From the IMG/VR virus record IMGVR_UViG_3300029535_000013: DNA of 41,169 bases, one strand, 5' to 3'. The notes beneath the pieces were generated by a model, which did no database searches, had not been told where the DNA came from, and worked only from the letters and a program-made list of their open reading frames with translations. The position numbers were made by a program, and so were the translations under genes. Source of the stretch: a virus. Shown here one piece after another: positions 1-41,169 of the stretch. Position 1 is the stretch's first letter. The number at the start of each line of letters is the position of its first letter.

Positions 1-107
1 CCAGCACGGCGGGTTCCAGCGGCAATTCCAGCACGGCGGGTTCCAGCGGCAATTACAGCACGGCGGGTTCCAGCGGCGATTACAGCACGGCGGCAGCCAC
101 TGGGGAT
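1..107 (+). repeat. 27-bp in-frame tandem repeat (about 4 copies, progressively diverged) encoding SSTAGSSGN-type nonapeptides
   Basis: Units at 1-26 (partial), 27-53, 54-80 and 81-107. Consensus is tccagcacggcgggttccagcggcaat. The same units recur at 41117-41169. Confidence 0.9.
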
Positions 108-326
108 TATTGCAGAGCAAAAGCAGATGGAAAAGACAATATCGCCGTCGCAAACGGCGCGCACAGTAAGGCACGGGGCATTCTGGGCTGCTATCTGGTG
201 CTGACTGAGTACGACGATGACGGCAATATGCTGTGGGCAAAGATGGCAAAAGTAGACGGCGCCCACATCAAAGAAAACGTCTGGTACACACTCAAAAATG
301 GTGAGTTCGCGGAAGCAGAGCCGTAA
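3..326 (+). CDS. C-terminal part of repeat-containing phage protein (continues from 40766-41169 across the junction)
   Basis: Open frame from nt 3, TAA at 324-326. Nonapeptide repeats are followed by ...LWAKMAKVDGAHIKENVWYTLKNGEFAEAEP. Confidence 0.7.
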   Translation, partial: STAGSSGNSSTAGSSGNYSTAGSSGDYSTAAATGDYCRAKADGKDNIAVANGAHSKARGILGCYLVLTEYDDDGNMLWAKMAKVDGAHIKENVWYTLKNGEFAEAEP

Positions 327-365
327 AAAGCACTGCAAAACCAATTTGAAAGAAAGGAGCATGCC

Positions 366-605
366 ATGCAAAAGCCGAGCCTTACGATAGGCGAATGCGT
401 CCAGATCCTTCGGGACAACAACATCTCAAAGACCGAAAAGGTCTTGGGAGCACAGATTCAGGCGGGGCTGTTTACCAGCTGGGCGATTCCTTCCGTAGGA
501 ACAAAAGAACCTTGCCCTGACATCTCACGCGCCGGTTTTATGGCGTGGGTGAAGGACTTTTACAAGCTCGAAAAGGTTTATACAAAGGAGGAACCGAGAG
601 AATGA
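366..605 (+). CDS. hypothetical protein
   Basis: 79-aa ORF with AAAGGAG 6 nt upstream of the ATG. No family recognised. Confidence 0.6.
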   Translation: MQKPSLTIGECVQILRDNNISKTEKVLGAQIQAGLFTSWAIPSVGTKEPCPDISRAGFMAWVKDFYKLEKVYTKEEPRE

Positions 606-922
606 GAAAGAAACCGATGAATTTTCGGCTCATCTTAGCGCTGGACGGGCTGGCTTTGCTGGCAATCATCGGCGCGGTGCAGGTGGTGCGCTGGGCCTGC
701 TCCTGGCTGGCCGTTGCGCTGGCTTACTGGGGCGGCTGGGACACCGCCGAGGCTGCACATGCCGCGCCTTGGATTATTGTTGCATCCACTGCCGGGCTGA
801 CAATGTCGCTTTATGAGATGCATGAGGACAACAAACGGTATGAGCGCAGCGGCTACGGCAAAATTGTCCGCAACCATGCCTGGAACCCGGAGTATCCGCA
901 GGATGAGGAGAAGGGCGCATGA
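602..922 (+). CDS. hypothetical membrane protein
   Basis: ATGA start/stop overlap and AAGGAGGA RBS. Two hydrophobic segments (LILALDGLALLAIIGAV, PWIIVASTAGLTM). Confidence 0.6.
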   Translation: MRKKPMNFRLILALDGLALLAIIGAVQVVRWACSWLAVALAYWGGWDTAEAAHAAPWIIVASTAGLTMSLYEMHEDNKRYERSGYGKIVRNHAWNPEYPQDEEKGA

Positions 923-1113
923 AGCTGGAAGAGTTGATTCGGCAGCAGGCCGAAGAGTGCCTGAAAACAGCCACGCGGCTTGCAACGGAGTCCGCGCTCA
1001 CGGGAGACATCTGGCTGCGGGTCATCTGCCGGGAAAAATCAGAGGTCTATAGCGCGGCGGCAGATGGGCTGCTCACAGCCCTCCACGATGCGGAGGACGT
1101 CGCACATGGCTGA
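919..1113 (+). CDS. hypothetical protein
   Basis: 64-aa ORF, ATGA overlap with the upstream gene, GAGGAGAAGGG RBS. Confidence 0.55.
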   Translation: MKLEELIRQQAEECLKTATRLATESALTGDIWLRVICREKSEVYSAAADGLLTALHDAEDVAHG

Positions 1114-1396
1114 TTACATCCACTATATCACATGGTACACCGTGTACAGCGCCAAGACCGGTGAGGTAGTGGCAGCTGGAACGTCCTCCATGTGCGCTGC
1201 GAAGCTTGGATACAAGACCGCCAACAGCTTTGCGTCTTCCGTTGGACACCGACGCCATGAAAAAAGGCGTCCGTACAAGTACATTTTTGAGCAGGAGCGC
1301 ATTGATCGTGCGGAGGTTGACTGTCTCCCTCCGCTTCGCCGTTACTGCAAAAAGAAAGGCCGGCATACGAAAAGGGAACAGGAATATGAACGGTAG
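1106..1396 (+). CDS. hypothetical basic protein
   Basis: Internal ATG at 1106 overlaps the upstream stop (ATGGCTGA). 96 aa with a K/R-rich C-terminus. Confidence 0.5.
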   Translation: MADYIHYITWYTVYSAKTGEVVAAGTSSMCAAKLGYKTANSFASSVGHRRHEKRRPYKYIFEQERIDRAEVDCLPPLRRYCKKKGRHTKREQEYER

Positions 1397-1646
1397 ATAT
1401 ATGCGAGCCGCAGAGATTCGCTGGCATAATCGTCAGCCGGAGCGGCTGTGGCACATCCACCAGAAGAAGGAGAAGAAAAAGGTGAGCACGGTGCAGATCT
1501 TTGACGCGGATTTGCGTTTTGTCAACGAAATCCCCATGCCGAACACGCTGGCGGGCATCCAGTACGCCGACCAGCTGGCAGCAGAAAAGCCGGGCCGTCT
1601 GTACGTCGTTATGGACGAGCACCGGCAGAAGGTTTACCAGAGGTGA
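1386..1646 (+). CDS. hypothetical protein
   Basis: ATG at 1386 overlaps the end of the upstream gene. 86 aa. Confidence 0.5.
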   Translation: MNGRYMRAAEIRWHNRQPERLWHIHQKKEKKKVSTVQIFDADLRFVNEIPMPNTLAGIQYADQLAAEKPGRLYVVMDEHRQKVYQR

Positions 1647-1651
1647 CGTAC

Positions 1652-2098
1652 ATGACTTTAGAGCAAAAGGAACGCCGCAAAGCGGTTCTGCGGTATGCAG
1701 TCAGCGTCCCTGAATGGAATCTTGCGCTCAAGCATCGGGCAGCAACAGAGCTTACGAAATGCGCAAGCCTCTTGATGAGCGTAAGCCAGATGATGCTTGC
1801 GACCGACGCGGAAGACCGTTTTTATCCGGACAGATTAGATTATGGGATGTCTCCGACGGGATATGCAAAAGCCATTTCGGATGCAGAGTACAGCCTCGGC
1901 GCAGCCGCTTCGGCGCTGGAAACCGTAGTTGCTTTGGCAGATGAGTCAAACGCCTTCCCGCTTATCAGCTCCACCCAGACCGGCGGGTTAGATGACGCGA
2001 TGGGCAACATTGAGGCGGCCTACAATTCTGGTCTTGGGTGGCTGGCAGATCTGTGCCGGGTACACGGGATGGATGAGGTGACATACAATCATGGATAA
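1652..2098 (+). CDS. hypothetical protein
   Basis: ATG at 1652 lies 9 nt after AGAGG. GTG at 1643 is an alternative start. Confidence 0.55.
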   Translation: MTLEQKERRKAVLRYAVSVPEWNLALKHRAATELTKCASLLMSVSQMMLATDAEDRFYPDRLDYGMSPTGYAKAISDAEYSLGAAASALETVVALADESNAFPLISSTQTGGLDDAMGNIEAAYNSGLGWLADLCRVHGMDEVTYNHG

Positions 2099-2717
2099 AA
2101 TGACCATTTACGAGCAGTGCCGGGAAGTCCCCAAAGACGCCCAGAGGCCTATCGCAGCGGGCCGTCTGAAGGGCAAGACCGACATTAACCCCATGTGGCG
2201 CATCAAGAAGCTGACTGAGCTTTTTGGGTCGGCTGGTATGGGCTGGAAGTTCGACCCGCCGGTGTTCGAGGAAAAGACCGGAGCAAAGGGCGAAGTTGTC
2301 GTGCAGTGCTTTACGAATCTGTACGTCAGGCAGGATGATGGGGAAGCGTGGAGCGCCCCCATCCCCGGAGTGGGCGGCTCTATGCTGATTGTGCTGGAGT
2401 CAACGGGGCTCCGAACGGATGATGACGCTTACAAAAAAGCGTACACGGATGCCCAGAGCGTGGCCTGCAAGGCGCTTGGAATCGGCGCGAATGTGTACTG
2501 GAAAGATGAATCCACCAAGTACACCCCGCCTCCGGCCACTCCCGCCCCGGTGTGCGCCTGCTGCGGAAAGAAAATCATCGGCATCAAAACCAAGGACGGG
2601 AAAAAGATGACTGCTGAGCAGGCGGCAGAACGAAGCAAGGCAAAATATGGGCGTATACTCTGCGTAGAATGCGCAAAGAAACAGCCGAAAGAAGATGGAG
2701 GAATGTCTCATGCTTAA
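2091..2717 (+). CDS. Rad52/Sak-like single-strand annealing protein with C-terminal CxxC...CxxC zinc ribbon
   Basis: The motif INPMWRIKKLTELFGSAGMGWKF resembles the Rad52_22 family. It sits immediately upstream of ssb. C-terminus reads CACCGKK...CVECAKK. Confidence 0.7.
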   Translation: MDKMTIYEQCREVPKDAQRPIAAGRLKGKTDINPMWRIKKLTELFGSAGMGWKFDPPVFEEKTGAKGEVVVQCFTNLYVRQDDGEAWSAPIPGVGGSMLIVLESTGLRTDDDAYKKAYTDAQSVACKALGIGANVYWKDESTKYTPPPATPAPVCACCGKKIIGIKTKDGKKMTAEQAAERSKAKYGRILCVECAKKQPKEDGGMSHA

Positions 2718-3198
2718 CCTCGTAGCATTGATGGGCCGTCTGGTCTACGACCCGGAGCTCAAGACCACCCAGAACGGCACCAACGTGTGCAGATTCCGCA
2801 TCGCGGTTGACCGCAGCTTTACCCGGCAGGGCGAAGAGCGCAAGGCCGATTTTATCGACGTCACCGCGTGGCGGCAGACCGCCGAGTTCGTCTCCAAGTA
2901 TTTCCATAAGGGCAGCATGATCGCCATCGAAGGCAGCTTGCAGACCCGTCAGTACCAGGACAAGAACGGCAACAACCGCACGGCTACCGAGGTTCTTGCG
3001 TCGCAGGTGAGCTTTTGCGGCGGAAAGGCCGCAGAGAAGCCCGCTGTGCGCGATTTCGACCAGCAGACGAAAAATCGTCTGCGCGAAGCAAACACCGCTC
3101 ACAGCGCCCCGCAGAAGTCTCAGAACGTACCGGAGTATTCGCAGGGCAGCGCAGACGATTTTTCGGTCATCGACGACAGCGAAGACCTCCCGTTCTAA
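2710..3198 (+). CDS. ssb: single-stranded DNA-binding protein
   Basis: OB-fold N-terminus MLNLVALMGRLVYDPELKTTQNG...FIDVTAWRQTAE and acidic tail DDSEDLPF. GGAGG lies 9 nt upstream. Confidence 0.9.
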   Translation: MLNLVALMGRLVYDPELKTTQNGTNVCRFRIAVDRSFTRQGEERKADFIDVTAWRQTAEFVSKYFHKGSMIAIEGSLQTRQYQDKNGNNRTATEVLASQVSFCGGKAAEKPAVRDFDQQTKNRLREANTAHSAPQKSQNVPEYSQGSADDFSVIDDSEDLPF

Positions 3199-3248
3199 GC
3201 CGAGAGCTGTGCTATCTGGCTATACGGGCGTGTAAAGGAGGTGATTGA

Positions 3249-4007
3249 GTGGCGCAGGACGATAAAAAGTCATTTGTGGCGTATCTGAGCTGGTTCGACG
3301 CGCTGGAAGAATACTCCGACGCAGAGGTTGGGCAGTTGATGCGAGCTCTTGCACGGTATGCCAAAACCGGAGAAGAGCCCGAATTTTCAGACCGTGGGAT
3401 GCGGGGCAACTGGAAATTTATGTGCAGCGACGTAAAACGGGCGTCTGAAAAATGGGATGAAACCCGCAAGAAACGCAGCAACGCCGGAAAACGCGGTATG
3501 GCAAAGCGCTGGGGAAAGCCTGACGACATAACAAAAATAACAAACGATAACAATGTTAATGACGACATAACAAAAATAACTGTAGATGTAGATGTAGATG
3601 TAGATGGGGATGTAGATGTAGATGGGGATGTAGATGTAGATGGGGATGTAGATGTTGTAAAGCGCGATAACACCGCCGCCGTTGATATGGAGTTATCAAA
3701 AATCGTTCAGCATTACCAGCGGGCTATCGGAGACTTCCCGCGTTCGGCACTGGAAAAACTGCAAAAATGGCGGCAGGAGTACAGCACGGAGATGATTTTG
3801 CTGGCGATCGACAAGGCCGCAGAGGCGGGGAAACGCTCGTGGAACTACATCAACGGCATCCTGTCTGGCTGGCAGCGGGATGGGATACGCACCCCGGGGG
3901 ACGTGGCAGCGAATGAGCAGAGCCGACAAGAGCAGCCTCGCGGGAAACAAGCCATAGAAAGCACCGTAGAAGCATACGCAAATATTTTCAAGGGGGTGAA
4001 ACCGTGA
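3249..4007 (+). CDS. phage replisome organiser / DnaD-domain replication protein
   Basis: GTG start 7 nt after AAGGAGG. The C-terminal part SKIVQHYQRAIG...ILLAIDKAAEAGKRSWNYINGILSGWQRDG is DnaD-like. The central VDVDVDGD repeats are encoded by DNA tandem repeats. Confidence 0.75.
   Translation: MAQDDKKSFVAYLSWFDALEEYSDAEVGQLMRALARYAKTGEEPEFSDRGMRGNWKFMCSDVKRASEKWDETRKKRSNAGKRGMAKRWGKPDDITKITNDNNVNDDITKITVDVDVDVDGDVDVDGDVDVDGDVDVVKRDNTAAVDMELSKIVQHYQRAIGDFPRSALEKLQKWRQEYSTEMILLAIDKAAEAGKRSWNYINGILSGWQRDGIRTPGDVAANEQSRQEQPRGKQAIESTVEAYANIFKGVKP
3522..3658. repeat. Iteron-like direct repeats inside the replisome organiser gene (candidate origin)
   Basis: A 20-bp perfect direct repeat gacgacataacaaaaataac occurs at 3522-3541 and 3561-3580. 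An 18-bp unit gatgtagatgtagatggg occurs 3 times (3591-3644) within a gatgta hexamer array at 3585-3656. The region is locally AT-rich. Confidence 0.85.
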
Positions 4008-4342
4008 CAGTGGAGATGATGACAAAGCTCCTTGCGGACGCTGAGGCATATTTTGGACGGCCTCAGACCGCAGAGAACCGCGCAAGTATCGCGGAGATCT
4101 GGGCGAACTCATCGCTCAAGGATGTGCCGGATGAGATGGCCTATAAGACATTCCACGAGGTGATTTCGGAGTGCAGCTGGCAGAGCCAGCTTCTCCCGGC
4201 GTGGAAAAAGGCCGTCGAAAAGGCCCAGGGTGAGCAGATGCTGGCGAAGCACTGCCTTGCTGCCCGCACCCGGATGCTCAAGTCCAGGAAAGAAAGAAAG
4301 CTTCTTGGGCAGGCAAACCAGAACGGAGGACGAAATGCCTAG
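4004..4342 (+). CDS. hypothetical protein
   Basis: 112-aa ORF whose GTG start overlaps the upstream stop. Confidence 0.5.
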   Translation: MTVEMMTKLLADAEAYFGRPQTAENRASIAEIWANSSLKDVPDEMAYKTFHEVISECSWQSQLLPAWKKAVEKAQGEQMLAKHCLAARTRMLKSRKERKLLGQANQNGGRNA

Positions 4343-4517
4343 ATACAAAGTCATCGTAGAGTGCAGCGGCCCGCACGGGAACGCCGCGCTTACATACCGC
4401 ATCAACGCCGCGAGTCAGTTTGCGGCAGAGTTCCGGGCCTGTCAGCTGGCGGGCGACCATTACCCCGAGTATCGGGACATCAAGCCGGTGAGGACGGAGG
4501 TGCTGGAAAATGGATGA
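4335..4517 (+). CDS. hypothetical protein
   Basis: ATG at 4335 lies 5 nt after GGAGGA. 60 aa. Confidence 0.5.
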   Translation: MPRYKVIVECSGPHGNAALTYRINAASQFAAEFRACQLAGDHYPEYRDIKPVRTEVLENG

Positions 4518-4866
4518 AGTGAGGTTGATTAACGCAACCACTATTGAAAAAGAAATGCGAGAATACTCCCGGTATATTGGACACGAAACCACAAACGAGC
4601 GCGAAAGCACCGCTGAATGTTGCGCAGATATGGTGAACGAGGCGCCCACCATTGACCCGAAGACACTGCGGCCTGTGGCACACTGGGAAGAAATTCCTGG
4701 CTCCTGTGTGAGCAGCGCTGGTAAGAGTGGCTCGTGGTGCGTACCTGCAACACGCTGTACGAACCCGGAATGCGGAGAGGTTAATCCGTGTGGCCTCAAA
4801 ACGCCGTTTTGTCCGATGTGCGGATCAAGAATGGAGGATGTGCCGTATGACGATGACGCCGTGTAA
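4510..4866 (+). CDS. hypothetical zinc-ribbon protein
   Basis: GGAGGTG lies 6 nt upstream. C-terminus reads CTNPECGEVNPCGLKTPFCPMCG. Confidence 0.55.
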   Translation: MDEVRLINATTIEKEMREYSRYIGHETTNERESTAECCADMVNEAPTIDPKTLRPVAHWEEIPGSCVSSAGKSGSWCVPATRCTNPECGEVNPCGLKTPFCPMCGSRMEDVPYDDDAV

Positions 4867-5065
4867 AGACTGCCCCACTCGTCACCCGGTGTGCCACGAC
4901 ACATGCCCCAAGTACGCCGAGTTCAAGCGCCAGCACGCCGCAGACCTCGCTTATACTAAGCAGATGACAGACCGTGGCGTTGTATACCGCTACGATTACG
5001 AGGACCGTCACCGGGAGCGGGGCCGCAAAAAGTACATGGGAGCGAACGGAGGTGCGGACAGGTGA
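4847..5065 (+). CDS. hypothetical Cys-rich protein
   Basis: ATG at 4847 lies 9 nt after GGAGG. Contains CKDCPTRHPVCHDTCPKY. Confidence 0.5.
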   Translation: MTMTPCKDCPTRHPVCHDTCPKYAEFKRQHAADLAYTKQMTDRGVVYRYDYEDRHRERGRKKYMGANGGADR

Positions 5066-5811
5066 AACCGAAAACAAAGTCTGAGCTGATGGCAGAATGG
5101 GCCAGTCAGCAGGACCAGCTCAAAAAAGAGCGCGAGGTCAAGGCCGTTCGGAAAGCAATGGACGATGCTTGCGCCGTGATACAGAACGGTCTGACCCGGT
5201 ACGTCAAGAAAAAGACCAAAGCCCGCAGCATGGCAAAGGCTGAAGCTGACCCCTTTGCTGAACTGGAAGGCTGGGAAAGCATGGAGCAGATCCAGAATGC
5301 CTACGGCTACGGCAAGATCACCGCCGACAGGCGGGACAAACTCACCGACCTGTGGGAAGCCCGGGAAGTTGCCAGGAGCAGCCGCAAGGGCGCGGACAAG
5401 TACCACGACCTTGCGACGGAGATGCTGGAAACGGCCATCCGCCGGGTGGGAAATGAGTACGCGGACGAGATTGCCGCGTATGAGGAGGAACGCCGGATGC
5501 GCCGCAGCTATTACGAGAAGGTGGAGAACAGGGCGAACGGCCTCCAGGAAGAAGAACCAGAAGAAGAACCAGACCCTTTGAGCCAAGCAAGAGCCGCCAT
5601 TGCAACGGCTATGCAGGCCGCCAAGGTTTCGGAAGTAACCGGTGTACCGTTGCCGAAACCTCTTACATGGAAACGCGGATTCTATGATATTACCAGAACG
5701 TTTCCGTCCGGCTGGTATGAGTGCCCTGTGTGCGGATGCAGGGTGGACTGGGAACCGGAGCAATGCCCCAAATGCTACACGCGGCTGGAACTGGAAGAAA
5801 CGGATGGGTGA
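5062..5811 (+). CDS. hypothetical coiled-coil protein with C-terminal zinc ribbon
   Basis: GTG lies 7 nt after GGAGGTG. C-terminus reads CPVCGCRVDWEPEQCPKC. The antisense ORF 5008-5952 is judged spurious. Confidence 0.6.
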   Translation: MKPKTKSELMAEWASQQDQLKKEREVKAVRKAMDDACAVIQNGLTRYVKKKTKARSMAKAEADPFAELEGWESMEQIQNAYGYGKITADRRDKLTDLWEAREVARSSRKGADKYHDLATEMLETAIRRVGNEYADEIAAYEEERRMRRSYYEKVENRANGLQEEEPEEEPDPLSQARAAIATAMQAAKVSEVTGVPLPKPLTWKRGFYDITRTFPSGWYECPVCGCRVDWEPEQCPKCYTRLELEETDG

Positions 5812-5814
5812 ACC

Positions 5815-6189
5815 GTGAGAAAAAGAAACTATCCGCCATTTGAAACCTGGGCAATCGACCTCCACGAGCGCTTCCCGCTCTGGCCGTACAATAAACCGAA
5901 ACCTGGCCATGAGGGCTTCCGGCTTCTGGATGGACCCGCGCCCGACTTCCACCGCATGACCGTGGAAGAATTTGAAGCCCTACCCCCTCATATATGGATG
6001 GACGTCAAAAAGACCCTGCCACCCCTGGAACACCCGGTTTTAACCGTGGACGCCTACGGCAACTACCACACCAACACAGAATACATTGACAACCCAGAGA
6101 TCCCGTTCTGCATCGCCTACAACAACGGCCGTTTCTGGCCGCCGATTGCGTGGAGCAAATTCGACCGGTTGAAATGGAGCGGTGATTGA
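5815..6189 (+). CDS. hypothetical protein
   Basis: 124-aa ORF with a GTG start, tightly packed in the operon. Confidence 0.5.
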   Translation: MRKRNYPPFETWAIDLHERFPLWPYNKPKPGHEGFRLLDGPAPDFHRMTVEEFEALPPHIWMDVKKTLPPLEHPVLTVDAYGNYHTNTEYIDNPEIPFCIAYNNGRFWPPIAWSKFDRLKWSGD

Positions 6190-6192
6190 TGA

Positions 6193-6558
6193 ATGAGTGA
6201 TGAAAAGGCAGAACGCCAGCCGTTCGTCTGGGGGTGCATAGGCGGAATAAGGGACTACAATTCAAAAGAACTTCCGTTTTTCGAATGGATCGCACACCAG
6301 ACTACAACAGAAAAGTTCATTGTACCGAAGGAGGACCCACGCATGGACATGGGCAGAAACAGCGAACATTACAGCGACCCCACACCCGGCACGGCCTGGG
6401 AGAATATGCGCAGGGAGGAAAAGCGGCTGGATACCGCCCGCCTTGTTATGGTTTCGGCCCTGGTGCCGATTCTGCGCCAGACGGCAGAGCTTGCGGGCTT
6501 TGAGATTATCGGCCGCATACCGCTGCGCGACAAGGCGACCGGAAAGGAGTACAGATAA
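6193..6558 (+). CDS. hypothetical protein
   Basis: 121-aa ORF. No family asserted. Confidence 0.5.
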   Translation: MSDEKAERQPFVWGCIGGIRDYNSKELPFFEWIAHQTTTEKFIVPKEDPRMDMGRNSEHYSDPTPGTAWENMRREEKRLDTARLVMVSALVPILRQTAELAGFEIIGRIPLRDKATGKEYR

Positions 6559-6560
6559 AA

Positions 6561-6692
6561 ATGGAAGGCTTTGATTTTTTCGGCTTGGCAGCCAAAGAAA
6601 GCCGCGAGCCTGAAACCCGGGAGCTGCCGCGCCGGATTCTTTTCCGCGGGAAGCTGAAAAGCGGTGCGAGCAGCTGGCAATGGAAGGGATGA
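6561..6692 (+). CDS. possible small ORF (43 aa)
   Basis: ATG lies 10 nt after AAAGGAG and fills the gap before the ASCH gene. Below the ORF-track size cut-off. Confidence 0.3.
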   Translation: MEGFDFFGLAAKESREPETRELPRRILFRGKLKSGASSWQWKG

Positions 6693-6699
6693 TGAAAAA

Positions 6700-7257
6700 A
6701 TGAAGACTGTTCTGATAAGCATCAAGCCTAACTGGTGCAAGCTGATTTGGAGTGGGATGAAAACCGTGGAGGTGCGCAAGACCCGCCCGAAGTTGGAAAC
6801 GCCGTTCAAGGTGTACATCTACTGCACCGGTGCTGAGACATGGTGGCAGAGATTTCCGAAGACCGGGTTACAGAAGATGGAAGAGTGTATCATCGGTACA
6901 TTTGTCTGCGATAAAATCGACAAGCTCATCCACGTCGGAACGATGATGGACATAAACATTTTGACATTGGACGGGTGGTATAAACCGGCAGATGCACTGC
7001 TTCAAGCCGCCTGTTTGACCGAAGCGCAAGCTGAAAAGTATCTCAAGGGTGGTGACGGATACGGCTGGCACATTTCTGACCTGAAAATTTGGGACGAGCC
7101 TGTAAGGCTTAAAAATTTCTGGGGCATGAAGCCTTGCAGGCATGGTGGAGACTGTTGCACTTGCTTGCAATGGGACAACATGAAGGAAAAGTGCTGTGTA
7201 TCCCGATACATTTCACGCCCTCCGCAAAGCTGGTGTTACATGGAGGACGTTGAATGA
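6700..7257 (+). CDS. ASCH (PUA-like) domain protein
   Basis: The N-terminus MKTVLISIKPNWCKLIWSGMKTVEVRKTRP matches the ASCH pattern. The internal ATG at 6700 was chosen as the start. Confidence 0.65.
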   Translation: MKTVLISIKPNWCKLIWSGMKTVEVRKTRPKLETPFKVYIYCTGAETWWQRFPKTGLQKMEECIIGTFVCDKIDKLIHVGTMMDINILTLDGWYKPADALLQAACLTEAQAEKYLKGGDGYGWHISDLKIWDEPVRLKNFWGMKPCRHGGDCCTCLQWDNMKEKCCVSRYISRPPQSWCYMEDVE

Positions 7258-7634
7258 AGCTGACCCTCTACGGCGACCCACGCACCAAGAAAAATTCCGC
7301 ACGCATTCTCCGCACACGCTCCGGGACCCCATTCGTGGCCCCCAGCAAGGTTTATGTGGATTATGAGACGGACTGCCTGCGGCAAATCAAAAGGCCGCGC
7401 AGCCCTATCTCTGCCCGCGTAAACGTGAGGTGCGTGTACTACATGAAGACCGCCCGTCGGGTCGATCTGGCAAACCTCATCGAGGCGACCGCGGACATTC
7501 TGGTAAAAGCCCGCGTTCTGGAGGACGACAATAGCAAGATCGTTGCCGCCCACGATGGCAGCAGGGTGGAGCTTGACCGGAAGAACCCAAGAGTGGAAAT
7601 CGAGATTGAAGGAATGGAGGATGAAAATGGTTAA
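7254..7634 (+). CDS. rusA: RusA-family Holliday junction resolvase
   Basis: The motifs DLANLIEATADILVKARVLEDDNSKIV and LYGDPRTKKN are RusA-like. ATGA overlap with the upstream gene. Confidence 0.75.
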   Translation: MKLTLYGDPRTKKNSARILRTRSGTPFVAPSKVYVDYETDCLRQIKRPRSPISARVNVRCVYYMKTARRVDLANLIEATADILVKARVLEDDNSKIVAAHDGSRVELDRKNPRVEIEIEGMEDENG

Positions 7635-7881
7635 CAAAGTCACAGGAGAATATCTCCCATGCCCGTTTTGCGGTTCGTACAACATTGTAATATTCGACAC
7701 ATTTGAACGTGCAGATGTTTGCTGCGTGTGCGAATGCCAAAAATGCCACGCCAAAAGTGGCGGAAAAGCAACCATGAAAAGGGCACTTGATATGTGGAAC
7801 ACTCGTACCACAAAAATTGCAAAGCCCAAACAGATAGGATACGAAAAGGAGGACGAAAATGACCCAAACGTGGACGCTTGA
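7627..7881 (+). CDS. Lar-like restriction alleviation protein (zinc ribbon)
   Basis: CPFCGSYN...CECQKCHAKSGG...ALDMWNTR resembles the Lar family. ATG at 7627 lies 6 nt after GGAGG. Confidence 0.6.
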   Translation: MVNKVTGEYLPCPFCGSYNIVIFDTFERADVCCVCECQKCHAKSGGKATMKRALDMWNTRTTKIAKPKQIGYEKEDENDPNVDA

Positions 7882-8380
7882 AACTGACACACCAAAGCCT
7901 GACATTGGCGTGGATTACCGCACCGTCAAGGCGTGGTTTCAACAGTGCCGCGACCTTGCGGCAGCTATAGAAACCCAGAAGCAAAAAATACAGCGCATCC
8001 GGGACGTGGCCGAAAAATGCACCCAGAGCCTGAGCGTGATGCCTGCGGGTGGTGGCAATGGGGACAAGGTGGGCTTTGCTGTAGAGCAGCTGGACACCGA
8101 ACGCAGACAGCTTCAGAGGATGGAGACGGACCTGTGCAATTTGCGTGTCGAGGCTACCCGGCGGGCATACTGCCTGATAGCCGAGCCGGAATGCGCCGAA
8201 GCGATTTGCGAGCACTATGTCATGGGCAAGTCTCACAAGGAAATCGCAAAAGAAGTCGGCGTGTGCGGGGCAGATGTGATCTACCGGCGAATCAAACGCG
8301 GATGTATGGCCTTGGCCGAGATATGGGACGAGTTTTCTGACGTGCAAAGTGTACAACATGCACAAGAAAACACAGCGTGA
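7859..8380 (+). CDS. DUF1492 / sigma-70 region-4-like phage transcriptional regulator
   Basis: Contains MPAGGGNGDKV and a C-terminal HTH, YVMGKSHKEIAKEVGVCGADVIYRRIKRG. It is the last gene before the late region. Confidence 0.65.
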   Translation: MTQTWTLETDTPKPDIGVDYRTVKAWFQQCRDLAAAIETQKQKIQRIRDVAEKCTQSLSVMPAGGGNGDKVGFAVEQLDTERRQLQRMETDLCNLRVEATRRAYCLIAEPECAEAICEHYVMGKSHKEIAKEVGVCGADVIYRRIKRGCMALAEIWDEFSDVQSVQHAQENTA

Positions 8381-8400
8381 TTTTGGAAGGGGTCAGCTCT

Positions 8401-8429
8401 TTTCAAGTCTGCAAGCTTGGATGTAAAAT
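8401..8429 (+). promoter_or_regulatory. candidate extended -10 promoter for the RNA region
   Basis: TTTCAA (8401-8406), 17-nt spacer, TG-TAAAAT (8422-8429). Confidence 0.3.
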
Positions 8430-8552
8430 TCTAATAAGCGGTTCAGCGCTAAGCGGTAGCCGCTTGCCACGCAGCCTCCAGAACGGTCCCTTCCTTGTGA
8501 CAGGTTTTCATGCTTTCCTGTTCTCCTTCACCGTTTTGCGGGCTGCTTCTAT

Positions 8553-8623
8553 GCGATACATTGACACAAAGGCAGCTTGTCGCTCACGAGAGACAGGAGG
8601 CGGTTCGATTCCGCCGTATCGCA
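8553..8623 (+). ncRNA. tRNA-like element with non-canonical anticodon arm
   Basis: Perfect 7-bp acceptor GCGATAC/GTATCGC and T arm GGCGG-TTCGATT-CCGCC. The central arm is a 6-bp stem CTTGTC/GACAGG closing a 10-nt loop GCTCACGAGA. No clear D stem. Confidence 0.35.
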
Positions 8624-8739
8624 CCGTATGGCGCATGGACTCATCCCCCACAAAGCTGCACGCTTAACCTCCCGTGCCACGAGAGAGCTTTGAATCCCTG
8701 AGGGTGTGGGTAGACTTCCCGATGGGATGTGCGTCAAAC

Positions 8740-8772
8740 AACAGCCCTGGCGGAGAACCAGGGCTGTTTTAT
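8740..8772 (+). terminator. intrinsic terminator
   Basis: 10-bp stem ACAGCCCTGG/CCAGGGCTGT, loop CGGAGAA, followed by TTTTAT. Confidence 0.75.
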
Positions 8773-8775
8773 ATG

Positions 8776-8845
8776 GCCGCCTGAGCGCAGTTTGGAGCGC
8801 GTGTCAGCTGAAATATTGCTGGCTGGTTCGAGTCCAAGGGCGGTT
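8776..8845 (+). ncRNA. degenerate tRNA-like element
   Basis: Acceptor GCCGCCT/GGGCGGT (two G-U pairs), D arm GCGC-AGTTTGGA-GCGC and T loop TTCGAGT. The T stem is only 3 bp. A 6-bp stem GTCAGC/GCTGGC closes a 9-nt loop TGAAATATT. A T-run follows. Confidence 0.25.
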
Positions 8846-8851
8846 TTTTAT

Positions 8852-8927
8852 ATTCCCGTAGCTCAAGTGATGGAGCAGCGGTCTCCAAAACCGCAGGCTG
8901 CAGGTTTAAGTCCTGCCGGGAATGCCA
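8852..8927 (+). tRNA. tRNA-Trp(CCA): tRNA-Trp (anticodon CCA), CCA encoded
   Basis: Hand-folded cloverleaf: acceptor ATTCCCG/CGGGAAT, D arm GCTC/GAGC, anticodon arm GCGGT-CTCCAAA-ACCGC, T arm GCAGG-TTTAAGT-CCTGC, discriminator G then CCA. Confidence 0.9.
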
Positions 8928-8989
8928 TTTGCGCACCCTAGAGGGGGCGGCGCAATAGCGGGGCATCTAGCCGCGAAAGTTCCAGATGC

Positions 8990-9015
8990 AGCGGTTCCGC
9001 CGACATGGAACCGCT
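8990..9015 (+). other. 9-bp hairpin (weak terminator or processing signal)
   Basis: AGCGGTTCC-GCCGACAT-GGAACCGCT followed by TGTTGTAT. Confidence 0.4.
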
Positions 9016-9023
9016 TGTTGTAT

Positions 9024-9159
9024 GCCGCCATAGCTCAATTGGAAGAGCGCCGCCCATTTAAGGCGGGACAACGTTGGTGACACCACGGGAACATCACTGC
9101 ACAGCCAACCACTGCGCACATCCATTCCGTGGGTGCTGGTTCAAATCCAGCTGGCGGCA
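9024..9159 (+). ncRNA. tRNA-Lys(UUU)-like element carrying a 68-nt insertion in the variable region
   Basis: Acceptor GCCGCCA/TGGCGGC, D arm GCTC-AATTGGAA-GAGC, anticodon arm CCGCC-CATTTAA-GGCGG (A at position 33) and T arm GCTGG-TTCAAAT-CCAGC. The 68 nt at 9067-9134 sit between the anticodon and T arms. Confidence 0.4.
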
Positions 9160-9173
9160 TATTCGATATTCTG

Positions 9174-9204
9174 ACCGTTCGGATTTCCGGGCGGTTTTTA
9201 TTTT
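9174..9204 (+). terminator. intrinsic terminator
   Basis: 9-bp stem ACCGTTCGG/CCGGGCGGT (two G-U pairs), loop ATTT, then TTTTTATTTT. Confidence 0.7.
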
Positions 9205-9222
9205 GCACGGGAGGAGAATAAC

Positions 9223-10437
9223 ATGATTCAGAAAGAGCTGCTGAAATTACCGGTCGAAGATCTTGTTCCGTATGAGAACAACCCACGTGTGATCTCCCCG
9301 GAAGCTGTGAACGCCTGCGCGGAAAGTATGCGGCAGTGTACCGCGCTTGACCCCATTGAGGTGGACGAGAACAACGTCATCCTCAGCGGACACACCCGCC
9401 GTCTTGCTCTGATGCAGCTCCATGTGAACACTGCTGATGTGGTACGTTACACCGGCCTGACCGAAGAACAGAAGCAGAAATACCGTATCCTCGCAAACAA
9501 GACCGGTGAAATGTCTGGGTGGGATTTCGGAAAACTTGAACAGGAACTGGCAGAAGTGGACTTTGGCGACTTTGACTTTGATTTCGACCTTCCTGCTGGT
9601 GACAGCAAAGAAACGCAGGTTACTGAGGATGAGGTTCCAGAAGCTGACGAAGCCGCACCTCCAAAGGCAAAGCTGGGTGATATCTGGAAGTGCGGCAGGC
9701 ATCGCGTTATGTGCGGGGACAGCACTAATGCAGAAAGTGTCAAAACTCTTATAGGGGGGGCGCAGGCTGATATGTTGCTTACAGATCCACCGTATAACGT
9801 GAACTATGGAGCAGTTCGAGATGTAAGCGAGGCAGTAAAAAGGCACAAAAGAACGGATGGCCTGCTCATACAGAATGACAACATGGGCGATGAGGAATTT
9901 AGAAAGTTCTTGACCAGCGCTTTCAGAAACGCTGATGCTGTAATGAGGCCAGGCGCTGTTTTCTACATTTGGCACGCAGATGGGGAAGGATACAACTTCC
10001 GAGGTGCATGTAGAGACGTTGGATGGACTGTAAGGCAATGTTTGATTTGGAACAAAAACACGTTATGCATTGGTCGGCAGGATTACCAGTGGAAGCACGA
10101 GCCTTGCTTATATGGATGGAAAGACGGCGCAGGACATCTATGGACAAGCGACAGAAAACAGACAACCGTTCTTGATTTTGACAGACCGGTTAAGAGTGAG
10201 CTGCACCCAACGATGAAACCGGTTGCGCTTTTTGACTATCAAATCAAAAACAACACAGAAAGCGGGAATATTGTCCTTGACCTGTTTGGTGGAAGCGGGA
10301 CAACGTTGATCGCCTGCGAGCAGAACGGAAGAACAGCTTATCTCATGGAGTATGATCCGAAGTACGTTGATGTCATTGTGAAGCGATGGGAAGACCTCAC
10401 GGGAGAAAAGGCCGTTCTTGTAAAAGAGGTGAGCTAA
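9223..10437 (+). CDS. ParB-like nuclease domain fused to DNA methyltransferase (N6-A/N4-C, DPPY motif)
   Basis: The N-terminus LVPYENNPRVISPEAV...LSGHTRRLA is ParB-like. Catalytic motif LLTDPPYNVNY and SAM-binding motif LDLFGGSGTT. GGAGGAG RBS. Confidence 0.85.
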   Translation: MIQKELLKLPVEDLVPYENNPRVISPEAVNACAESMRQCTALDPIEVDENNVILSGHTRRLALMQLHVNTADVVRYTGLTEEQKQKYRILANKTGEMSGWDFGKLEQELAEVDFGDFDFDFDLPAGDSKETQVTEDEVPEADEAAPPKAKLGDIWKCGRHRVMCGDSTNAESVKTLIGGAQADMLLTDPPYNVNYGAVRDVSEAVKRHKRTDGLLIQNDNMGDEEFRKFLTSAFRNADAVMRPGAVFYIWHADGEGYNFRGACRDVGWTVRQCLIWNKNTLCIGRQDYQWKHEPCLYGWKDGAGHLWTSDRKQTTVLDFDRPVKSELHPTMKPVALFDYQIKNNTESGNIVLDLFGGSGTTLIACEQNGRTAYLMEYDPKYVDVIVKRWEDLTGEKAVLVKEVS

Positions 10438-10438
10438 G

Positions 10439-10978
10439 ATTGGCCGAAAAGGTAAATTCGAGCAGTGGTTAGAACCGGAAGGGCTAACGCTGCTTCGCGG
10501 TTGGGCGAGGGATGGCCTCAAAGACAAGCAGATTGCCGAAAATATAGGCTGCTCAGTATCGACTCTCTGCGAATGGAAAAACAAATTTCCAGAATTTTCG
10601 GAAGCTTTAAAAAAAGGCCGAGAAGTTGCGGACTATATTGTTGAGAATGAGCTGTTCGAGAGCTGCAAGACCCGCACCGTGACCGTAAAAAAGCCCATCA
10701 AACTGAAAAAGGTCATGGTGGATGGAAAAAAGCGGCTTGAAGAAGAACGCATCGAGTATGCAGAGGAACAGGTCGTCGTTCCAGCCAACGTGACGGCTCA
10801 GATATTCTGGTTGAAAAACCGGCGGCCTGAAAAGTGGGCAGGTGTGCCGGAAGAAACGAGGGCAGAGGAGCATGACGACGATGGCCTGCTTGAGGCTCTG
10901 AGCGCCGCCGCAGACCTCAGCCCGCCGGATGACGTGGAGATGCTGCCAAAGGAAGAGGACGACCATGCGGAAAAGTAA
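10439..10978 (+). CDS. terS: terminase small subunit, apparent ATT start
   Basis: The frame is open from 10433 and encodes IGRKGKFEQWLEPEGLTLLRGWARDGLKDKQIAENIGCSVSTLCEWKNKFPEFSEALKKGREV...AQIFWLKNRRPEKW. There is no ATG, GTG or TTG in frame before 10679. GAGGTGA lies 6 nt upstream of ATT 10439. Confidence 0.75.
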   Translation: MGRKGKFEQWLEPEGLTLLRGWARDGLKDKQIAENIGCSVSTLCEWKNKFPEFSEALKKGREVADYIVENELFESCKTRTVTVKKPIKLKKVMVDGKKRLEEERIEYAEEQVVVPANVTAQIFWLKNRRPEKWAGVPEETRAEEHDDDGLLEALSAAADLSPPDDVEMLPKEEDDHAEK

Positions 10979-12215
10979 CGGTTTTCGTTGGAAAGCCCTC
11001 AGCCAGCGGCAAAAGATGGTTCTTTGCTGGTGGACACCGCAGAGCGCATACAGCGGCTACAACGGAATCATTGCCGATGGCGCTATCCGCTCGGGCAAGA
11101 CCTTTGCCATGAGCTTTTCTTTTGTCCAGTGGGCTATGACCTGCTACAGCGGGCAGCAGTTCGCCATGTGTGGCAAGACAATTGCCAGCTTCAGGCGCAA
11201 CGTGCTGGGGACGCTCAAGCAGCAGCTTGCAGCCCGTGGTTACAACGTCAAGGAGCACCGGGCAGAAAACTGCATGACCGTCAGCAAGGGCGGCAAAGCC
11301 AACGAATTTTACTTTTTTGGCGGCAAGGACGAGAGCAGTCAGGACCTGATCCAGGGCATCACCCTTGCCGGGGCATTCTTCGACGAGGTGGCCCTGATGC
11401 CGCAGAGCTTCGTCAATCAGGCCACCGCCCGTTGCTCTGTCACCGGGTCAAAATTCTGGTTCAACTGCAACCCTGGCAGCCCGCAGCACTGGTTCTATCT
11501 GGAATGGGTGCGGAAATGCCGCTCCCGCAAGATGATGTATCTCCATTTCACGATGGACGATAACCTGTCACTTGCCGAGGACATCAAAGAGCGCTACCGC
11601 AGCCAGTACAGCGGCGTTTTCTATCAGCGCTACATTCTGGGCCTGTGGACCGTGGCGGAGGGCCTTGTCTACGATATGTTTGACCGACAAAAGCATATCA
11701 TCGACAAGCTGCCGGAGCTGTCACCCAAGGGCGCGTATGTGGCGTGTGATTTCGGCACGCAAAACGCAACGGTTTTCTTGCTGTTCCAGATGCGGTCGGA
11801 CACCGGCACATGGATAGCGACCCGCGAGTATTACTACAGCGGGCGCGAGCAGAAACGCCAGAAGACCGTGGGCGAGTATGTTGCAGACCTAAAGCAATGG
11901 TTAAACGGCACAAAGCCAGAAAAGGTCATTGTTGACCCGTCTGCACTGCCGCTTATCACGGAGCTAAAGCAAAACGGGATCCCGATTCAGGCGGCAAACA
12001 ACGACGTTCTGAGCGGCATTCTGGACGTTCAGACGATGCTCCAAACCGGAAGATTAAAAATATACAGAGAGTGTAAACGCACCATACAGGAGTTTGGCGT
12101 TTACGCATGGGACCCGGACAGAGAAGATGTGGTCATCAAGGAAAACGACCACTGTATGGACTCTATCCGGTATTTTGTACGCACGAAGCGCCTTGTCAAG
12201 CGGGCCGGAGGATAA
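10965..12215 (+). CDS. terL: terminase large subunit (PBSX/Terminase_3-like)
   Basis: Walker A motif ADGAIRSGKT, also FFDEVALMP and the nuclease-domain motif NDHCMDSIRY. Overlaps the end of terS. Confidence 0.9.
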   Translation: MRKSNGFRWKALSQRQKMVLCWWTPQSAYSGYNGIIADGAIRSGKTFAMSFSFVQWAMTCYSGQQFAMCGKTIASFRRNVLGTLKQQLAARGYNVKEHRAENCMTVSKGGKANEFYFFGGKDESSQDLIQGITLAGAFFDEVALMPQSFVNQATARCSVTGSKFWFNCNPGSPQHWFYLEWVRKCRSRKMMYLHFTMDDNLSLAEDIKERYRSQYSGVFYQRYILGLWTVAEGLVYDMFDRQKHIIDKLPELSPKGAYVACDFGTQNATVFLLFQMRSDTGTWIATREYYYSGREQKRQKTVGEYVADLKQWLNGTKPEKVIVDPSALPLITELKQNGIPIQAANNDVLSGILDVQTMLQTGRLKIYRECKRTIQEFGVYAWDPDREDVVIKENDHCMDSIRYFVRTKRLVKRAGG

Positions 12216-12218
12216 AAA

Positions 12219-13613
12219 GTGGCTACATTTACGTTTCAGACATTCCAGCAGGCCCAGCAGGAAGGGCGGCTCACAGATTTTCTGTGGGATTTCATCCAGC
12301 AGCACAAATCTTCCCCGCAGGTGGCGGGCAGGACTGGCGCGCTGGCTGCTGATTTATACGACCGGCAGAAAAACCCGGGCGCAGAGCAGTTCGCCGCAGC
12401 CTATGCAGGGATGCTCAAGCGGGCGACAAACAACACCCGGGACATCATGAGGCCGGATATGGTCAAAAGCAACCTGTTCCGGCGGCTCAACAAGCAGCGC
12501 GCGGCGTACTCGCTGGGCAACGGCGTCACATTTGCCGATGGCACCGACAAGCTAAAGCTGGGCGCGACCTTCGACGAGCGGGTTTTTAAGGCTGGATATT
12601 TTGCCCTCATCCACGGCGAAAGCTTTGGATTTTGGAATTACGACCACCTGGACGTGTTTAAGCTGACCGAGCTTGCCCCGCTCTATGACGAGAACACCGG
12701 CACACTGCGGGCGGCTGCACGGTACTGGCAGCTCAACCCGGACACGGCAACAAAAGTGGTGCTGTACGAAGAAGACGGATACACCGAGTACAAGTCTCAG
12801 GCGCGTGGCGCATACCCGCTGCAAGAAGCTGTGGCAAAGCGTGGATACCTCAAGACCACGATTACAACCAACGTGGGCGGCGAAGAGTCTGTCACAGAGG
12901 ACAATTACGGCGCCCTGCCCATTGTACCGCTTTGGGGCTCAGACCTGCACCAGAGTACGCTTGTTGGGCTTAAAGCCTACATTGACAACACAGACCTTGT
13001 CATGTCCGGCTTTTGTAACGATTTGCAGGACTGTGCGCAGATCTATTGGCTGTGCGAAAACTTTGGAGGCATGACGCAGGACGAGCTGCAAGGCTTTTTG
13101 CAGCAGCTCAACCTCTACCACGTCGCCAACGCCGACACCAGCGATGGCGGAAAGGTGCAGCCTTACACTACCGAAATCCCCGTCACGGCTCGGAGTACGT
13201 TGCTTGACCTGCTGCACAGCCGGTCTTATGAGGACTTCGGCGGGCTGGATGTGCATTGCGTGAGCGCGGACAGCACCAACGACCATCTGGACGCGGCCTA
13301 TGAGCCGCTGAATCACAACGCGGATGATTTCGAGGCACAACTCACGCCCTTTATTCAGCAGATTTGCAAGCTGGCTGGGTTGGGCGACGTGTCCCCGATT
13401 TTTACCCGCAGCAAGATCACCAACACAGCCGAGCAGGTCGGCATGGTCATTTCCGAGGCCGCCATCATCGGGCAGGACATGGCCATTGACCTGCTGCCCA
13501 ACCTGACCCCGGAACAAAAGGAGCAGGCCAAGGCCGCGCTGATGGCTGAGAGCGCAACACGGGAGACCATTAACGACAACAAAGAAAAGGAGGACGACAA
13601 TGATAATTACTGA
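12219..13613 (+). CDS. portal protein (SPP1 gp6-like)
   Basis: 464 aa, immediately after terL, acidic C-terminus, GTG start. Confidence 0.8.
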   Translation: MATFTFQTFQQAQQEGRLTDFLWDFIQQHKSSPQVAGRTGALAADLYDRQKNPGAEQFAAAYAGMLKRATNNTRDIMRPDMVKSNLFRRLNKQRAAYSLGNGVTFADGTDKLKLGATFDERVFKAGYFALIHGESFGFWNYDHLDVFKLTELAPLYDENTGTLRAAARYWQLNPDTATKVVLYEEDGYTEYKSQARGAYPLQEAVAKRGYLKTTITTNVGGEESVTEDNYGALPIVPLWGSDLHQSTLVGLKAYIDNTDLVMSGFCNDLQDCAQIYWLCENFGGMTQDELQGFLQQLNLYHVANADTSDGGKVQPYTTEIPVTARSTLLDLLHSRSYEDFGGLDVHCVSADSTNDHLDAAYEPLNHNADDFEAQLTPFIQQICKLAGLGDVSPIFTRSKITNTAEQVGMVISEAAIIGQDMAIDLLPNLTPEQKEQAKAALMAESATRETINDNKEKEDDNDNY

Positions 13614-13689
13614 AAACGGGGAGAGAGTAATCTGGTTGATAATTGTTTTTGCAATTTCCTTTGTAATCGGTTATTGGGGAACAAACTAA
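13600..13689 (+). CDS. 29-aa hydrophobic micro-ORF
   Basis: AAGGAGG lies 7 nt upstream of ATG 13600. Product is MIITENGERVIWLIIVFAISFVIGYWGTN. Its stop abuts the next ATG at 13690. Confidence 0.4.
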   Translation: MIITENGERVIWLIIVFAISFVIGYWGTN

Positions 13690-14727
13690 ATGGACTTATC
13701 CGACCGTGACCGCATTTCTACCCGCCAGCTGAACCGCCTGCGCCGCCGTATCCTGCGGGTGTACGGCACTGCCCGCCGGGAGATGACCAAGCAGTTGACT
13801 GAGTTTTTAGCCAAGTACAAAGCGCTGGACGAGCGCAAGCGGGCGCAGCTGGACGCAGGCGAGATCACCGAGGAGGACTATCGCATCTGGTTACAAAATC
13901 AGGTCTTTCAGTCCGATTTGATGCGCCAGAAGCTGGACGGCATCACCCAGACCTGCACCACAGCCCAGCAGACGGCCTACAAACTGGCCCGGGACGAGCA
14001 ATACAACATCTTTTCATTTGGCGCAAACTGGGCCTTCTACGAGCTGGAACAGGCCGCAGGCGTGACGTTTGGGCTGACCCTGTACAACACCGAGGCGGTC
14101 AAGCGGCTGCTGAAGGAAAACCCAAAGCTTGTGCCCAACAAGCGCATCAAGAGCGAGAGCAACCGCACCTATGATGCCCGGGTGTTCAACCGATACGTCA
14201 TGCAGGGCATCGTGCAGGGCAAGAGCGTCCACGACATCGCCGTGCAGGCCGTCAACGGCATGGCTGATACAGAGATCCACTGGGCCATGAACAACGCCAT
14301 CACAGCCCTTACCAGCGCCCAAAACGCCGGGGCATTGCAGCAGATGCACAACGCCCAGGCTTTGGGCATCGAGGTCAAAAAGCGGTGGAACTCCACCCAC
14401 GACTACCGTACCCGTGAGATGCACCGCCTGCTTGACCAGCAGACGGCAGAGCTTGACGAGCCGTTTAAGGTCATGGGCTACAAGATTCAGCGGCCCGGCG
14501 ACCCAAACGCGGCCCCGGAGATGGTCTACCACTGCCGCTGTGTGCTGTCCTCTGCACTGGGCAAGTATCCCCGGCAGAACGCTATGCAGCGGGACAACGT
14601 GACAAAAGAGGTCACCCCCGTCATGGATTACACCGAGTGGTACAAAGCTAAAGGCGGCACGGAAGCTGAACAAATGTGGTGGGCGGAAGAGAGAAAACAG
14701 AGAAAGGAGAGCGCAAAGCATGGATGA
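13690..14727 (+). CDS. head morphogenesis protein (Mu F / SPP1 gp7-like)
   Basis: The conserved motif PEMVYHCRCVL is typical of the Phage_Mu_F domain. It follows the portal gene. Confidence 0.8.
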   Translation: MDLSDRDRISTRQLNRLRRRILRVYGTARREMTKQLTEFLAKYKALDERKRAQLDAGEITEEDYRIWLQNQVFQSDLMRQKLDGITQTCTTAQQTAYKLARDEQYNIFSFGANWAFYELEQAAGVTFGLTLYNTEAVKRLLKENPKLVPNKRIKSESNRTYDARVFNRYVMQGIVQGKSVHDIAVQAVNGMADTEIHWAMNNAITALTSAQNAGALQQMHNAQALGIEVKKRWNSTHDYRTREMHRLLDQQTAELDEPFKVMGYKIQRPGDPNAAPEMVYHCRCVLSSALGKYPRQNAMQRDNVTKEVTPVMDYTEWYKAKGGTEAEQMWWAEERKQRKESAKHG

Positions 14728-14953
14728 GAAGAAGCCTTGCAAATTTTGCGAGAGGCTTGCGTGGTGGAAGAAAAATTCCCCCAAAGGGGAAAACGACCTT
14801 TACACCACGTTTCAAGTCAGTCTTATCACAAAAACGCACAGGAAAGGCGCAGGCGTGTGCGGTACGTTAACGCATCGTGCCGGACAGCTGAATTTCTGCC
14901 CTGAGTGCGGTCGCATCTTAAAGAAAAAGCGAGAACCGAGGGACAAGCCGTGA
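14720..14953 (+). CDS. hypothetical zinc-ribbon protein
   Basis: CKFCE...CPECG motifs. AAAGGAGAG RBS. Confidence 0.5.
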   Translation: MDEKKPCKFCERLAWWKKNSPKGENDLYTTFQVSLITKTHRKGAGVCGTLTHRAGQLNFCPECGRILKKKREPRDKP

Positions 14954-15402
14954 ACTTTAACTACGACATCAAATTCACCGACAACACCCCGCAGCTGCAT
15001 GAAGCTCTGGATTCATGGGCGGAGCGGGTGCTGACCATCTGGGGCATGAAAGTGCAGGACTACGCCCAGCTGCTTGTGCCCACAGGCACGGCGGACAGCA
15101 CTGGCATTGAGGGCTACGTGGGCGGCGCGCTCAAGCAGAGCCTGACCTACGCCGTAGACCTTGCAAAAAAGACCGTGACCATCGGCAGCAACCTGTTTTA
15201 CAGCGTGTATGTTGAGCTGGGCACGGGCATCTTTGCCGAGAAAGGCAACGGACGCAAAACGCCGTGGGTCTGGAAAGACTTCAACGGCAAGTGGCACTTT
15301 ACCCGGGGCATGAAAGCCCGCCAGTTCCTCCGCCCGGCGGTGGAGGATCACATTGACGAACTGCGGCAGATCGCCGTGGAGGAAGCAGAGAAGGGAGAAT
15401 AA
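14950..15402 (+). CDS. HK97 gp10-family protein
   Basis: GTGA overlap start. LLVPTGTADSTG...YSVYVELGTG...RQFLRPAVEDH matches the gp10 pattern. Confidence 0.65.
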   Translation: MNFNYDIKFTDNTPQLHEALDSWAERVLTIWGMKVQDYAQLLVPTGTADSTGIEGYVGGALKQSLTYAVDLAKKTVTIGSNLFYSVYVELGTGIFAEKGNGRKTPWVWKDFNGKWHFTRGMKARQFLRPAVEDHIDELRQIAVEEAEKGE

Positions 15403-15403
15403 C

Positions 15404-15742
15404 ATGACAGAAAAAGAGAGACTTGAAGATTTGCTCACAATGCATTGTTTTCTCAAAGAAAGAGGGCTCTCTATTGCAGAACAGGCAGAAAAAGATATTG
15501 AGGAAACCAAAAAGAAGCTCTTAACAATCGAGAGCTGCGGAGAAAAAGAAGTGCTGAGGAAAAAGTTTTTAGAGGAAGGAAAAGAAGCCACTAAAAACTT
15601 GCAAGCCCTTTGCGATTTGGTTTATGGCGAGGGTAGAGCAAAGGTTGAGATAACGGTATCGGTTGACGCGGATAAGCCGATATTCAGCAAAGAAGAGGTA
15701 GCTGTTATCAAAAAATGCTTGGATTTTCGCAAAGGAGAATAA
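15404..15742 (+). CDS. hypothetical protein (AT-rich insertion)
   Basis: 112 aa, K/E-rich, visibly lower GC than its neighbours. Confidence 0.55.
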   Translation: MTEKERLEDLLTMHCFLKERGLSIAEQAEKDIEETKKKLLTIESCGEKEVLRKKFLEEGKEATKNLQALCDLVYGEGRAKVEITVSVDADKPIFSKEEVAVIKKCLDFRKGE

Positions 15743-15744
15743 AT

Positions 15745-16122
15745 ATGAAAAAAATTTTTGCAGCAATCACGCTTTTGGCTGTGTTGCTTCTGTGCGGCTG
15801 CTCTGAGGCTGCCAAGGCGAACGCCAACATCTCAAAGCAGGCAGACTATTTCGAGAGCGAGCGCAAGATCACCGTCTACAACGCCCGCACGGATAAGGTC
15901 ATCATGGAAGCCGAGGGCTATATGTCCATTTCCAACAACTCGGACAACGAGCTGGTCTGCACTGTAAAAATCGGCCCGGACACCTACCGCAAGAATTACA
16001 TCTACCTGAACGACTACACCATGTATGTGGTGGAGGACATCACCGGCACCCATACAGACCCCTACCACTACAAGCTCTATTTCCACACCGACATCCTGCC
16101 CAGTGTGGAAACAAGGCCGTAA
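15745..16122 (+). CDS. putative lipoprotein
   Basis: MKKIFAAITLLAVLLLCGCSEA looks like a signal peptide with a lipobox-like LCGC. AAAGGAGAA RBS. Confidence 0.65.
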   Translation: MKKIFAAITLLAVLLLCGCSEAAKANANISKQADYFESERKITVYNARTDKVIMEAEGYMSISNNSDNELVCTVKIGPDTYRKNYIYLNDYTMYVVEDITGTHTDPYHYKLYFHTDILPSVETRP

Positions 16123-16134
16123 AATTTAATACTC

Positions 16135-16166
16135 AGCGGTTGGCGCACAGCGTCAGCCGCTTTTTT
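16135..16166 (+). terminator. intrinsic terminator
   Basis: 12-bp stem AGCGGTTGGCGC/GCGTCAGCCGCT, loop ACA, then TTTTTT. Confidence 0.8.
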
Positions 16167-16168
16167 AT

Positions 16169-16245
16169 GCCGCTTTAGCTCAGGTTGGCAGAGCGCCGGA
16201 TTTGTAATCCGGGGGCCGTGGGTTCAAGCCCCACAGGCGGCACCA
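16169..16245 (+). tRNA. tRNA-Thr(UGU): tRNA-Thr (anticodon UGU), CCA encoded
   Basis: Acceptor GCCGCTT/AGGCGGC, D arm GCTC-AGGTTGGCA-GAGC, anticodon arm CCGGA-TTTGTAA-TCCGG, T arm GTGGG-TTCAAGC-CCCAC, discriminator A then CCA. Confidence 0.9.
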
Positions 16246-16321
16246 CACCGGCAGCACGTCCGGCAAATTAAACCTTATTGCCAAGCATGGCAGCCCGAGC
16301 ATGGGCAGAAAGGACTATCAC

Positions 16322-16909
16322 ATGGCACTCAAAAGAGCTGACATCCGCACGATTCTGGAGAACCCCGAAACCTCCAACGATGACAAGGCAAAAGCCATTC
16401 TGGACGCCCTGCACAAGGAGACGGACGAACTCAAAGACCAGCTGGATGCAGAAAAAACAGCCCGCACACAGGCCGAGAAGGACCGGGATGCAGCCAATGG
16501 CGACAAGCAGGCCGCCGAAAAGGCGCTGACCGACTACAAGGCCCAGCAGACCCAGAAGGACACCCGGGCCACGAAAGCAGCGGCATACAAGCAGCTGCTG
16601 AAGGACAATGGCGTGCTGGAAAAGCACTTTGACCGCGTTGTAAAAATGACCGGCGCGGACATCGATGCTTTGGAGCTGGACGATAACGGCAAGGTCAAGG
16701 ACGCAAAGAAGTTCATGGACAGCCAGAAAGACGTGTGGGGCGACTTTGTGGCTACAACCACGACCACCGGCGCAAAGGTGGACACCCCGCCCACCAACAC
16801 CGGCTCCAAAATGACCAAAGACCAAATTTTTGCAATCAAGGACGCTGACGAACGCCAGGCCGCGATTGCAGCAAATGCCGACCTTTTCACGGGCGGCGGA
16901 AAGGAATAA
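16322..16909 (+). CDS. scaffolding protein
   Basis: Charged coiled-coil protein directly upstream of the capsid gene. ATG 16322 has an AAAGGA RBS. ATG 16301 is an alternative start. Confidence 0.7.
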   Translation: MALKRADIRTILENPETSNDDKAKAILDALHKETDELKDQLDAEKTARTQAEKDRDAANGDKQAAEKALTDYKAQQTQKDTRATKAAAYKQLLKDNGVLEKHFDRVVKMTGADIDALELDDNGKVKDAKKFMDSQKDVWGDFVATTTTTGAKVDTPPTNTGSKMTKDQIFAIKDADERQAAIAANADLFTGGGKE

Positions 16910-16912
16910 CAC

Positions 16913-17806
16913 ATGGCAGCAAAAGAAAACCTTATCGTAACTACCGACATTACCATCAACCCCCGAGAAATCGACTTCGTCACCCGCTTCCAGCGCAACT
17001 GGCAGCATCTGCGCGACATCATGGGCATCATGCGCCCCATTCGGATGCAGCCCGGCACTACCCTCAAGAGCAAGTACGCCGAGGGTACGCTTCAGATCGG
17101 CACTGTTGCTGAGGGCGAGGAAATCCCCTACAGCAAGTTCACCGTCAAAGAAAAGACCTACGCTGACATTACTGTCGAAAAGTTCGCCAAAGCCGTCTCT
17201 CTGGAAGCCATCAAAAAGTACGGTTACGATGTCGCCGTTCAGAAGACCGATGACGAGTTCCTGTACCAGCTGACCGCGAACGTCACCGACCGCTTCTACA
17301 AGTACCTGAACACCGGCACCCTGAAAGGCACCCCCAAGACCTTCCAGATGGCTCTGGCGATGGCCAAGGGCAGCGTTGAGGACAAGTTCAAGAACATGCA
17401 CCGCACCGTCACCGGCGTCGTGGGCTTCGCCAACATTCTGGACGTGTACGAGTACCTGGGCGCGGCCAACATCACCGTCCAGAACCAGTTCGGCTTCCAG
17501 TACATCAAGGACTTCATGGGCTACAACACCATCTTCCTGCTTTCCAGCGGCGAAATCGCGCGTGGAAAGGTCATCGCAACCCCGGTGGACAACATCGTCC
17601 TGTACTATGTTGACCCCGCCGACAGCGACTTTTCCAAGGCCGGTCTGGTCTACACCACCGCGGGCGAGGCAAGCAACCTCATCGGCTTCCACACTCAGGG
17701 CAACTACCACACCGCAGTCTCTGAGAGCTTCGCCATCATGGGCATGACCCTGTTTGCTGAGTATCTGGACGGCATCTCCGTCCAGACTATCACCCCGGGC
17801 GAGTAA
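16913..17806 (+). CDS. major capsid protein
   Basis: 297 aa in the expected position after the scaffold gene. The antisense 674-aa ORF is judged spurious. Confidence 0.8.
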   Translation: MAAKENLIVTTDITINPREIDFVTRFQRNWQHLRDIMGIMRPIRMQPGTTLKSKYAEGTLQIGTVAEGEEIPYSKFTVKEKTYADITVEKFAKAVSLEAIKKYGYDVAVQKTDDEFLYQLTANVTDRFYKYLNTGTLKGTPKTFQMALAMAKGSVEDKFKNMHRTVTGVVGFANILDVYEYLGAANITVQNQFGFQYIKDFMGYNTIFLLSSGEIARGKVIATPVDNIVLYYVDPADSDFSKAGLVYTTAGEASNLIGFHTQGNYHTAVSESFAIMGMTLFAEYLDGISVQTITPGE

Positions 17807-17833
17807 TCGCCCCTTTTGAGGAGGAGGCATCCA

Positions 17834-18244
17834 ATGACCGTCCCTGAGCTGTGCGCACTGACGCACAATTTCTTTGACCGGGCAGACGACCCCATTGCGG
17901 GGGAGTTTGCCTTTGAGCCGGATACCGTTCCCGCCGGGGTAGTCCCGGGGCAGTATTTCCTTGTGTGCGGATCCATCTTTAACGATGGCGTACACAAGGC
18001 AGGGGACGGCGACCTCACCGCCGAGACATTCGCCGGGACGGTACAGCCTATGCGCGTGCCGCCTGATTTTGTGGCGCTGGCTGAAAAAATCGACGCATAC
18101 GACAAAGCACTGCCCTCTGGCGGCGTGTATGTGTCCCAGTCCTTTGCCGGGTGGTCCGGTACGATGGCTACAGGCACGGACGGCCTGCCTGCAGACGGCA
18201 AGACCCGCTATAAAACCGAGATCAATCATTGGAGGAAGATGTGA
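17834..18244 (+). CDS. structural protein in head-tail connector position
   Basis: ATG lies 6 nt after GAGGAGGAGG. Function assigned from position only. Confidence 0.45.
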   Translation: MTVPELCALTHNFFDRADDPIAGEFAFEPDTVPAGVVPGQYFLVCGSIFNDGVHKAGDGDLTAETFAGTVQPMRVPPDFVALAEKIDAYDKALPSGGVYVSQSFAGWSGTMATGTDGLPADGKTRYKTEINHWRKM

Positions 18245-18245
18245 C

Positions 18246-18614
18246 ATGGTCAATTCGTTCACTGCATCCACCGTGATGCAGAGCTTCACCAAAAAATACC
18301 GTTTTCAGACCCGCAGCTATGAGCCGGACGGCGTGGGCGGCTTTGTGTCCGGCTGGACGGACGGCCCGGAGTTTGAGGCCGTGGAGCGCCACGACACCAC
18401 CGTGGAAGCACAGGTCGCAGAGCAGGCGGCTACAGCATCTACCTATACGCTGCTGGTCAATGCCGGTGTGCCGCTGACTTTCCCGGACTACGTCAAGCGG
18501 GTGAGCGACGGGCAGACCTTTCAGGTGACGAGCGCGGCCGATGAGGGCAGCGCTCCGGAAGAATCCGGCATGGGCCTGCGGGCCGTCAAGTGCAAAAAGG
18601 CGGTGCTGCCGTAA
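18246..18614 (+). CDS. head closure / head-tail adaptor protein
   Basis: About 122 aa, with size, position and sequence character like SPP1 gp16-type proteins. Confidence 0.55.
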   Translation: MVNSFTASTVMQSFTKKYRFQTRSYEPDGVGGFVSGWTDGPEFEAVERHDTTVEAQVAEQAATASTYTLLVNAGVPLTFPDYVKRVSDGQTFQVTSAADEGSAPEESGMGLRAVKCKKAVLP

Positions 18615-18994
18615 TGGGACCGTCTGAGAGCATCAACCGGGCGCTGAACGCCTTTTTTAATAGCTTTGGCGTCCCCGGCTATCTGGAAGATAATATCCCT
18701 CCCGGCGCAGAACTGCCGTATCTGACCTACAAGCCCACCATCCCCGGCGGCTGGAACGAGTCGACATCCTTCCACGCCCGGCTGTGGTACCCCAGCAAGG
18801 GCGGCAGAACTCCCATTCTGCAAACAGAAGATACGATCAGCGCGGCCCTTGCAAATGGTTTGACCATCCAATGTGAGGGCGGCGCTATTCTTTTGGACAA
18901 AGACGATAAAGATTGGGCACAGCCACTCAACAACACGCCTGAAGGGTATCTGTGCGAATACCTTATTTTTGAACTCACACGGCTTATACCGTGA
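18614..18994 (+). CDS. tail completion / head-tail joining protein
   Basis: ATG overlaps the upstream TAA. It precedes the major tail protein gene. Confidence 0.5.
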   Translation: MGPSESINRALNAFFNSFGVPGYLEDNIPPGAELPYLTYKPTIPGGWNESTSFHARLWYPSKGGRTPILQTEDTISAALANGLTIQCEGGAILLDKDDKDWAQPLNNTPEGYLCEYLIFELTRLIP

Positions 18995-19007
18995 GTAAAG
19001 GAGCAAT

Positions 19008-19583
19008 ATGGCAAGAAAATTTTCCAAAATTTCGCAGAAAGCGTTCGAATCCATGCAGTTCAACGCAGGCATCGTGGTCAACAAGTTTGATGTAACCGGC
19101 GAGACCGAAGTTCAGGACGCAGACATTATCACTGCTACGACCGGCGGCATCACCGCGACCTGCAAGGCAAACTTCACCGATCTGGGCGCGGACGTGGACA
19201 ACGCCCAGAAGAACACCGCAGAGCTGATGCAGATCGAGGACTACGATTGCACGCTGGCCTTTACGGCCCTGAATGCCACAACGGACGTTATCAAGTTGGC
19301 GCTGGGCGCTGCGGATGTGAGTGACAAGAAGGTCACGCCCCGCATGACACTGGATCCCACTGAAAGCACCGGTGACTTTAAGGACATCTGGTGGGTTGGA
19401 GACACGCTGGATGGCGGTATGGTTGCAGTCCGGCTGATGAATGCACTGTCCACCGGCGGTTTGACCCTGAAGACGACCGACAAGGGAAAAGGCAACATTG
19501 CAGTCACCCTGACCGGCTGCCCCCGTCTGGGCAGTGACGTGGTGCCTATGGAGTGGTACTACAGCCCCAAGGCCGCAGCATAA
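19008..19583 (+). CDS. major tail protein
   Basis: 191 aa, directly upstream of the chaperone and tape-measure genes. Confidence 0.7.
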   Translation: MARKFSKISQKAFESMQFNAGIVVNKFDVTGETEVQDADIITATTGGITATCKANFTDLGADVDNAQKNTAELMQIEDYDCTLAFTALNATTDVIKLALGAADVSDKKVTPRMTLDPTESTGDFKDIWWVGDTLDGGMVAVRLMNALSTGGLTLKTTDKGKGNIAVTLTGCPRLGSDVVPMEWYYSPKAAA

Positions 19584-19595
19584 GGAGGTTACAAC

Positions 19596-20000
19596 ATGAA
19601 AACCCTGAACCAGATGGACGAAACCGAGTTCCTGCGGCGTTGCTGGCTTATCGCTGACGCGGTGTCTGACCTGCTGACCAAGACCAAAGTCATGGAGCTG
19701 CGCAAGGTCATGCCGGCTTTCAACGGCAGCGAGACCGAAGAGGAAAAGAAGCAGAAGAGGGAAGAACAGAGCCGAAAAAACCTCAAGGCAATGGCAAAAA
19801 GCCTGCTGTTCGACAACGCCGAGGCTACCGCCAAGCTGCTTCCGCTGCTCTATGAGCCAGACGTGGATAAGGACGGCAAGCCAGAGACCATGACGCCGTT
19901 TAAAACCCTGCGCGTTATCACTGCCACCATCGAGGACAAGGACGTGCTGGATTTTTTGTTATCGTTGGTGAAGCTGGGCCAGACGAGTATCGACGCCTGA
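19596..20000 (+). CDS. tail assembly chaperone (gpG-like)
   Basis: Position, acidic character, and a slippery site near the 3' end. Confidence 0.75.
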   Translation: MKTLNQMDETEFLRRCWLIADAVSDLLTKTKVMELRKVMPAFNGSETEEEKKQKREEQSRKNLKAMAKSLLFDNAEATAKLLPLLYEPDVDKDGKPETMTPFKTLRVITATIEDKDVLDFLLSLVKLGQTSIDA

Positions 20001-20266
20001 CTTCGTCCATTCGGCTCGATATGCTGCGGCTCATCGGCAAGCCCTACATCGTCCAGCACATCATGAACACCCGGCGGCAAGAGGCTATTGCTTTGAGCTA
20101 CCGGGCATACATGACGGACATGCTGGCAGACTTTGCAGGCGTGGAAGAGCGCTGGGCTGACCGGGTGGCAAGAATCATCGACCCCCGCCCCTCAGAGCCA
20201 CAGCAAAGCGCCGAAGAAGTGATACAAAGAATCAAAAATGGCTTGAATGGAGGTGAAGAAACCTGA
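19596..20266 (+). CDS. tail assembly chaperone G-T fusion via -1 programmed frameshift
   Basis: The -1 frame is open from the slippery heptamer to TGA 20264-20266. ORF 20021-20266 lies in that frame. Confidence 0.65.
19952..19958 (+). promoter_or_regulatory. -1 ribosomal slippery heptamer T TTT TTG
   Basis: The zero frame reads GAT TTT TTG, which fits the X XXY YYZ pattern. Confidence 0.7.
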
Positions 20267-20277
20267 AGCTCTTTGAA

Positions 20278-22857
20278 TTGAGCGCCACCCTCGGGCTGGA
20301 CGACAGCGCCTACCGGCAGGGCGTGGAAGAGGCGAAGTCTCAGACTAAGGCCGCTGTCTCCACCATGATGAAGGATTATAACCGGCTGTACAGTGAGGTC
20401 ATTCACCTTACGGCAGCCTACCAGAAATCACGGAGAGAGACCGGGGAATCCTCCAAAGAAACTAAGGAATTTGCCCAGAAGCTGAAAGAAGCTCAGGCCC
20501 AACTCAATACCACGGCACAGGGGCTAAGGACTGCGGAAGGGTACATGAGCAGCTTTGGGGATGCCGCATCGGGGTCCAGCAAGTCTCTGGCCGGTGCTAT
20601 TGCACAAGGCACGATCATGGCGGGCTTTTTCTCAAAGCTCCACTCTGCCGCTCTTGCCGCTGCGAAAAGTTTAATCCAGAGCGGCGTCGAGTACAACGCC
20701 CAAATCGAGAGTTACCGCGTGGGCCTGACCAATATGCTGGGCGACGCACAGGCGGCCAATGAGGCCATGAAAGCCATTCAGGAGGACGCCGCCCGCACCC
20801 CCTTTGATGTGGCGAGCCTGACACAGGCCAACCAGCTGCTTATCAGCGCCGGTGAAAACGCGGGCTACTCCCGCAAGGTCATTATGGCGCTGGGCGATGC
20901 TGTTTCGGCTGCAGGCGGTGGAAACGCAGAGCTGTCCCGCATGGCGGCAAACTTGCAGCAGATTGCCAACGTGGGCAAAGCGTCCGCTATCGACATCAAG
21001 CAGTTTGCCTATGCTGGCATCAATATCTATCAGGTTTTGGCCGACTACACCGGCAAATCGGTGCAGGATGTCCAGAGCATGACCGTCAGCTACGACCTGC
21101 TTTCTGAGGCCCTTATTGCGGCCAGCGAAGAGGGCGGGCGATATTACAACGCCATGGACACCCAAAGCCAGACCATGAATGGCCGGGTATCCACGTTGAA
21201 AGATAACGTGAGCCAGTTGGCTGGCCTTATGACCGGCGATTTGTCCAACGGCATCGGCATGGTCATCTCAAATCTTAATGATATGACTGTGGCCGCGCAG
21301 GAGGCCTACAAAACCGACGGATGGACGGGCCTTATCGGAGAGATAACCGGACTTTCCGGTGTGATCGACAAGGCAAAGTCCTCGCTTGTGGGCCTGAAAG
21401 CTGTTGCCGATTCCTTCAGAAAAGGCGAAATTTCGCTTTTTAGTGGCGACTGGGATGCTGTGTACTGGAATGCATTTAACGCTGACCAGACAACAAAACA
21501 GGGGAAAGAGGACTGGGATGAATCTCACGCTGGGATGGTGTGGGACGAGAATGACGGCTGGGTGCCTGCAAAGCCTTCTGGCAAAAGCAAAAGCTCTATT
21601 ACCACTTCGCCCACCACGACCAAACCCAAGACCGAGACTCCAACCCAAAAGCACGTCGCCGCTGATACCAAAAAGCTGGCCGATACCATCAAGGAGACCT
21701 CTCAGGAGATCCTTGCTGGTACTGGCAACATCGTTGGCAGCATCCAGCGTGTAACAGAGACTGCTGACAACACCTACAACGTCTATGACGGCACCACTAA
21801 GCAGCTCAAAGGCACAACCAAAGAGACGGTGCAGACTATCACCGACTCGTGGACTGAGGTAGTGGACGGCGTCGAAAAGACCATTAGAAAGGTCACAAAA
21901 AATGTGACCGATGCCGATGGCAAAATCACCACCACGGTCAACCAGACCTGCGACAAGGTGGTTTTGTCTGTCTCTGAGATGCAGTCTCGTATTGACAAAA
22001 ATCTCAGCGAGGCCAAGACCAAATGGCAAAACGGCATCATGGGGACGCTCCAAAGTGTGCTCACCGACCTCAAAAACGGCAACTGGACGAGCCTTGCCAC
22101 CGACTTTGCAAAGCTGATTTGGGGCGAGGTCACGCAAGAGCAGCGCAACATCATCTCCAAATGGTTTTTGGACGCCCTCACTGCTATCAACGACAGCTAT
22201 TCCGGCGGCGGTATGAGCGGCCTGAAAGATACGCTCCACAAGCTGCTCACCGATGGCATTACCTCGGACGCCAACGACGCAAAAGTGGCCGTGCAGGGCC
22301 TCTATCAAGTCATAAACGGGCTGGGCGAGTCCGGCGGCATGGGTGCCAAGCTGGCGGGCATCGCCGGAAACTTTTCTGGCATGGCTGGCGTCATTACAAA
22401 AGCTCTCAGCGGCATTGTGGGCTTTATCATAGCAAACCCCGTGGTGGCCGCTATCCTCGGTCTGACGGCCCTTGTGGGCGGCGCGGCGTTTGCCAAGTGG
22501 CGCAGCAGCCGTGATAACGACGTCACCAACAACTACAAGAGCCCCTACGGCACAACGCCGGTGTATGACTCTCTGGCAGAGTTTTCTGCCCGCGCCGACC
22601 AGCTCAACCGCTACAGCAGCGTCACCGCGTCGCCGTTTGCTGGCAGTCAGCAGGACACCACCGGCAAGCAGCAGCTCAGCGTATTGCAGCGGATCTCCAA
22701 CTCGCTGGATGAGCACCTCCCGGCTATCGGCACCGGTACGCTGGTCATCGACGCTAACGGTGTGCAGGCTCTTGCGGGTGCAATGCAGCCGACACTCACC
22801 AATGGCATTGATGGAGATTTGGGCATCCGCGCGGCCCGGAAAGCAAGAGGTGGTTAA
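20278..22857 (+). CDS. tape measure protein
   Basis: 859 aa in the expected position. TTG start per the ORF track. CTG 20263 sits closer to the GGAGGTGA RBS and is an alternative. Confidence 0.85.
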   Translation: MSATLGLDDSAYRQGVEEAKSQTKAAVSTMMKDYNRLYSEVIHLTAAYQKSRRETGESSKETKEFAQKLKEAQAQLNTTAQGLRTAEGYMSSFGDAASGSSKSLAGAIAQGTIMAGFFSKLHSAALAAAKSLIQSGVEYNAQIESYRVGLTNMLGDAQAANEAMKAIQEDAARTPFDVASLTQANQLLISAGENAGYSRKVIMALGDAVSAAGGGNAELSRMAANLQQIANVGKASAIDIKQFAYAGINIYQVLADYTGKSVQDVQSMTVSYDLLSEALIAASEEGGRYYNAMDTQSQTMNGRVSTLKDNVSQLAGLMTGDLSNGIGMVISNLNDMTVAAQEAYKTDGWTGLIGEITGLSGVIDKAKSSLVGLKAVADSFRKGEISLFSGDWDAVYWNAFNADQTTKQGKEDWDESHAGMVWDENDGWVPAKPSGKSKSSITTSPTTTKPKTETPTQKHVAADTKKLADTIKETSQEILAGTGNIVGSIQRVTETADNTYNVYDGTTKQLKGTTKETVQTITDSWTEVVDGVEKTIRKVTKNVTDADGKITTTVNQTCDKVVLSVSEMQSRIDKNLSEAKTKWQNGIMGTLQSVLTDLKNGNWTSLATDFAKLIWGEVTQEQRNIISKWFLDALTAINDSYSGGGMSGLKDTLHKLLTDGITSDANDAKVAVQGLYQVINGLGESGGMGAKLAGIAGNFSGMAGVITKALSGIVGFIIANPVVAAILGLTALVGGAAFAKWRSSRDNDVTNNYKSPYGTTPVYDSLAEFSARADQLNRYSSVTASPFAGSQQDTTGKQQLSVLQRISNSLDEHLPAIGTGTLVIDANGVQALAGAMQPTLTNGIDGDLGIRAARKARGG

Positions 22858-23364
22858 ATGGCAGCTTTACAAGGCGTCCAGCTGGGCGATTACCACACCC
22901 TCAAGGATTGGGGGCTTTACATCGTGGTGGGCGGTACGACCGTCGGCCCGGCAGAACCGGACCAGAGCCTACTCATAAAGGTGCCGTTTAGCGACCGTAT
23001 TCTGGACCTCTCCAAATCTCTGGACGGCAAAGTCCATTACACCCAGCGCAAGATAATTATCACCCTCAAGTGTGTCAAGCCAAAAAAGCTTTGGCCCAGC
23101 ATCCAGAGCGCCCTCGAAAACGCTTTGCAGGGACAGTGGCTGCGCTGCATCTTTGATGATGACCCGTCGTGGTACTGGGAGGGCTACTGGACAGTGACCC
23201 CCCAGAGCCGCGACCGGTGGGAGAATGTCTTTACCATCTCCGGCATCTGCAACCCCTACAAGGTCAACCTCACCGCTGAGGCGGGCGCTGACTGGGAGTG
23301 GGACACCTTTAACTTTGAGACAGACACTATTTATGATACGGCAACGGAGGTAAAAAGTCTGTGA
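22858..23364 (+). CDS. distal tail protein (Dit)
   Basis: 168 aa immediately after the tape measure gene. Siphovirus tail-family character. Confidence 0.75.
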   Translation: MAALQGVQLGDYHTLKDWGLYIVVGGTTVGPAEPDQSLLIKVPFSDRILDLSKSLDGKVHYTQRKIIITLKCVKPKKLWPSIQSALENALQGQWLRCIFDDDPSWYWEGYWTVTPQSRDRWENVFTISGICNPYKVNLTAEAGADWEWDTFNFETDTIYDTATEVKSL

Positions 23365-25019
23365 GTTACAAAGTCTATGCAGGCACCCAGACCGCCGTAG
23401 GCGTATGGGACACCAAAGCCTGCATCTATGACCCGACTGGCGAAGACCTGCGCACTACGGCTACGCTGCTCATCTCCCCGACTCTCACCCGTGAGGCCGG
23501 TAAGGCTGGCAGTTTTGAGTTTACACTCCCGCTGGGCAATGTTGCCCACTCGGCGCTGCAAAAGCTCAAGACCATTGTGGAGGTAGAGCAGGACGGCACG
23601 CCCATCTGGCGCGGGCGGGTCATGAGCCACGACATGGATTTTTACCTGAGACAAAAAGTGTACTGTGAGGGTGAGCTCGCGTATCTCAATGATACCGCGC
23701 TCACCCCTTATCGGTACCCAAATATCAGCATCCGGGAATTTTTGGAAAATGTCATCCGCAATCACAACAGCCAGACCGACAAATACAAAGCCTTTACGGT
23801 GGGCGATGTCACTGTTTTTGCAGAAGGCCCGCAGGAGAGCTTTCAGACGGTCTACATGCGCGGGTGCGTAGCAAAATACCATAGAGACAGCGACGACGAA
23901 GTCGACTATTGGCTAGAGGACGCTGACGGAAGATGGCTATGCGATACATCAAGTGACTATGATCTCCCAGCTGGGTACATTAACGGAGGCAGTGTGATAC
24001 GCATTGTCTCCAATGATGGCCGTGACCCTAGCAGCCCTTCCTATGTCACGACGTATACAGTGGAGCGAAACGTGGCCTACAAAAATGGCAATTTCTATTC
24101 ACTGAGTACTGTGCAGAAAGATTCGAAATACATCTACACCGTCGACACCACCCCGCTGGCGGGCTGGAGGCTGACCGATGATGGAGCGATTCAGCTCTAC
24201 AATCCCAGTACGGGAATATGGTCGGTCTGCACGGGTTACTATCTGCACGACTTCGACGCCTCGACCAACGAGGCCCTCGATTTTGGTGATGGCAAGAACT
24301 TCGGCACCACGTGGGACATCCTGCAATCCGAGCTGACGGACGTGTACGGCGGCTACCTTGTCGTGCGGTACTCAGACGACGGTAAAACGCGGTATCTGGA
24401 CTATCTTGCCGACGTAGCGGAGAGCAACACGCAGACGATCGAGTTTGGCGTAAATATGCTGGACCTCAATAACTATGTCAAGGCCGATAACATCGTCACC
24501 CGGGTCATCGCGGTAGGCTACCAGAAAAAAGGCTGGTGGATTTTTAAGAGTACCAAGACCATCCAGGAGCAGGCCGACGACAGAGCGGCACAGAGCTTCT
24601 ATGGTATTATCACCCGGGTCATTGTCATCGACGGTAAGTCGATTACAAGGCAAAAGCTGCTGGACGCTGCGAACGAAGAGCTCCGGAAAAATCTAAGATA
24701 CTATGATGGCATTGAGGTCAGCGCTATTGATTTGCGTGATGCAGGTATCAACACTGAGCGCCTGAGCTGGATGAAGAAGACCCGCATTATCTCAAAGCCT
24801 CACGGCATTGATACACCGTTGGTGTTGACCAAAATTGTCGAGCCGCTGGACGCGCCCGACAAGAAAAAGTTTACGTTTGGGACGAGTTTTTACTCTATCT
24901 CAGACCTGCAGGCCCTCAGCAGCCACAAAGCGTCTATGGCGTACAGTATCGCTTTAAGCTCTATGGGATACCTCAACGGCAATCCGATACCCACTACAAG
25001 CAAAACGTCAGCACAGTAA
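23361..25019 (+). CDS. tail-associated protein (Tal, prophage endopeptidase tail family N-terminal region)
   Basis: AGSFEFTLPL...IVEVEQDGTPIWRGRVMSH...VYCEGELAYLNDT matches the prophage tail endopeptidase pattern. Confidence 0.75.
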   Translation: MSYKVYAGTQTAVGVWDTKACIYDPTGEDLRTTATLLISPTLTREAGKAGSFEFTLPLGNVAHSALQKLKTIVEVEQDGTPIWRGRVMSHDMDFYLRQKVYCEGELAYLNDTALTPYRYPNISIREFLENVIRNHNSQTDKYKAFTVGDVTVFAEGPQESFQTVYMRGCVAKYHRDSDDEVDYWLEDADGRWLCDTSSDYDLPAGYINGGSVIRIVSNDGRDPSSPSYVTTYTVERNVAYKNGNFYSLSTVQKDSKYIYTVDTTPLAGWRLTDDGAIQLYNPSTGIWSVCTGYYLHDFDASTNEALDFGDGKNFGTTWDILQSELTDVYGGYLVVRYSDDGKTRYLDYLADVAESNTQTIEFGVNMLDLNNYVKADNIVTRVIAVGYQKKGWWIFKSTKTIQEQADDRAAQSFYGIITRVIVIDGKSITRQKLLDAANEELRKNLRYYDGIEVSAIDLRDAGINTERLSWMKKTRIISKPHGIDTPLVLTKIVEPLDAPDKKKFTFGTSFYSISDLQALSSHKASMAYSIALSSMGYLNGNPIPTTSKTSAQ

Positions 25020-25030
25020 AGGAGTAAATC

Positions 25031-26392
25031 ATGGCAAGTTTTGATGAGATCGTGAGCAAAATGACGGCAGCCATCAAGGGCGTCCGTGAGGCTGTGCTGG
25101 GCAAGGATGTGCGCGAGTTTATCGCCAGCGGCTATGAGAGCGTGCTGGATGCTTATAAGCAGCTTGATGGGAATGCGAAGCAGCTAAAGGAAAATGTGGC
25201 TGATATAAATAGTAGATTTTCAAGATACAATCTTTTTGATAAAGATACTGCAAGCATTGTAGATATAATGTGCAATGATTCTCTTGTATTTATTTCCCCT
25301 GGTGTGCAGTCTATAATTTGGAAATGCGAGCCAAATACTACATACACAATCTCGTGGACTGGTATTAGCGGTAACAACAGATACATTATTTATACTTCGA
25401 AGGAAAAGCCAATTGTTGATAAATTATCAAAGGCATTGCGAAAAATAGAGATGTCTAATACTGTTAGTGGTTCAAACAGACATTATACAACAATTACAAC
25501 AACGAGCGAAGAAAACTATCTCCTGCTGTATTTCTGGATGTACGCAAGTGGAGGTAATGCTACACTTGACACAATGCAGATTTCAACTGGAAATCGGTTG
25601 CTCGATTATGTTCCTTATTCGGACTACGAAATGCCAAATTTGAAACTTGTGCCACACCAGTTTGATGATATCACTATTAATATAACAAACTGCACTGATG
25701 AAATGGCAAACCTGTTGGGTCGCCGAAATCTTGGTGCATTGGACAAGGGATATATTTGCCTTGTTGCTGATGATGGATATGCAAAAGTCAGCAACGTTAC
25801 ATTTCCGATAGCTAAAGAAAAGAATATCCCAATCACACTTGCATTATGGACAGATTCTGAAGTTGTTACAAATCCAACATTGCTTGCAGAGCTAAGAACA
25901 ATGATTGCTAATAACAATATCGGAATATGCCAGCATGGTGTAGGGCGTTTTACAGATTATTCGCCTAAAGAACTTTACAATTATCTTATCAGCGAAAAAG
26001 ACAAATGGGTAAATCTTTCGCTAAATGTAGCGGGAGTTGCATATCCCAATCATAGCAGAAACGAGCAAGTTAGAACTATTTGCGGTGCATTATACGGTGT
26101 ATGTTGCAGTGGTGGTCCGACACGCCCTATGGTTTACTCGCATGACACAAACGGCGCAAGGTCAAATATTTTTGATTTATACAGGATATCATTATACAGC
26201 GAGAATGAAAACTATCTAAAGGGCGCTTGCGATTTTGCAAACTCAAATAAAAAATTGGTAATTATCTTTTGGCATGACAGTGATATTTATGGTGACGATG
26301 ACCAAATTAACAAATTGAAGAACGTAATAGATTATGCGAAAACTATCGGACTTACATTTGTAAATGTAGGAGATATTCCACTAATTAACTAA
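25031..26392 (+). CDS. receptor-binding / tail fibre protein with C-terminal polysaccharide deacetylase-like domain
   Basis: The GC-rich N-terminal anchor (about aa 1-55) is followed by an AT-rich body. Motifs ICLVADDGY, CQHG, VAYPNH and VIIFWHD resemble a NodB/CE4 fold. Confidence 0.65.
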   Translation: MASFDEIVSKMTAAIKGVREAVLGKDVREFIASGYESVLDAYKQLDGNAKQLKENVADINSRFSRYNLFDKDTASIVDIMCNDSLVFISPGVQSIIWKCEPNTTYTISWTGISGNNRYIIYTSKEKPIVDKLSKALRKIEMSNTVSGSNRHYTTITTTSEENYLLLYFWMYASGGNATLDTMQISTGNRLLDYVPYSDYEMPNLKLVPHQFDDITINITNCTDEMANLLGRRNLGALDKGYICLVADDGYAKVSNVTFPIAKEKNIPITLALWTDSEVVTNPTLLAELRTMIANNNIGICQHGVGRFTDYSPKELYNYLISEKDKWVNLSLNVAGVAYPNHSRNEQVRTICGALYGVCCSGGPTRPMVYSHDTNGARSNIFDLYRISLYSENENYLKGACDFANSNKKLVIIFWHDSDIYGDDDQINKLKNVIDYAKTIGLTFVNVGDIPLIN

Positions 26393-26434
26393 AGAGGGAT
26401 TTATCTAACCTTAAAAACAAAAAGGAGTCTTAAA

Positions 26435-27235
26435 ATGCTGCACACCATCCTCAACTTCCTCGTTTCCCTCTTCTCCGCCCTCTCCCGGGCGGCAGATGCC
26501 TCTACCTCTGACCCGGTGTCCACGGTGGACACCCAAAGCGCTGCTCCTCCCGGCTGGGAGGGCGCACCACCCTACCGATACATCGACGTGAGCCGGTATC
26601 AGGGCAAAATTACCCTCGACGGCTGGCGCAAGGTCAAAGCGGCTGGCTACAAGGGCGTCATGCTCAAGACGGTCTCCACCAACCGCAAGCTCTCCAAGCG
26701 GGCAGACGGGCTGTACATCGACCCTACCTTTGAGACCAACTACCGCAACGCCCGGGCTGCCGGGCTGGACGTGGGCGTGTACTACTACACCTATGCTATC
26801 AGCCACACCGGCGCAGACAAAGAGCTGGCTCTGCTGGCAGACGCTCTGCGCGGCAAAGAGCTGACTCTGCCGGTGGCTGTAGACGTGGAGGACAACAAGC
26901 TCAAGCAGCTTGGCCGACAGGCTTTGACTGACCTGACAGCCTACGCTCTGGCCCGTATCGAGGCAATGGGATTTTATGCCCAGCTGTACACCTACACCAG
27001 CTTCGCCAACACCCACCTTTACATGGGCGGCGCGGCGCTGACCCCCTACGACGTGTGGCTGGCCGACTATACGGGCAAACCGCCTGCTGTTACCTTTAAG
27101 TACAACTCCCACCAGCACACCAGTAAGGGCGCTGTGCCGGGCATCTCCGGCAACGTAGACCTCAACGTGACCACCGTCAACTACCCCAAAATCATCCGTA
27201 AGAAGGGCCTGACCCGTCTCCGGGAGGGCGCATGA
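26435..27235 (+). CDS. GH25 muramidase endolysin with N-terminal signal sequence
   Basis: YIDVSRYQGKI...GVMLK...VGVYYYTYA...VAVDVEDN...GNVDLN matches the GH25 pattern. The N-terminus MLHTILNFLVSLFSALSRAADA is hydrophobic. Confidence 0.8.
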   Translation: MLHTILNFLVSLFSALSRAADASTSDPVSTVDTQSAAPPGWEGAPPYRYIDVSRYQGKITLDGWRKVKAAGYKGVMLKTVSTNRKLSKRADGLYIDPTFETNYRNARAAGLDVGVYYYTYAISHTGADKELALLADALRGKELTLPVAVDVEDNKLKQLGRQALTDLTAYALARIEAMGFYAQLYTYTSFANTHLYMGGAALTPYDVWLADYTGKPPAVTFKYNSHQHTSKGAVPGISGNVDLNVTTVNYPKIIRKKGLTRLREGA

Positions 27236-27489
27236 GCGACGCGATCATCGTAGCCATTATCACCGGCGGTCTGAGCCTGATCGGCGTGATCGTCTCCAAC
27301 AACCGCACCGCCCAGAGCATGGACGCCAAGCTGGACAAGCAGCAGGCTGTGACCGAAACCAAGCTGGAAGAGCTGACCCGGGAAGTCCGGACACACAACA
27401 ATTTTGCCCAGCGCATCCCGGTGCTTGAAGAACAGATGAAGGTGGCAAACCACCGCATTGCAGACCTCGAAAAAGAGAAAGGAGAGTAA
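27232..27489 (+). CDS. holin-like membrane protein (one N-terminal TM segment plus coiled coil)
   Basis: AIIVAIITGGLSLIGVIVS is a TM segment. ATGA overlap with the endolysin gene. Confidence 0.5.
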   Translation: MSDAIIVAIITGGLSLIGVIVSNNRTAQSMDAKLDKQQAVTETKLEELTREVRTHNNFAQRIPVLEEQMKVANHRIADLEKEKGE

Positions 27490-27492
27490 TAC

Positions 27493-27831
27493 ATGGCAAC
27501 AATCAATAACATTTTGGGCGTCATTCCCGTGCCGGTGGCCCTCGTGCTCATGCTGGGCGGGTTCATCTTCTACGCACTGGGCTGCGTCCGACTGGGCTAT
27601 GGCGCAGCGGTAAAGCCGCTGGTGCTGGACCTCATCGAGCAGGCGGAGAAGGAAATCCTTGGCACAAAGCGCGGCGCAGAGCGTAAGGCGTGGGTCGTCA
27701 AGATGCTTCGCGCCGCCCTGAGTACCAGCAAATACGGCAGGCTCATCAGCTGGGCCATCACCGATGAGACCATCGGCATCGTTATTCAGTTTTTCTTTGA
27801 CCGCGCCCGGGCGGCGCTGGAAAAGCAGTAA
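27493..27831 (+). CDS. holin (LL-H family-like)
   Basis: N-terminal TM segment ILGVIPVPVALVLMLGGFIFYALG, then LIEQAEKEILGTKRGAERKAWVVKML. Confidence 0.65.
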   Translation: MATINNILGVIPVPVALVLMLGGFIFYALGCVRLGYGAAVKPLVLDLIEQAEKEILGTKRGAERKAWVVKMLRAALSTSKYGRLISWAITDETIGIVIQFFFDRARAALEKQ

Positions 27832-27841
27832 GGAGATTATT

Positions 27842-28072
27842 ATGGCAAGCACTACATACGAGCAAACGCCACGCTATTATTATGATCAGCGTGCGTACCC
27901 GATTTTGTGGCCCGCAGTGTGTGACCATTTTGCCAACGGCGGCAAAATGGGACATTACCGTGCCGTGACCGTTCGAGTGCGCAACGCCGGACAGCTGCCG
28001 CAGCCTTTTTGGCTCGGTGCTGCCTGTGGCGGCGGCTCGTGTAGTGCTGCCCGCTTCGCTGCAAGGACTTGA
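27842..28072 (+). CDS. hypothetical protein
   Basis: AAGGAG RBS. 76 aa. Overlaps the next ORF in another frame. Confidence 0.4.
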   Translation: MASTTYEQTPRYYYDQRAYPILWPAVCDHFANGGKMGHYRAVTVRVRNAGQLPQPFWLGAACGGGSCSAARFAART

Positions 28073-28082
28073 CCGACAGCAA

Positions 28083-28262
28083 ATGACCGCCGCAATCAAA
28101 AACGCACCGCTTGGGAGGGTAGACCGTAAGATAGCCTTACTGCGGTACGTTGAGCGGCTCCCGCTGCCGGACATTGCAGCACAGACCCATTACAGCCGGA
28201 CGGCGATAGGCTACCGGCTGAAAGTTATTGATGAAAAGCTAGACGAAAGGAGCTCACCGTGA
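28083..28262 (+). CDS. small sigma-70 region-4-like HTH protein
   Basis: DRKIALLRYVERLPLPDIAAQTHYSRTAIGYRLKVIDEKL. The start is uncertain (GTG 28017 or ATG 28083) and the RBS is weak. Confidence 0.45.
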   Translation: MTAAIKNAPLGRVDRKIALLRYVERLPLPDIAAQTHYSRTAIGYRLKVIDEKLDERSSP

Positions 28263-28402
28263 ACCTCGAAAATGTTCCGACCGCAAATCTTGTTACAGAG
28301 CTTCGCAAACGCGAGGGCGTGGAAACGACCATTGTCGAGCCATATCAGGACGCAGAGGTCAGCGTCAACGGCCCTGCGCTGGTTCTTGTCGTGACGGATT
28401 GA
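28259..28402 (+). CDS. small conserved phage protein (BC1881-like, 47 aa)
   Basis: GTGA overlap start. The product ...LVTELRKREGVETTIVEPYQDAEVSVNGPALVLVVTD resembles a small family common in Firmicute phages. Below the ORF-track size cut-off. Confidence 0.5.
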   Translation: MNLENVPTANLVTELRKREGVETTIVEPYQDAEVSVNGPALVLVVTD

Positions 28403-28507
28403 TTGTGGTATAATAACATCAACAAATCCACCCGGCCTATCGAAGAAGCGCATTAGGGTGGATATTTGTACAACTGGCCAGTCTCCCGCGCATCCAGCGT
28501 GAGACGT

Positions 28508-28549
28508 AAAAAGCCCCGGTGCTCTGTTTGGAGCATCGGGGCTTTTTTT
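28508..28549. terminator. bidirectional intrinsic terminator
   Basis: AAAAA, then the 12-bp stem GCCCCGGTGCTC/GAGCATCGGGGC with loop TGTTTG, then TTTTTTT. It lies between convergent genes. Confidence 0.8.
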
Positions 28550-28551
28550 GT

Positions 28552-28989
28552 TTATTTGAGATATTCCCGCAGCGCCCGCAGGATGAGTTCGTTTCGGCTG
28601 CACTGCTCGGCATCTATCCGGGATGTCATCTTTTCGGCAAGCGGACCCGGGATGTAGATCGTTGCCTGTACATCCTTTGCGCCCTCGCTGCCAGCACCAA
28701 AGATGGCGTCGCACTGCTCCTCGCCGAGGTGCTCAAACGCCCACTTTTGCGCGATCTCATCGGAGAGAGGCACAATCTGCTCACCGGGAGCCGTCCATCC
28801 GTCACTACGTCGGACGGCGTATACAGTGGCTGCGTTGCCCATGCCGTAGATAAACCATTTGCCCGCCTTAGTGCGGTAAAGAGTCTCCTCACAGTGGTAA
28901 AAGCTGGTGTAGTCCTGGTCAGACTCCCAGTGTCCCATTTTTTTTGCGGTATCGGTGTCATAGCGAGAGCCGTTGATTATTTTGCGCAT
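28552..28989 (-). CDS. hypothetical protein with C-terminal ribbon-helix-helix (CopG/Arc-like) domain
   Basis: The C-terminus ATIYIPGPLAEKMTSRIDAEQCSRNELILRALREYLK fits the RHH pattern. The N-terminal 100 aa are of unknown family. Confidence 0.55.
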   Translation of the reverse strand: MRKIINGSRYDTDTAKKMGHWESDQDYTSFYHCEETLYRTKAGKWFIYGMGNAATVYAVRRSDGWTAPGEQIVPLSDEIAQKWAFEHLGEEQCDAIFGAGSEGAKDVQATIYIPGPLAEKMTSRIDAEQCSRNELILRALREYLK

Positions 28990-30086
28990 GGTGTATCCTC
29001 CGTGTTATCAAAGTTATCGTCGTCTGCGGTTTTGGGCGTGGGAAGCCCGGCCAGCTGCCACCCTTTATAGCTCGATGCCGGACGTGATTTTAAGCGAGTC
29101 CCCCGGATCGATGTGGCAATCGCCCTAAATCCTGCTGCGATCCTTTTTGCGGCAACGTCCTCTGGGATGTCGTCGTCAAAAAACAGCAAATGATTTTGAC
29201 GAGCCCAGTCTAACAGATTGACCGCCTTGTGAGTGTTGCCGTCCGGGTCAATCAACCTCCAAACGAGAGCCTCGCGATTTTGTGGGCCTTTTTGGCCTCC
29301 CGGCAGTTTTAGAGCCGCCGAAACACCTACTGACTGCAATGTCTGCATATGCGCCTGGGTCTCCGGGTCTGCTGTCCGGCGGGCCTTTGCCTCATCCGAC
29401 CATGCGGCATTGTTGATATGACCATTTTTTAGCCGCAGCGCAGCGCCGCATTTTTTTGAGCAGCATTGCTGGTTTACCTCACTGGGAGAGGCATAAAAAG
29501 GCTTGCCGCAGATGGCGCAGATCTTTTTTAGTGACTTGCCTTTATGGTCGGCAGTCTCCTGATCATACGGAGGCTGCTTTGAGGGCGCGACGGGTTGCTG
29601 GACGCGTCCGTCTTTTCTGTGCCGTCCTCGCTGGCAGCCGCAGCTCCTTGATAGTTTTACGGAGCTGTATGACATAACTCTATCATTGCCGCAAAGAGCG
29701 CAATGCACGACGACCATTGTGCATTTGTAGCCATCAGCCATGATTTTAGCCGGTGCCGTGCCGACGATGGAGAGATTGCCGAATGTTTTGCCAATCAGCC
29801 GGTCAGCAAGCGGCTCTTTGGGAGGCTTGGCGTCCGGCATCTTGGGCTTCGGAAGACCCGCAAGCGTCCACCCTTTATAAGTGCGCAGCCCGTGAGGTCT
29901 TTCCGGGTGCCGGAGCGCGTACCCCATCATCTGGACGCCCTCGGAGATCCGGGATGCGGCGTTGTCCGGTGCGGCATCCGGGAAAAACAATTTTACATTG
30001 TCCTGGCTCCACTTTGCCAGATCATCGACCTCGTGGCGCTCGCCATCCGGGCCGATGAGCACCCATGCGTACCCATGGGTGCTCAT
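28977..30086 (-). CDS. internally duplicated DNA-binding-like protein with central zinc-finger motifs
   Basis: aa 6-82 and 274-352 are clear repeats (W-L-I-PDG...LFF...YKGW-LAGLP-PK). The centre has CALCGN...SCGC and CAICGKPF...CCSKKCG. No nuclease motif seen. Confidence 0.6.
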   Translation of the reverse strand: MSTHGYAWVLIGPDGERHEVDDLAKWSQDNVKLFFPDAAPDNAASRISEGVQMMGYALRHPERPHGLRTYKGWTLAGLPKPKMPDAKPPKEPLADRLIGKTFGNLSIVGTAPAKIMADGYKCTMVVVHCALCGNDRVMSYSSVKLSRSCGCQRGRHRKDGRVQQPVAPSKQPPYDQETADHKGKSLKKICAICGKPFYASPSEVNQQCCSKKCGAALRLKNGHINNAAWSDEAKARRTADPETQAHMQTLQSVGVSAALKLPGGQKGPQNREALVWRLIDPDGNTHKAVNLLDWARQNHLLFFDDDIPEDVAAKRIAAGFRAIATSIRGTRLKSRPASSYKGWQLAGLPTPKTADDDNFDNTEDTPCAK

Positions 30087-30358
30087 TGCATCACCTCGAT
30101 GTCACAATCGACGGTGCAGTTTGGAGTCACGACATTGCCGTCCTCATCGACGGTGTAGTCGATGTCGCTGTTGGTGCCGTCAGCGTAGCTCTTGGCGTAA
30201 TCGGCCAGATACTCGACGTCCTCGACCTTGTAAGCGTCCAGATCGGCGTTGTACTCGAGGCCACCGGCCTCGAAGAAATCAGCCTCAAAGTGTGCGCCGT
30301 TGGCGGTATCGGTCATCTCGATGCTCAGGAGCTTGCTGCCATCATAAAACTTAGTCAT
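30083..30358 (-). CDS. small highly acidic protein (91 aa)
   Basis: 22 D/E against 4 K and 0 R by hand count. GGAGGA lies 8 nt upstream. It is the first gene after the consensus promoter. Confidence 0.6.
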   Translation of the reverse strand: MTKFYDGSKLLSIEMTDTANGAHFEADFFEAGGLEYNADLDAYKVEDVEYLADYAKSYADGTNSDIDYTVDEDGNVVTPNCTVDCDIEVMQ

Positions 30359-30404
30359 TGTCGTCGTCCTCCATCTGTTGTTTGGTGTTCCTCTTGACGC
30401 TCTT

Positions 30405-30433
30405 ATTATAGCATAAATAATTTATTTTGTCAA
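30405..30433 (-). promoter_or_regulatory. perfect consensus sigma-70-type promoter (TTGACA-17-TATAAT) for the minus-strand operon
   Basis: The minus strand reads TTGACA (30433-30428), a 17-nt spacer, then TATAAT (30410-30405). Confidence 0.75.
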
Positions 30434-30467
30434 CATTAAATTTGAGAAAATAAATTATTTATGCTAT
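30408..30467. repeat. perfect 21-bp inverted repeat (candidate operator) with 18-nt centre
   Basis: atagcataaataatttatttt at 30408-30428 is the exact reverse complement of 30447-30467. Confidence 0.9.
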
Positions 30468-30470
30468 CTT
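30442..30470 (+). promoter_or_regulatory. mirrored plus-strand promoter TTGAGA-17-TATCTT
   Basis: It sits symmetrically to the minus-strand promoter, and its spacer is the right arm of the inverted repeat. Confidence 0.45.
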
Positions 30471-30548
30471 TTTTGTCCTTCGTTGTGCGTTCGTTGTCTC
30501 TTGGCTCTCCCTAAAAAGGTAAACTGAGCGCAAAGGGAGGGAAGCCCC

Positions 30549-30926
30549 ATGTGGCACAAGTTTAACCCTAACCCCCACGGGAGCAGCGTCGGAGACTGTG
30601 CTGTGCGGGCGGTAGCAGCGGCCACCGGCCAGAGCTGGGAGCAAGCGTATATTGCACTTGCTCTCACTGGTTACGCCCTCGGCGATATGCCCAGCGCAAA
30701 CCGCACATGGGGCGCATACCTCCAAAAGCAGGGTTACAAGCGCCGAATGGTGGAAGCGGACTGCGCCACCTGTTACACCGTGGCAGATTTTGCCCGGGAG
30801 TACCCGCACGGCGTGTATGTACTGGGCTGCTCCGGCCACGTTCTGGCCGTCATCGACGGCAAGTGGTGGGACAGCTGGGACAGCGGCGCGGAATGCCCGA
30901 TCTACTACTGGTATAAGGAGGACTAA
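30549..30926 (+). CDS. hypothetical protein, possible papain-like Cys/His fold
   Basis: AAAGGGAGGGAAG RBS. Contains VGDCAVRAV and later GCSGHVLAVIDGKWWDSWDS. A peptidase role is inference only. Confidence 0.55.
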   Translation: MWHKFNPNPHGSSVGDCAVRAVAAATGQSWEQAYIALALTGYALGDMPSANRTWGAYLQKQGYKRRMVEADCATCYTVADFAREYPHGVYVLGCSGHVLAVIDGKWWDSWDSGAECPIYYWYKED

Positions 30927-30929
30927 ACG

Positions 30930-31379
30930 ATGCCGTACAATCCATATGGCTATCAAATGCCAAACTACTACGGGCAGCCTATGCCTGACCAGCTCACGCA
31001 GCTGCGGCAGAATGCCGGGTATCAGCCGCCCATGATGAGCCAACCGACAGGGCAAAGCTCCCCATCCACGCCTCCGATCATCTGGGTGCAGGGCGAAGAG
31101 GGCGCAAAAGCCTACATGGTAGCCGCCGGGAACAGCGTGCTCTTGATGGATAGCGAGAACAGCGCCTTTTACATCAAGAGCACGGACGCAAGCGGAATGC
31201 CGCTGCCGCTCAGGGCCTTTGATTACAAGGAGCGCACCACGGCAGCTAAGATGCCCGCTCAGGCCGTCCAACAGCCCGGCGGGGAGTTTGTCACCAGGGC
31301 AGAGTTTGACGCCCTGGCAGCCCGCTGTGCAGCGCTGGAAAAGCAGGAGCCCACAAAAACCGAAACGGAGGTCAAGTGA
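30930..31379 (+). CDS. hypothetical P/Y/Q-rich protein
   Basis: The N-terminus reads PYNPYGYQMPNYYGQPMPDQ. The core reads IIWVQGEEGAKAYMVAAGNSVLLMDSENSAFYIKS. The C-terminus is helical. Confidence 0.55.
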   Translation: MPYNPYGYQMPNYYGQPMPDQLTQLRQNAGYQPPMMSQPTGQSSPSTPPIIWVQGEEGAKAYMVAAGNSVLLMDSENSAFYIKSTDASGMPLPLRAFDYKERTTAAKMPAQAVQQPGGEFVTRAEFDALAARCAALEKQEPTKTETEVK

Positions 31380-31381
31380 TC

Positions 31382-31609
31382 ATGGCAAATCCTCTTTTTA
31401 ATGCACTGGGCGGCGGCAAAGCATCATCCATGCCCGGCCCTATGGGCCAGTTCGGCCAGATGATGCAGCAGTTCCAGCAGTTCAAGGCTAATTTTCAGGG
31501 CGATCCAAAGCAGGAGGTGCAAAAGCTCCTGCAATCCGGGCGGATGAGCCAAGACCAGCTCAACCAGCTTCAGGCAATGGCTCAGCAGTTCCAGCAGTTT
31601 TTACACTAA
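31382..31609 (+). CDS. hypothetical Q-rich small protein
   Basis: MANPLFNALGGG...MMQQFQQFKANFQGDPKQEVQKLLQSGRMSQDQLNQLQAMAQQFQQFLH. GTG 31376 is an alternative start. Confidence 0.55.
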   Translation: MANPLFNALGGGKASSMPGPMGQFGQMMQQFQQFKANFQGDPKQEVQKLLQSGRMSQDQLNQLQAMAQQFQQFLH

Positions 31610-31670
31610 GTCGTAACCGTGGCCACGGTCGAGATACACTTTTTATCAAAAATTTCGAAAGGAGTACAAA

Positions 31671-32423
31671 ATGTCTCTTTCTTCTGACAACATCGGCTTG
31701 ACTATGCCGGTGCAGCCCGCCAATACCAACAACGGCAACGGCTTTGGCTTTGGCGGCGATGGTTCGTGGTGGATCATCGTGCTCTTCCTTTTCATCTTCT
31801 GCGGCTGGGGCGGTAACTGGGGCGGCAATCGCGCCGGTGCCGGCGCCGGCGTCGTGGATGGCTACATCCTGACCAGCGACTTCGCCAACATCGAACGCAA
31901 GATCGATGGCGTAAACAACGGTATGTGTGACGGCTTCTACCAGCAGGCACAGCTCATCAACGGCGTCCAGCAGACCGTGAGTAACGGCTTCATGTCCGCC
32001 GAGATCAGCCGTGCAAATCAGCAGGCCGCTTTCATGCAGCAGCTGTTTGCTATGCAGATGCAGGCACAGGATTGCTGCTGCGAGACCCGGTCTGCTATCC
32101 AGGGCGTCAACTACAATCTGGCTACCCAGTCCTGCGAGACCCGGAACACTGTGCAGAACGCGACCCGGGACATCGTAGACAACCAGAACCAGAACGCCCG
32201 GGCTATCCTGGACGCTCTCACAGCTCAGCGCATCGAGGCAAAGGACGCCAAGATTGCGGAGCAGAGCCAGCAGCTCTTTGCGGCCCAGCTCGCGGCCTCT
32301 CAGGCAGCCCAGAATAACTATCTGCTGAACCAGCTGCGGCCTACGCCCATCCCGGCTTATGCATCCTGCAACCCGTGGGCATCTGGCTCTTACGCCGGTT
32401 GCGGATGCGGCAGCTGCGCATAA
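31671..32423 (+). CDS. hypothetical single-pass membrane protein, G/N-rich N-terminus, Q/N-rich and Cys-rich C-terminal region
   Basis: TM segment WWIIVLFLFIFCGWGG. Contains DCCCETRS and SCETRN. Ends CNPWASGSYAGCGCGSCA. AAAGGAG RBS. Confidence 0.6.
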   Translation: MSLSSDNIGLTMPVQPANTNNGNGFGFGGDGSWWIIVLFLFIFCGWGGNWGGNRAGAGAGVVDGYILTSDFANIERKIDGVNNGMCDGFYQQAQLINGVQQTVSNGFMSAEISRANQQAAFMQQLFAMQMQAQDCCCETRSAIQGVNYNLATQSCETRNTVQNATRDIVDNQNQNARAILDALTAQRIEAKDAKIAEQSQQLFAAQLAASQAAQNNYLLNQLRPTPIPAYASCNPWASGSYAGCGCGSCA

Positions 32424-32514
32424 CCGAATCACGACAGCTTTTTGAGTGGTTGTTTCCAAAATGGAAATTCCCACATCAAAATGTTCAGCCCCTGAGCTGA
32501 TTTTGCAAACCAGA

Positions 32515-32543
32515 GCGCCGGGGCCGCAGTCCCGGCGTTTTTT
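32515..32543 (+). terminator. intrinsic terminator or attenuator inside the accessory operon
   Basis: Stem GCGCCGGG/CCCGGCGT, loop GCCGCAGT, then TTTTTT. It lies about 18 nt before the next ATG. Confidence 0.7.
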
Positions 32544-32561
32544 ATGAAAGGAGTCGATAAA

Positions 32562-32984
32562 ATGGCCGAATTTAGCAACTCTAACACCGTCAGTGTGGCA
32601 GCGGGTGAAAACCTTCCCCTGACCGAGACCGCGGTAAAAGCCCCTGCCTGCATCATGCACCGTGAGGGCAGCGGCCTCGTGACCCTGCGCGGTCTGACCA
32701 ATCAATGCAAAGCGCGCTTCAAGGTAAGCTTTGGCGGCAATATTGCCATTTCCACCGGCGGCACTGTGGGACCCATTTCCGTGGCGCTGGCTGTCGGCGG
32801 TGAGGCACTCAATAGCGCAACCGCCATTGTCACACCTGCTGCAGTCGAAAACTACTTCAATGTTTTTGTGGCAGCGTTCATCGAGGTGCCGCGCGGCTGC
32901 TGCGTGACTGTGGCGGCTAAGAACACCAGCGCGCAGGCGGTCAGCATTGCAAACAGCAACCTGATCGTTGAGCGGGTAGCATAA
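32562..32984 (+). CDS. BclA C-terminal-domain-like (C1q/TNF-like jelly-roll) protein, no collagen repeats
   Basis: GSGLVTLRG...ISVALAVGGEAL...RGCCVTVAAKN...ANSNLIVERVA. The ending resembles the BclA ending ...IIIEKVA. Assigned from memory of the family, not searched. Confidence 0.5.
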   Translation: MAEFSNSNTVSVAAGENLPLTETAVKAPACIMHREGSGLVTLRGLTNQCKARFKVSFGGNIAISTGGTVGPISVALAVGGEALNSATAIVTPAAVENYFNVFVAAFIEVPRGCCVTVAAKNTSAQAVSIANSNLIVERVA

Positions 32985-33000
32985 GAAAGGAGATAAAGCC

Positions 33001-33402
33001 ATGCTGGATAAACTGAACCATCTGAAAGATGAAATGTGCGACGAGCTCATGGAGCTGACCGACAAAAAGAACCGTTCCCCGGGCGATGTTGAGATGATCG
33101 GCGAGATCGTGGACATCATTCTGGACATCCACCGCATTGCGGACTACTGCGAGGGCGGCGAGTACAGCCGAACAGGCGAGTGGGAAGCTGACATGCGCGG
33201 GACTTTCGGCCACGATGCCGGAAACGGTTACAACCGGGGCAACAGCTATGCCAACCGTGGCCGACACTATGTCCGCGGCCACTACTCCCGCACGGATGGC
33301 CGGGAGCGCATGATCTCCGACATCGAGGACATGATGCAGGACGCCACCGGCGCAGAGCGAGACGCTTACAAACGCGCGGCGGACATTCTGCGCAACGCAT
33401 AA
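33001..33402 (+). CDS. hypothetical protein with basic G/Y/R/S-rich centre
   Basis: AAAGGAG RBS. Contains NGYNRGNSYANRGRHYVRGHYSRTDG flanked by acidic helices. Confidence 0.5.
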   Translation: MLDKLNHLKDEMCDELMELTDKKNRSPGDVEMIGEIVDIILDIHRIADYCEGGEYSRTGEWEADMRGTFGHDAGNGYNRGNSYANRGRHYVRGHYSRTDGRERMISDIEDMMQDATGAERDAYKRAADILRNA

Positions 33403-33420
33403 GGGAGGAGGGTGGCAAGT

Positions 33421-33753
33421 ATGGACATCGACGAGATTAACACCCATATCCACAAGCTGAAATGCGGTTCAACGGACTGGCAGAGCGTGGAGAAGCTTGC
33501 CGCTCTCTGCACTGTGAGAAATGAGCTGGAAGAAAAGCAGGCACCGGCGGAAATGCAGACTCAAGCGCTGCCTCCCACGTCGTACCCGGCGGCATACTCC
33601 ACAAAAGCAAATCCACAAAGCGAGTTCGTGGAAGCGGCCAGCGCCGCGCCATTTGGTGGCTTAATGGAAGTGCTTGATGAGCACATGAGCGCCATAAAGC
33701 TTGCATACCCGAAAGAGTATGAGTTGGTCATGCGGAAGATAACCGCATTGTAA
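33421..33753 (+). CDS. hypothetical protein
   Basis: ATG lies about 9 nt after GGGAGGAGGG. 110 aa. Last gene before attP. Confidence 0.5.
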   Translation: MDIDEINTHIHKLKCGSTDWQSVEKLAALCTVRNELEEKQAPAEMQTQALPPTSYPAAYSTKANPQSEFVEAASAAPFGGLMEVLDEHMSAIKLAYPKEYELVMRKITAL

Positions 33754-33874
33754 AACGACACAAAATGTGTTATTTTTACATGCAGCCAAAACTTGAAAAG
33801 CTAAATTTTTAAGCTTAATAAACTAACACGTGACTAACAAGTTTGACTTTATTATCGATAAAACGTAAAATAAA

Positions 33875-33924
33875 ACTGATTTGTAATCAGTGGGTTGCAG
33901 GTTCAACTCCTGTCACCAGCTCCA
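33875..33924 (+). other. attP core: 3' half of a tRNA-Thr(UGU) gene (anticodon arm to CCA)
   Basis: ACTGA-TTTGTAA-TCAGT, then GGGTT, then GCAGG-TTCAACT-CCTGT, then CACCAGC-T-CCA. No matching 5' acceptor or D arm upstream. It lies 110 nt from the 3' end of the integrase gene. Confidence 0.75.
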
Positions 33925-33930
33925 AAAATA

Positions 33931-33974
33931 AACGCACGAACGATAAAAACAAATCGTCCGTGCGTTTTTCTTTT
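33931..33974 (+). terminator. intrinsic terminator following the tRNA fragment
   Basis: 14-bp stem AACGCACGAACGAT/ATCGTCCGTGCGTT with one mismatch, an 8-nt loop, then TTTTTCTTTT. Confidence 0.7.
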
Positions 33975-33975
33975 G

Positions 33976-34034
33976 CTTAAAATGCCTTAAAATCTCCTGG
34001 ATGAACGTGACAATCTAACAAACAATCTAACAAA
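33976..34034. repeat. short direct repeats (candidate integrase arm-type sites)
   Basis: CTTAAAAT at 33976-33983 and 33986-33993. Tandem CAATCTAACAAA at 34011-34022 and 34023-34034. Confidence 0.5.
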
Positions 34035-35168
34035 TCAATACTTCATCTTTTGCATTTCCCGCAACAGATAATCCGGGTCATTGTGGGAGACGTACTTGTT
34101 GGCCGTGGTGGAGAAATTTTTGTGACCCAAGATGGCCTGTACGGCGGTCTTTTCCAGGCCGCACTCCACCATCTTGCTACTGGCCGTGTGGCGCAGCGTA
34201 TGCGGATGCACCCCCTCTATGTGGCACTCCTGCATCAAGGCCCGAAACTTTGTAGCCACGTTGCGCTTGTCCAGCTTTGTACCGGCTTTGGACGGTATCA
34301 GCCACTCACAGCCGCTGTCAAGCATCCAAAAGGCAATGATTTTATAAATGGGGTCCAAAATAGGGATAATGCGGTTTTTGCCCGCCTCGGTCTTTTCGCC
34401 GCCCTGCATATACCGCTCTTTTAGATGCACATCGTCGCAGCGCATGGAGAGCAGCTCATCGATACGCATACCGGTGTAGAGCAGCACCATTGCGATTTGT
34501 GCTGTCTGCCCAAGCTTCGGGTCGTCTTGTCGGCTGCTTATCTGCTCGATCTCCTGAGCGGTCAAGGTTCGCTCTGCCTTGCCTGTAGCCGCTGGGAGCT
34601 GCAAGAGCATGGCATAGTTTTTGTTTATGATGTCCTGAGCCATTGCCCACTCACAGATCTGGCTGAAAAGTGTGCGCTGCTTTTCGCAGGAGCTGCGGGA
34701 GAGGCCCTTTTCCACCATCTGGTCAATCACCTGTTGATAGTCTGCGGCTTTTAAGTCCCGGAGCTGTCGGTCATACAGCGGCGCAGCCTTTGCATAGGCC
34801 AGCTCATAACCCTTTTTCATATCAGTGCTGAGCTTGTCAAATTTGGGCTGCGCTTTCCATTGGGCATAGGCATCCGCAAAAGTACATTTCAGACGCGCTG
34901 CGGGGGTGTTCTGGGCGTTGTAAGCGTCCAGTGCTTGTACTGCTTCACCCGGCGTCGCAAACGTCCCCAGAACGTCTCGCTTGGCTGTCAGGGCCACATA
35001 CGGTTTTGACCTCGTCCCGCTCAACTTATATACACTGCCGCTGCCCTTTGGGCGGCGGCGCTTTTTTCTTTGCTGCGGGGCGGCTTCGGGCTGCTTCTTT
35101 CCGCAGTATGGGCAAAAAGATGCATCATCCGGTATTTCCCGACGGCAGCAGGCGCGAATGCACTTCAA
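34035..35168 (-). CDS. int: tyrosine integrase with N-terminal zinc ribbon
   Basis: HPHTLRHTASS...LGHKNFSTTANKYVH-type catalytic region. The N-terminus reads CCRREIPDDASFCPYCG. Confidence 0.9.
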   Translation of the reverse strand: MKCIRACCRREIPDDASFCPYCGKKQPEAAPQQRKKRRRPKGSGSVYKLSGTRSKPYVALTAKRDVLGTFATPGEAVQALDAYNAQNTPAARLKCTFADAYAQWKAQPKFDKLSTDMKKGYELAYAKAAPLYDRQLRDLKAADYQQVIDQMVEKGLSRSSCEKQRTLFSQICEWAMAQDIINKNYAMLLQLPAATGKAERTLTAQEIEQISSRQDDPKLGQTAQIAMVLLYTGMRIDELLSMRCDDVHLKERYMQGGEKTEAGKNRIIPILDPIYKIIAFWMLDSGCEWLIPSKAGTKLDKRNVATKFRALMQECHIEGVHPHTLRHTASSKMVECGLEKTAVQAILGHKNFSTTANKYVSHNDPDYLLREMQKMKY

Positions 35169-35761
35169 AGCTCTTCACCTCGCTTTGCGGTATAGTCGGC
35201 CTCGCCGCTCTTCGCGGCCTCTTTTCCCGCCTGGTATGCCGACTGCAGCAGACTCACCGGAGGCTGGACTTCCCACGGAATCGGGTCTGTTCCTGTAGCC
35301 ACGGCGAACTCGTAATTGTCCAGTATTTGGCCGCAGACGGATACCTTGTTTTGCAAGGGAGTATGCAGATTTGCGCACACCTCAGCAAACACCGCCGGTG
35401 GATAGCTGCCATGTCGGCCCAAAAGGATAAACAGCACCATCTCTTTTACAATTCGCGGCGCTGTGCGAAAGTATTCTGTAAGCATCTCATCCAACTCTTC
35501 GTCTGATTTTCGCTGTATGGGCTCTTTGTAAAGCTCTGGGTGCAGCATTTCTTGCATGGCGGGGAGCGGAGAAGCCCCGCAAGCCTCGAACCAGTCCATT
35601 ATCTTGTCAGCCGGTGGGCTGGACGCCCCACACTCCCAGCTCTGGACCGTAGCCTTTCCCTTGTTGATACGACGGGCCATGTCGACTTGGCTCAAGCCTG
35701 CCGAGACTCTGGCCCGCGCCAGTGCGATACCAAGCTTTTCCGCAGTAAAGTAGCTCATCAA
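35165..35761 (-). CDS. XRE-family HTH protein with extended C-terminal domain
   Basis: LARARVSAGLSQVDMARRINKGKATVQSWECG. Overlaps the int start, so the two are probably co-transcribed. Confidence 0.65.
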   Translation of the reverse strand: MMSYFTAEKLGIALARARVSAGLSQVDMARRINKGKATVQSWECGASSPPADKIMDWFEACGASPLPAMQEMLHPELYKEPIQRKSDEELDEMLTEYFRTAPRIVKEMVLFILLGRHGSYPPAVFAEVCANLHTPLQNKVSVCGQILDNYEFAVATGTDPIPWEVQPPVSLLQSAYQAGKEAAKSGEADYTAKRGEEL

Positions 35762-35915
35762 TTATAACCTCACAAATTTCCATGCCATAAAAACAAAAAG
35801 TGACATGGGGAAAACCCATGCCACTCGACAGAGCAGAAGTCCTTCAAGTTTTCCCATAAAATGGTAAAATCTAAAACAAGTTGGACAAATTGAACAAAAA
35901 CAGAGGTGAAATAAA

Positions 35916-36026
35916 ATGGATTTCGAGCAAAGAAACGGCAAAGAAAACGAAATGACCATCATTGACGGGATGCCTGCCACCATTTTGACCGGCACGGCCC
36001 GAACACCTGAACCTTGGGAGGACTAA
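35916..36026 (+). CDS. possible small ORF (36 aa)
   Basis: AGAGGTGA lies 6 nt upstream of the ATG. Below the ORF-track size cut-off. Confidence 0.3.
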   Translation: MDFEQRNGKENEMTIIDGMPATILTGTARTPEPWED

Positions 36027-36028
36027 AG

Positions 36029-36238
36029 ATGGACAAGATGAAGCTGTTTTGCACCCACATCCGCGCCGCGCTGGCCTGCTATGAGGATATGCCGCCCGAG
36101 GGGCAGGCTCGGGCTCGACTTTTCGTGATCCGCAAGTCCGGGGATCTCCGGCAGCTCAAGGCCGCAGCAGACGCACCCGGTGGGGAGCTTGCCGCTGAAC
36201 TGTTGCAAAAAATGCAACAACCTTGCAACCACGGATAG
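36029..36238 (+). CDS. hypothetical protein (69 aa)
   Basis: GGGAGGA lies 6 nt upstream of ATG 36029. Confidence 0.45.
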   Translation: MDKMKLFCTHIRAALACYEDMPPEGQARARLFVIRKSGDLRQLKAAADAPGGELAAELLQKMQQPCNHG

Positions 36239-36361
36239 CAACGTGCATATTTTGCACATTGCTCGTGCAAAACGCGCGTATTTAGCAAAAAGTCAGCGTA
36301 AATTTCAACGATTCATCGCAAATGCTAAATTTTTCGCGCATTTTTGCGCGATTAAACGCGC

Positions 36362-36391
36362 TTGACGCGATACAATCAACGGTTGTATAAT
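36362..36391 (+). promoter_or_regulatory. near-consensus promoter TTGACG-18-TG-TATAAT pointing into the 3' end of the minus-strand sie gene
   Basis: TTGACG at 36362-36367, TG at 36384-36385, TATAAT at 36386-36391. Flanked by the direct repeat CGGTTGT at 36380-36386 and 36393-36399. Confidence 0.55.
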
Positions 36392-36414
36392 TCGGTTGTG
36401 AACAGGGCCGCACA

Positions 36415-36984
36415 TCAATATCCCACAGCAGTGGCTCCGTATTCCGCCTGGCCTTGGCTAAATCCCTCAAACTCCAGCTGTTCAATCAGACCGGAGCGAG
36501 AGAAAGACATGGAATTGATATAATTTTTTGCTCTTATTGCAGCCTGTTCGTTCCAGTCGGCGCCACAATGATCTACGGCATAAGTAGCATCTTCCGCGGA
36601 ATATCCTTCAAACTCAAGCTGACTTTCAAGGCCGCTGTAAGAGAATCCCATACCGGCACTCAGGTAGTTTTTAGCAGCCCGCAAAGCGTTTCTCTGCCCC
36701 ATTGTAAGGCTATCATCGGCAGAAATTGACGATTTTACGGACGTGCTGCTCTTTGTTCCGTACGTTGAACTTGTCGTGCTGGAAGAAGGGGTAATCATCA
36801 TAACGAACACGATCAGCGCAACACTAACAGCGACCGCGCATCCGCATCCGTGACCTTTTTTCTTCTTTTCAGGCTTTTCGTCTGATTCAATAGCTGTTGT
36901 CACGGGACCCGAAGCAACAGATGCTCCACATTCAGGGCAGAATTTCACGTTCTCAATTTCAGCTCCGCATTTTGGACATTTCAT
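36415..36984 (-). CDS. Ltp-family superinfection exclusion-like protein, zinc ribbon plus TM anchor plus two Ltp repeats
   Basis: MKCPKCGAEIENVKFCPECG, TM segment CAVAVSVALIVFVMMI, then QRNALRAAKNYL...LESQLEFEGYSAEDATYAV...DWNEQAAIRAKNYI...LIEQLEFEGFSQGQAEYG. GAGGTG lies 6 nt upstream of ATG 36984. Confidence 0.7.
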   Translation of the reverse strand: MKCPKCGAEIENVKFCPECGASVASGPVTTAIESDEKPEKKKKGHGCGCAVAVSVALIVFVMMITPSSSTTSSTYGTKSSTSVKSSISADDSLTMGQRNALRAAKNYLSAGMGFSYSGLESQLEFEGYSAEDATYAVDHCGADWNEQAAIRAKNYINSMSFSRSGLIEQLEFEGFSQGQAEYGATAVGY

Positions 36985-37073
36985 AAAACGCACCTCACAT
37001 ATACAAAAATAGGCAGCCAACCCGCTGCCGAAAAACTAAGTTATCAAGGAAAATGCCAAAGGAGGAAAACAAA

Positions 37074-37205
37074 GTGCAAGAAAATAGCACAAAATTGATG
37101 AAAGAAACCACAGAATGTGTTATACTTGAGAAAATCAAGCTTGCACTTTCCCTTGGTATCGACGTGGATAAACTCTTAAAGGAGGCAACGCAAAATGTCG
37201 AATAA
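37074..37205 (+). CDS. possible small ORF (43 aa)
   Basis: AAAGGAGG lies 8 nt upstream of GTG 37074. ATG 37053 is in frame and is an alternative start. Confidence 0.3.
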   Translation: MQENSTKLMKETTECVILEKIKLALSLGIDVDKLLKEATQNVE

Positions 37206-37572
37206 TACGCTTCTTTTCATCATCGCCGTGTTTGTTATCGCAATGTTTGCGATTCTCGCTTACGAGTTCCTTAATCTCAATGACTTTGCACTTTTTCAGT
37301 CTAATCCCAAACAGGAGCCGGAGCAAAAGTGCGTCGGCATCCCTTTAGAGTACCTTAAAACAGAAGTTACTTATAAAGGTGTTACCCTTGCAGACCTTAT
37401 GGAGCTGTGCCCTGATACGCATTTCCATATCAAAGACGGTCTTGGCGGATACCTTTCCATTACACTCGGCAGCAAAGAAGCAAGAGCACCGCGCAAATAC
37501 AGATCTGTATACGTTACCAGCCTTGACCCTTGCTCCTATGAGCTGGAAGTTTCAGACTCTTCGCTTCTTTGA
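37195..37572 (+). CDS. hypothetical membrane-anchored protein
   Basis: AAAGGAGG RBS. N-terminal TM segment LLFIIAVFVIAMFAILAY. Lower GC than the phage backbone. Confidence 0.55.
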   Translation: MSNNTLLFIIAVFVIAMFAILAYEFLNLNDFALFQSNPKQEPEQKCVGIPLEYLKTEVTYKGVTLADLMELCPDTHFHIKDGLGGYLSITLGSKEARAPRKYRSVYVTSLDPCSYELEVSDSSLL

Positions 37573-37925
37573 GTCACCAAAAGCGTCAATAACGTACTCA
37601 CAACAGCAGAGATCACCGCAATGGCAGCGCTTTGAAAGAACTGTCTGCGGCTGATTCTCTGCTTTCTTTGTTGTTCAAGGAAGTAGGTTCGCCCCTTAGC
37701 GGTCAGAATCATGCACGGCACCACGACAGCACCGTTGTCTTTCTGTTGGACTTTGCGCTGTATCTCGACAAGACCATCCGAAACCATCAGATCTGCAAGC
37801 ACCGGGGCATCCGCTTTGAACTTTTCCGCAAAAACGGGAGTCGGAGTGTCCGGCGCTGTCGGGCACTTCTCGTAAATATTAAGAAGAAAATCGAGCGCTT
37901 CTTCTTCCCGCTTCAGGTCAACCAT
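37536..37925 (-). CDS. hypothetical protein with C-terminal TM segment (possible winged-helix N-terminal domain)
   Basis: AAIAVISAVVSTLLTLLV lies near the C-terminus. It overlaps the stop of the CI-like gene, so the two are probably co-transcribed. Confidence 0.5.
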   Translation of the reverse strand: MVDLKREEEALDFLLNIYEKCPTAPDTPTPVFAEKFKADAPVLADLMVSDGLVEIQRKVQQKDNGAVVVPCMILTAKGRTYFLEQQRKQRISRRQFFQSAAIAVISAVVSTLLTLLVTQRSEESETSSS

Positions 37926-38274
37926 TTTTCTTCAGTTTCTCAGCTATCGCTGCATCCAGCATACTATTAAATAGCGTGCGCATAGGTTCATCCAGCTGCA
38001 TAAGCTTTTCTGCAAAAGACTTTGCTTGTTCATCCAGCCCACTCCCTTCACCGGGGGTGGGCTTTTCTTTTTGCCCGGAATCTTCGCCTCTCAGCTCTGC
38101 CACTGTTACACCTAGCGCATTGGCTACTGATGGCAGCATCTCATCAGGAAAATCGCGCCCACTTACTAGCATTTGCGAAATATAGCCACGGCTTTTTCCG
38201 ACCTCTCTGCATACAAAAGAAACGTTGATTCCTTTTTCGGTAGCGATTTTTTTAGCCCTCTCCACATTTCGCAT
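37918..38274 (-). CDS. CI-like repressor (XRE HTH)
   Basis: KKIATEKGINVSFVCREVGKSRGYISQML. Divergent from the Cro-like gene, with an operator-rich intergenic between them. GAGGTC RBS before ATG 38274. Confidence 0.7.
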   Translation of the reverse strand: MRNVERAKKIATEKGINVSFVCREVGKSRGYISQMLVSGRDFPDEMLPSVANALGVTVAELRGEDSGQKEKPTPGEGSGLDEQAKSFAEKLMQLDEPMRTLFNSMLDAAIAEKLKKNG

Positions 38275-38286
38275 AAAAAAGACCTC

Positions 38287-38363
38287 GCTATTTTGTGAAA
38301 ATAGCCAAATGTTCACTATATTGCAGATTGGCTATTGCAAAATAGCCACTTGGCTAGTATAAT
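38287..38363. promoter_or_regulatory. genetic switch: operators with AAAATAGCC half-sites and rightward promoter TTGCAA-17-TATAAT
   Basis: Palindrome GCTATTTT-GTG-AAAATAGC at 38287-38305. GGCTATT-GCAA-AATAGCC at 38330-38347 overlaps the -35 box TTGCAA (38335-38340). The -10 box TATAAT is at 38358-38363. A leftward TATAGT lies at 38320-38315. Confidence 0.7.
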
Positions 38364-38502
38364 ACTAAGCACAGGGCAAACAAAACCAAAGCCCCTGACA
38401 ATATTATATCGGGCAGACGCTAGATTTTATTCACTTTGTACCTCGCAACTACATAGTAGCATATTTTCTAGTGATTTTCAAGCCCGGAAAGGAGAATTGC
38501 TA

Positions 38503-38730
38503 GTGAATGTTTCAAAAATCGACCAGTTTTGCAAGCTGCACGGACTGAGCCGCACCGATTTGGAGGCGGCGGCAGGCCTGAGCAACGGCGCAATCGGAAA
38601 GTGGGAGCGCTCGATTTACGGCCCCAGTATCTCGCAGCTGCTCAAGCTCGCAAAGTATTTCAAGGTCACACTGAACGAGCTTGTGGTCTACGATGAGGAA
38701 GGAAAAGGAAAGGAGAATACAAGTGCCTGA
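38503..38730 (+). CDS. Cro-like XRE HTH regulator
   Basis: GTG lies 7 nt after GGAGA. Contains FCKLHGLSRTDLEAAAGLSNGAIGKWERS. Confidence 0.65.
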   Translation: MNVSKIDQFCKLHGLSRTDLEAAAGLSNGAIGKWERSIYGPSISQLLKLAKYFKVTLNELVVYDEEGKGKENTSA

Positions 38731-38920
38731 TTTTGAAACCTTTTTGCTTGCGCTTGCATCGATTGCGCTCATTGTCGTTGCTTTTGGCTTTTCGTGGGCA
38801 ATTATATCTGGCCTCTGGTGGCTCATTTGTCACTTTGTCGGATGGCAGTTCACTTTCGGCGTGGCCACCGCAATCTGGATTGTGGCGATGCTGCTGAAGT
38901 GGGTAACGAGCCGCAAGTGA
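38723..38920 (+). CDS. small two-TM membrane protein (paralog of 40530-40712)
   Basis: AAGGAG lies 7 nt upstream of the GTG. Contains FSWAIISGLWWLICHFVGWQFTFGVATAIWIVAMLL. Confidence 0.55.
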   Translation: MPDFETFLLALASIALIVVAFGFSWAIISGLWWLICHFVGWQFTFGVATAIWIVAMLLKWVTSRK

Positions 38921-38936
38921 CAAGGGAGGCAAAGCC

Positions 38937-39095
38937 GTGAACCAAAACAAAAAGCCCAGCTGGAAAGAGCGAATTTCCAACTGGACCTCGGCTGACTACA
39001 TGATCGCATCCATCATCATCACGTCAGTCAACATAGGTATTGTAGCGTTTCAAGTGTTGCTGCTAATCCAAGTCATAGGAGGCAAGGCGCTGTGA
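38937..39095 (+). CDS. possible small membrane protein (52 aa)
   Basis: GGGAGG lies 8 nt upstream of the GTG. TM segment MIASIIITSVNIGIVAFQVLLLIQVI. Confidence 0.4.
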   Translation: MNQNKKPSWKERISNWTSADYMIASIIITSVNIGIVAFQVLLLIQVIGGKAL

Positions 39096-39149
39096 AAGAT
39101 TACCAAATTCAAATCCTTGCCCTCTGCATTGAGATCCTTGCTTTGGTTG

Positions 39150-39431
39150 TCATTTTACTAAAGCAATAATCATTGACACGATGGCTATTAGCATCATTGC
39201 GAAATTGTAGACCCTGTTAAAACGGTCGTTTTTCGCTTGCTCGATTTTGTATTGCACATAATCATCCCTCAGTTTTTGCAATTCGGCTGCGGTCTGAAGT
39301 TGAGCGTTGTCGATTTCCCGGCGCTTTTTCCAAACCGAGCCGTCCGGGTCAGCGACATTCACTCCCGGCGTTTTGTAATTGTAACGTTCAAGTTCGTTTG
39401 CACGCTGGTTGAAGTATTCCCACTGATTCAA
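39150..39431 (-). CDS. tail-anchored membrane protein (93 aa) with its own promoter, antisense to the early operon
   Basis: TTG start preceded by GGAAGGGGGTGGG. C-terminal TM segment FAMMLIAIVSMIIALV. The track ORF 39150-39506 extends upstream over the promoter. Confidence 0.5.
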   Translation of the reverse strand: MNQWEYFNQRANELERYNYKTPGVNVADPDGSVWKKRREIDNAQLQTAAELQKLRDDYVQYKIEQAKNDRFNRVYNFAMMLIAIVSMIIALVK

Positions 39432-39453
39432 AATCCCACCCCCTTCCCTGCCT

Positions 39454-39482
39454 ATTATAACAGGCACCGGGGTGGACGACAA
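39454..39482 (-). promoter_or_regulatory. promoter TTGTCG-17-TATAAT on the minus strand
   Basis: The minus strand reads TTGTCG (39482-39477), a 17-nt spacer, then TATAAT (39459-39454). Confidence 0.6.
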
Positions 39483-39495
39483 GAAAGGACAAAAC

Positions 39496-40224
39496 ATGGC
39501 AAACATTCAAATTTTCACAAGCCCCGAGTTCGGGGACATCCGCACGGTAGACCAGAACGGCGAGCCGTGGTTCGTGGGCAAGGACGTGGCCGCAGCGCTG
39601 GGATACGGCGAAGGAAAGTCCCTCGCAAACGCCGTTTCCAACCACGTTGACGAGCAGGACAAAGGGGTCACCGAATTGATGACCCCCGGCGGCAACCAGA
39701 AAATGGTCATCATCAACGAGTCCGGCCTTTACAGCCTGATTTTTGGCAGCAAGCTGGAAGGCGCGGTGCGGTTTAAGCGGTGGGTGACAAGCGAGGTGCT
39801 GCCTACCCTGCGCAAGACTGGCAGCTACATGATGCCCAAGCTCAGCAAGGAGATGCAGGCGCTGTTTATGCTGGACAACCGCACCCAGCGGCAGGAAGAG
39901 CGGCTCACGGCGCTAGAGAACACCATGACGGTGGACTACAACCAGCAGCGTGTGCTGCGCAAGAGCATCAGCCGGGCCGTCATTGGGGCGCTTGGCGGCG
40001 AGGACACCCCGGCCTACATTGACAACCACGTGCGCAGCAAGGTGTACAGCGAGTGCAACCACGATGTGCAGGACTGGTTCCGGGTGAACAGCGTGGGCAA
40101 CATCCCCCGTAAGCGCTTTGACGAGGCGGTGGAGTACATTCAGCGCTGGAAGCCCAGCACCAACACCGTGATGCTGATCCAGCAGACCAACGGCCAGACC
40201 AGCCTGTTTGAAAGGGGTGCGTAA
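39496..40224 (+). CDS. antirepressor (Bro-N domain plus ORF6C-like C-terminal domain)
   Basis: IQIFTSPEFGDIRTVDQNGEPWFVGKDVAAALGY...INESGLYSLIFGSKLEGAVRFKRWVTSEVLPTLRKTG. Confidence 0.8.
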   Translation: MANIQIFTSPEFGDIRTVDQNGEPWFVGKDVAAALGYGEGKSLANAVSNHVDEQDKGVTELMTPGGNQKMVIINESGLYSLIFGSKLEGAVRFKRWVTSEVLPTLRKTGSYMMPKLSKEMQALFMLDNRTQRQEERLTALENTMTVDYNQQRVLRKSISRAVIGALGGEDTPAYIDNHVRSKVYSECNHDVQDWFRVNSVGNIPRKRFDEAVEYIQRWKPSTNTVMLIQQTNGQTSLFERGA

Positions 40225-40225
40225 C

Positions 40226-40537
40226 ATGAAATTTACGATGCGAGATAAAATTTGCAAGCTCATCGGCAAGTACAACGAGTTGGAGCAGCAGGCTATGGTT
40301 AATGTCGCTGGAGGTGCATTTCGCACTATGCTCGGCAAGACGCCTACAAAAGAAGAGGAAAACGCTTCGGAGAAGGCCAGCATTTACCACTGGATGCAGG
40401 AGGATTTGAAGCAGCTACTGGAAGAGGACGAAGCCCCGGCAGACCCTTGCAAGACCGCCCCGGCGGGCAAGCGGTGCTCGGAATCAGCGGCACAGGCAGC
40501 TGAGAGAGTCGCAAAGGAGGCGCGGAACAATGGGTGA
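40226..40537 (+). CDS. hypothetical protein
   Basis: ATG lies 6 nt after AAAGGGGTG. 103 aa. Confidence 0.5.
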   Translation: MKFTMRDKICKLIGKYNELEQQAMVNVAGGAFRTMLGKTPTKEEENASEKASIYHWMQEDLKQLLEEDEAPADPCKTAPAGKRCSESAAQAAERVAKEARNNG

Positions 40538-40712
40538 AGTACTATCGATCATCATCGCGTTTGCCGCCCTTCTGGGCATCTCGTGGGGCGTTACCTGCGC
40601 CGCCGTGTGGGCCATCTGCGCATTGATGCACTGGACGTTCACCTGGGCCGCCGGAACGGCGGCGTGGATCGCGCTCTGGCTCCTTGGCAGCTTTGGCAGC
40701 TCTAAGAAGTGA
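40530..40712 (+). CDS. small two-TM membrane protein (paralog of 38723-38920)
   Basis: ISWGVTCAAVWAICALMHWTFTWAAGTAAWIALWLL aligns with the 38723 product through shared SW, W-IC, W-FT, TA-WI and LL positions. Confidence 0.55.
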   Translation: MGEVLSIIIAFAALLGISWGVTCAAVWAICALMHWTFTWAAGTAAWIALWLLGSFGSSKK

Positions 40713-40765
40713 GGCGCTGACCATGCCTGCACAGAAGAAACACACTGATAAGGAAGGTTATGAGC

Positions 40766-41169
40766 ATGAGTGAAAAGATCATCGCCTACAAGGCCATGGA
40801 CAAAAATATGCAGTGCCGTGGCAAGCAGTATGAGGTGGGCAAGACCTACCATGAGGACAAGGCCGACTGCTGCAACGCTGGAATGCACGCCTGCGAGAAC
40901 CCGCTGGATGTGCTGCACTACTACCCGTTGAAGGATGGCCCGCGCTTTTTTGAGGTCGAGTGCGGCGGGAGCGTGGATAAAAGCGTAGAGGACAGTAAGT
41001 TGGCCTGCACTGAGCTGACGGTAAAAGGTGAAGTGAATTTTGCAGGGCTTGTAAAAGCTACGGTGAATGCCGTTTTTAATCGGGTGAAGGGCAAAGAACC
41101 TTTTTCCAGCGGCTATTCCAGCACGGCGGGTTCCAGCGGCAATTCCAGCACGGCGGGTTCCAGCGGCAA
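40766..41169 (+). CDS. N-terminal part of repeat-containing phage protein (continues at nt 3-326)
   Basis: AAGGAAGG lies 8 nt upstream of ATG 40766. Product starts MSEKIIAYKAMDKNMQCRGKQYEVGKTYHEDKADCCNAGMHACENPLDVLHYYP and then enters the SSTAGSSGN repeats. There is no stop before the window end. Confidence 0.7.
   Translation, partial: MSEKIIAYKAMDKNMQCRGKQYEVGKTYHEDKADCCNAGMHACENPLDVLHYYPLKDGPRFFEVECGGSVDKSVEDSKLACTELTVKGEVNFAGLVKATVNAVFNRVKGKEPFSSGYSSTAGSSGNSSTAGSSG
41118..41169 (+). repeat. 52-nt terminal overlap with window start (circular assembly junction)
   Basis: Exact identity to nt 1-52 by direct comparison. Confidence 0.9.

Follow-up and report, generated by a model that had tools for sequence, protein, structure and literature searches.

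Fused Acr-Aca proteins (AcrIIA1, AcrIIA13-15, AcrIF24 and AcrIF25) combine an effector and a DNA-binding autoregulatory domain in one polypeptide. The protein AcrVA3 was reportedly described as an anti-CRISPR of Moraxella bovoculi by Marino et al. in 2018. The structure of this M. bovoculi anti-CRISPR, a 111-aa single-domain monomer, has been determined (PDB 9KJA; Han et al., FASEB J 2026, PMC13001698) and consists of four helices and a mixed sheet, with the DNA-binding part of I-HmuI as the closest structural neighbour; the conserved residues are N44, L45, R50, L55, D60, N76, W92, K93 and W95 (PMC13001698). Cleavage of dsDNA has been proposed as the mechanism of AcrVA3 from one in-vitro study (PMC13001698). 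The protein is weak and toxic in vivo in P. aeruginosa, and AcrVA3.1 partly inhibits type I-C (PMC7556299, review). [quoted passage not shown] CRISPR-Cas systems of types I-C and I-E are reported for Faecalibacterium prausnitzii, with type V-A not mentioned (PMC11307328), and the literature searched contained no anti-CRISPR attributed to phages of this species.

The DNA analysed here is a stretch of 41,169 nucleotides (IMG/VR record IMGVR_UViG_3300029535_000013), referred to below as the window, from a temperate siphophage whose host is F. prausnitzii, among the most abundant commensals of the human gut. Its accessory region, which separates the lysis genes from the integrase/att end, carries an operon of three genes that is probably an acr-aca-type anti-defence cassette.

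Organization of the operon

The genes, designated g1, g2 and g3 in order of transcription, and the elements that flank them are as follows.

30083-30358, minus strand, g1, a very acidic protein of 91 aa, exchangeable cargo as judged from gene maps
28977-30086, minus strand, g2, a basic protein of 369 aa (pI 9.3), the putative effector
28552-28989, minus strand, g3, a protein of 145 aa with an N-terminal domain and a C-terminal RHH
30368-30372, minus strand, Shine-Dalgarno sequence GGAGG, 9 nt 5' of the g1 ATG, as read from the sequence
28508-28547, no strand assigned, hairpin of a strong intrinsic terminator with an 18-bp stem, common to the operon and the convergent plus-strand genes

The reading frames of g1 and g2 overlap in the tetranucleotide ATGA and those of g2 and g3 overlap by 13 nt, which indicates translational coupling of the trio. 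The cassette is oriented opposite to the flanking plus-strand genes, with the GH25/holin lysis genes on one side and the integrase/att end on the other. The terminator hairpin, which is kept in relatives, is followed by a T-run on the plus strand and by TTTTT on the minus strand. The original prediction had given the three open reading frames these lengths, had placed them on the opposite strand within 28552-30358, and had described an operon running against the late genes into a bidirectional terminator; all of this was reproduced. An Rfam scan of positions 28300-30700 gave no credible match, and searches of GenBank phage nucleotide sequences for relatives among isolated phages returned matches to unannotated human faecal contigs only. 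Searches of the three proteins with PADLOC, Pfam and NCBIfam yielded nothing usable.

The g1 product contains 22 D/E, 4 K and no R, the same count as first given, and has a calculated pI of 4.05. Homologues were found in 66 clusters, none of which is annotated. No relative was detected in Pfam, PHROG or PADLOC, or in the PDB with the family profile. From its composition only, g1 may be a DNA mimic.

Promoter and putative operator

The region upstream of g1 contains the following elements.

30405-30433, minus strand, sigma-70 promoter that matches the consensus TTGACA-17-TATAAT at 12 of 12 positions; near-consensus promoters are also present in relatives
30433-30428, minus strand, -35 element TTGACA, followed by a spacer of 17 nt
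30413-30412, minus strand, TG of an extended -10 element
30410-30405, minus strand, -10 element TATAAT
30408-30467, no strand assigned, palindrome of 60 bp, the putative operator region, also conserved in relatives
30415-30427, no strand assigned, putative operator core O1, the 6-1-6 palindrome AAATAA-W-TTATTT in the promoter spacer
30448-30460, no strand assigned, putative operator core O2, the same 13-bp palindrome as O1; every RHH subfamily has such an upstream repeat

Apart from the promoter, no site in the 41-kb window comes within one mismatch of TTGACA-17-TATAAT; the chance expectation is 0.04 sites. The arms of the 60-bp palindrome (30408-30433 and 30442-30467) are 26 nt each, 96% complementary and separated by 8 nt, and the promoter-proximal arm covers the -35 element and the spacer and extends 3 nt into the -10 element. 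The core palindrome AAATAA-W-TTATTT occurs exactly twice in the window, as O1 and O2, with 0.04 copies expected, and the centre of O2 lies 33 bp (about three helical turns) upstream of that of O1. The perfect promoter of the original prediction was found to be unique in the window, and the palindromic operator that it proposed corresponds to a putative operator that embraces this promoter.

Architecture of g2 and its relationship to AcrVA3

The g2 protein is composed of two AcrVA3-like domains that flank two zinc ribbons, in the following order from the N-terminus.

29832-30077, minus strand, N-terminal AcrVA3-like domain, residues 4-85, a duplicate of the C-terminal domain
29631-29801, minus strand, first zinc-ribbon module, residues 96-152, with the motif LxGxTFGxL...CxxCG...SCGC and cysteines C129, C132, C149 and C151
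29439-29531, minus strand, second zinc ribbon, of the treble-clef/FCS type, residues 186-216, with the motif CxxCGKxF...PS...CSxxC
29049-29336, minus strand, C-terminal AcrVA3-like domain, residues 251-346, with the motifs W.L.DP.G, NL..WAR, LFF and YKGW

In one source the protein carries the label 'YacG/DUF329 family'.

The internal duplication was evident from an alignment of residues 4-85 with residues 283-366 (40% identity, E=6e-19), in agreement with the duplicated module and the Cys-rich zinc motifs between its copies that had been noted before. The cysteines of the second zinc ribbon are C190, C193, C208/209 and C213; the Cys columns are invariant across the family alignment, and weak matches of the YacG/DUF2116/NinG type were obtained for this ribbon.

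The family profile of g2 matched AcrVA3 (PDB 9kja_A) with E=3.1e-18 over 104 positions, and profile positions 61-164 covered residues 2-107 of the 111-aa chain, indicating similarity over the whole domain. The single g2 sequence also retrieved AcrVA3, with E=1.5e-3 by phmmer and with 27% identity and E=2e-8 by BLASTP, and the N-terminal domain aligned to it directly only weakly. An AF2 model of the C-terminal domain (pLDDT 91.5) showed a helix, two strands, two helices, a strand and a helix. Comparison of this model with the PDB by Foldseek returned 9kja as the top match (probability 0.97, TM 0.60 on the target) at an E-value of only 0.04, and I-HmuI as a weak second match. Among the conserved residues of AcrVA3, N44, L45, R50, L55, D60, K93 and W95 are kept, W92 is replaced by Y, and N76 aligns with Ala. 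The AcrVA3-like region is basic (pI 10.1), compatible with DNA binding. Both domains of g2 belong to the sequence family and fold of AcrVA3, most of the conserved surface residues appear to be kept, and by sequence g2 is a relative of AcrVA3, albeit a remote one; it differs from the 111-aa, one-domain AcrVA3 in having 369 aa with two domains and two zinc ribbons, and in a host for which I-C and I-E, not V-A, are reported. AcrIIA11, an anti-CRISPR of a gut Lachnospiraceae phage, was also considered as an identity for g2 and was rejected, its sequence in the eLife 2019 supplement being unrelated.

The AcrVA3-like family comprises 473 clusters at E<=1e-10, and its usual form in Firmicutes is a protein of 160-260 aa with a zinc ribbon and one domain. 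The domain is elsewhere fused to AP2, to sigma-70 region 4/HTH_23 and to HTH_17. The 'HNH endonuclease' families PHROG 1271 and 374 were matched by g2 within the zinc-ribbon region only (residues 95-221), and 46 of the 55 members of the g2 family matched PHROG 1271. No nuclease domain or HNH motif was found in g2 with Pfam, consistent with what had been seen earlier, and an active homing endonuclease was rejected because g2 is without a nuclease motif. HNH-annotated proteins (PHROGs 1271/374) have zinc-ribbon and AcrVA3-like modules in common with g2; unlike HNH homing endonucleases such as I-HmuI (PDB 1U3E), g2 is encoded in an accessory cassette rather than within a host gene or an intron. 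The description of the duplicated module as resembling the DNA-binding part of homing endonucleases can be made more specific: the fold is that of AcrVA3, for which the nearest published structure is the DNA-binding part of I-HmuI, and the family does match HNH PHROGs.

The g3 protein

Two parts of the g3 protein were distinguished.

28696-28989, minus strand, N-terminal domain, residues 1-98, with six strands and two helices (AF2 pLDDT >90)
28555-28677, minus strand, C-terminal RHH, residues 105-145, a putative Aca-like repressor domain

The RHH tail, proposed originally from the sequence, was matched by Pfam RHH_1 below the curated cut-off (E=0.006) and is also supported by the family profile, which aligned with EndoAI/MazE of B. 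subtilis (4me7; E=1.4e-4) and with other antitoxins lower down, and by the AF2 model, in which residues 114-127 and 131-143 are helical. A PHROG search gave a weak 'Arc-like repressor' match. Relatives of the N-terminal domain were found at 131 viral loci and at 21 loci of genomes; the domain occurs in Firmicutes, Proteobacteria, Bacteroidales and one archaeal virus. The domain matched no Pfam or PHROG family, and all of its viral matches are uncharacterised. Searches against solved structures revealed no significant similarity of sequence or fold, the best match being Pur-alpha-like (E 0.2-0.5).

The locus resembles the operons of Aca14 in several respects: the RHH gene is the last of a short operon, the promoter is overlapped by an AT-rich inverted repeat, the motif recurs ahead of neighbouring operons, and AcrVA3-family genes are associated. 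The regulators themselves differ: Aca14 has 67 aa and a helical N-terminal extension, whereas the 145-aa g3 carries a beta-rich, conserved domain of some 100 aa, and the similarity is confined to the RHH, at the level of the superfamily only (hhalign probability 74%, E=2.8e-5, 37 columns, 27% identity). The operator sequence of the g3 operon also differs, and it spans the -35 element and the spacer more than the -10 element. The layout of g3, an N-terminal domain joined to an RHH, and that of the g2-g3 fusions described below is the same as in fused Acr-Aca proteins, most of which use an HTH where g3 uses an RHH.

Comparison of related loci

Gene maps of about 110 loci with relatives of g3 were compared. 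These loci are almost always near lysis or integrase genes, and g3 is retained while the genes upstream of it change from locus to locus: the adjacent gene is g2, an unrelated gene for a protein of 75, 111 or 99 aa, or none. In many related phages g2 is missing or truncated, and most close relatives carry g2-g3 fusions (508, 408 and 240 aa). Most relatives also have a fourth gene. In one group of loci (L038-L050), g1 lies downstream of g3 behind a separate copy of the promoter-operator. In L062 and L065-L069 a gene for a protein of 327 aa adjoins the g3 relative and is a homologue of AcrVA2 (E=3.4e-6, collinear).

A near-consensus promoter precedes nearly every operon of the g3 type, and the spacer and upstream repeats vary with the subtype of the RHH. 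Subtype QATIYIP is paired with the promoter repeat AAATAAATTATTT, subtype QATVRIP with the repeats GAATCTTTTTTGC/GCAAAAATGATTC and subtype KVTIYLP with the repeat AAATACGGTATTT, and further subtypes follow likewise. This co-variation lends comparative support to the earlier proposal that g3 is the autoregulator of the operon, and g3 is accordingly described here as a putative DNA-binding protein that would repress its own promoter. Additional copies of the promoter-operator unit stand ahead of neighbouring cargo genes in three loci (L038, L043 and L001); judged from its distribution, the unit is portable. Divergent AcrVA3-like genes are accompanied by the same cargo families with another regulator, an Xre-type HTH, and another spacer repeat; the regulators are exchangeable.

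The original prediction had treated the three genes as a unit. Across the loci compared, the part of this unit that is conserved is a frame of g3 and the promoter-operator, with g1 and g2 as exchangeable cargo; the trio itself is not fixed, g1 and g2 being swapped and g2 usually fused to g3.

Discussion

The operon has several hallmarks of acr-aca loci, namely a remote homologue of a validated anti-CRISPR, an RHH regulator as the last gene, inverted repeats over the promoter and a constant regulator with variable cargo. An anti-defence locus with its own regulator was the first of three readings offered by the original prediction, and it is favoured by the AcrVA3-like g2, by the anchoring of the cassette by g3 and by the way in which the operator varies with the RHH subtype. 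When the DNA enters the cell, a burst of a single mRNA would be made from the consensus sigma-70 promoter, and three translationally coupled proteins would be made from this mRNA. In this cassette g1 would be an acidic cargo protein and g2, in which two AcrVA3-like domains are combined with two zinc ribbons, the likely effector which, by analogy with AcrVA3, would target DNA rather than a Cas protein and thereby blunt CRISPR interference. The g3 product would dimerise through the C-terminal RHH and bind both AAATAA-W-TTATTT palindromes, in the spacer and 33 bp upstream, so that its accumulation would switch the promoter off and hold its activity down in the lysogen. The anti-CRISPR activity assigned to g1, g2 or the N-terminal domain of g3 is putative. 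As the AcrVA3-like domain is shared with HNH-annotated proteins and occurs elsewhere in fusions with AP2 and HTH domains, it may be a general DNA-binding module rather than an Acr signature.

It is unlikely that the operon is instead a prophage-expressed exclusion or defence moron, in which the lysogen would express the three genes, the DNA-binding and possibly DNA-cleaving g2 product would attack or block incoming foreign DNA, and g3 would set the level. A position between lysis genes and att is equally typical of lysogenic-conversion or exclusion morons and, with an own promoter and terminator, is their classic site. The degradation of dsDNA in vitro and the toxicity reported for AcrVA3 would suit such an activity of g2, and the hypervariable cargo recalls defence hotspots. 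However, no PADLOC defence model matched any of the three proteins, g2 is without a recognisable nuclease motif, and the relatives whose function has been tested are all anti-CRISPRs (AcrVA3, and AcrVA2 beside g3 homologues). Moreover, since the consensus promoter is tightly wrapped in the operator, a burst followed by shut-off is a better fit than steady expression from the prophage.

Another reading, on balance quite unlikely, takes g2 as a domesticated array of homing-endonuclease DNA-binding domains, a sequence-specific regulator or DNA-binding factor that serves the biology of the phage itself, for example in the control of host or phage genes, with no anti-defence role. The prevalence of PHROG 1271 matches in the g2 family, the occurrence of the domain in other proteins as a fusion with AP2, sigma-70 region 4/HTH_23 or HTH_17, and the place of I-HmuI both as nearest published structure to AcrVA3 and as second, weak Foldseek match are in its favour. 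A location in a swappable cassette, with small acidic proteins and, in related loci, an AcrVA2-like gene, is nevertheless atypical for a core regulator, and g2 is dispensable in view of its absence or truncation in many related phages.

A toxin-antitoxin or addiction module, with g2 as a DNA-damaging toxin and g3 as both its RHH antitoxin and the repressor of the operon, is very unlikely; it was rejected as the principal reading, since g3 has different partners in different loci and is commonly fused to g2. In its favour, the g3 RHH is most similar to those of antitoxins, AcrVA3 is toxic in P. aeruginosa, and the RHH domain, the overlapping, translationally coupled reading frames and the presumed autoregulation are shared with type II systems that have RHH antitoxins (MazE/EndoAI, ParD, CopG-like). 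Against it, the RHH of g3 is C-terminal, the other part of g3 folds as a conserved domain rather than a toxin-binding tail, and no toxin family was matched in Pfam or PADLOC.

Returning to the acr-aca-type cassette, a bolder extension can be offered as speculation that is rather doubtful at present. The N-terminal domain of g3 might be a new and very widespread anti-defence effector, or a sensor of defence, that is hard-wired to its own RHH; the g3 family might mark anti-defence islands across gut phages; and the AcrVA3 fold, enlarged in g2 to an array of two domains with zinc ribbons, might be a module derived from homing endonucleases that defeats CRISPR by way of DNA and not of Cas proteins.

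The finding leaves the existing paradigm unchanged. If the acr-aca reading is true, g1, a basic protein of 134 aa and the cargo families F22, F83 and F86 would be candidate anti-defence genes, and an AcrVA3-type effector would be present in phages of a host reported to have types I-C and I-E, which would bear on the targets of AcrVA3-like proteins. The AcrVA3 fold would also be far commoner in phages of gut Firmicutes than the single Moraxella example suggests, to judge by its 473 clusters, and its fusion partners would include zinc ribbons as well as AP2 and HTH domains. Finally, the g3 family, together with its subtype-specific promoter-operator units, would provide a guilt-by-association handle for anti-defence genes in gut viromes.

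Organization of the operon

The minus-strand operon at 28552-30358 is read, with somewhat better than even probability, as a cassette of the acr-aca type, in which anti-CRISPR genes accompany an anti-CRISPR-associated (Aca) regulator. Re-analysis of the sequence confirmed the three open reading frames of the original prediction, at the same positions, together with the promoter, palindrome, terminator and protein features described there.

Features of the operon
30433..30405, minus strand, promoter sequence TTGACA-17-TATAAT with TG extension
30083-30358, minus strand, gene 1, open reading frame of 91 aa
28977-30086, minus strand, gene 2, open reading frame of 369 aa
28552-28989, minus strand, gene 3, open reading frame of 145 aa
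28508-28547, terminator hairpin with 18-bp stem, ending the operon and facing convergent plus-strand genes

Genes 1 and 2 overlap by ATGA and genes 2 and 3 by 13 nt, a spacing predicted to be packed for translational coupling, and GGAGG lies 9 nt 5' of the gene 1 ATG. The operon promoter is the sole site with at most one mismatch to TTGACA-17-TATAAT in the 41 kb scanned (chance expectation 0.04). It is enclosed by a 60-bp palindrome with 26-nt arms (30408-30433 and 30442-30467; complementarity 96%), each containing a perfect 6-1-6 palindrome AAATAA-W-TTATTT at 30415-30427 (O1) and 30448-30460 (O2). The centers of these putative operators are 33 bp apart and no further copy was found in the window. 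The leader at 30359-30404, just 3' of the -10, contains a purine-rich motif (approximately CA..(T/C)AAGG(G/A)A(C/A)AC.AAAC) that is matched in leaders of related loci (L007, L038, L043, L083 and others) and kept across ribbon-helix-helix (RHH) subfamilies with differing operators; a role at the RNA level or as a start-site element is possible.

The protein encoded by gene 1 has the composition first reported (22 D/E, 4 K and no R) with a pI of 4.05, by which it is a possible acidic DNA mimic. In some relatives the gene 1 homologue is placed 3' of gene 3.

Genomic setting and host

At ~41 kb, the window is the genome of a siphophage-like temperate phage, in which the cassette is oriented opposite to the plus-strand genes flanking both sides, with a GH25 endolysin and holin block on one flank and, on the other, a series of unknown plus-strand genes followed by a tyrosine integrase. 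The integrase (34035-35168, minus strand) bears an N-terminal zinc ribbon. In the integrated copy L001, bacterial genes start ~4 kb past the cassette, and the host is identified as F. prausnitzii since two bacterial genes beside the prophage match F. prausnitzii RefSeq proteins exactly. Type I-C and I-E systems have been reported for this species (PMC11307328). The three proteins are present in nr (DAK93661-3), two labelled 'hypothetical' and that of gene 2 'YacG/DUF329' or 'DUF2256'; a nucleotide search of GenBank phage records returned only unannotated faecal contigs as relatives of the window.

Just before the shared terminator, an 81-aa open reading frame (28017-28262, plus strand) shows a weak Sigma70_r4_2-like HTH (E = 0.002), and the small genes in this slot differ among relatives. 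The GC content of 25001-26000 is 0.39 versus ~0.55 elsewhere. This stretch lies inside a 453-aa late gene (25031-26392) located 3' of the tail genes and replaced by other genes in relatives, and probably represents a receptor-binding module that has been swapped.

Gene 2 belongs to the AcrVA3 family

The internal duplication noted previously in gene 2 was recovered between residues 4-85 and 283-366 (40% identity, E = 6e-19), with two four-cysteine clusters located between the copies; no nuclease domain was found in Pfam. A word-indexed search returned only 16 relatives, with a common core made up of a zinc ribbon (CxxCGKxF...PS...CSxxC), a helical linker and a ~100-aa domain marked by W.L.DP.G, NL..WAR, LFF and YKGW motifs. 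An exhaustive profile search yielded 473 clusters (50% identity, E<=1e-10), mostly of 160-260 aa, some members carrying fused AP2, HTH_23/sigma-70 region 4 or HTH_17 domains.

Searched with a profile of 55 family sequences, solved structures gave a single hit (E = 3.1e-18, 104 positions): the 111-aa chain 9kja_A, deposited as 'HNH endonuclease' in the entry entitled 'Anti-CRISPR protein AcrVA3'. The gene 2 sequence alone matched it with E = 1.5e-3 and in pairwise alignment with 27% identity (E = 2e-8). The AF2 model of residues 181-369 (pLDDT 91.5) also had 9KJA as best PDB match (probability 0.97, TM 0.60 on target). The structure paper describes the AcrVA3 fold as new, finds that the protein does not bind Cas12 directly and that it binds and cuts dsDNA in vitro, and lists conserved residues (PMC13001698); the mechanism of AcrVA3 itself rests on this single in-vitro study. 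Most of the conserved residues (NL, the R of WAR, LF, D and KGW) are kept in gene 2. The homology and the modeled structure indicate that gene 2 encodes an AcrVA3-family protein. Since profile, pairwise and AF2 evidence tie the repeated domain to AcrVA3, the initial reading of the repeat as a homing-endonuclease-like DNA-binding module, duplicated and lacking a nuclease, was accurate, in agreement with the match of 46 of the 55 members to PHROG 1271, 'HNH endonuclease', via the zinc-ribbon part. The protein is unusual in its family in having the domain twice and two zinc ribbons, and for that reason is not a plain AcrVA3. The chance that it is a true CRISPR inhibitor is put at slightly under even. 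According to a review, the orthologue AcrVA3.1 partially inhibits type I-C (PMC7556299).

An exclusion or defence moron expressed from the prophage would fit the position of the cassette and the reports that AcrVA3 is toxic (PMC7556299) and cleaves DNA (PMC13001698), but is unlikely given that no defence model matches and that the sole characterised relatives are anti-CRISPRs. Slightly less likely still is a homing-endonuclease DNA-binding protein domesticated as a regulator; the fusions to AP2 and HTH domains are in keeping with it, whereas gene 2 is dispensable and the cassette that holds it is swappable.

Gene 3 is the constant element of a variable cassette

The C-terminus of gene 3 is an RHH domain, for which the Pfam match was below threshold, the family profile matched the RHH antitoxin EndoAI (E = 1.4e-4) and the AF2 model contains helices at 114-127 and 131-143. 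Residues 1-98 are modelled with confidence by AF2 as one domain, in which six strands are combined with two helices; it has no Pfam or PHROG family and no significant PDB fold match, and its matches among viral proteins were all uncharacterised. Relatives of gene 3 were found in 131 viral contigs, 21 bacterial genomes and isolated phages, for example Lactobacillus phage JNU_P7, where the gene lies between the GH25 lysin and integrase. In ~110 loci mapped with our own codon-usage-based gene caller, gene 3 was constant and accompanied variously by gene 1, by gene 2 in full, truncated or replaced form, by a 134-aa basic protein, or by many unrelated small, often acidic proteins; gene 3 is the conserved anchor of the cassette. 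Genes 2 and 3 form a single 508-aa reading frame in most close relatives (L015-L035), and shorter fusions are of 408 aa (L014, L024, L025) and 240 aa (L020-L023); the fused forms differ from the split form of the window by 2 nt at the junction. A toxin-antitoxin module is very improbable: the RHH of gene 3 resembles antitoxins, but it is C-terminal, the partner varies among loci and gene 2-gene 3 fusions are common. The N-terminal domain could be an effector fused to the regulator, a sensor or a gene 2-binding domain.

The N-terminal domain also occurs without the RHH (L099:5998-6303, L104:5998-6312, phage records H11-H15), in Microvirga, Paracoccus phage Shpa, a Methanomicrobiales virus, a 5.5-kb 'bajarodino virus' and an Acetatifactor MAG, there beside two genes that are TniB/TniQ-like by eye. 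Its range is far wider than that of the cassette.

Promoter repeats and probable autoregulation

Nearly every operon ending in a gene 3-family gene has a near-consensus promoter with a repeat in the spacer and again 5' of the -35, the sequence of which is specific to the RHH subtype; some promoters were missed because the caller mis-set some start codons.

RHH beta-strand and promoter repeat
QATIYIP / QATVYIP: AAATAA(A/T)TTATTT
QATVRIP: GAATCTTTTTTGC / GCAAAAATGATTC
KVTIYLP: AAATACGGTATTT
PVAAYVP: AAAAATATTT
AMFSLS: ACATTTATATA

Further RHH subtypes were also found with promoter repeats. The promoter-operator unit is portable. In L038, gene 3 is followed by a terminator and an identical second promoter and repeat driving a gene 1 homologue; a second copy likewise precedes other cargo genes in L043, and in L001-L004 one copy is 5' of the 134-aa gene and another 5' of gene 1. 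The 134-aa gene encodes a basic protein with a tail rich in Cys (...CPRCHTYCYGDCMA); it lies between promoter and gene 1 in most relatives and is absent from the window (30360-30480 against L001:9062-9727). The window resembles the outcome of a deletion between the promoter-operator copy before that gene and the one before gene 1. The repeats behave as a repressor paired with its operator would lead one to expect; gene 3 would then bind them and is probably an autoregulator.

Relation to anti-CRISPR loci

A repressor of the RHH type associated with anti-CRISPRs, Aca14, was described in a 2026 preprint; it binds an inverted, AT-rich repeat at the promoter (bioRxiv 10.64898/2026.07.27.740549). 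The gene 3 RHH matched Aca14 with a probability of 74% (E = 2.8e-5, 37 columns); since size and architecture differ and the similarity is at the RHH level only, gene 3 is not demonstrably of the Aca14 family. A 327-aa gene directly 3' of gene 3 relatives (L062, L065-L069; L065:1544-2527) is a homologue of AcrVA2 (7ci1; E = 3.4e-6, collinear, equal protein length). Short consensus-promoter operons beside integrases contain divergent AcrVA3-like genes; these operons share cargo families with the gene 3 loci but are equipped with another regulator, an Xre-type HTH protein of 108-126 aa. This HTH family (...GLSQ..A.RFCIPRRTVEDW...) replaces gene 3 beside the divergent genes (L113-L117, L140, L162-L166; also L020, L023, L047, L048 and L084). 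Its promoters have a distinct spacer repeat, CCACG...CGTGG, and the family is a candidate for an alternative Aca-type regulator. In L138-L176 the divergent genes recur near integrases with gene 1 and the small cargo families F86, F22, F83 and F36 (our numbering), as if phages of gut Firmicutes drew on a common stock of candidate anti-defence genes.

Under the acr-aca reading, the consensus promoter would fire upon entry of phage DNA, producing a single mRNA for the three genes. By analogy with AcrVA3, the gene 2 product, a basic protein in which two AcrVA3-like domains are arrayed with two zinc ribbons, would impair CRISPR interference at the DNA level. Gene 3 protein would build up, dimerise via its RHH and occupy O1 in the promoter spacer and O2 ~three helical turns upstream, repressing the promoter. 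The cassette would work like an acr-aca operon, every feature of which that is open to computational check was found. Aca regulators of the RHH type have been described before, as has their link with AcrVA3. What is new is that the regulator bears a conserved N-terminal domain, that the AcrVA3 domain is duplicated and combined with zinc ribbons, that effector and regulator are frequently fused, and that such a cassette sits in phages of F. prausnitzii. The cassette, no surprise in kind, is useful as an anchor for discovery of anti-defence genes in gut viromes and bears on the real activity of AcrVA3-like proteins.

Follow-up and report, generated by a model that had tools for sequence, protein, structure and literature searches.

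The control region between two divergent operons of this phage contains a pair of mirror-symmetric, back-to-back promoters with a 13-bp dyad in each spacer, and the leftward operon ends with the gene of a 145-aa RHH protein. With a probability of roughly 0.55, this protein is an autorepressor of the kind represented by Arc, CopG and Reg576, which binds both dyads and shuts the leftward promoter P_L as well as the rightward promoter P_R. The proposal draws on the promoter elements, their conservation, the RHH fold of the protein, its co-occurrence with the control region and the co-variation of protein and spacer, from which binding, repression and the timing of expression are inferred.

The window, i.e. 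the whole stretch of 41,169 nucleotides that was analyzed, represents a tailed, temperate phage whose host is a Gram-positive gut bacterium. Its terminase has its closest counterparts in Streptococcus, Clostridium and Bacillus phages and in a human faecal contig, and its phage genes include a GH25 endolysin, an integrase, XRE-type repressors and an antirepressor. In total, three XRE-type HTH proteins are encoded, together with a small sigma-70 region-4-like protein (28017-28262). The control region and the two operons are located between the lysis genes and attP, which is probably marked by a partial tRNA-like stretch beside the integrase gene.

P_L lies on the minus strand and consists of the -35 hexamer TTGACA (30428-30433; TTGATA in some relatives) and the -10 hexamer TATAAT (30405-30410; TATAAT, TACAAT or TATCAT in relatives), with the TRTGn (-16) motif TATGC at 30411-30415. 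Its plus-strand counterpart P_R has the -35 hexamer TTGAGA (30442-30447; TTGATA in one relative), followed at 30460-30470 by TATGC and the -10 hexamer TATCTT, for which several relatives have the better TATATT. In a promoter scan P_L matched the consensus at 12 of 12 positions and P_R at nine of 12; both were flagged for the TG and have a 17-nt spacer. Only one 12/12 site, P_L, is present within the scanned positions 24000-41169; for the whole window, base composition gives an expectation of about 0.007. Both promoters fall within the sigma-A pattern of TTGACA and TATAAT separated by 17 +/- 1 bp, and in both the TATGC directly precedes the -10 hexamer. Relatives show TGTGC or TATGA in its place, with variation restricted to the R (A/G) and the n (C/A). 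The TRTGn motif at -16 is typical of Gram-positive promoters (PMC6570832). P_L and P_R thus look like promoters of the host primary sigma factor (sigma-A), in line with the dependence on a host sigma factor that had been suggested in an earlier note on this DNA. The transcription start sites are predicted about 7 nt past the -10 hexamers, at 30398-30401 on the minus and 30475-30477 on the plus strand. Another plus-strand hexamer, TTGACG at 30394, gives a 10/12 promoter match. It is also conserved in locus L145, which has no rightward operon, and probably belongs to the leftward leader instead of acting as a promoter.

The inverted repeat formed by 30408-30428 and 30447-30467 is perfect over 21 bp and extends to arms of 26 nt each (30408-30433 and 30442-30467) at 96% identity. 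With a centre of 8 nt (30434-30441) the arms form a near-palindrome of 60 bp (30408-30467), so that both -35 hexamers are placed inside the arms. The longest perfect inverted repeat was 11 bp in 3000 shuffles of the intergenic region and 12 bp in 3000 shuffles of its AT-rich core, compared with the 21 bp observed. No further copy of the arm was detected in the window when up to three mismatches were allowed, and a search of the control region against Rfam gave no match. The GC content of the intergenic region is 38%, and that of its core 17%, versus 54% for the window. The positions given earlier for the promoters, the 21-bp repeat and the two copies of TTCGTTGT in the plus-strand leader agree with the sequence, as does the description of an AT-rich intergenic region in a GC-rich genome. 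Read on its own promoter strand, each arm has the form TTGA[CG]A-AAATAAATTATT-TATGC-TAT, i.e. a -35 hexamer, twelve A/T bases, the TRTGn motif and the first half of a -10 hexamer. Each arm is therefore a whole promoter core of the Firmicutes type including its 17-nt spacer, and 14 of its 26 positions (-35 hexamer, TRTGn and the first three bases of the -10 hexamer) are ordinary promoter elements.

Each 17-bp spacer contains one candidate operator, and these repeated subsites overlap the promoter core. O_L, the dyad ATAAAT-A-ATTTAT, occupies 30413-30425 (centre 30419) in the spacer of P_L, and O_R, ATAAAT-T-ATTTAT, occupies 30450-30462 (centre 30456) in that of P_R. A palindrome of this 6-1-6 form is expected by chance at about one in 64 positions of an all-A/T stretch, so a single case is not rare. 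The twelve non-canonical spacer bases are the same in both arms and nearly invariant between lineages, whereas the adjoining leader diverges freely. The core AAAT-N-ATTT of both dyads is unchanged in 18 distinct control regions, and in the left dyad of locus L110 the symmetry is retained by a compensated change on both sides (ACAAAT-A-ATTTGT). A single half-site is broken in L008, L090 and L010 without an obvious change in the protein. Among the 18 versions, concerted changes in the two arms occur at two positions only, and both are promoter-neutral: 30414/30461 changes from T:A to C:G in five sequences (the R of TRTG), and 30411/30464 from G:C to T:A in L019 and L043 (the n of TGn). This argues against 21-bp half-sites and would fit two promoter copies that evolved in concert.

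The earlier note had described the repeat as one 21-bp palindromic operator shared by the two promoters. In this form the reading is not supported, given that more than half of each arm (14 of 26 positions) consists of promoter elements, that the concerted changes are promoter-neutral and that each spacer has a dyad of its own. The likely operator is the 13-bp dyad, present once per spacer, which would give two candidate copies rather than one shared site. A common regulator of both promoters, which was part of the same claim, stays plausible as the spacers are identical, but the arms would not be its half-sites. The distance of 37 bp between the dyad centres corresponds to about 3.5 helical turns and does not favour simple cooperative looping.

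Relatives of the control region were gathered by exact-match and pattern scans and then by searches with the regulator protein. The same region was found in 28 fetched contigs, and all of those with a named source are human gut assemblies. The conserved block extends over about 110 bp, from CCTCTTGAC to TTCGTTGTC, with 89-99% identity; the first gene on either side differs among these relatives, and the leader diverges past 30498. The gene of the proposed regulator (28552-28989 in the window) is present in every one of the 21 loci whose sequence extends at least 2.3 kb past the control region on the relevant side, and the cargo between the P_L-type promoter and this gene varies from one to three genes. 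L110 is a more distant syntenic locus, and its regulator is 54% identical to that of the window. A contig scan with one arm plus the -35 hexamer gave single-arm matches only, in AT-rich genomes. L013, which contains one exact arm, was dismissed as a chance match, since its AT-rich context is unrelated. The only new relatives from a scan with the two-dyad pattern were L019 and L043, the remaining hits being mostly chance matches in AT-rich giant-virus bins.

The leftward operon consists of three overlapping genes between 30358 and 28552 on the minus strand. The first (30083-30358) is preceded by the Shine-Dalgarno sequence GGAGG (30372-30368) and encodes a very acidic protein of 91 aa without a family match in Pfam, PHROG, PADLOC or NCBIfam. 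The second (28977-30086) encodes 369 aa with a Zn-ribbon/HNH-like middle part and duplicated end domains. The third and last (28552-28989) encodes the proposed repressor of 145 aa, composed of an N-terminal domain (N-domain) and a C-terminal RHH domain. The operon is closed by a bidirectional intrinsic terminator (28508-28547), whose stem of 18 pairs is preceded by an A-run and followed by a T-run. Searches of the operon proteins against PADLOC and NCBIfam found nothing; the only NCBIfam matches were weak ones to sigma factors, obtained with the neighbouring protein 28017-28262.

The Pfam RHH_1 match of the 145-aa protein itself is weak and below threshold, and many of its homologues are annotated with PF01402. 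A profile built from 21 homologues matched exclusively RHH proteins in the PDB, over residues 101-143, with EndoAI (4me7) at an E-value of 3.8e-5 and weaker matches to CopG (E 0.25), NikR and MazE6. Arc and Mnt were absent from these profile matches. The AF2 model (mean pLDDT 86) predicts a beta-rich N-domain that is joined through a flexible linker to two C-terminal helices (residues 115-128 and 132-144); the RHH strand is not formed in this monomer model. Profile and model together point to an RHH fold of the C-terminal domain. For the N-domain, Foldseek found no significant match in the PDB (best E 0.13, with Pur-alpha among the weak ones), and no Pfam or NCBIfam model matched.

The family of the 145-aa protein comprises 2,554 clusters (50% identity clusters) at E <= 1e-10. 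The same N-domain is also joined to HTH_3 (XRE-type HTH) or ROS/MucR DNA-binding domains, and such swappable DNA-binding heads on a common N-domain are as expected of a regulator family; the N-domain itself is possibly a sensor or oligomerisation domain. In 80 loci with relatives of the 145-aa protein, a near-consensus promoter usually stands before the operon. Among the 67 non-identical loci from the protein-based search, an upstream promoter matching at least 12 of 13 positions was present on the same strand in 37 and on the opposite strand in four, and in several loci the promoter directly precedes the regulator gene itself. By inspection rather than a systematic tally, the RHH-tailed gene is the only element common to all distant cassettes.

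The spacers of these promoters carry different motifs, which between groups follow the RHH strand that would read the DNA. The motif is ATAAATNATTTAT for proteins of the VQATxYIP type, AAAATAWTATTTT for the TPVSxLVP and ETASVILP types, the perfect 16-bp palindrome ACATTTATATAAATGT for the KKTVTFSLP type and TTACACGAAACG for the ATLTVSAG type. Where an HTH replaces the RHH domain (L184) it is the GC-rich CGCCCAATGGGCG, and a second cassette in L043, which likewise ends in an HTH protein, has dyads of the GCTCA-N-TGAGC type. Part of the agreement between domain type and motif may be due to entire cassettes being inherited together. Types A and B have nearly the same spacers, yet the strand residues predicted to face the DNA are different (Q/T/Y versus P/A/Y), and L108 and L109 encode an identical protein and differ in the -35-proximal part of the spacer. 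The motif usually occurs in two copies, of which one lies in the spacer and the other 21 to 37 bp upstream. In L110, L145 and L146 the upstream copy is in tandem and has a TTGAGA hexamer and a poor -10, whereas in the lineage of the window it is inverted and has a usable -10 hexamer (TATCTT or TATATT), which makes it a mirror promoter.

The rightward operon (30549-33753, plus strand) contains seven genes encoding proteins of 125, 149, 77, 250, 146, 133 and 113 aa, of which six match PHROG families of unknown function; its end adjoins the probable attP and the integrase gene. Its leader contains the direct repeats CCTTCGTTGT and GCGTTCGTTGT with a period of 11 nt (30477-30497), sharing the core TTCGTTGT at 30479-30486 and 30490-30497. 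By estimate about 0.3 such pairs of 8-mers are expected within 190 bp, and on its own the pair is not significant. The repeats are considered meaningful because they are conserved in relatives, most of which have CCTTCGTTGTn twice; the second copy of the window (GCGTTCGTTGT) is imperfect. They are kept in the leaders of all rightward operons, including the loci without P_R (the L110 group and L043). In L043 about 2 kb of other cassettes intervene, and no arm-type promoter is present at the rightward operon. In the loci without an arm-type promoter, leader conservation begins abruptly at TTTTTGTCC.

A possible further promoter, P2, would be formed by TTGTCT (30494-30499) and TAAACT (30520-30525), exactly 20 nt apart. 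No indels occur up to the -10-like hexamer in 13 distinct leaders, and all of them have TTGNCN and TA[ACT]A[AC]T (TATAAT in L088) at a distance of 20 nt; the 20 nt in between vary. The repeats and this 20-nt module are probably the rightward operon's own promoter module, which would depend on an activator that binds the repeats, because a 20-nt spacer is too long for unaided sigma-A. A MerR-type promoter was rejected for 30494-30525: the 20-nt spacing is fixed, but the spacer varies among the 13 leaders and has no shared palindrome. Base pairing between CCUUC of the repeats and the Shine-Dalgarno sequence in a leader RNA is possible but was not adopted as an explanation, the structure being weak (z -1.4, consensus -4.5 kcal/mol) and without real covariation. 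The leader motifs were absent upstream of the homologous module in the Butyrivibrio virus Ceridwen.

As the module persists without the mirror promoter, the rightward operon probably does not depend on P_R alone and may originally have been driven by another promoter. P_R would be an additional, repressor-controlled input. The claim that the control region ties the two operons into one regulon is accordingly retained in part: the identical spacers speak for it in the window, but in the L110 group and in L043 the rightward operon occurs in the absence of an arm-type P_R, so that coupling through the repressor is not universal.

According to the autorepressor model, host polymerase with sigma-A would fire P_L, which serves the three leftward genes, and the weaker mirror promoter P_R, which serves the seven rightward genes. 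As the 145-aa product accumulates, it would bind both dyads as RHH dimers or higher oligomers, and its presence between the -35 and -10 hexamers would bar RNA polymerase from forming a productive complex. P_L would thereby be under negative feedback, and P_R would be repressed along with it. On naked incoming or derepressed DNA both operons would be transcribed until the accumulating repressor throttles them, and the rightward leader may hold a second, activator-dependent promoter. The earlier note had suggested that the operons could be expressed in lysogens; with autorepression of this kind, one would expect either a burst on entry or expression at a low steady level.

The symmetry of the control region could also have arisen without a repressor. 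The arms would then be an inverted duplication of one very strong promoter, in which the spacer is kept for strength or DNA shape and the symmetry is due to descent or gene conversion. This explanation, which we regard as unlikely, accounts for the large share of canonical promoter elements in the arms, for concerted changes solely at promoter-neutral positions and for the tandem rather than inverted second copy in L110, L145 and L146. It does not account for the twelve non-canonical spacer bases, which are identical in the two arms and almost invariant next to a diverging leader. Moreover, cassettes of the family that are unrelated to this one have different and even GC-rich spacers, again with paired dyads or repeats that track the domain type. 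A generic need for an AT-rich spacer leaves this unexplained.

Alternatively, the dyads may serve another regulator, which could be an XRE protein such as the immunity repressor, the region-4-like protein (28017-28262) or a factor of the host. The window offers several candidates with its three XRE-type proteins and the region-4-like protein, whose gene is conserved beside the cassette in most relatives. However, the dyad is absent from the immunity region, and its sole other match in the window, at 25381, has one mismatch and lies among late-strand ORFs. The motif also follows the DNA-binding domain of the RHH-tailed protein, whose gene, by inspection, is what distant cassettes share. The dyad is not known to resemble the boxes of Fur/PerR/Zur, CodY, LexA, ArgR or Spo0A. 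Such a regulator is hence judged quite improbable. Of the regulators named in the earlier note, the XRE proteins are unlikely for the same reason, the missing dyad in the immunity region; the RHH-tailed protein, which had been named with them, is the one to which the comparative evidence points.

The palindrome might finally act as a DNA structure, i.e. as a cruciform, as a recombination junction between modules or as a hairpin promoter on single-stranded DNA. As single-stranded DNA the near-palindrome is predicted to fold into a hairpin of -20 kcal/mol (z-score -9.1), the flanking modules differ at this region between relatives, and the breakpoint of L131 is located at its exact centre. Nevertheless, several lineages have the second copy as a direct repeat, hence no hairpin can form there, and a shared conserved sequence is sufficient for module exchange. 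The encoded terminase large subunit indicates a tailed phage with double-stranded DNA, which has no known single-stranded stage on entry. A structural role is accordingly very improbable. The autorepressor model is preferred over these explanations.

If the model is correct, the region provides a compact, very strong and repressible pair of bidirectional promoters for GC-rich gut Firmicutes, in which genetic tools are scarce. It would also assign a role to a widespread uncharacterised phage family that combines the N-domain with an RHH or other DNA-binding domain. The genes from the lysis module to attP would then be a separately controlled unit, whose timing could be a burst on entry or low expression in lysogens. 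A wider and more speculative generalisation, which we put forward as possible though doubtful, is that the approximately 2,500 clusters (50% identity) constitute a large unnamed family of phage regulators with interchangeable RHH, XRE-HTH and ROS/MucR heads. Each member would govern a portable, self-limiting cassette composed of a consensus promoter with an operator in its spacer, swappable cargo, the regulator and a terminator, and in Firmicutes phages would cause establishment or counter-defence genes to be expressed in a short burst when the DNA enters the cell. In the window, the second operator copy would have become a mirror promoter that recruited the seven-gene module. The general view of phage promoter regulation is unchanged by the finding.

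Among known systems, the immI region of phage P22 has a single operator of 21 bp, over which two promoters overlap. The control region analyzed here differs in having two 13-bp dyads and non-overlapping promoters, with the -35 hexamers 8 bp apart, and its protein has an extra N-domain of roughly 100 aa that Arc lacks. The likeness to immI lies in a small phage RHH repressor encoded in one of two divergent units and a symmetric operator in the promoter core, with both promoters shut, including the repressor's own (PMC2724298), as is presumed here; Arc represses the divergent promoters Pant and Pmnt (PMC2724298). The region would thus work like immI but is not a member of that family, given the lack of homology to Arc and Mnt, the two putative operators and the non-overlapping promoters.

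CopG of plasmid pMV158 is an RHH autorepressor that binds a 13-bp palindromic element inside the Gram-positive sigma-A promoter Pcr and hinders RNA polymerase (PMC2724298), which resembles the arrangement proposed for each spacer. In contrast to the protein of the window, CopG controls a single promoter and is a bare RHH domain of 45 aa; the match between the two is at the superfamily level (E 0.25). RHH antitoxins such as EndoAI of B. subtilis provide the best match for the C-terminal domain (4me7, E 3.8e-5) and also autoregulate their own operon. They differ in that the RHH domain of the window protein is located at the C-terminus behind a large N-domain, and that its partner genes vary between loci. 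No toxin family was found among the leftward-operon partners in Pfam, NCBIfam or PADLOC. A type II toxin-antitoxin module, which would require a conserved toxin gene next to the antitoxin and in the same transcript, was therefore rejected.

Reg576 of the Bacillus plasmid p576 is an RHH repressor that silences several strong promoters including its own (PMC6294495). These are sigma-A promoters with two operator copies, and they give a transient burst after DNA entry that is akin to zygotic induction (PMC6294495), as is also envisaged for the phage. Unlike the phage region, Reg576 belongs to a plasmid system, and its operator is a dual direct heptamer, TTATCCC. Reg576 itself is a small RHH protein that lacks an N-terminal domain and has an additional helix at the C-terminus, and its binding has been demonstrated experimentally, whereas that of the window protein is inferred. 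The design of divergent promoters, operators in the promoter core and an RHH autorepressor is thus classical; what is new is this instance of it, the N-domain family and the modular pattern of the cassettes.

The leader of the rightward seven-gene operon (30471-30548) follows the mirror promoter of the control region. In 13 distinct leaders, exactly 20 nt of variable sequence separate a TTGNCN hexamer from a -10-like TA[ACT]A[AC]T element (30494-30525 in the window). Based on this fixed spacing together with the direct repeats of 11-nt period at 30477-30497, the arrangement looks like an activator-dependent second promoter of the seven-gene operon, as judged from sequence. A candidate for the factor acting on the leader repeats is the small protein encoded at 28017-28262, which has weak similarity to region 4 of sigma-70 (ECF-type). 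Its gene lies immediately before a bidirectional terminator with a stem of 18 pairs (28508-28547) and is kept beside the cassette of promoter, cargo and regulator gene in most relatives.

In the related loci L019 and L043, a hairpin very like this terminator is located only ~60 nt past the mirror promoter. Due to this position, the rightward promoter of these two relatives would be predicted to give rise to a short terminated transcript and not to the operon mRNA. In L043, the control region is additionally separated from the seven-gene operon by an insertion of ~2 kb of extra cassettes (7740-9800 of that locus). One of them consists of a small RHH gene that is preceded by a promoter region rich in repeats; a second one is directed leftward, carries an HTH protein at its end, and contains GCTCA-N-TGAGC dyads within and beside its consensus promoter. 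Three other relatives (L131, L117 and L133) carry a deletion that starts exactly at the centre of the palindrome and reaches into the gene of the 369-aa protein. These loci lack the left arm and the -10 box of the leftward promoter but still have the right arm as well as the RHH gene.

The 369-aa protein is encoded in the leftward operon (28977-30086, minus strand) and possesses near-duplicate end domains of ~75 aa each, which share the pattern GY.W.LI.PDG...YKGW.LAGLP.PK. Between these domains lies a cysteine-rich middle, for which PHROG gives weak matches to HNH endonucleases. The operon's first gene (30083-30358, minus strand) encodes a very acidic protein of 91 aa, whose net charge is ~-19, and a search for a family match to it found none. 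A role as DNA mimic or in counter-defence can only be guessed.

The AT-rich gap at 33750-34035 harbors a partial tRNA-like match adjoining the integrase gene (33857-33913; Rfam tRNA, 25.9 bits, E 0.04). This stretch probably represents the core of attP and would derive from an attachment site in a tRNA gene. In the relative L108, the integrated phage lies next to a tRNA-like sequence, as judged by eye. Genes for tRNA-Trp(cca) and tRNA-Thr(tgt) are positioned at 8852-8927 and 16169-16245, among the plus-strand ORFs of the window's first half. The lysogeny region encodes a protein with a zinc ribbon and Ltp-type lipoprotein repeats (36415-37020, minus strand; Pfam Lipoprotein_Ltp, E 2.4e-27), which is likely a superinfection-exclusion factor.

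The seven-gene module itself (30549-33753) encodes small proteins, and for six of the seven the PHROG matches are to families of unknown function. The C-terminus of its 146-aa protein may resemble the C-terminal domain of BclA. The first protein of the module is similar to Bacillus phage proteins annotated as 'putative peptidase', and Butyrivibrio virus Ceridwen has a homologous module of five genes directly behind its endolysin.

What the first reader, a model, noticed from the sequence alone, without database searches (positions are those of the whole stretch)
30549..33753. Seven-gene cargo operon next to attP encoding low-complexity, Cys-rich and BclA-C-terminal-domain-like proteins: possible surface or spore-coat-type assembly module of unknown function
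This operon lies between the lysis genes and attP, the classic slot for lysogenic conversion genes. Its seven genes, all with good RBSs, are as follows.
- **Gene 1 (125 aa):** a conserved Cys (VGDC) and His (SGHV), possibly a papain-like fold.
- **Gene 2:** a P/Y/Q-rich protein (PYNPYGYQMPNYYGQPMP) with a compact core.
- **Gene 3 (about 75 aa):** a Q-rich protein with QQFQQF motifs.
- **Gene 4 (250 aa):** a G/N-rich N-terminus, one TM segment, a long Q/N-rich region with duplicated C(CC)ETR motifs, and a CNPW...GCGCGSCA tail.
- **Gene 5 (140 aa):** after an internal terminator or attenuator at 32515-32543. Its pattern and ...NLIVERVA ending recall the C1q/TNF-like C-terminal domain of the exosporium protein BclA. 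It has no collagen repeats and no signal peptide.
- **Gene 6:** a protein with a basic G/Y/R/S-rich centre (RGRHYVRGHYSR).
- **Gene 7 (110 aa):** no recognisable features.

Only gene 4 has a membrane segment and none has an obvious secretion signal. The composition (Q/N-rich, Cys-rich, BclA-like head) resembles self-assembling coat or exosporium components made in the cytoplasm. My hypothesis is that the prophage remodels a cell or spore surface layer, or builds another proteinaceous assembly. This is speculative. I recognise no described system with this gene set.
Basis: inference. Interest (0 to 1): 0.8.

Follow-up and report, generated by a model that had tools for sequence, protein, structure and literature searches.

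The report
Mobile seven-gene phage cassette, BclA-like
The seven genes are real and form a very widespread, conserved cassette in gut Clostridia phages that contains a protein folded like the anthrax spore-surface protein BclA, but the host here (Faecalibacterium) makes no spores and the same cassette sits in integrase-less phages and inside head-gene clusters, so it is probably a late lytic-cycle assembly module of unknown purpose rather than a spore-coat or lysogenic-conversion cargo.

Summary
Observation confirmed. Seven co-oriented genes with Shine-Dalgarno sites lie at 30549-33753. All are under purifying selection and co-occur in the same order in at least 80 of 84 related contigs.

- Gene 5 models (pLDDT 96) as a TNF/C1q jelly roll. 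Its best PDB matches are F-BclA, ExsF/BxpB and BclA C-terminal domains.
- Gene 1 has a conserved Cys-His-Asp arrangement and only weak papain/C39-like fold matches.

- The host lineage is Faecalibacterium, which is non-sporulating.
- The complete cassette is also in the cultured Butyrivibrio phage Ceridwen, which has no integrase and has only been seen growing lytically.
- In at least 7 related phages it lies between the minor capsid protein and the scaffold/major capsid genes. One of these is a temperate phage whose lysin-integrase slot is almost empty.

The cassette travels with a small sigma-70-region-4-like gene. It keeps a hairpin/U-tract between gene 4 and slot 5. It occurs as strongly divergent alleles in one phage backbone and is occasionally deleted.

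Best reading: a self-contained, mobile, late-expressed cassette building a membrane-anchored, Cys-rich protein assembly. Its function is unknown and no described system matches.

The parts
28017..28262 (+). Small sigma-70 region-4-like HTH gene (81 aa). Likely the cassette's own transcription regulator.
   Evidence: PHROG 'transcriptional regulator/sigma factor' hits are weak. The homologue in L083 hits Pfam Sigma70_r4 at E 5.9e-8. It is present upstream on the same strand in 78 of 82 related loci, 110-3308 nt from g1. It also lies next to the cassette in Ceridwen, L088, L090 and L092.
28552..30358 (-). Minus-strand insertion: a 145-aa ORF, a 369-aa HNH-like ORF and a 91-aa ORF. NOT part of the cassette. 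It occupies a variable cargo hot spot between the regulator and g1.
   Evidence: The HNH-like and 91-aa genes are found in only 5 and 4 of 84 loci. PHROG HNH endonuclease hits are weak. Other loci carry different minus-strand genes here.
30408..30467 (.). 26-nt inverted repeat (96% complementary, 8-nt spacer) overlapping a perfect TTGACA-17-TATAAT promoter for the minus-strand insertion.
   Evidence: (context).
30512..30548 (+). Conserved leader just upstream of g1: AAAAAGGTA(A/C)ACTG.GCGCAAAGGGAGGG, comprising a -10-like element plus the RBS.
   Evidence: Alignment of about 64 distinct upstream regions. This stretch is conserved while the sequence 5' of it varies.
30549..30926 (+). g1, 125 aa: small papain-like (Cys17-His97-Asp108) putative peptidase or amidase. 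Loosely associated with the cassette.
   Evidence: The AF2 model has pLDDT 95.6, with Cys17 at the N-terminus of a helix and His97 at the start of a strand. D16, H97 and D108 are invariant and C17 is conserved in at least 90% of 92 homologues. Foldseek hits are only weak but are mostly to C39 peptidase domains, plus other papain-like enzymes (Josephin-2, USP5) and Tae4 (E 0.15-1.3). It matches phrog_3754. The family also occurs alone in Bacillus, Geobacillus, Pseudomonas and Lak phages.
30930..31379 (+). g2, 149 aa: P/Y/Q-rich N-terminus, a small beta-rich core (IWVQGE...FYIK...DYKER) and a C-terminal helix.
   Evidence: phrog_21718. Alignment A3 across 15 divergent cassettes. No Pfam or PDB match.
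31382..31609 (+). g3, 74 aa (77 from GTG 31376): Q/M-rich helical protein.
   Evidence: phrog_22984. Found by iterative search in 82 of 84 loci. It co-varies with g2 and g4 as allelic blocks.
31671..32423 (+). g4, 250 aa: the signature gene. It has a conserved N-terminal peptide (MSLSSD..LTMPVQPAN), a Gly-rich flanked hydrophobic segment, a long Q/N-rich helical region with CCC and C.TR motifs, and a Pro-rich (P.PAY) and Cys-rich (GCGCGSCA) tail.
   Evidence: phrog_16490. There are 1613 clusters at 50% identity; the 150 best-scoring representatives listed are mostly 220-300 aa with no longer multi-domain members. 69 full-length members scanned have no consistent Pfam family. The PDB profile search gave only coiled-coil noise. 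Conserved islands between alleles are shown, and hydrophobicity.
32424..32561 (+). Structured intergenic RNA with three hairpins. The last (32515-32543) is followed by a U-run and acts as an intrinsic terminator or attenuator just before the g5 RBS.
   Evidence: The fold gives z = -5.0. A hairpin plus U-run is at the same place in 8 of 9 divergent cassettes, with different sequences. No Rfam family matches.
32562..32984 (+). g5, 140 aa: stand-alone TNF/C1q-like jelly roll of the BclA-CTD/ExsF type. Conserved Cys49 and Cys113-Cys114.
   Evidence: AF2 pLDDT 96.2, all-beta. Foldseek PDB matches: 9h38 F-BclA CTD at E 3e-7 (TM 0.68-0.77 across its chains), then ExsF 9h3d, BxpB 8d02, ExsFA 7r1m and BclA 1wck/2r6q. 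BFVD holds similar stand-alone phage proteins, two of them labelled 'BclA protein'. The most conserved gene, with dN/dS 0.10.
33001..33402 (+). g6, 133 aa: acidic helical N-terminal part, a basic R/G/Y/S-rich disordered centre and a C-terminal helix.
   Evidence: Found in 81 of 84 loci. The architecture is kept in Ceridwen, L087, L090 and L092. No family match.
33421..33753 (+). g7, 110 aa (113 from GTG 33412): helical protein with a conserved C-terminal ...DE.M..I....P..Y..VMRKI motif.
   Evidence: Found in 80 of 84 loci. The homologue in Ceridwen scores E 6.6e-21. No family match.
33857..33926 (+). attP core: the 3' part of tRNA-Thr(UGU). Context, not part of the cassette.
   Evidence: The integrated form L146 has an intact tRNA-Thr. 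Homology to prophage-state contigs stops at 33853-33874.
33930..33967 (.). Strong 15-bp hairpin flanked by A/T runs, acting as a bidirectional terminator between the cassette/attP and the integrase.

Best explanation
**What it is (well supported).** The seven genes belong to a self-contained, horizontally mobile gene cassette of siphoviruses infecting gut and rumen Clostridia. Here the phage is a temperate Faecalibacterium phage that integrates into tRNA-Thr.

The core of the cassette is:
- a small sigma-70-region-4-like regulator
- g2
- g3
- g4
- a slot-5 protein, here the BclA-CTD/TNF-like g5
- g6
- usually g7

The papain-like g1 is a loosely attached extra. The cassette lies either after the lysis genes or inside the head-gene cluster, always co-oriented with the late genes, in both temperate and integrase-less phages. 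Its adjacency to attP in this window is incidental.

**How it most likely works (inferred).** It is expressed late in the lytic cycle under its own regulator. The g4-g5 hairpin/U-tract would set the ratio of g1-g4 to g5-g7.

None of g2-g7 looks like an enzyme. They are low-complexity, coiled-coil, Cys-rich or jelly-roll proteins, as expected for building blocks. I propose they co-assemble into a membrane-anchored proteinaceous structure:
- g4 is anchored by its Gly-flanked hydrophobic segment. It forms a helical stalk with conserved Pro-rich and Cys-rich termini.
- g5 forms a trimeric hub or head that docks Pro-rich peptides in its inter-subunit clefts, as the stand-alone TNF-like trimer ExsF does with exosporium leader peptides.
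- g2 and g3 co-vary with g4 as allelic blocks and are its direct partners or chaperones.
- g6 and g7 bind the conserved g5 side.
- g1 may process one component.
- Conserved cysteines could cross-link the assembly once it is released by lysis.

What the structure is for remains unknown.
For: **Unit and reality**
- The gene order is the same in at least 80 of 84 loci.
- All seven genes are under purifying selection.

**Mobility and independence from lysogeny**
- The full set is in the cultured phage Ceridwen, which has no integrase and has only been seen growing lytically.
- L098 has no integrase nearby.
- The cassette has a head-cluster position in Dulem 35 (a temperate phage with an almost empty lysin-integrase slot), bajarodcaudo 2 and five MT83xxxx records.
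- It lies after the integrase in Dulem 39 and after the receptor-binding protein in Dulem 36.

**Autonomy from the virion**
- g5 identity does not follow major-capsid-protein identity.
- One backbone carries allele A, allele B or a third, very divergent cassette.

**Own regulation**
- The sigma-r4-like gene travels with the cassette.
- The hairpin/U-tract before slot 5 is conserved in position.

**Building-block nature**
- There are no Pfam, NCBIfam or PADLOC enzyme or defence domains.
- g5 has a TNF-like fold at pLDDT 96, with exosporium proteins as its top matches.
- The slot-5 protein of L158 matches BclA by sequence.

**Docking analogy**
- ExsF binds a Pro-rich leader peptide at its trimer interfaces (PMC12357932).
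- The g4 positions most conserved across its family (69 representatives) include three C-terminal prolines. Between alleles A and B the conserved islands include the N-terminal LTMPVQPAN and C-terminal P.PAY...GCGSCA peptides, together with the central CCC region.

**Host**
- The host is Faecalibacterium.
Against: - There is no direct evidence on timing of expression, localisation, oligomeric state or any protein-protein contact. Multimer modelling was not available.
- The Pro-rich g4 tail is also conserved in cassettes whose slot-5 protein is a different, Cys-rich protein. It therefore need not be a g5-docking peptide.
- The hydrophobic segment of g4 might not be a membrane anchor.
- Natural deletion variants exist (L133 lacks g2-g6, L068 lacks g1-g4). 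The structure is thus dispensable, or those are defective prophages.
- A position next to attP with a dedicated regulator, a leader and a flanking terminator is also what a moron expressed in lysogens would look like.
- The g1 fold assignment is statistically weak.
Confidence: 0.4

Rival explanations
1. Virion-associated accessory module. Under this reading the proteins are capsid or neck decorations, fibres or ejected proteins made with the structural genes. g5 would be a trimeric knob like those on phage fibres and spikes.
For: - The cassette lies between the minor capsid protein and the scaffold/major capsid genes in at least 7 records.
- It is co-oriented with the late genes everywhere.
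- It is retained in an apparently virulent phage.
- TNF-like knobs occur in the phage phi812 central spike, the cyanophage A4 tail and the A-1(L) tail fibre, and in many BFVD phage proteins.
- Homing-endonuclease genes have inserted into or beside the cassette three times.
Against: - g5 similarity does not track capsid similarity. Major capsid protein 75% identical goes with g5 36-60%, while major capsid protein 38-40% goes with g5 62-73%.
- The same backbone accepts three very different cassettes and also deletions.
- A dedicated regulator and terminator are unusual for structural genes.
- g4 carries a membrane-type hydrophobic segment.
- There is no sequence relation to the phage's own tail or receptor-binding proteins.
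Confidence: 0.2
2. Lysis or egress accessory acting at the envelope. g4 (N-terminal anchor, coiled coil, Cys- and Pro-rich tip) would work like a spanin or 'disruptin' together with the partner proteins. It would help release from Clostridia with unusual, Gram-negative-staining walls, or control lysis timing.
For: - The commonest position is directly after the endolysin, XhlA-like and holin genes.
- In Dulem 35 the cassette is accompanied by an XhlA-like protein and a small membrane protein even inside the head cluster.
- The g4 architecture resembles the i-spanin Rz: membrane anchor, coiled coil and cysteines (established knowledge of lambda Rz/Rz1).
Against: - The hosts are monoderm Firmicutes without an outer membrane, so there is no second membrane to fuse.
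- A jelly-roll trimer and Q-rich proteins have no precedent in lysis.
- In bajarodcaudo 2 the cassette is 12 kb away from the endolysin.
- There is no sequence or profile similarity to any lysis protein.
Confidence: 0.13
3. One reading: lysogenic-conversion cargo that remodels the spore or cell surface of the lysogen.
For: - The cassette is adjacent to attP in this window.
- It has a dedicated regulator, a conserved leader and a terminator on its attP side.
- The best structural matches of g5 are exosporium proteins.
- One distant relative (L083) sits next to cotJA-cotJB of a spore-former.
- Allelic diversity is typical of host-interaction genes.
Against: - The host lineage is Faecalibacterium, a non-spore-former.
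- All seven genes are in integrase-less, lytically growing Ceridwen on Butyrivibrio.
- The cassette lies inside head clusters, including in a temperate phage whose attP-side slot is almost empty.
- No signal peptides are evident from the sequences, so only g4 can reach the surface.
Confidence: 0.1
4. Superinfection-exclusion, anti-phage defence or counter-defence module located in a phage accessory hot spot.
For: - Strongly divergent alleles and deletions occur at one locus in near-identical backbones.
- A variable cargo region lies next to it.
- It has a membrane protein plus a putative peptidase.
Against: - There are no PADLOC hits.
- No nuclease, ATPase, NTase or sensor domains were found.
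- Seven structural-type proteins under strong purifying selection is not the pattern of known defence systems.
- The cassette is present in a virulent phage and in head clusters.
Confidence: 0.1

Closest known systems
ExsF/BxpB (ExsFA) and the BclA C-terminal domain of the Bacillus cereus-group exosporium (PDB 9h3d, 8d02, 7r1m, 1wck; Pfam PF18573)
   Same: - g5 is a roughly 140-aa all-beta TNF/C1q-like jelly roll (TM 0.72-0.77 to most of these entries).
- Like ExsF/BxpB, it is stand-alone, with no collagen region.
- It is made without a signal peptide and is accompanied by Cys-rich partners.
- The slot-5 protein of the variant cassette L158 matches BclA chains by sequence (E 3.6e-5).
   Different: - Identity is only 10-13%. 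The window's g5 has no Pfam BclA_C hit.
- There is no exosporium leader, no collagen repeats and no ExsY/CotY-type neighbours.
- It is encoded by phages of non-sporulating hosts, so it cannot be an exosporium component here.
TNF-like knob domains of phage fibres and spikes (phi812 central spike 9eul, cyanophage A4 9k09, A-1(L) short tail fibre 8ke9) and stand-alone 'BclA protein' ORFs of gut metagenomic phages
   Same: They share the same fold class. The BFVD proteins are also 130-145 aa and stand-alone, from sipho-, podo- and myovirus MAGs. A homologue of g5 is already labelled 'MAG: BclA' in GenBank (UWD64661.1).
   Different: g5 is not fused to a fibre shaft. It is not in the tail module and is unrelated in sequence to this phage's own tail proteins. 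None of the stand-alone phage proteins has a known function.
Morons / lysogenic-conversion cassettes downstream of the lysis genes of temperate Gram-positive phages
   Same: In this window the position is between the lysis genes and attP. It has a regulator upstream and a terminator on its attP side, and it is dispensable in rare natural deletion variants.
   Different: It is found in integrase-less phages and inside head-gene clusters. It comprises seven co-evolving genes rather than a single toxin or exclusion gene, and it has no secretion signals.
C39 / papain-like cysteine peptidase domains (ComA, PCAT1, LahT)
   Same: g1 has its Cys at the N-terminus of a helix, followed by His and Asp on beta strands. 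The best, though weak, fold matches are mostly C39 domains.
   Different: - It is much smaller (125 aa) and has no transporter.
- It has no significant sequence or fold score.
- No conserved double-glycine site is present in its neighbours. For example, Ceridwen g3 lacks GG.
Spanins (lambda Rz/Rz1)
   Same: g4 has an N-terminal anchor, a long helical region, cysteines and a Pro-rich end, and is usually encoded next to lysis genes.
   Different: The hosts have no outer membrane. There is no homology and no lipoprotein partner.

Membership tests
BclA_C / TNF-C1q-like superfamily (Pfam PF18573) | All-beta jelly-roll with TNF-like topology | tested here: met
   The AF2 model has pLDDT 96.2 with ten strands. 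Foldseek PDB gives E 3e-7 to 6e-6 and TM 0.68-0.78 against the F-BclA, ExsF, BxpB, ExsFA and BclA CTD entries, followed by TNF ligands.
BclA_C / TNF-C1q-like superfamily (Pfam PF18573) | Sequence match to the family model above the curated cut-off | tested here: not met
   g5 has no Pfam hit at E <= 1, and its profile finds no PDB relative. The slot-5 protein of the variant cassette L158 scores 22 bits (E 1.4e-4) against a cut-off of 38. It does match BclA chains by phmmer at E 3.6e-5.
BclA_C / TNF-C1q-like superfamily (Pfam PF18573) | Homotrimer | not testable with these tools
   Only monomer prediction was available.
BclA proper (exosporium nap glycoprotein) | N-terminal exosporium leader plus collagen-like GXY repeats before the C-terminal domain | tested here: not met
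   g5 is 140 aa and is entirely the jelly roll. NCBIfam, which includes the TIGR03720 leader, gives no hit.
ExsF/BxpB exosporium basal-layer protein | Stand-alone TNF-like protein of about 150 aa | tested here: met
   Matches to 9h3d, 8d02 and 7r1m have TM 0.69-0.77 over the whole length.
ExsF/BxpB exosporium basal-layer protein | Made by a spore-former and incorporated in an exosporium | tested here: not met
   The host lineage is Faecalibacterium, which is non-spore-forming (PMC5690339). The cassette is also in a phage of Butyrivibrio.
Papain-like / C39 cysteine peptidase (g1) | Conserved Cys (at helix N-terminus), His and Asp/Asn | tested here: met
   H97 and D108 are invariant and C17 is conserved in at least 90% of 92 homologues.
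Papain-like / C39 cysteine peptidase (g1) | Significant fold or profile similarity to a known member | tested here: inconclusive
   The best Foldseek hits are C39 domains and Josephin, but at E 0.15-1 and TM 0.42-0.48. There are no Pfam, NCBIfam or PDB-profile hits.
Lysogenic-conversion moron | Located at the prophage end next to att, with a dedicated regulator upstream and a terminator on its attP side | tested here: met
   (this window).
Lysogenic-conversion moron | Confined to temperate phages / to accessory slots | tested here: not met
   Counter-examples are Ceridwen, L098, bajarodcaudo 2, Dulem 35 in its head cluster and five more records.
Lysogenic-conversion moron | Expressed in the uninduced lysogen | not testable with these tools
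   No expression data are available.
Known anti-phage defence systems (PADLOC-DB) | Match to any model of a known or candidate defence protein | tested here: not met
   0 hits for all seven proteins at E <= 0.1.
Sigma-70 region 4 HTH (regulator 28017-28262) | Match to Sigma70_r4 | tested here: inconclusive
   The homologue in L083 hits PF04545 at E 5.9e-8 (32.6 bits against a cut-off of 24.1). The window copy has only weak PHROG hits, E 2.5e-4.

The most novel reading that the evidence does not exclude
Phages of non-sporulating gut Clostridia may carry an exosporium-like building kit. The kit would comprise a stand-alone BclA/ExsF-type trimer, a membrane-anchored coiled-coil protein with Pro- and Cys-rich docking ends, and Q-rich and Cys-rich partners, all under its own sigma-like regulator. 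The phage would use it late in infection to build a cross-linkable protein layer or fibre on something other than a spore. Candidate targets are the membrane or the vesicles released at lysis, cell debris, or the progeny particles. The result would be a nap-like or occlusion-like coat that affects phage persistence, aggregation or re-adsorption in the gut.
Probability: 0.15. Interest if true: 0.85.

Novelty: new variant of a known kind. Interest (0 to 1): 0.6.

Why it matters
- **Abundance.** Homologues of g5 alone fill at least 7918 clusters at 90% identity, some with more than a thousand members. The host, Faecalibacterium, is one of the most abundant human gut bacteria. An unexplained seven-gene module fixed in its dominant prophages is therefore a sizeable gap in gut phage biology.
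- **Fold in a new setting.** The cassette shows that the BclA/ExsF fold, so far studied on spore surfaces, is used by phages of non-sporulating hosts.
- **A tractable system.** The cassette is present in a cultured phage-host pair, Ceridwen on Butyrivibrio fibrisolvens DSM 3071. Its function is therefore directly testable.
- **A caution for annotation.** Position next to attP does not by itself identify lysogenic-conversion cargo.

Tried and rejected
- **Family searches.** Pfam, NCBIfam and PADLOC searches on all seven proteins and on divergent homologues found nothing significant. PHROGs gave only 'unknown function' families.
- **PDB sequence and profile searches** for g1, g2, g4 and g5 gave nothing, or only coiled-coil noise.
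- **Is g5 a copy of the phage's own receptor-binding head?** No similarity to the Tal or putative receptor-binding proteins.
- **Does g1 cleave a double-glycine leader in g3?** Rejected: the GG is not conserved where g1 is present, for example in Ceridwen.
- **GerQ/transglutaminase-substrate idea for the Q-rich proteins.** No Spore_GerQ or Tgl similarity was found.
- **Similarity of g3, g6 or g7 to A-ENA 'sporesilk' hairpins.** This was only a lead from PMC13111695. These three proteins were not searched against the PDB, so it remains untested and I did not pursue it.
- **Sporulation-sigma promoters upstream of g1 and g5.** No convincing match by eye.
- **RNAalifold on the g4-g5 spacer.** It failed because the sequences are too divergent to align. 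The hairpins are seen sequence by sequence instead. Rfam found nothing there.
- **Host assignment from source names.** 'Alistipes putredinis', 'Bacteroidales' and 'Collinsella' labels on some records were rejected as mis-binning. Grounds for rejection are the strong Shine-Dalgarno sites, a sigma-70 type promoter, and exact Faecalibacterium flank proteins.
They have no PDB or Pfam match.

Full report
**1. The observation**

The window is a 41-kb temperate siphovirus genome. Its layout is:
- tail genes (Dit 22858, Tal 23361, a 453-aa low-GC putative receptor-binding protein at 25031)
- endolysin, 26435-27235
- an XhlA-like gene and a holin-like gene
- a small sigma-r4-like gene, 28017-28262
- a minus-strand HNH-type insertion, 28552-30358
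- seven + strand genes, 30549-33753
- an attP core
- a minus-strand integrase, 34035-35168

Three start codons need adjusting:
- g5 starts at 32562 (140 aa)
- g3 probably starts at 31382
- g7 probably starts at 33421

The hairpin/U-run at 32515-32549 exists. The attP core is the 3' part of tRNA-Thr(UGU). An integrated relative, L146, has an intact tRNA-Thr at the junction.

**2. The genes are real and form a unit**

In 84 related contigs the genes occur in the same order. Iterative searches find g1-g4 in 82 contigs, g5 in 84, g6 in 81 and g7 in 80. The shortfalls are contig ends, short or divergent contigs, plus one deletion.

Pairwise dN/dS is 0.10-0.27, and 0.50 for g4, a value inflated by comparisons between alleles.

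The families are large:
- at least 7918 clusters at 90% identity for g5
- 1613 clusters at 50% identity for g4; the 150 best-scoring representatives listed are mostly 220-300 aa with no longer multi-domain members, and 69 full-length members scanned have no consistent Pfam family

**3. What the proteins look like**

- Pfam, NCBIfam and PADLOC give nothing significant. PHROGs gives five 'unknown function' families.
- **g5.** Modelled with a diverse alignment (A1), g5 is an all-beta protein with pLDDT 96.2.
  - Its best PDB matches are the F-BclA C-terminal domain (9h38, E 3e-7; TM 0.68-0.77 across its chains), ExsF (9h3d), BxpB (8d02), ExsFA (7r1m) and the BclA C-terminal domain (1wck, 2r6q, 3tyj).
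  - These are followed by TNF-family ligands and phage spike or fibre knobs.
  - In BFVD the nearest neighbours are stand-alone 130-145-aa proteins of gut phage MAGs, two of them labelled 'BclA protein'. One g5 homologue is already labelled 'MAG: BclA' in GenBank.
- **g1.** The model has pLDDT 95.6, with Cys17 at the N-terminus of a helix and His97 and Asp108 on strands. H97 and D108 are invariant and C17 is conserved in at least 90% of 92 homologues. Fold matches are weak (E 0.15-1, TM 0.42-0.48) but are mostly C39 peptidase domains or other papain-like enzymes.
- **g4.** It has a conserved N-terminal peptide, a Gly-flanked hydrophobic segment, a long helical Q/N-rich region with CCC and C.TR motifs, and a Pro- and Cys-rich tail.
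- **g2, g3, g6 and g7** have no detectable relatives of known structure or function.

**4. Host**

A close relative (g5 87% identical) is integrated in a 262-kb scaffold next to smpB and rmuC. The exact sequences of those two genes are Faecalibacterium proteins.

The integrated form with this window's own integrase (97% identical) is flanked by proteins recorded from F. prausnitzii MAGs.

F. prausnitzii is non-spore-forming (PMC5690339). The spore-coat/exosporium reading therefore fails for this phage.

Only one distant relative (L083) sits in a spore-former, right next to cotJA-cotJB.

**5. The cassette is not tied to attP or to lysogeny**

- All seven genes, in order, are in the cultured Butyrivibrio virus Ceridwen, after its lysin and a sigma-r4-like gene. 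Ceridwen has no integrase or excisionase and was only seen to grow lytically (PMC7372960).
- L098 has the cassette followed by replication genes, with no integrase nearby.
- In Dulem virus 35 and bajarodcaudo virus 2 the cassette lies between the portal/minor capsid genes and the scaffold/major capsid genes.
- Dulem 35 is temperate, and its own lysin-integrase slot holds only two tiny ORFs.
- By coordinates, five more records have g4 and g5 about 2 kb upstream of the major capsid gene: MT835997, MT839484, MT839772, MT835516 and MT835739. Their capsid proteins are 59-78% identical to this window's.
- Other positions also occur: after the integrase (Dulem 39), after the receptor-binding protein (Dulem 36), and after a holin and C39_2-type lysin (bajarodcaudo 5).

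In all cases the cassette is co-oriented with the late genes.

**6. The cassette is autonomous and variable**

- **The regulator travels with it.** The sigma-r4-like gene accompanies the cassette in Ceridwen, L083, L088, L090 and L092, and is upstream in 78 of 82 close relatives. The 110-3308 nt between it and g1 is a hot spot for varied minus-strand cargo. This window's HNH-type insertion is found in only 5 of 84 loci.
- **Alleles differ in one backbone.** Within near-identical backbones, g2-g3-g4 occur as two alleles (about 52% identity for g2, about 42% for g4), while g1, g5 and g6 stay mostly 86-98% identical.
- **A third version exists.** One backbone with 95% integrase identity (L158) carries a very divergent cassette. 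Its slot-5 protein matches BclA chains by sequence (phmmer E 3.6e-5; Pfam BclA_C E 1.4e-4, below the cut-off).
- **Slot 5 can hold a different protein.** In L088, L089 and L090, slot 5 holds an unrelated 127-139-aa Cys-rich protein.
- **g5 does not follow the capsid.** g5 similarity does not track capsid similarity. This argues against a protein that must fit the capsid lattice.
- **Deletion variants exist.** L133 lacks window positions 30744-33557, and L068 lacks g1-g4.
- **g1 is a separate family.** It also occurs alone in many unrelated phages.
- **The spacer hairpin is conserved.** A hairpin plus U-run precedes slot 5 in 8 of 9 divergent cassettes, with different sequences. In the window the spacer folds with z = -5.0. 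No Rfam family matches.

**7. Mechanism**

Shown:
- It is a conserved, mobile, self-contained cassette with a regulator gene that travels with it and an internal attenuator-like element.
- It contains a BclA/ExsF-type jelly roll and a protein with a membrane-type hydrophobic segment.
- It is present in temperate and apparently virulent phages of non-sporulating Clostridia.

Inferred:
- It is expressed late in the lytic cycle.
- Its non-enzymatic, low-complexity, coiled-coil and Cys-rich proteins co-assemble.

The most concrete proposal is as follows. g4 is a membrane-anchored stalk. Its conserved Pro-rich ends dock into the clefts of a g5 trimer, as exosporium leader peptides dock into ExsF (PMC12357932). 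g2 and g3 are partners of g4, because they co-vary with it. g6 and g7 are partners of g5. The purpose of the assembly is unknown.

Rivals are a virion accessory, a lysis/egress accessory, lysogenic conversion of the cell surface, and exclusion or defence. They are weighed in their own sections of this report.

**8. Comparison, novelty and score**

- No described system has this gene set.
- Only g5 can be placed, at the fold level, in the TNF/C1q-BclA_C superfamily. It fails the sequence threshold and lacks the features that define BclA itself.
- I rate the finding a new variant of a known kind: a BclA/ExsF-type building block used in a phage cassette. Its function is unknown.
- Interest is 0.6. 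The cassette is abundant, is clearly under selection, is unexplained, and is testable in a cultured system. However, the attractive spore-surface story is not supported, and the mechanism is still inference.

Noticed in passing
window 16169-16245 and 33857-33926: The phage carries its own complete tRNA-Thr(UGU) gene in the head-gene region. It also integrates into the host tRNA-Thr(UGU) gene, since the attP core is the 3' part of that tRNA. A tRNA-Trp gene lies at 8852-8927.
   Followed up: partly
window 15715-16122: A 135-aa ORF with a lipoprotein-type signal (MKKIFAAITLLAVLLLCGC...) sits between the minor head protein and the scaffold gene. This is exactly the slot where related phages carry the cassette. 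It may be a moron, for example an exclusion lipoprotein.
   Followed up: no
window 28552-30358 (minus strand) and 30408-30467: An inserted minus-strand unit comprises a 145-aa ORF, a 369-aa HNH-like protein with duplicated N- and C-terminal domains, and a 91-aa acidic protein. It is driven by a perfect TTGACA-17-TATAAT promoter embedded in a 26-nt inverted repeat. It is present in only 4-5 of 84 related loci. HNH-type endonuclease genes are also inserted inside the cassette in Dulem 33 (between g3 and g4) and in Ceridwen (between g5 and g6).
   Followed up: partly
L088:6734-7153, L089:6597-6980, L090:6767-7171: In some divergent cassettes, slot 5 holds a 127-139-aa Cys-rich, beta-looking protein in place of the TNF-like protein. 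Its N-terminus reads MAC....GCGGC or MACKPICKLC, which is reminiscent of the Cys-rich N-terminal connectors of endospore-appendage subunits.
   Followed up: partly
L158:8411-10690 (minus strand): A phage with the same integrase (95% identity) carries a third, very divergent version of the cassette in the same slot. Its slot-5 protein matches B. anthracis BclA chains by sequence (E 3.6e-5).
   Followed up: yes
L083:8323-9467: In a Eubacteriales MAG the cassette ends about 140 bp from host cotJB-cotJA on the opposite strand, with no cotJC visible. The prophage may lie within or beside the cotJ operon of a spore-former.
   Followed up: partly
L133 (junction at window 30743/33558) and L068: Two natural deletion variants exist. 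One removes the region from mid-g1 to mid-g7. The other removes everything from the regulator's 3' side to the end of g4, while keeping the hairpin region and g5-g7.
   Followed up: yes
window 25001-26000: GC drops to 0.39, against about 0.55 elsewhere, inside the 453-aa ORF after Tal. This ORF is the putative receptor-binding protein and has no PHROG hit. The drop suggests a recently exchanged host-recognition module.
   Followed up: no
window 9223-10437: A 404-aa ORF is 49-56% identical to the DNA modification methylases of Streptococcus, Lactobacillus and Vibrio phages. It sits just upstream of the packaging genes.
   Followed up: no
window 31671-31730 and homologues: The first 18 or so residues of g4 (MSLSSD..LTMPVQPAN) are almost identical between alleles that are otherwise only about 40% identical. 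The motif is recognisable in Ceridwen and Dulem 33, which suggests a docking or processing signal.
   Followed up: partly
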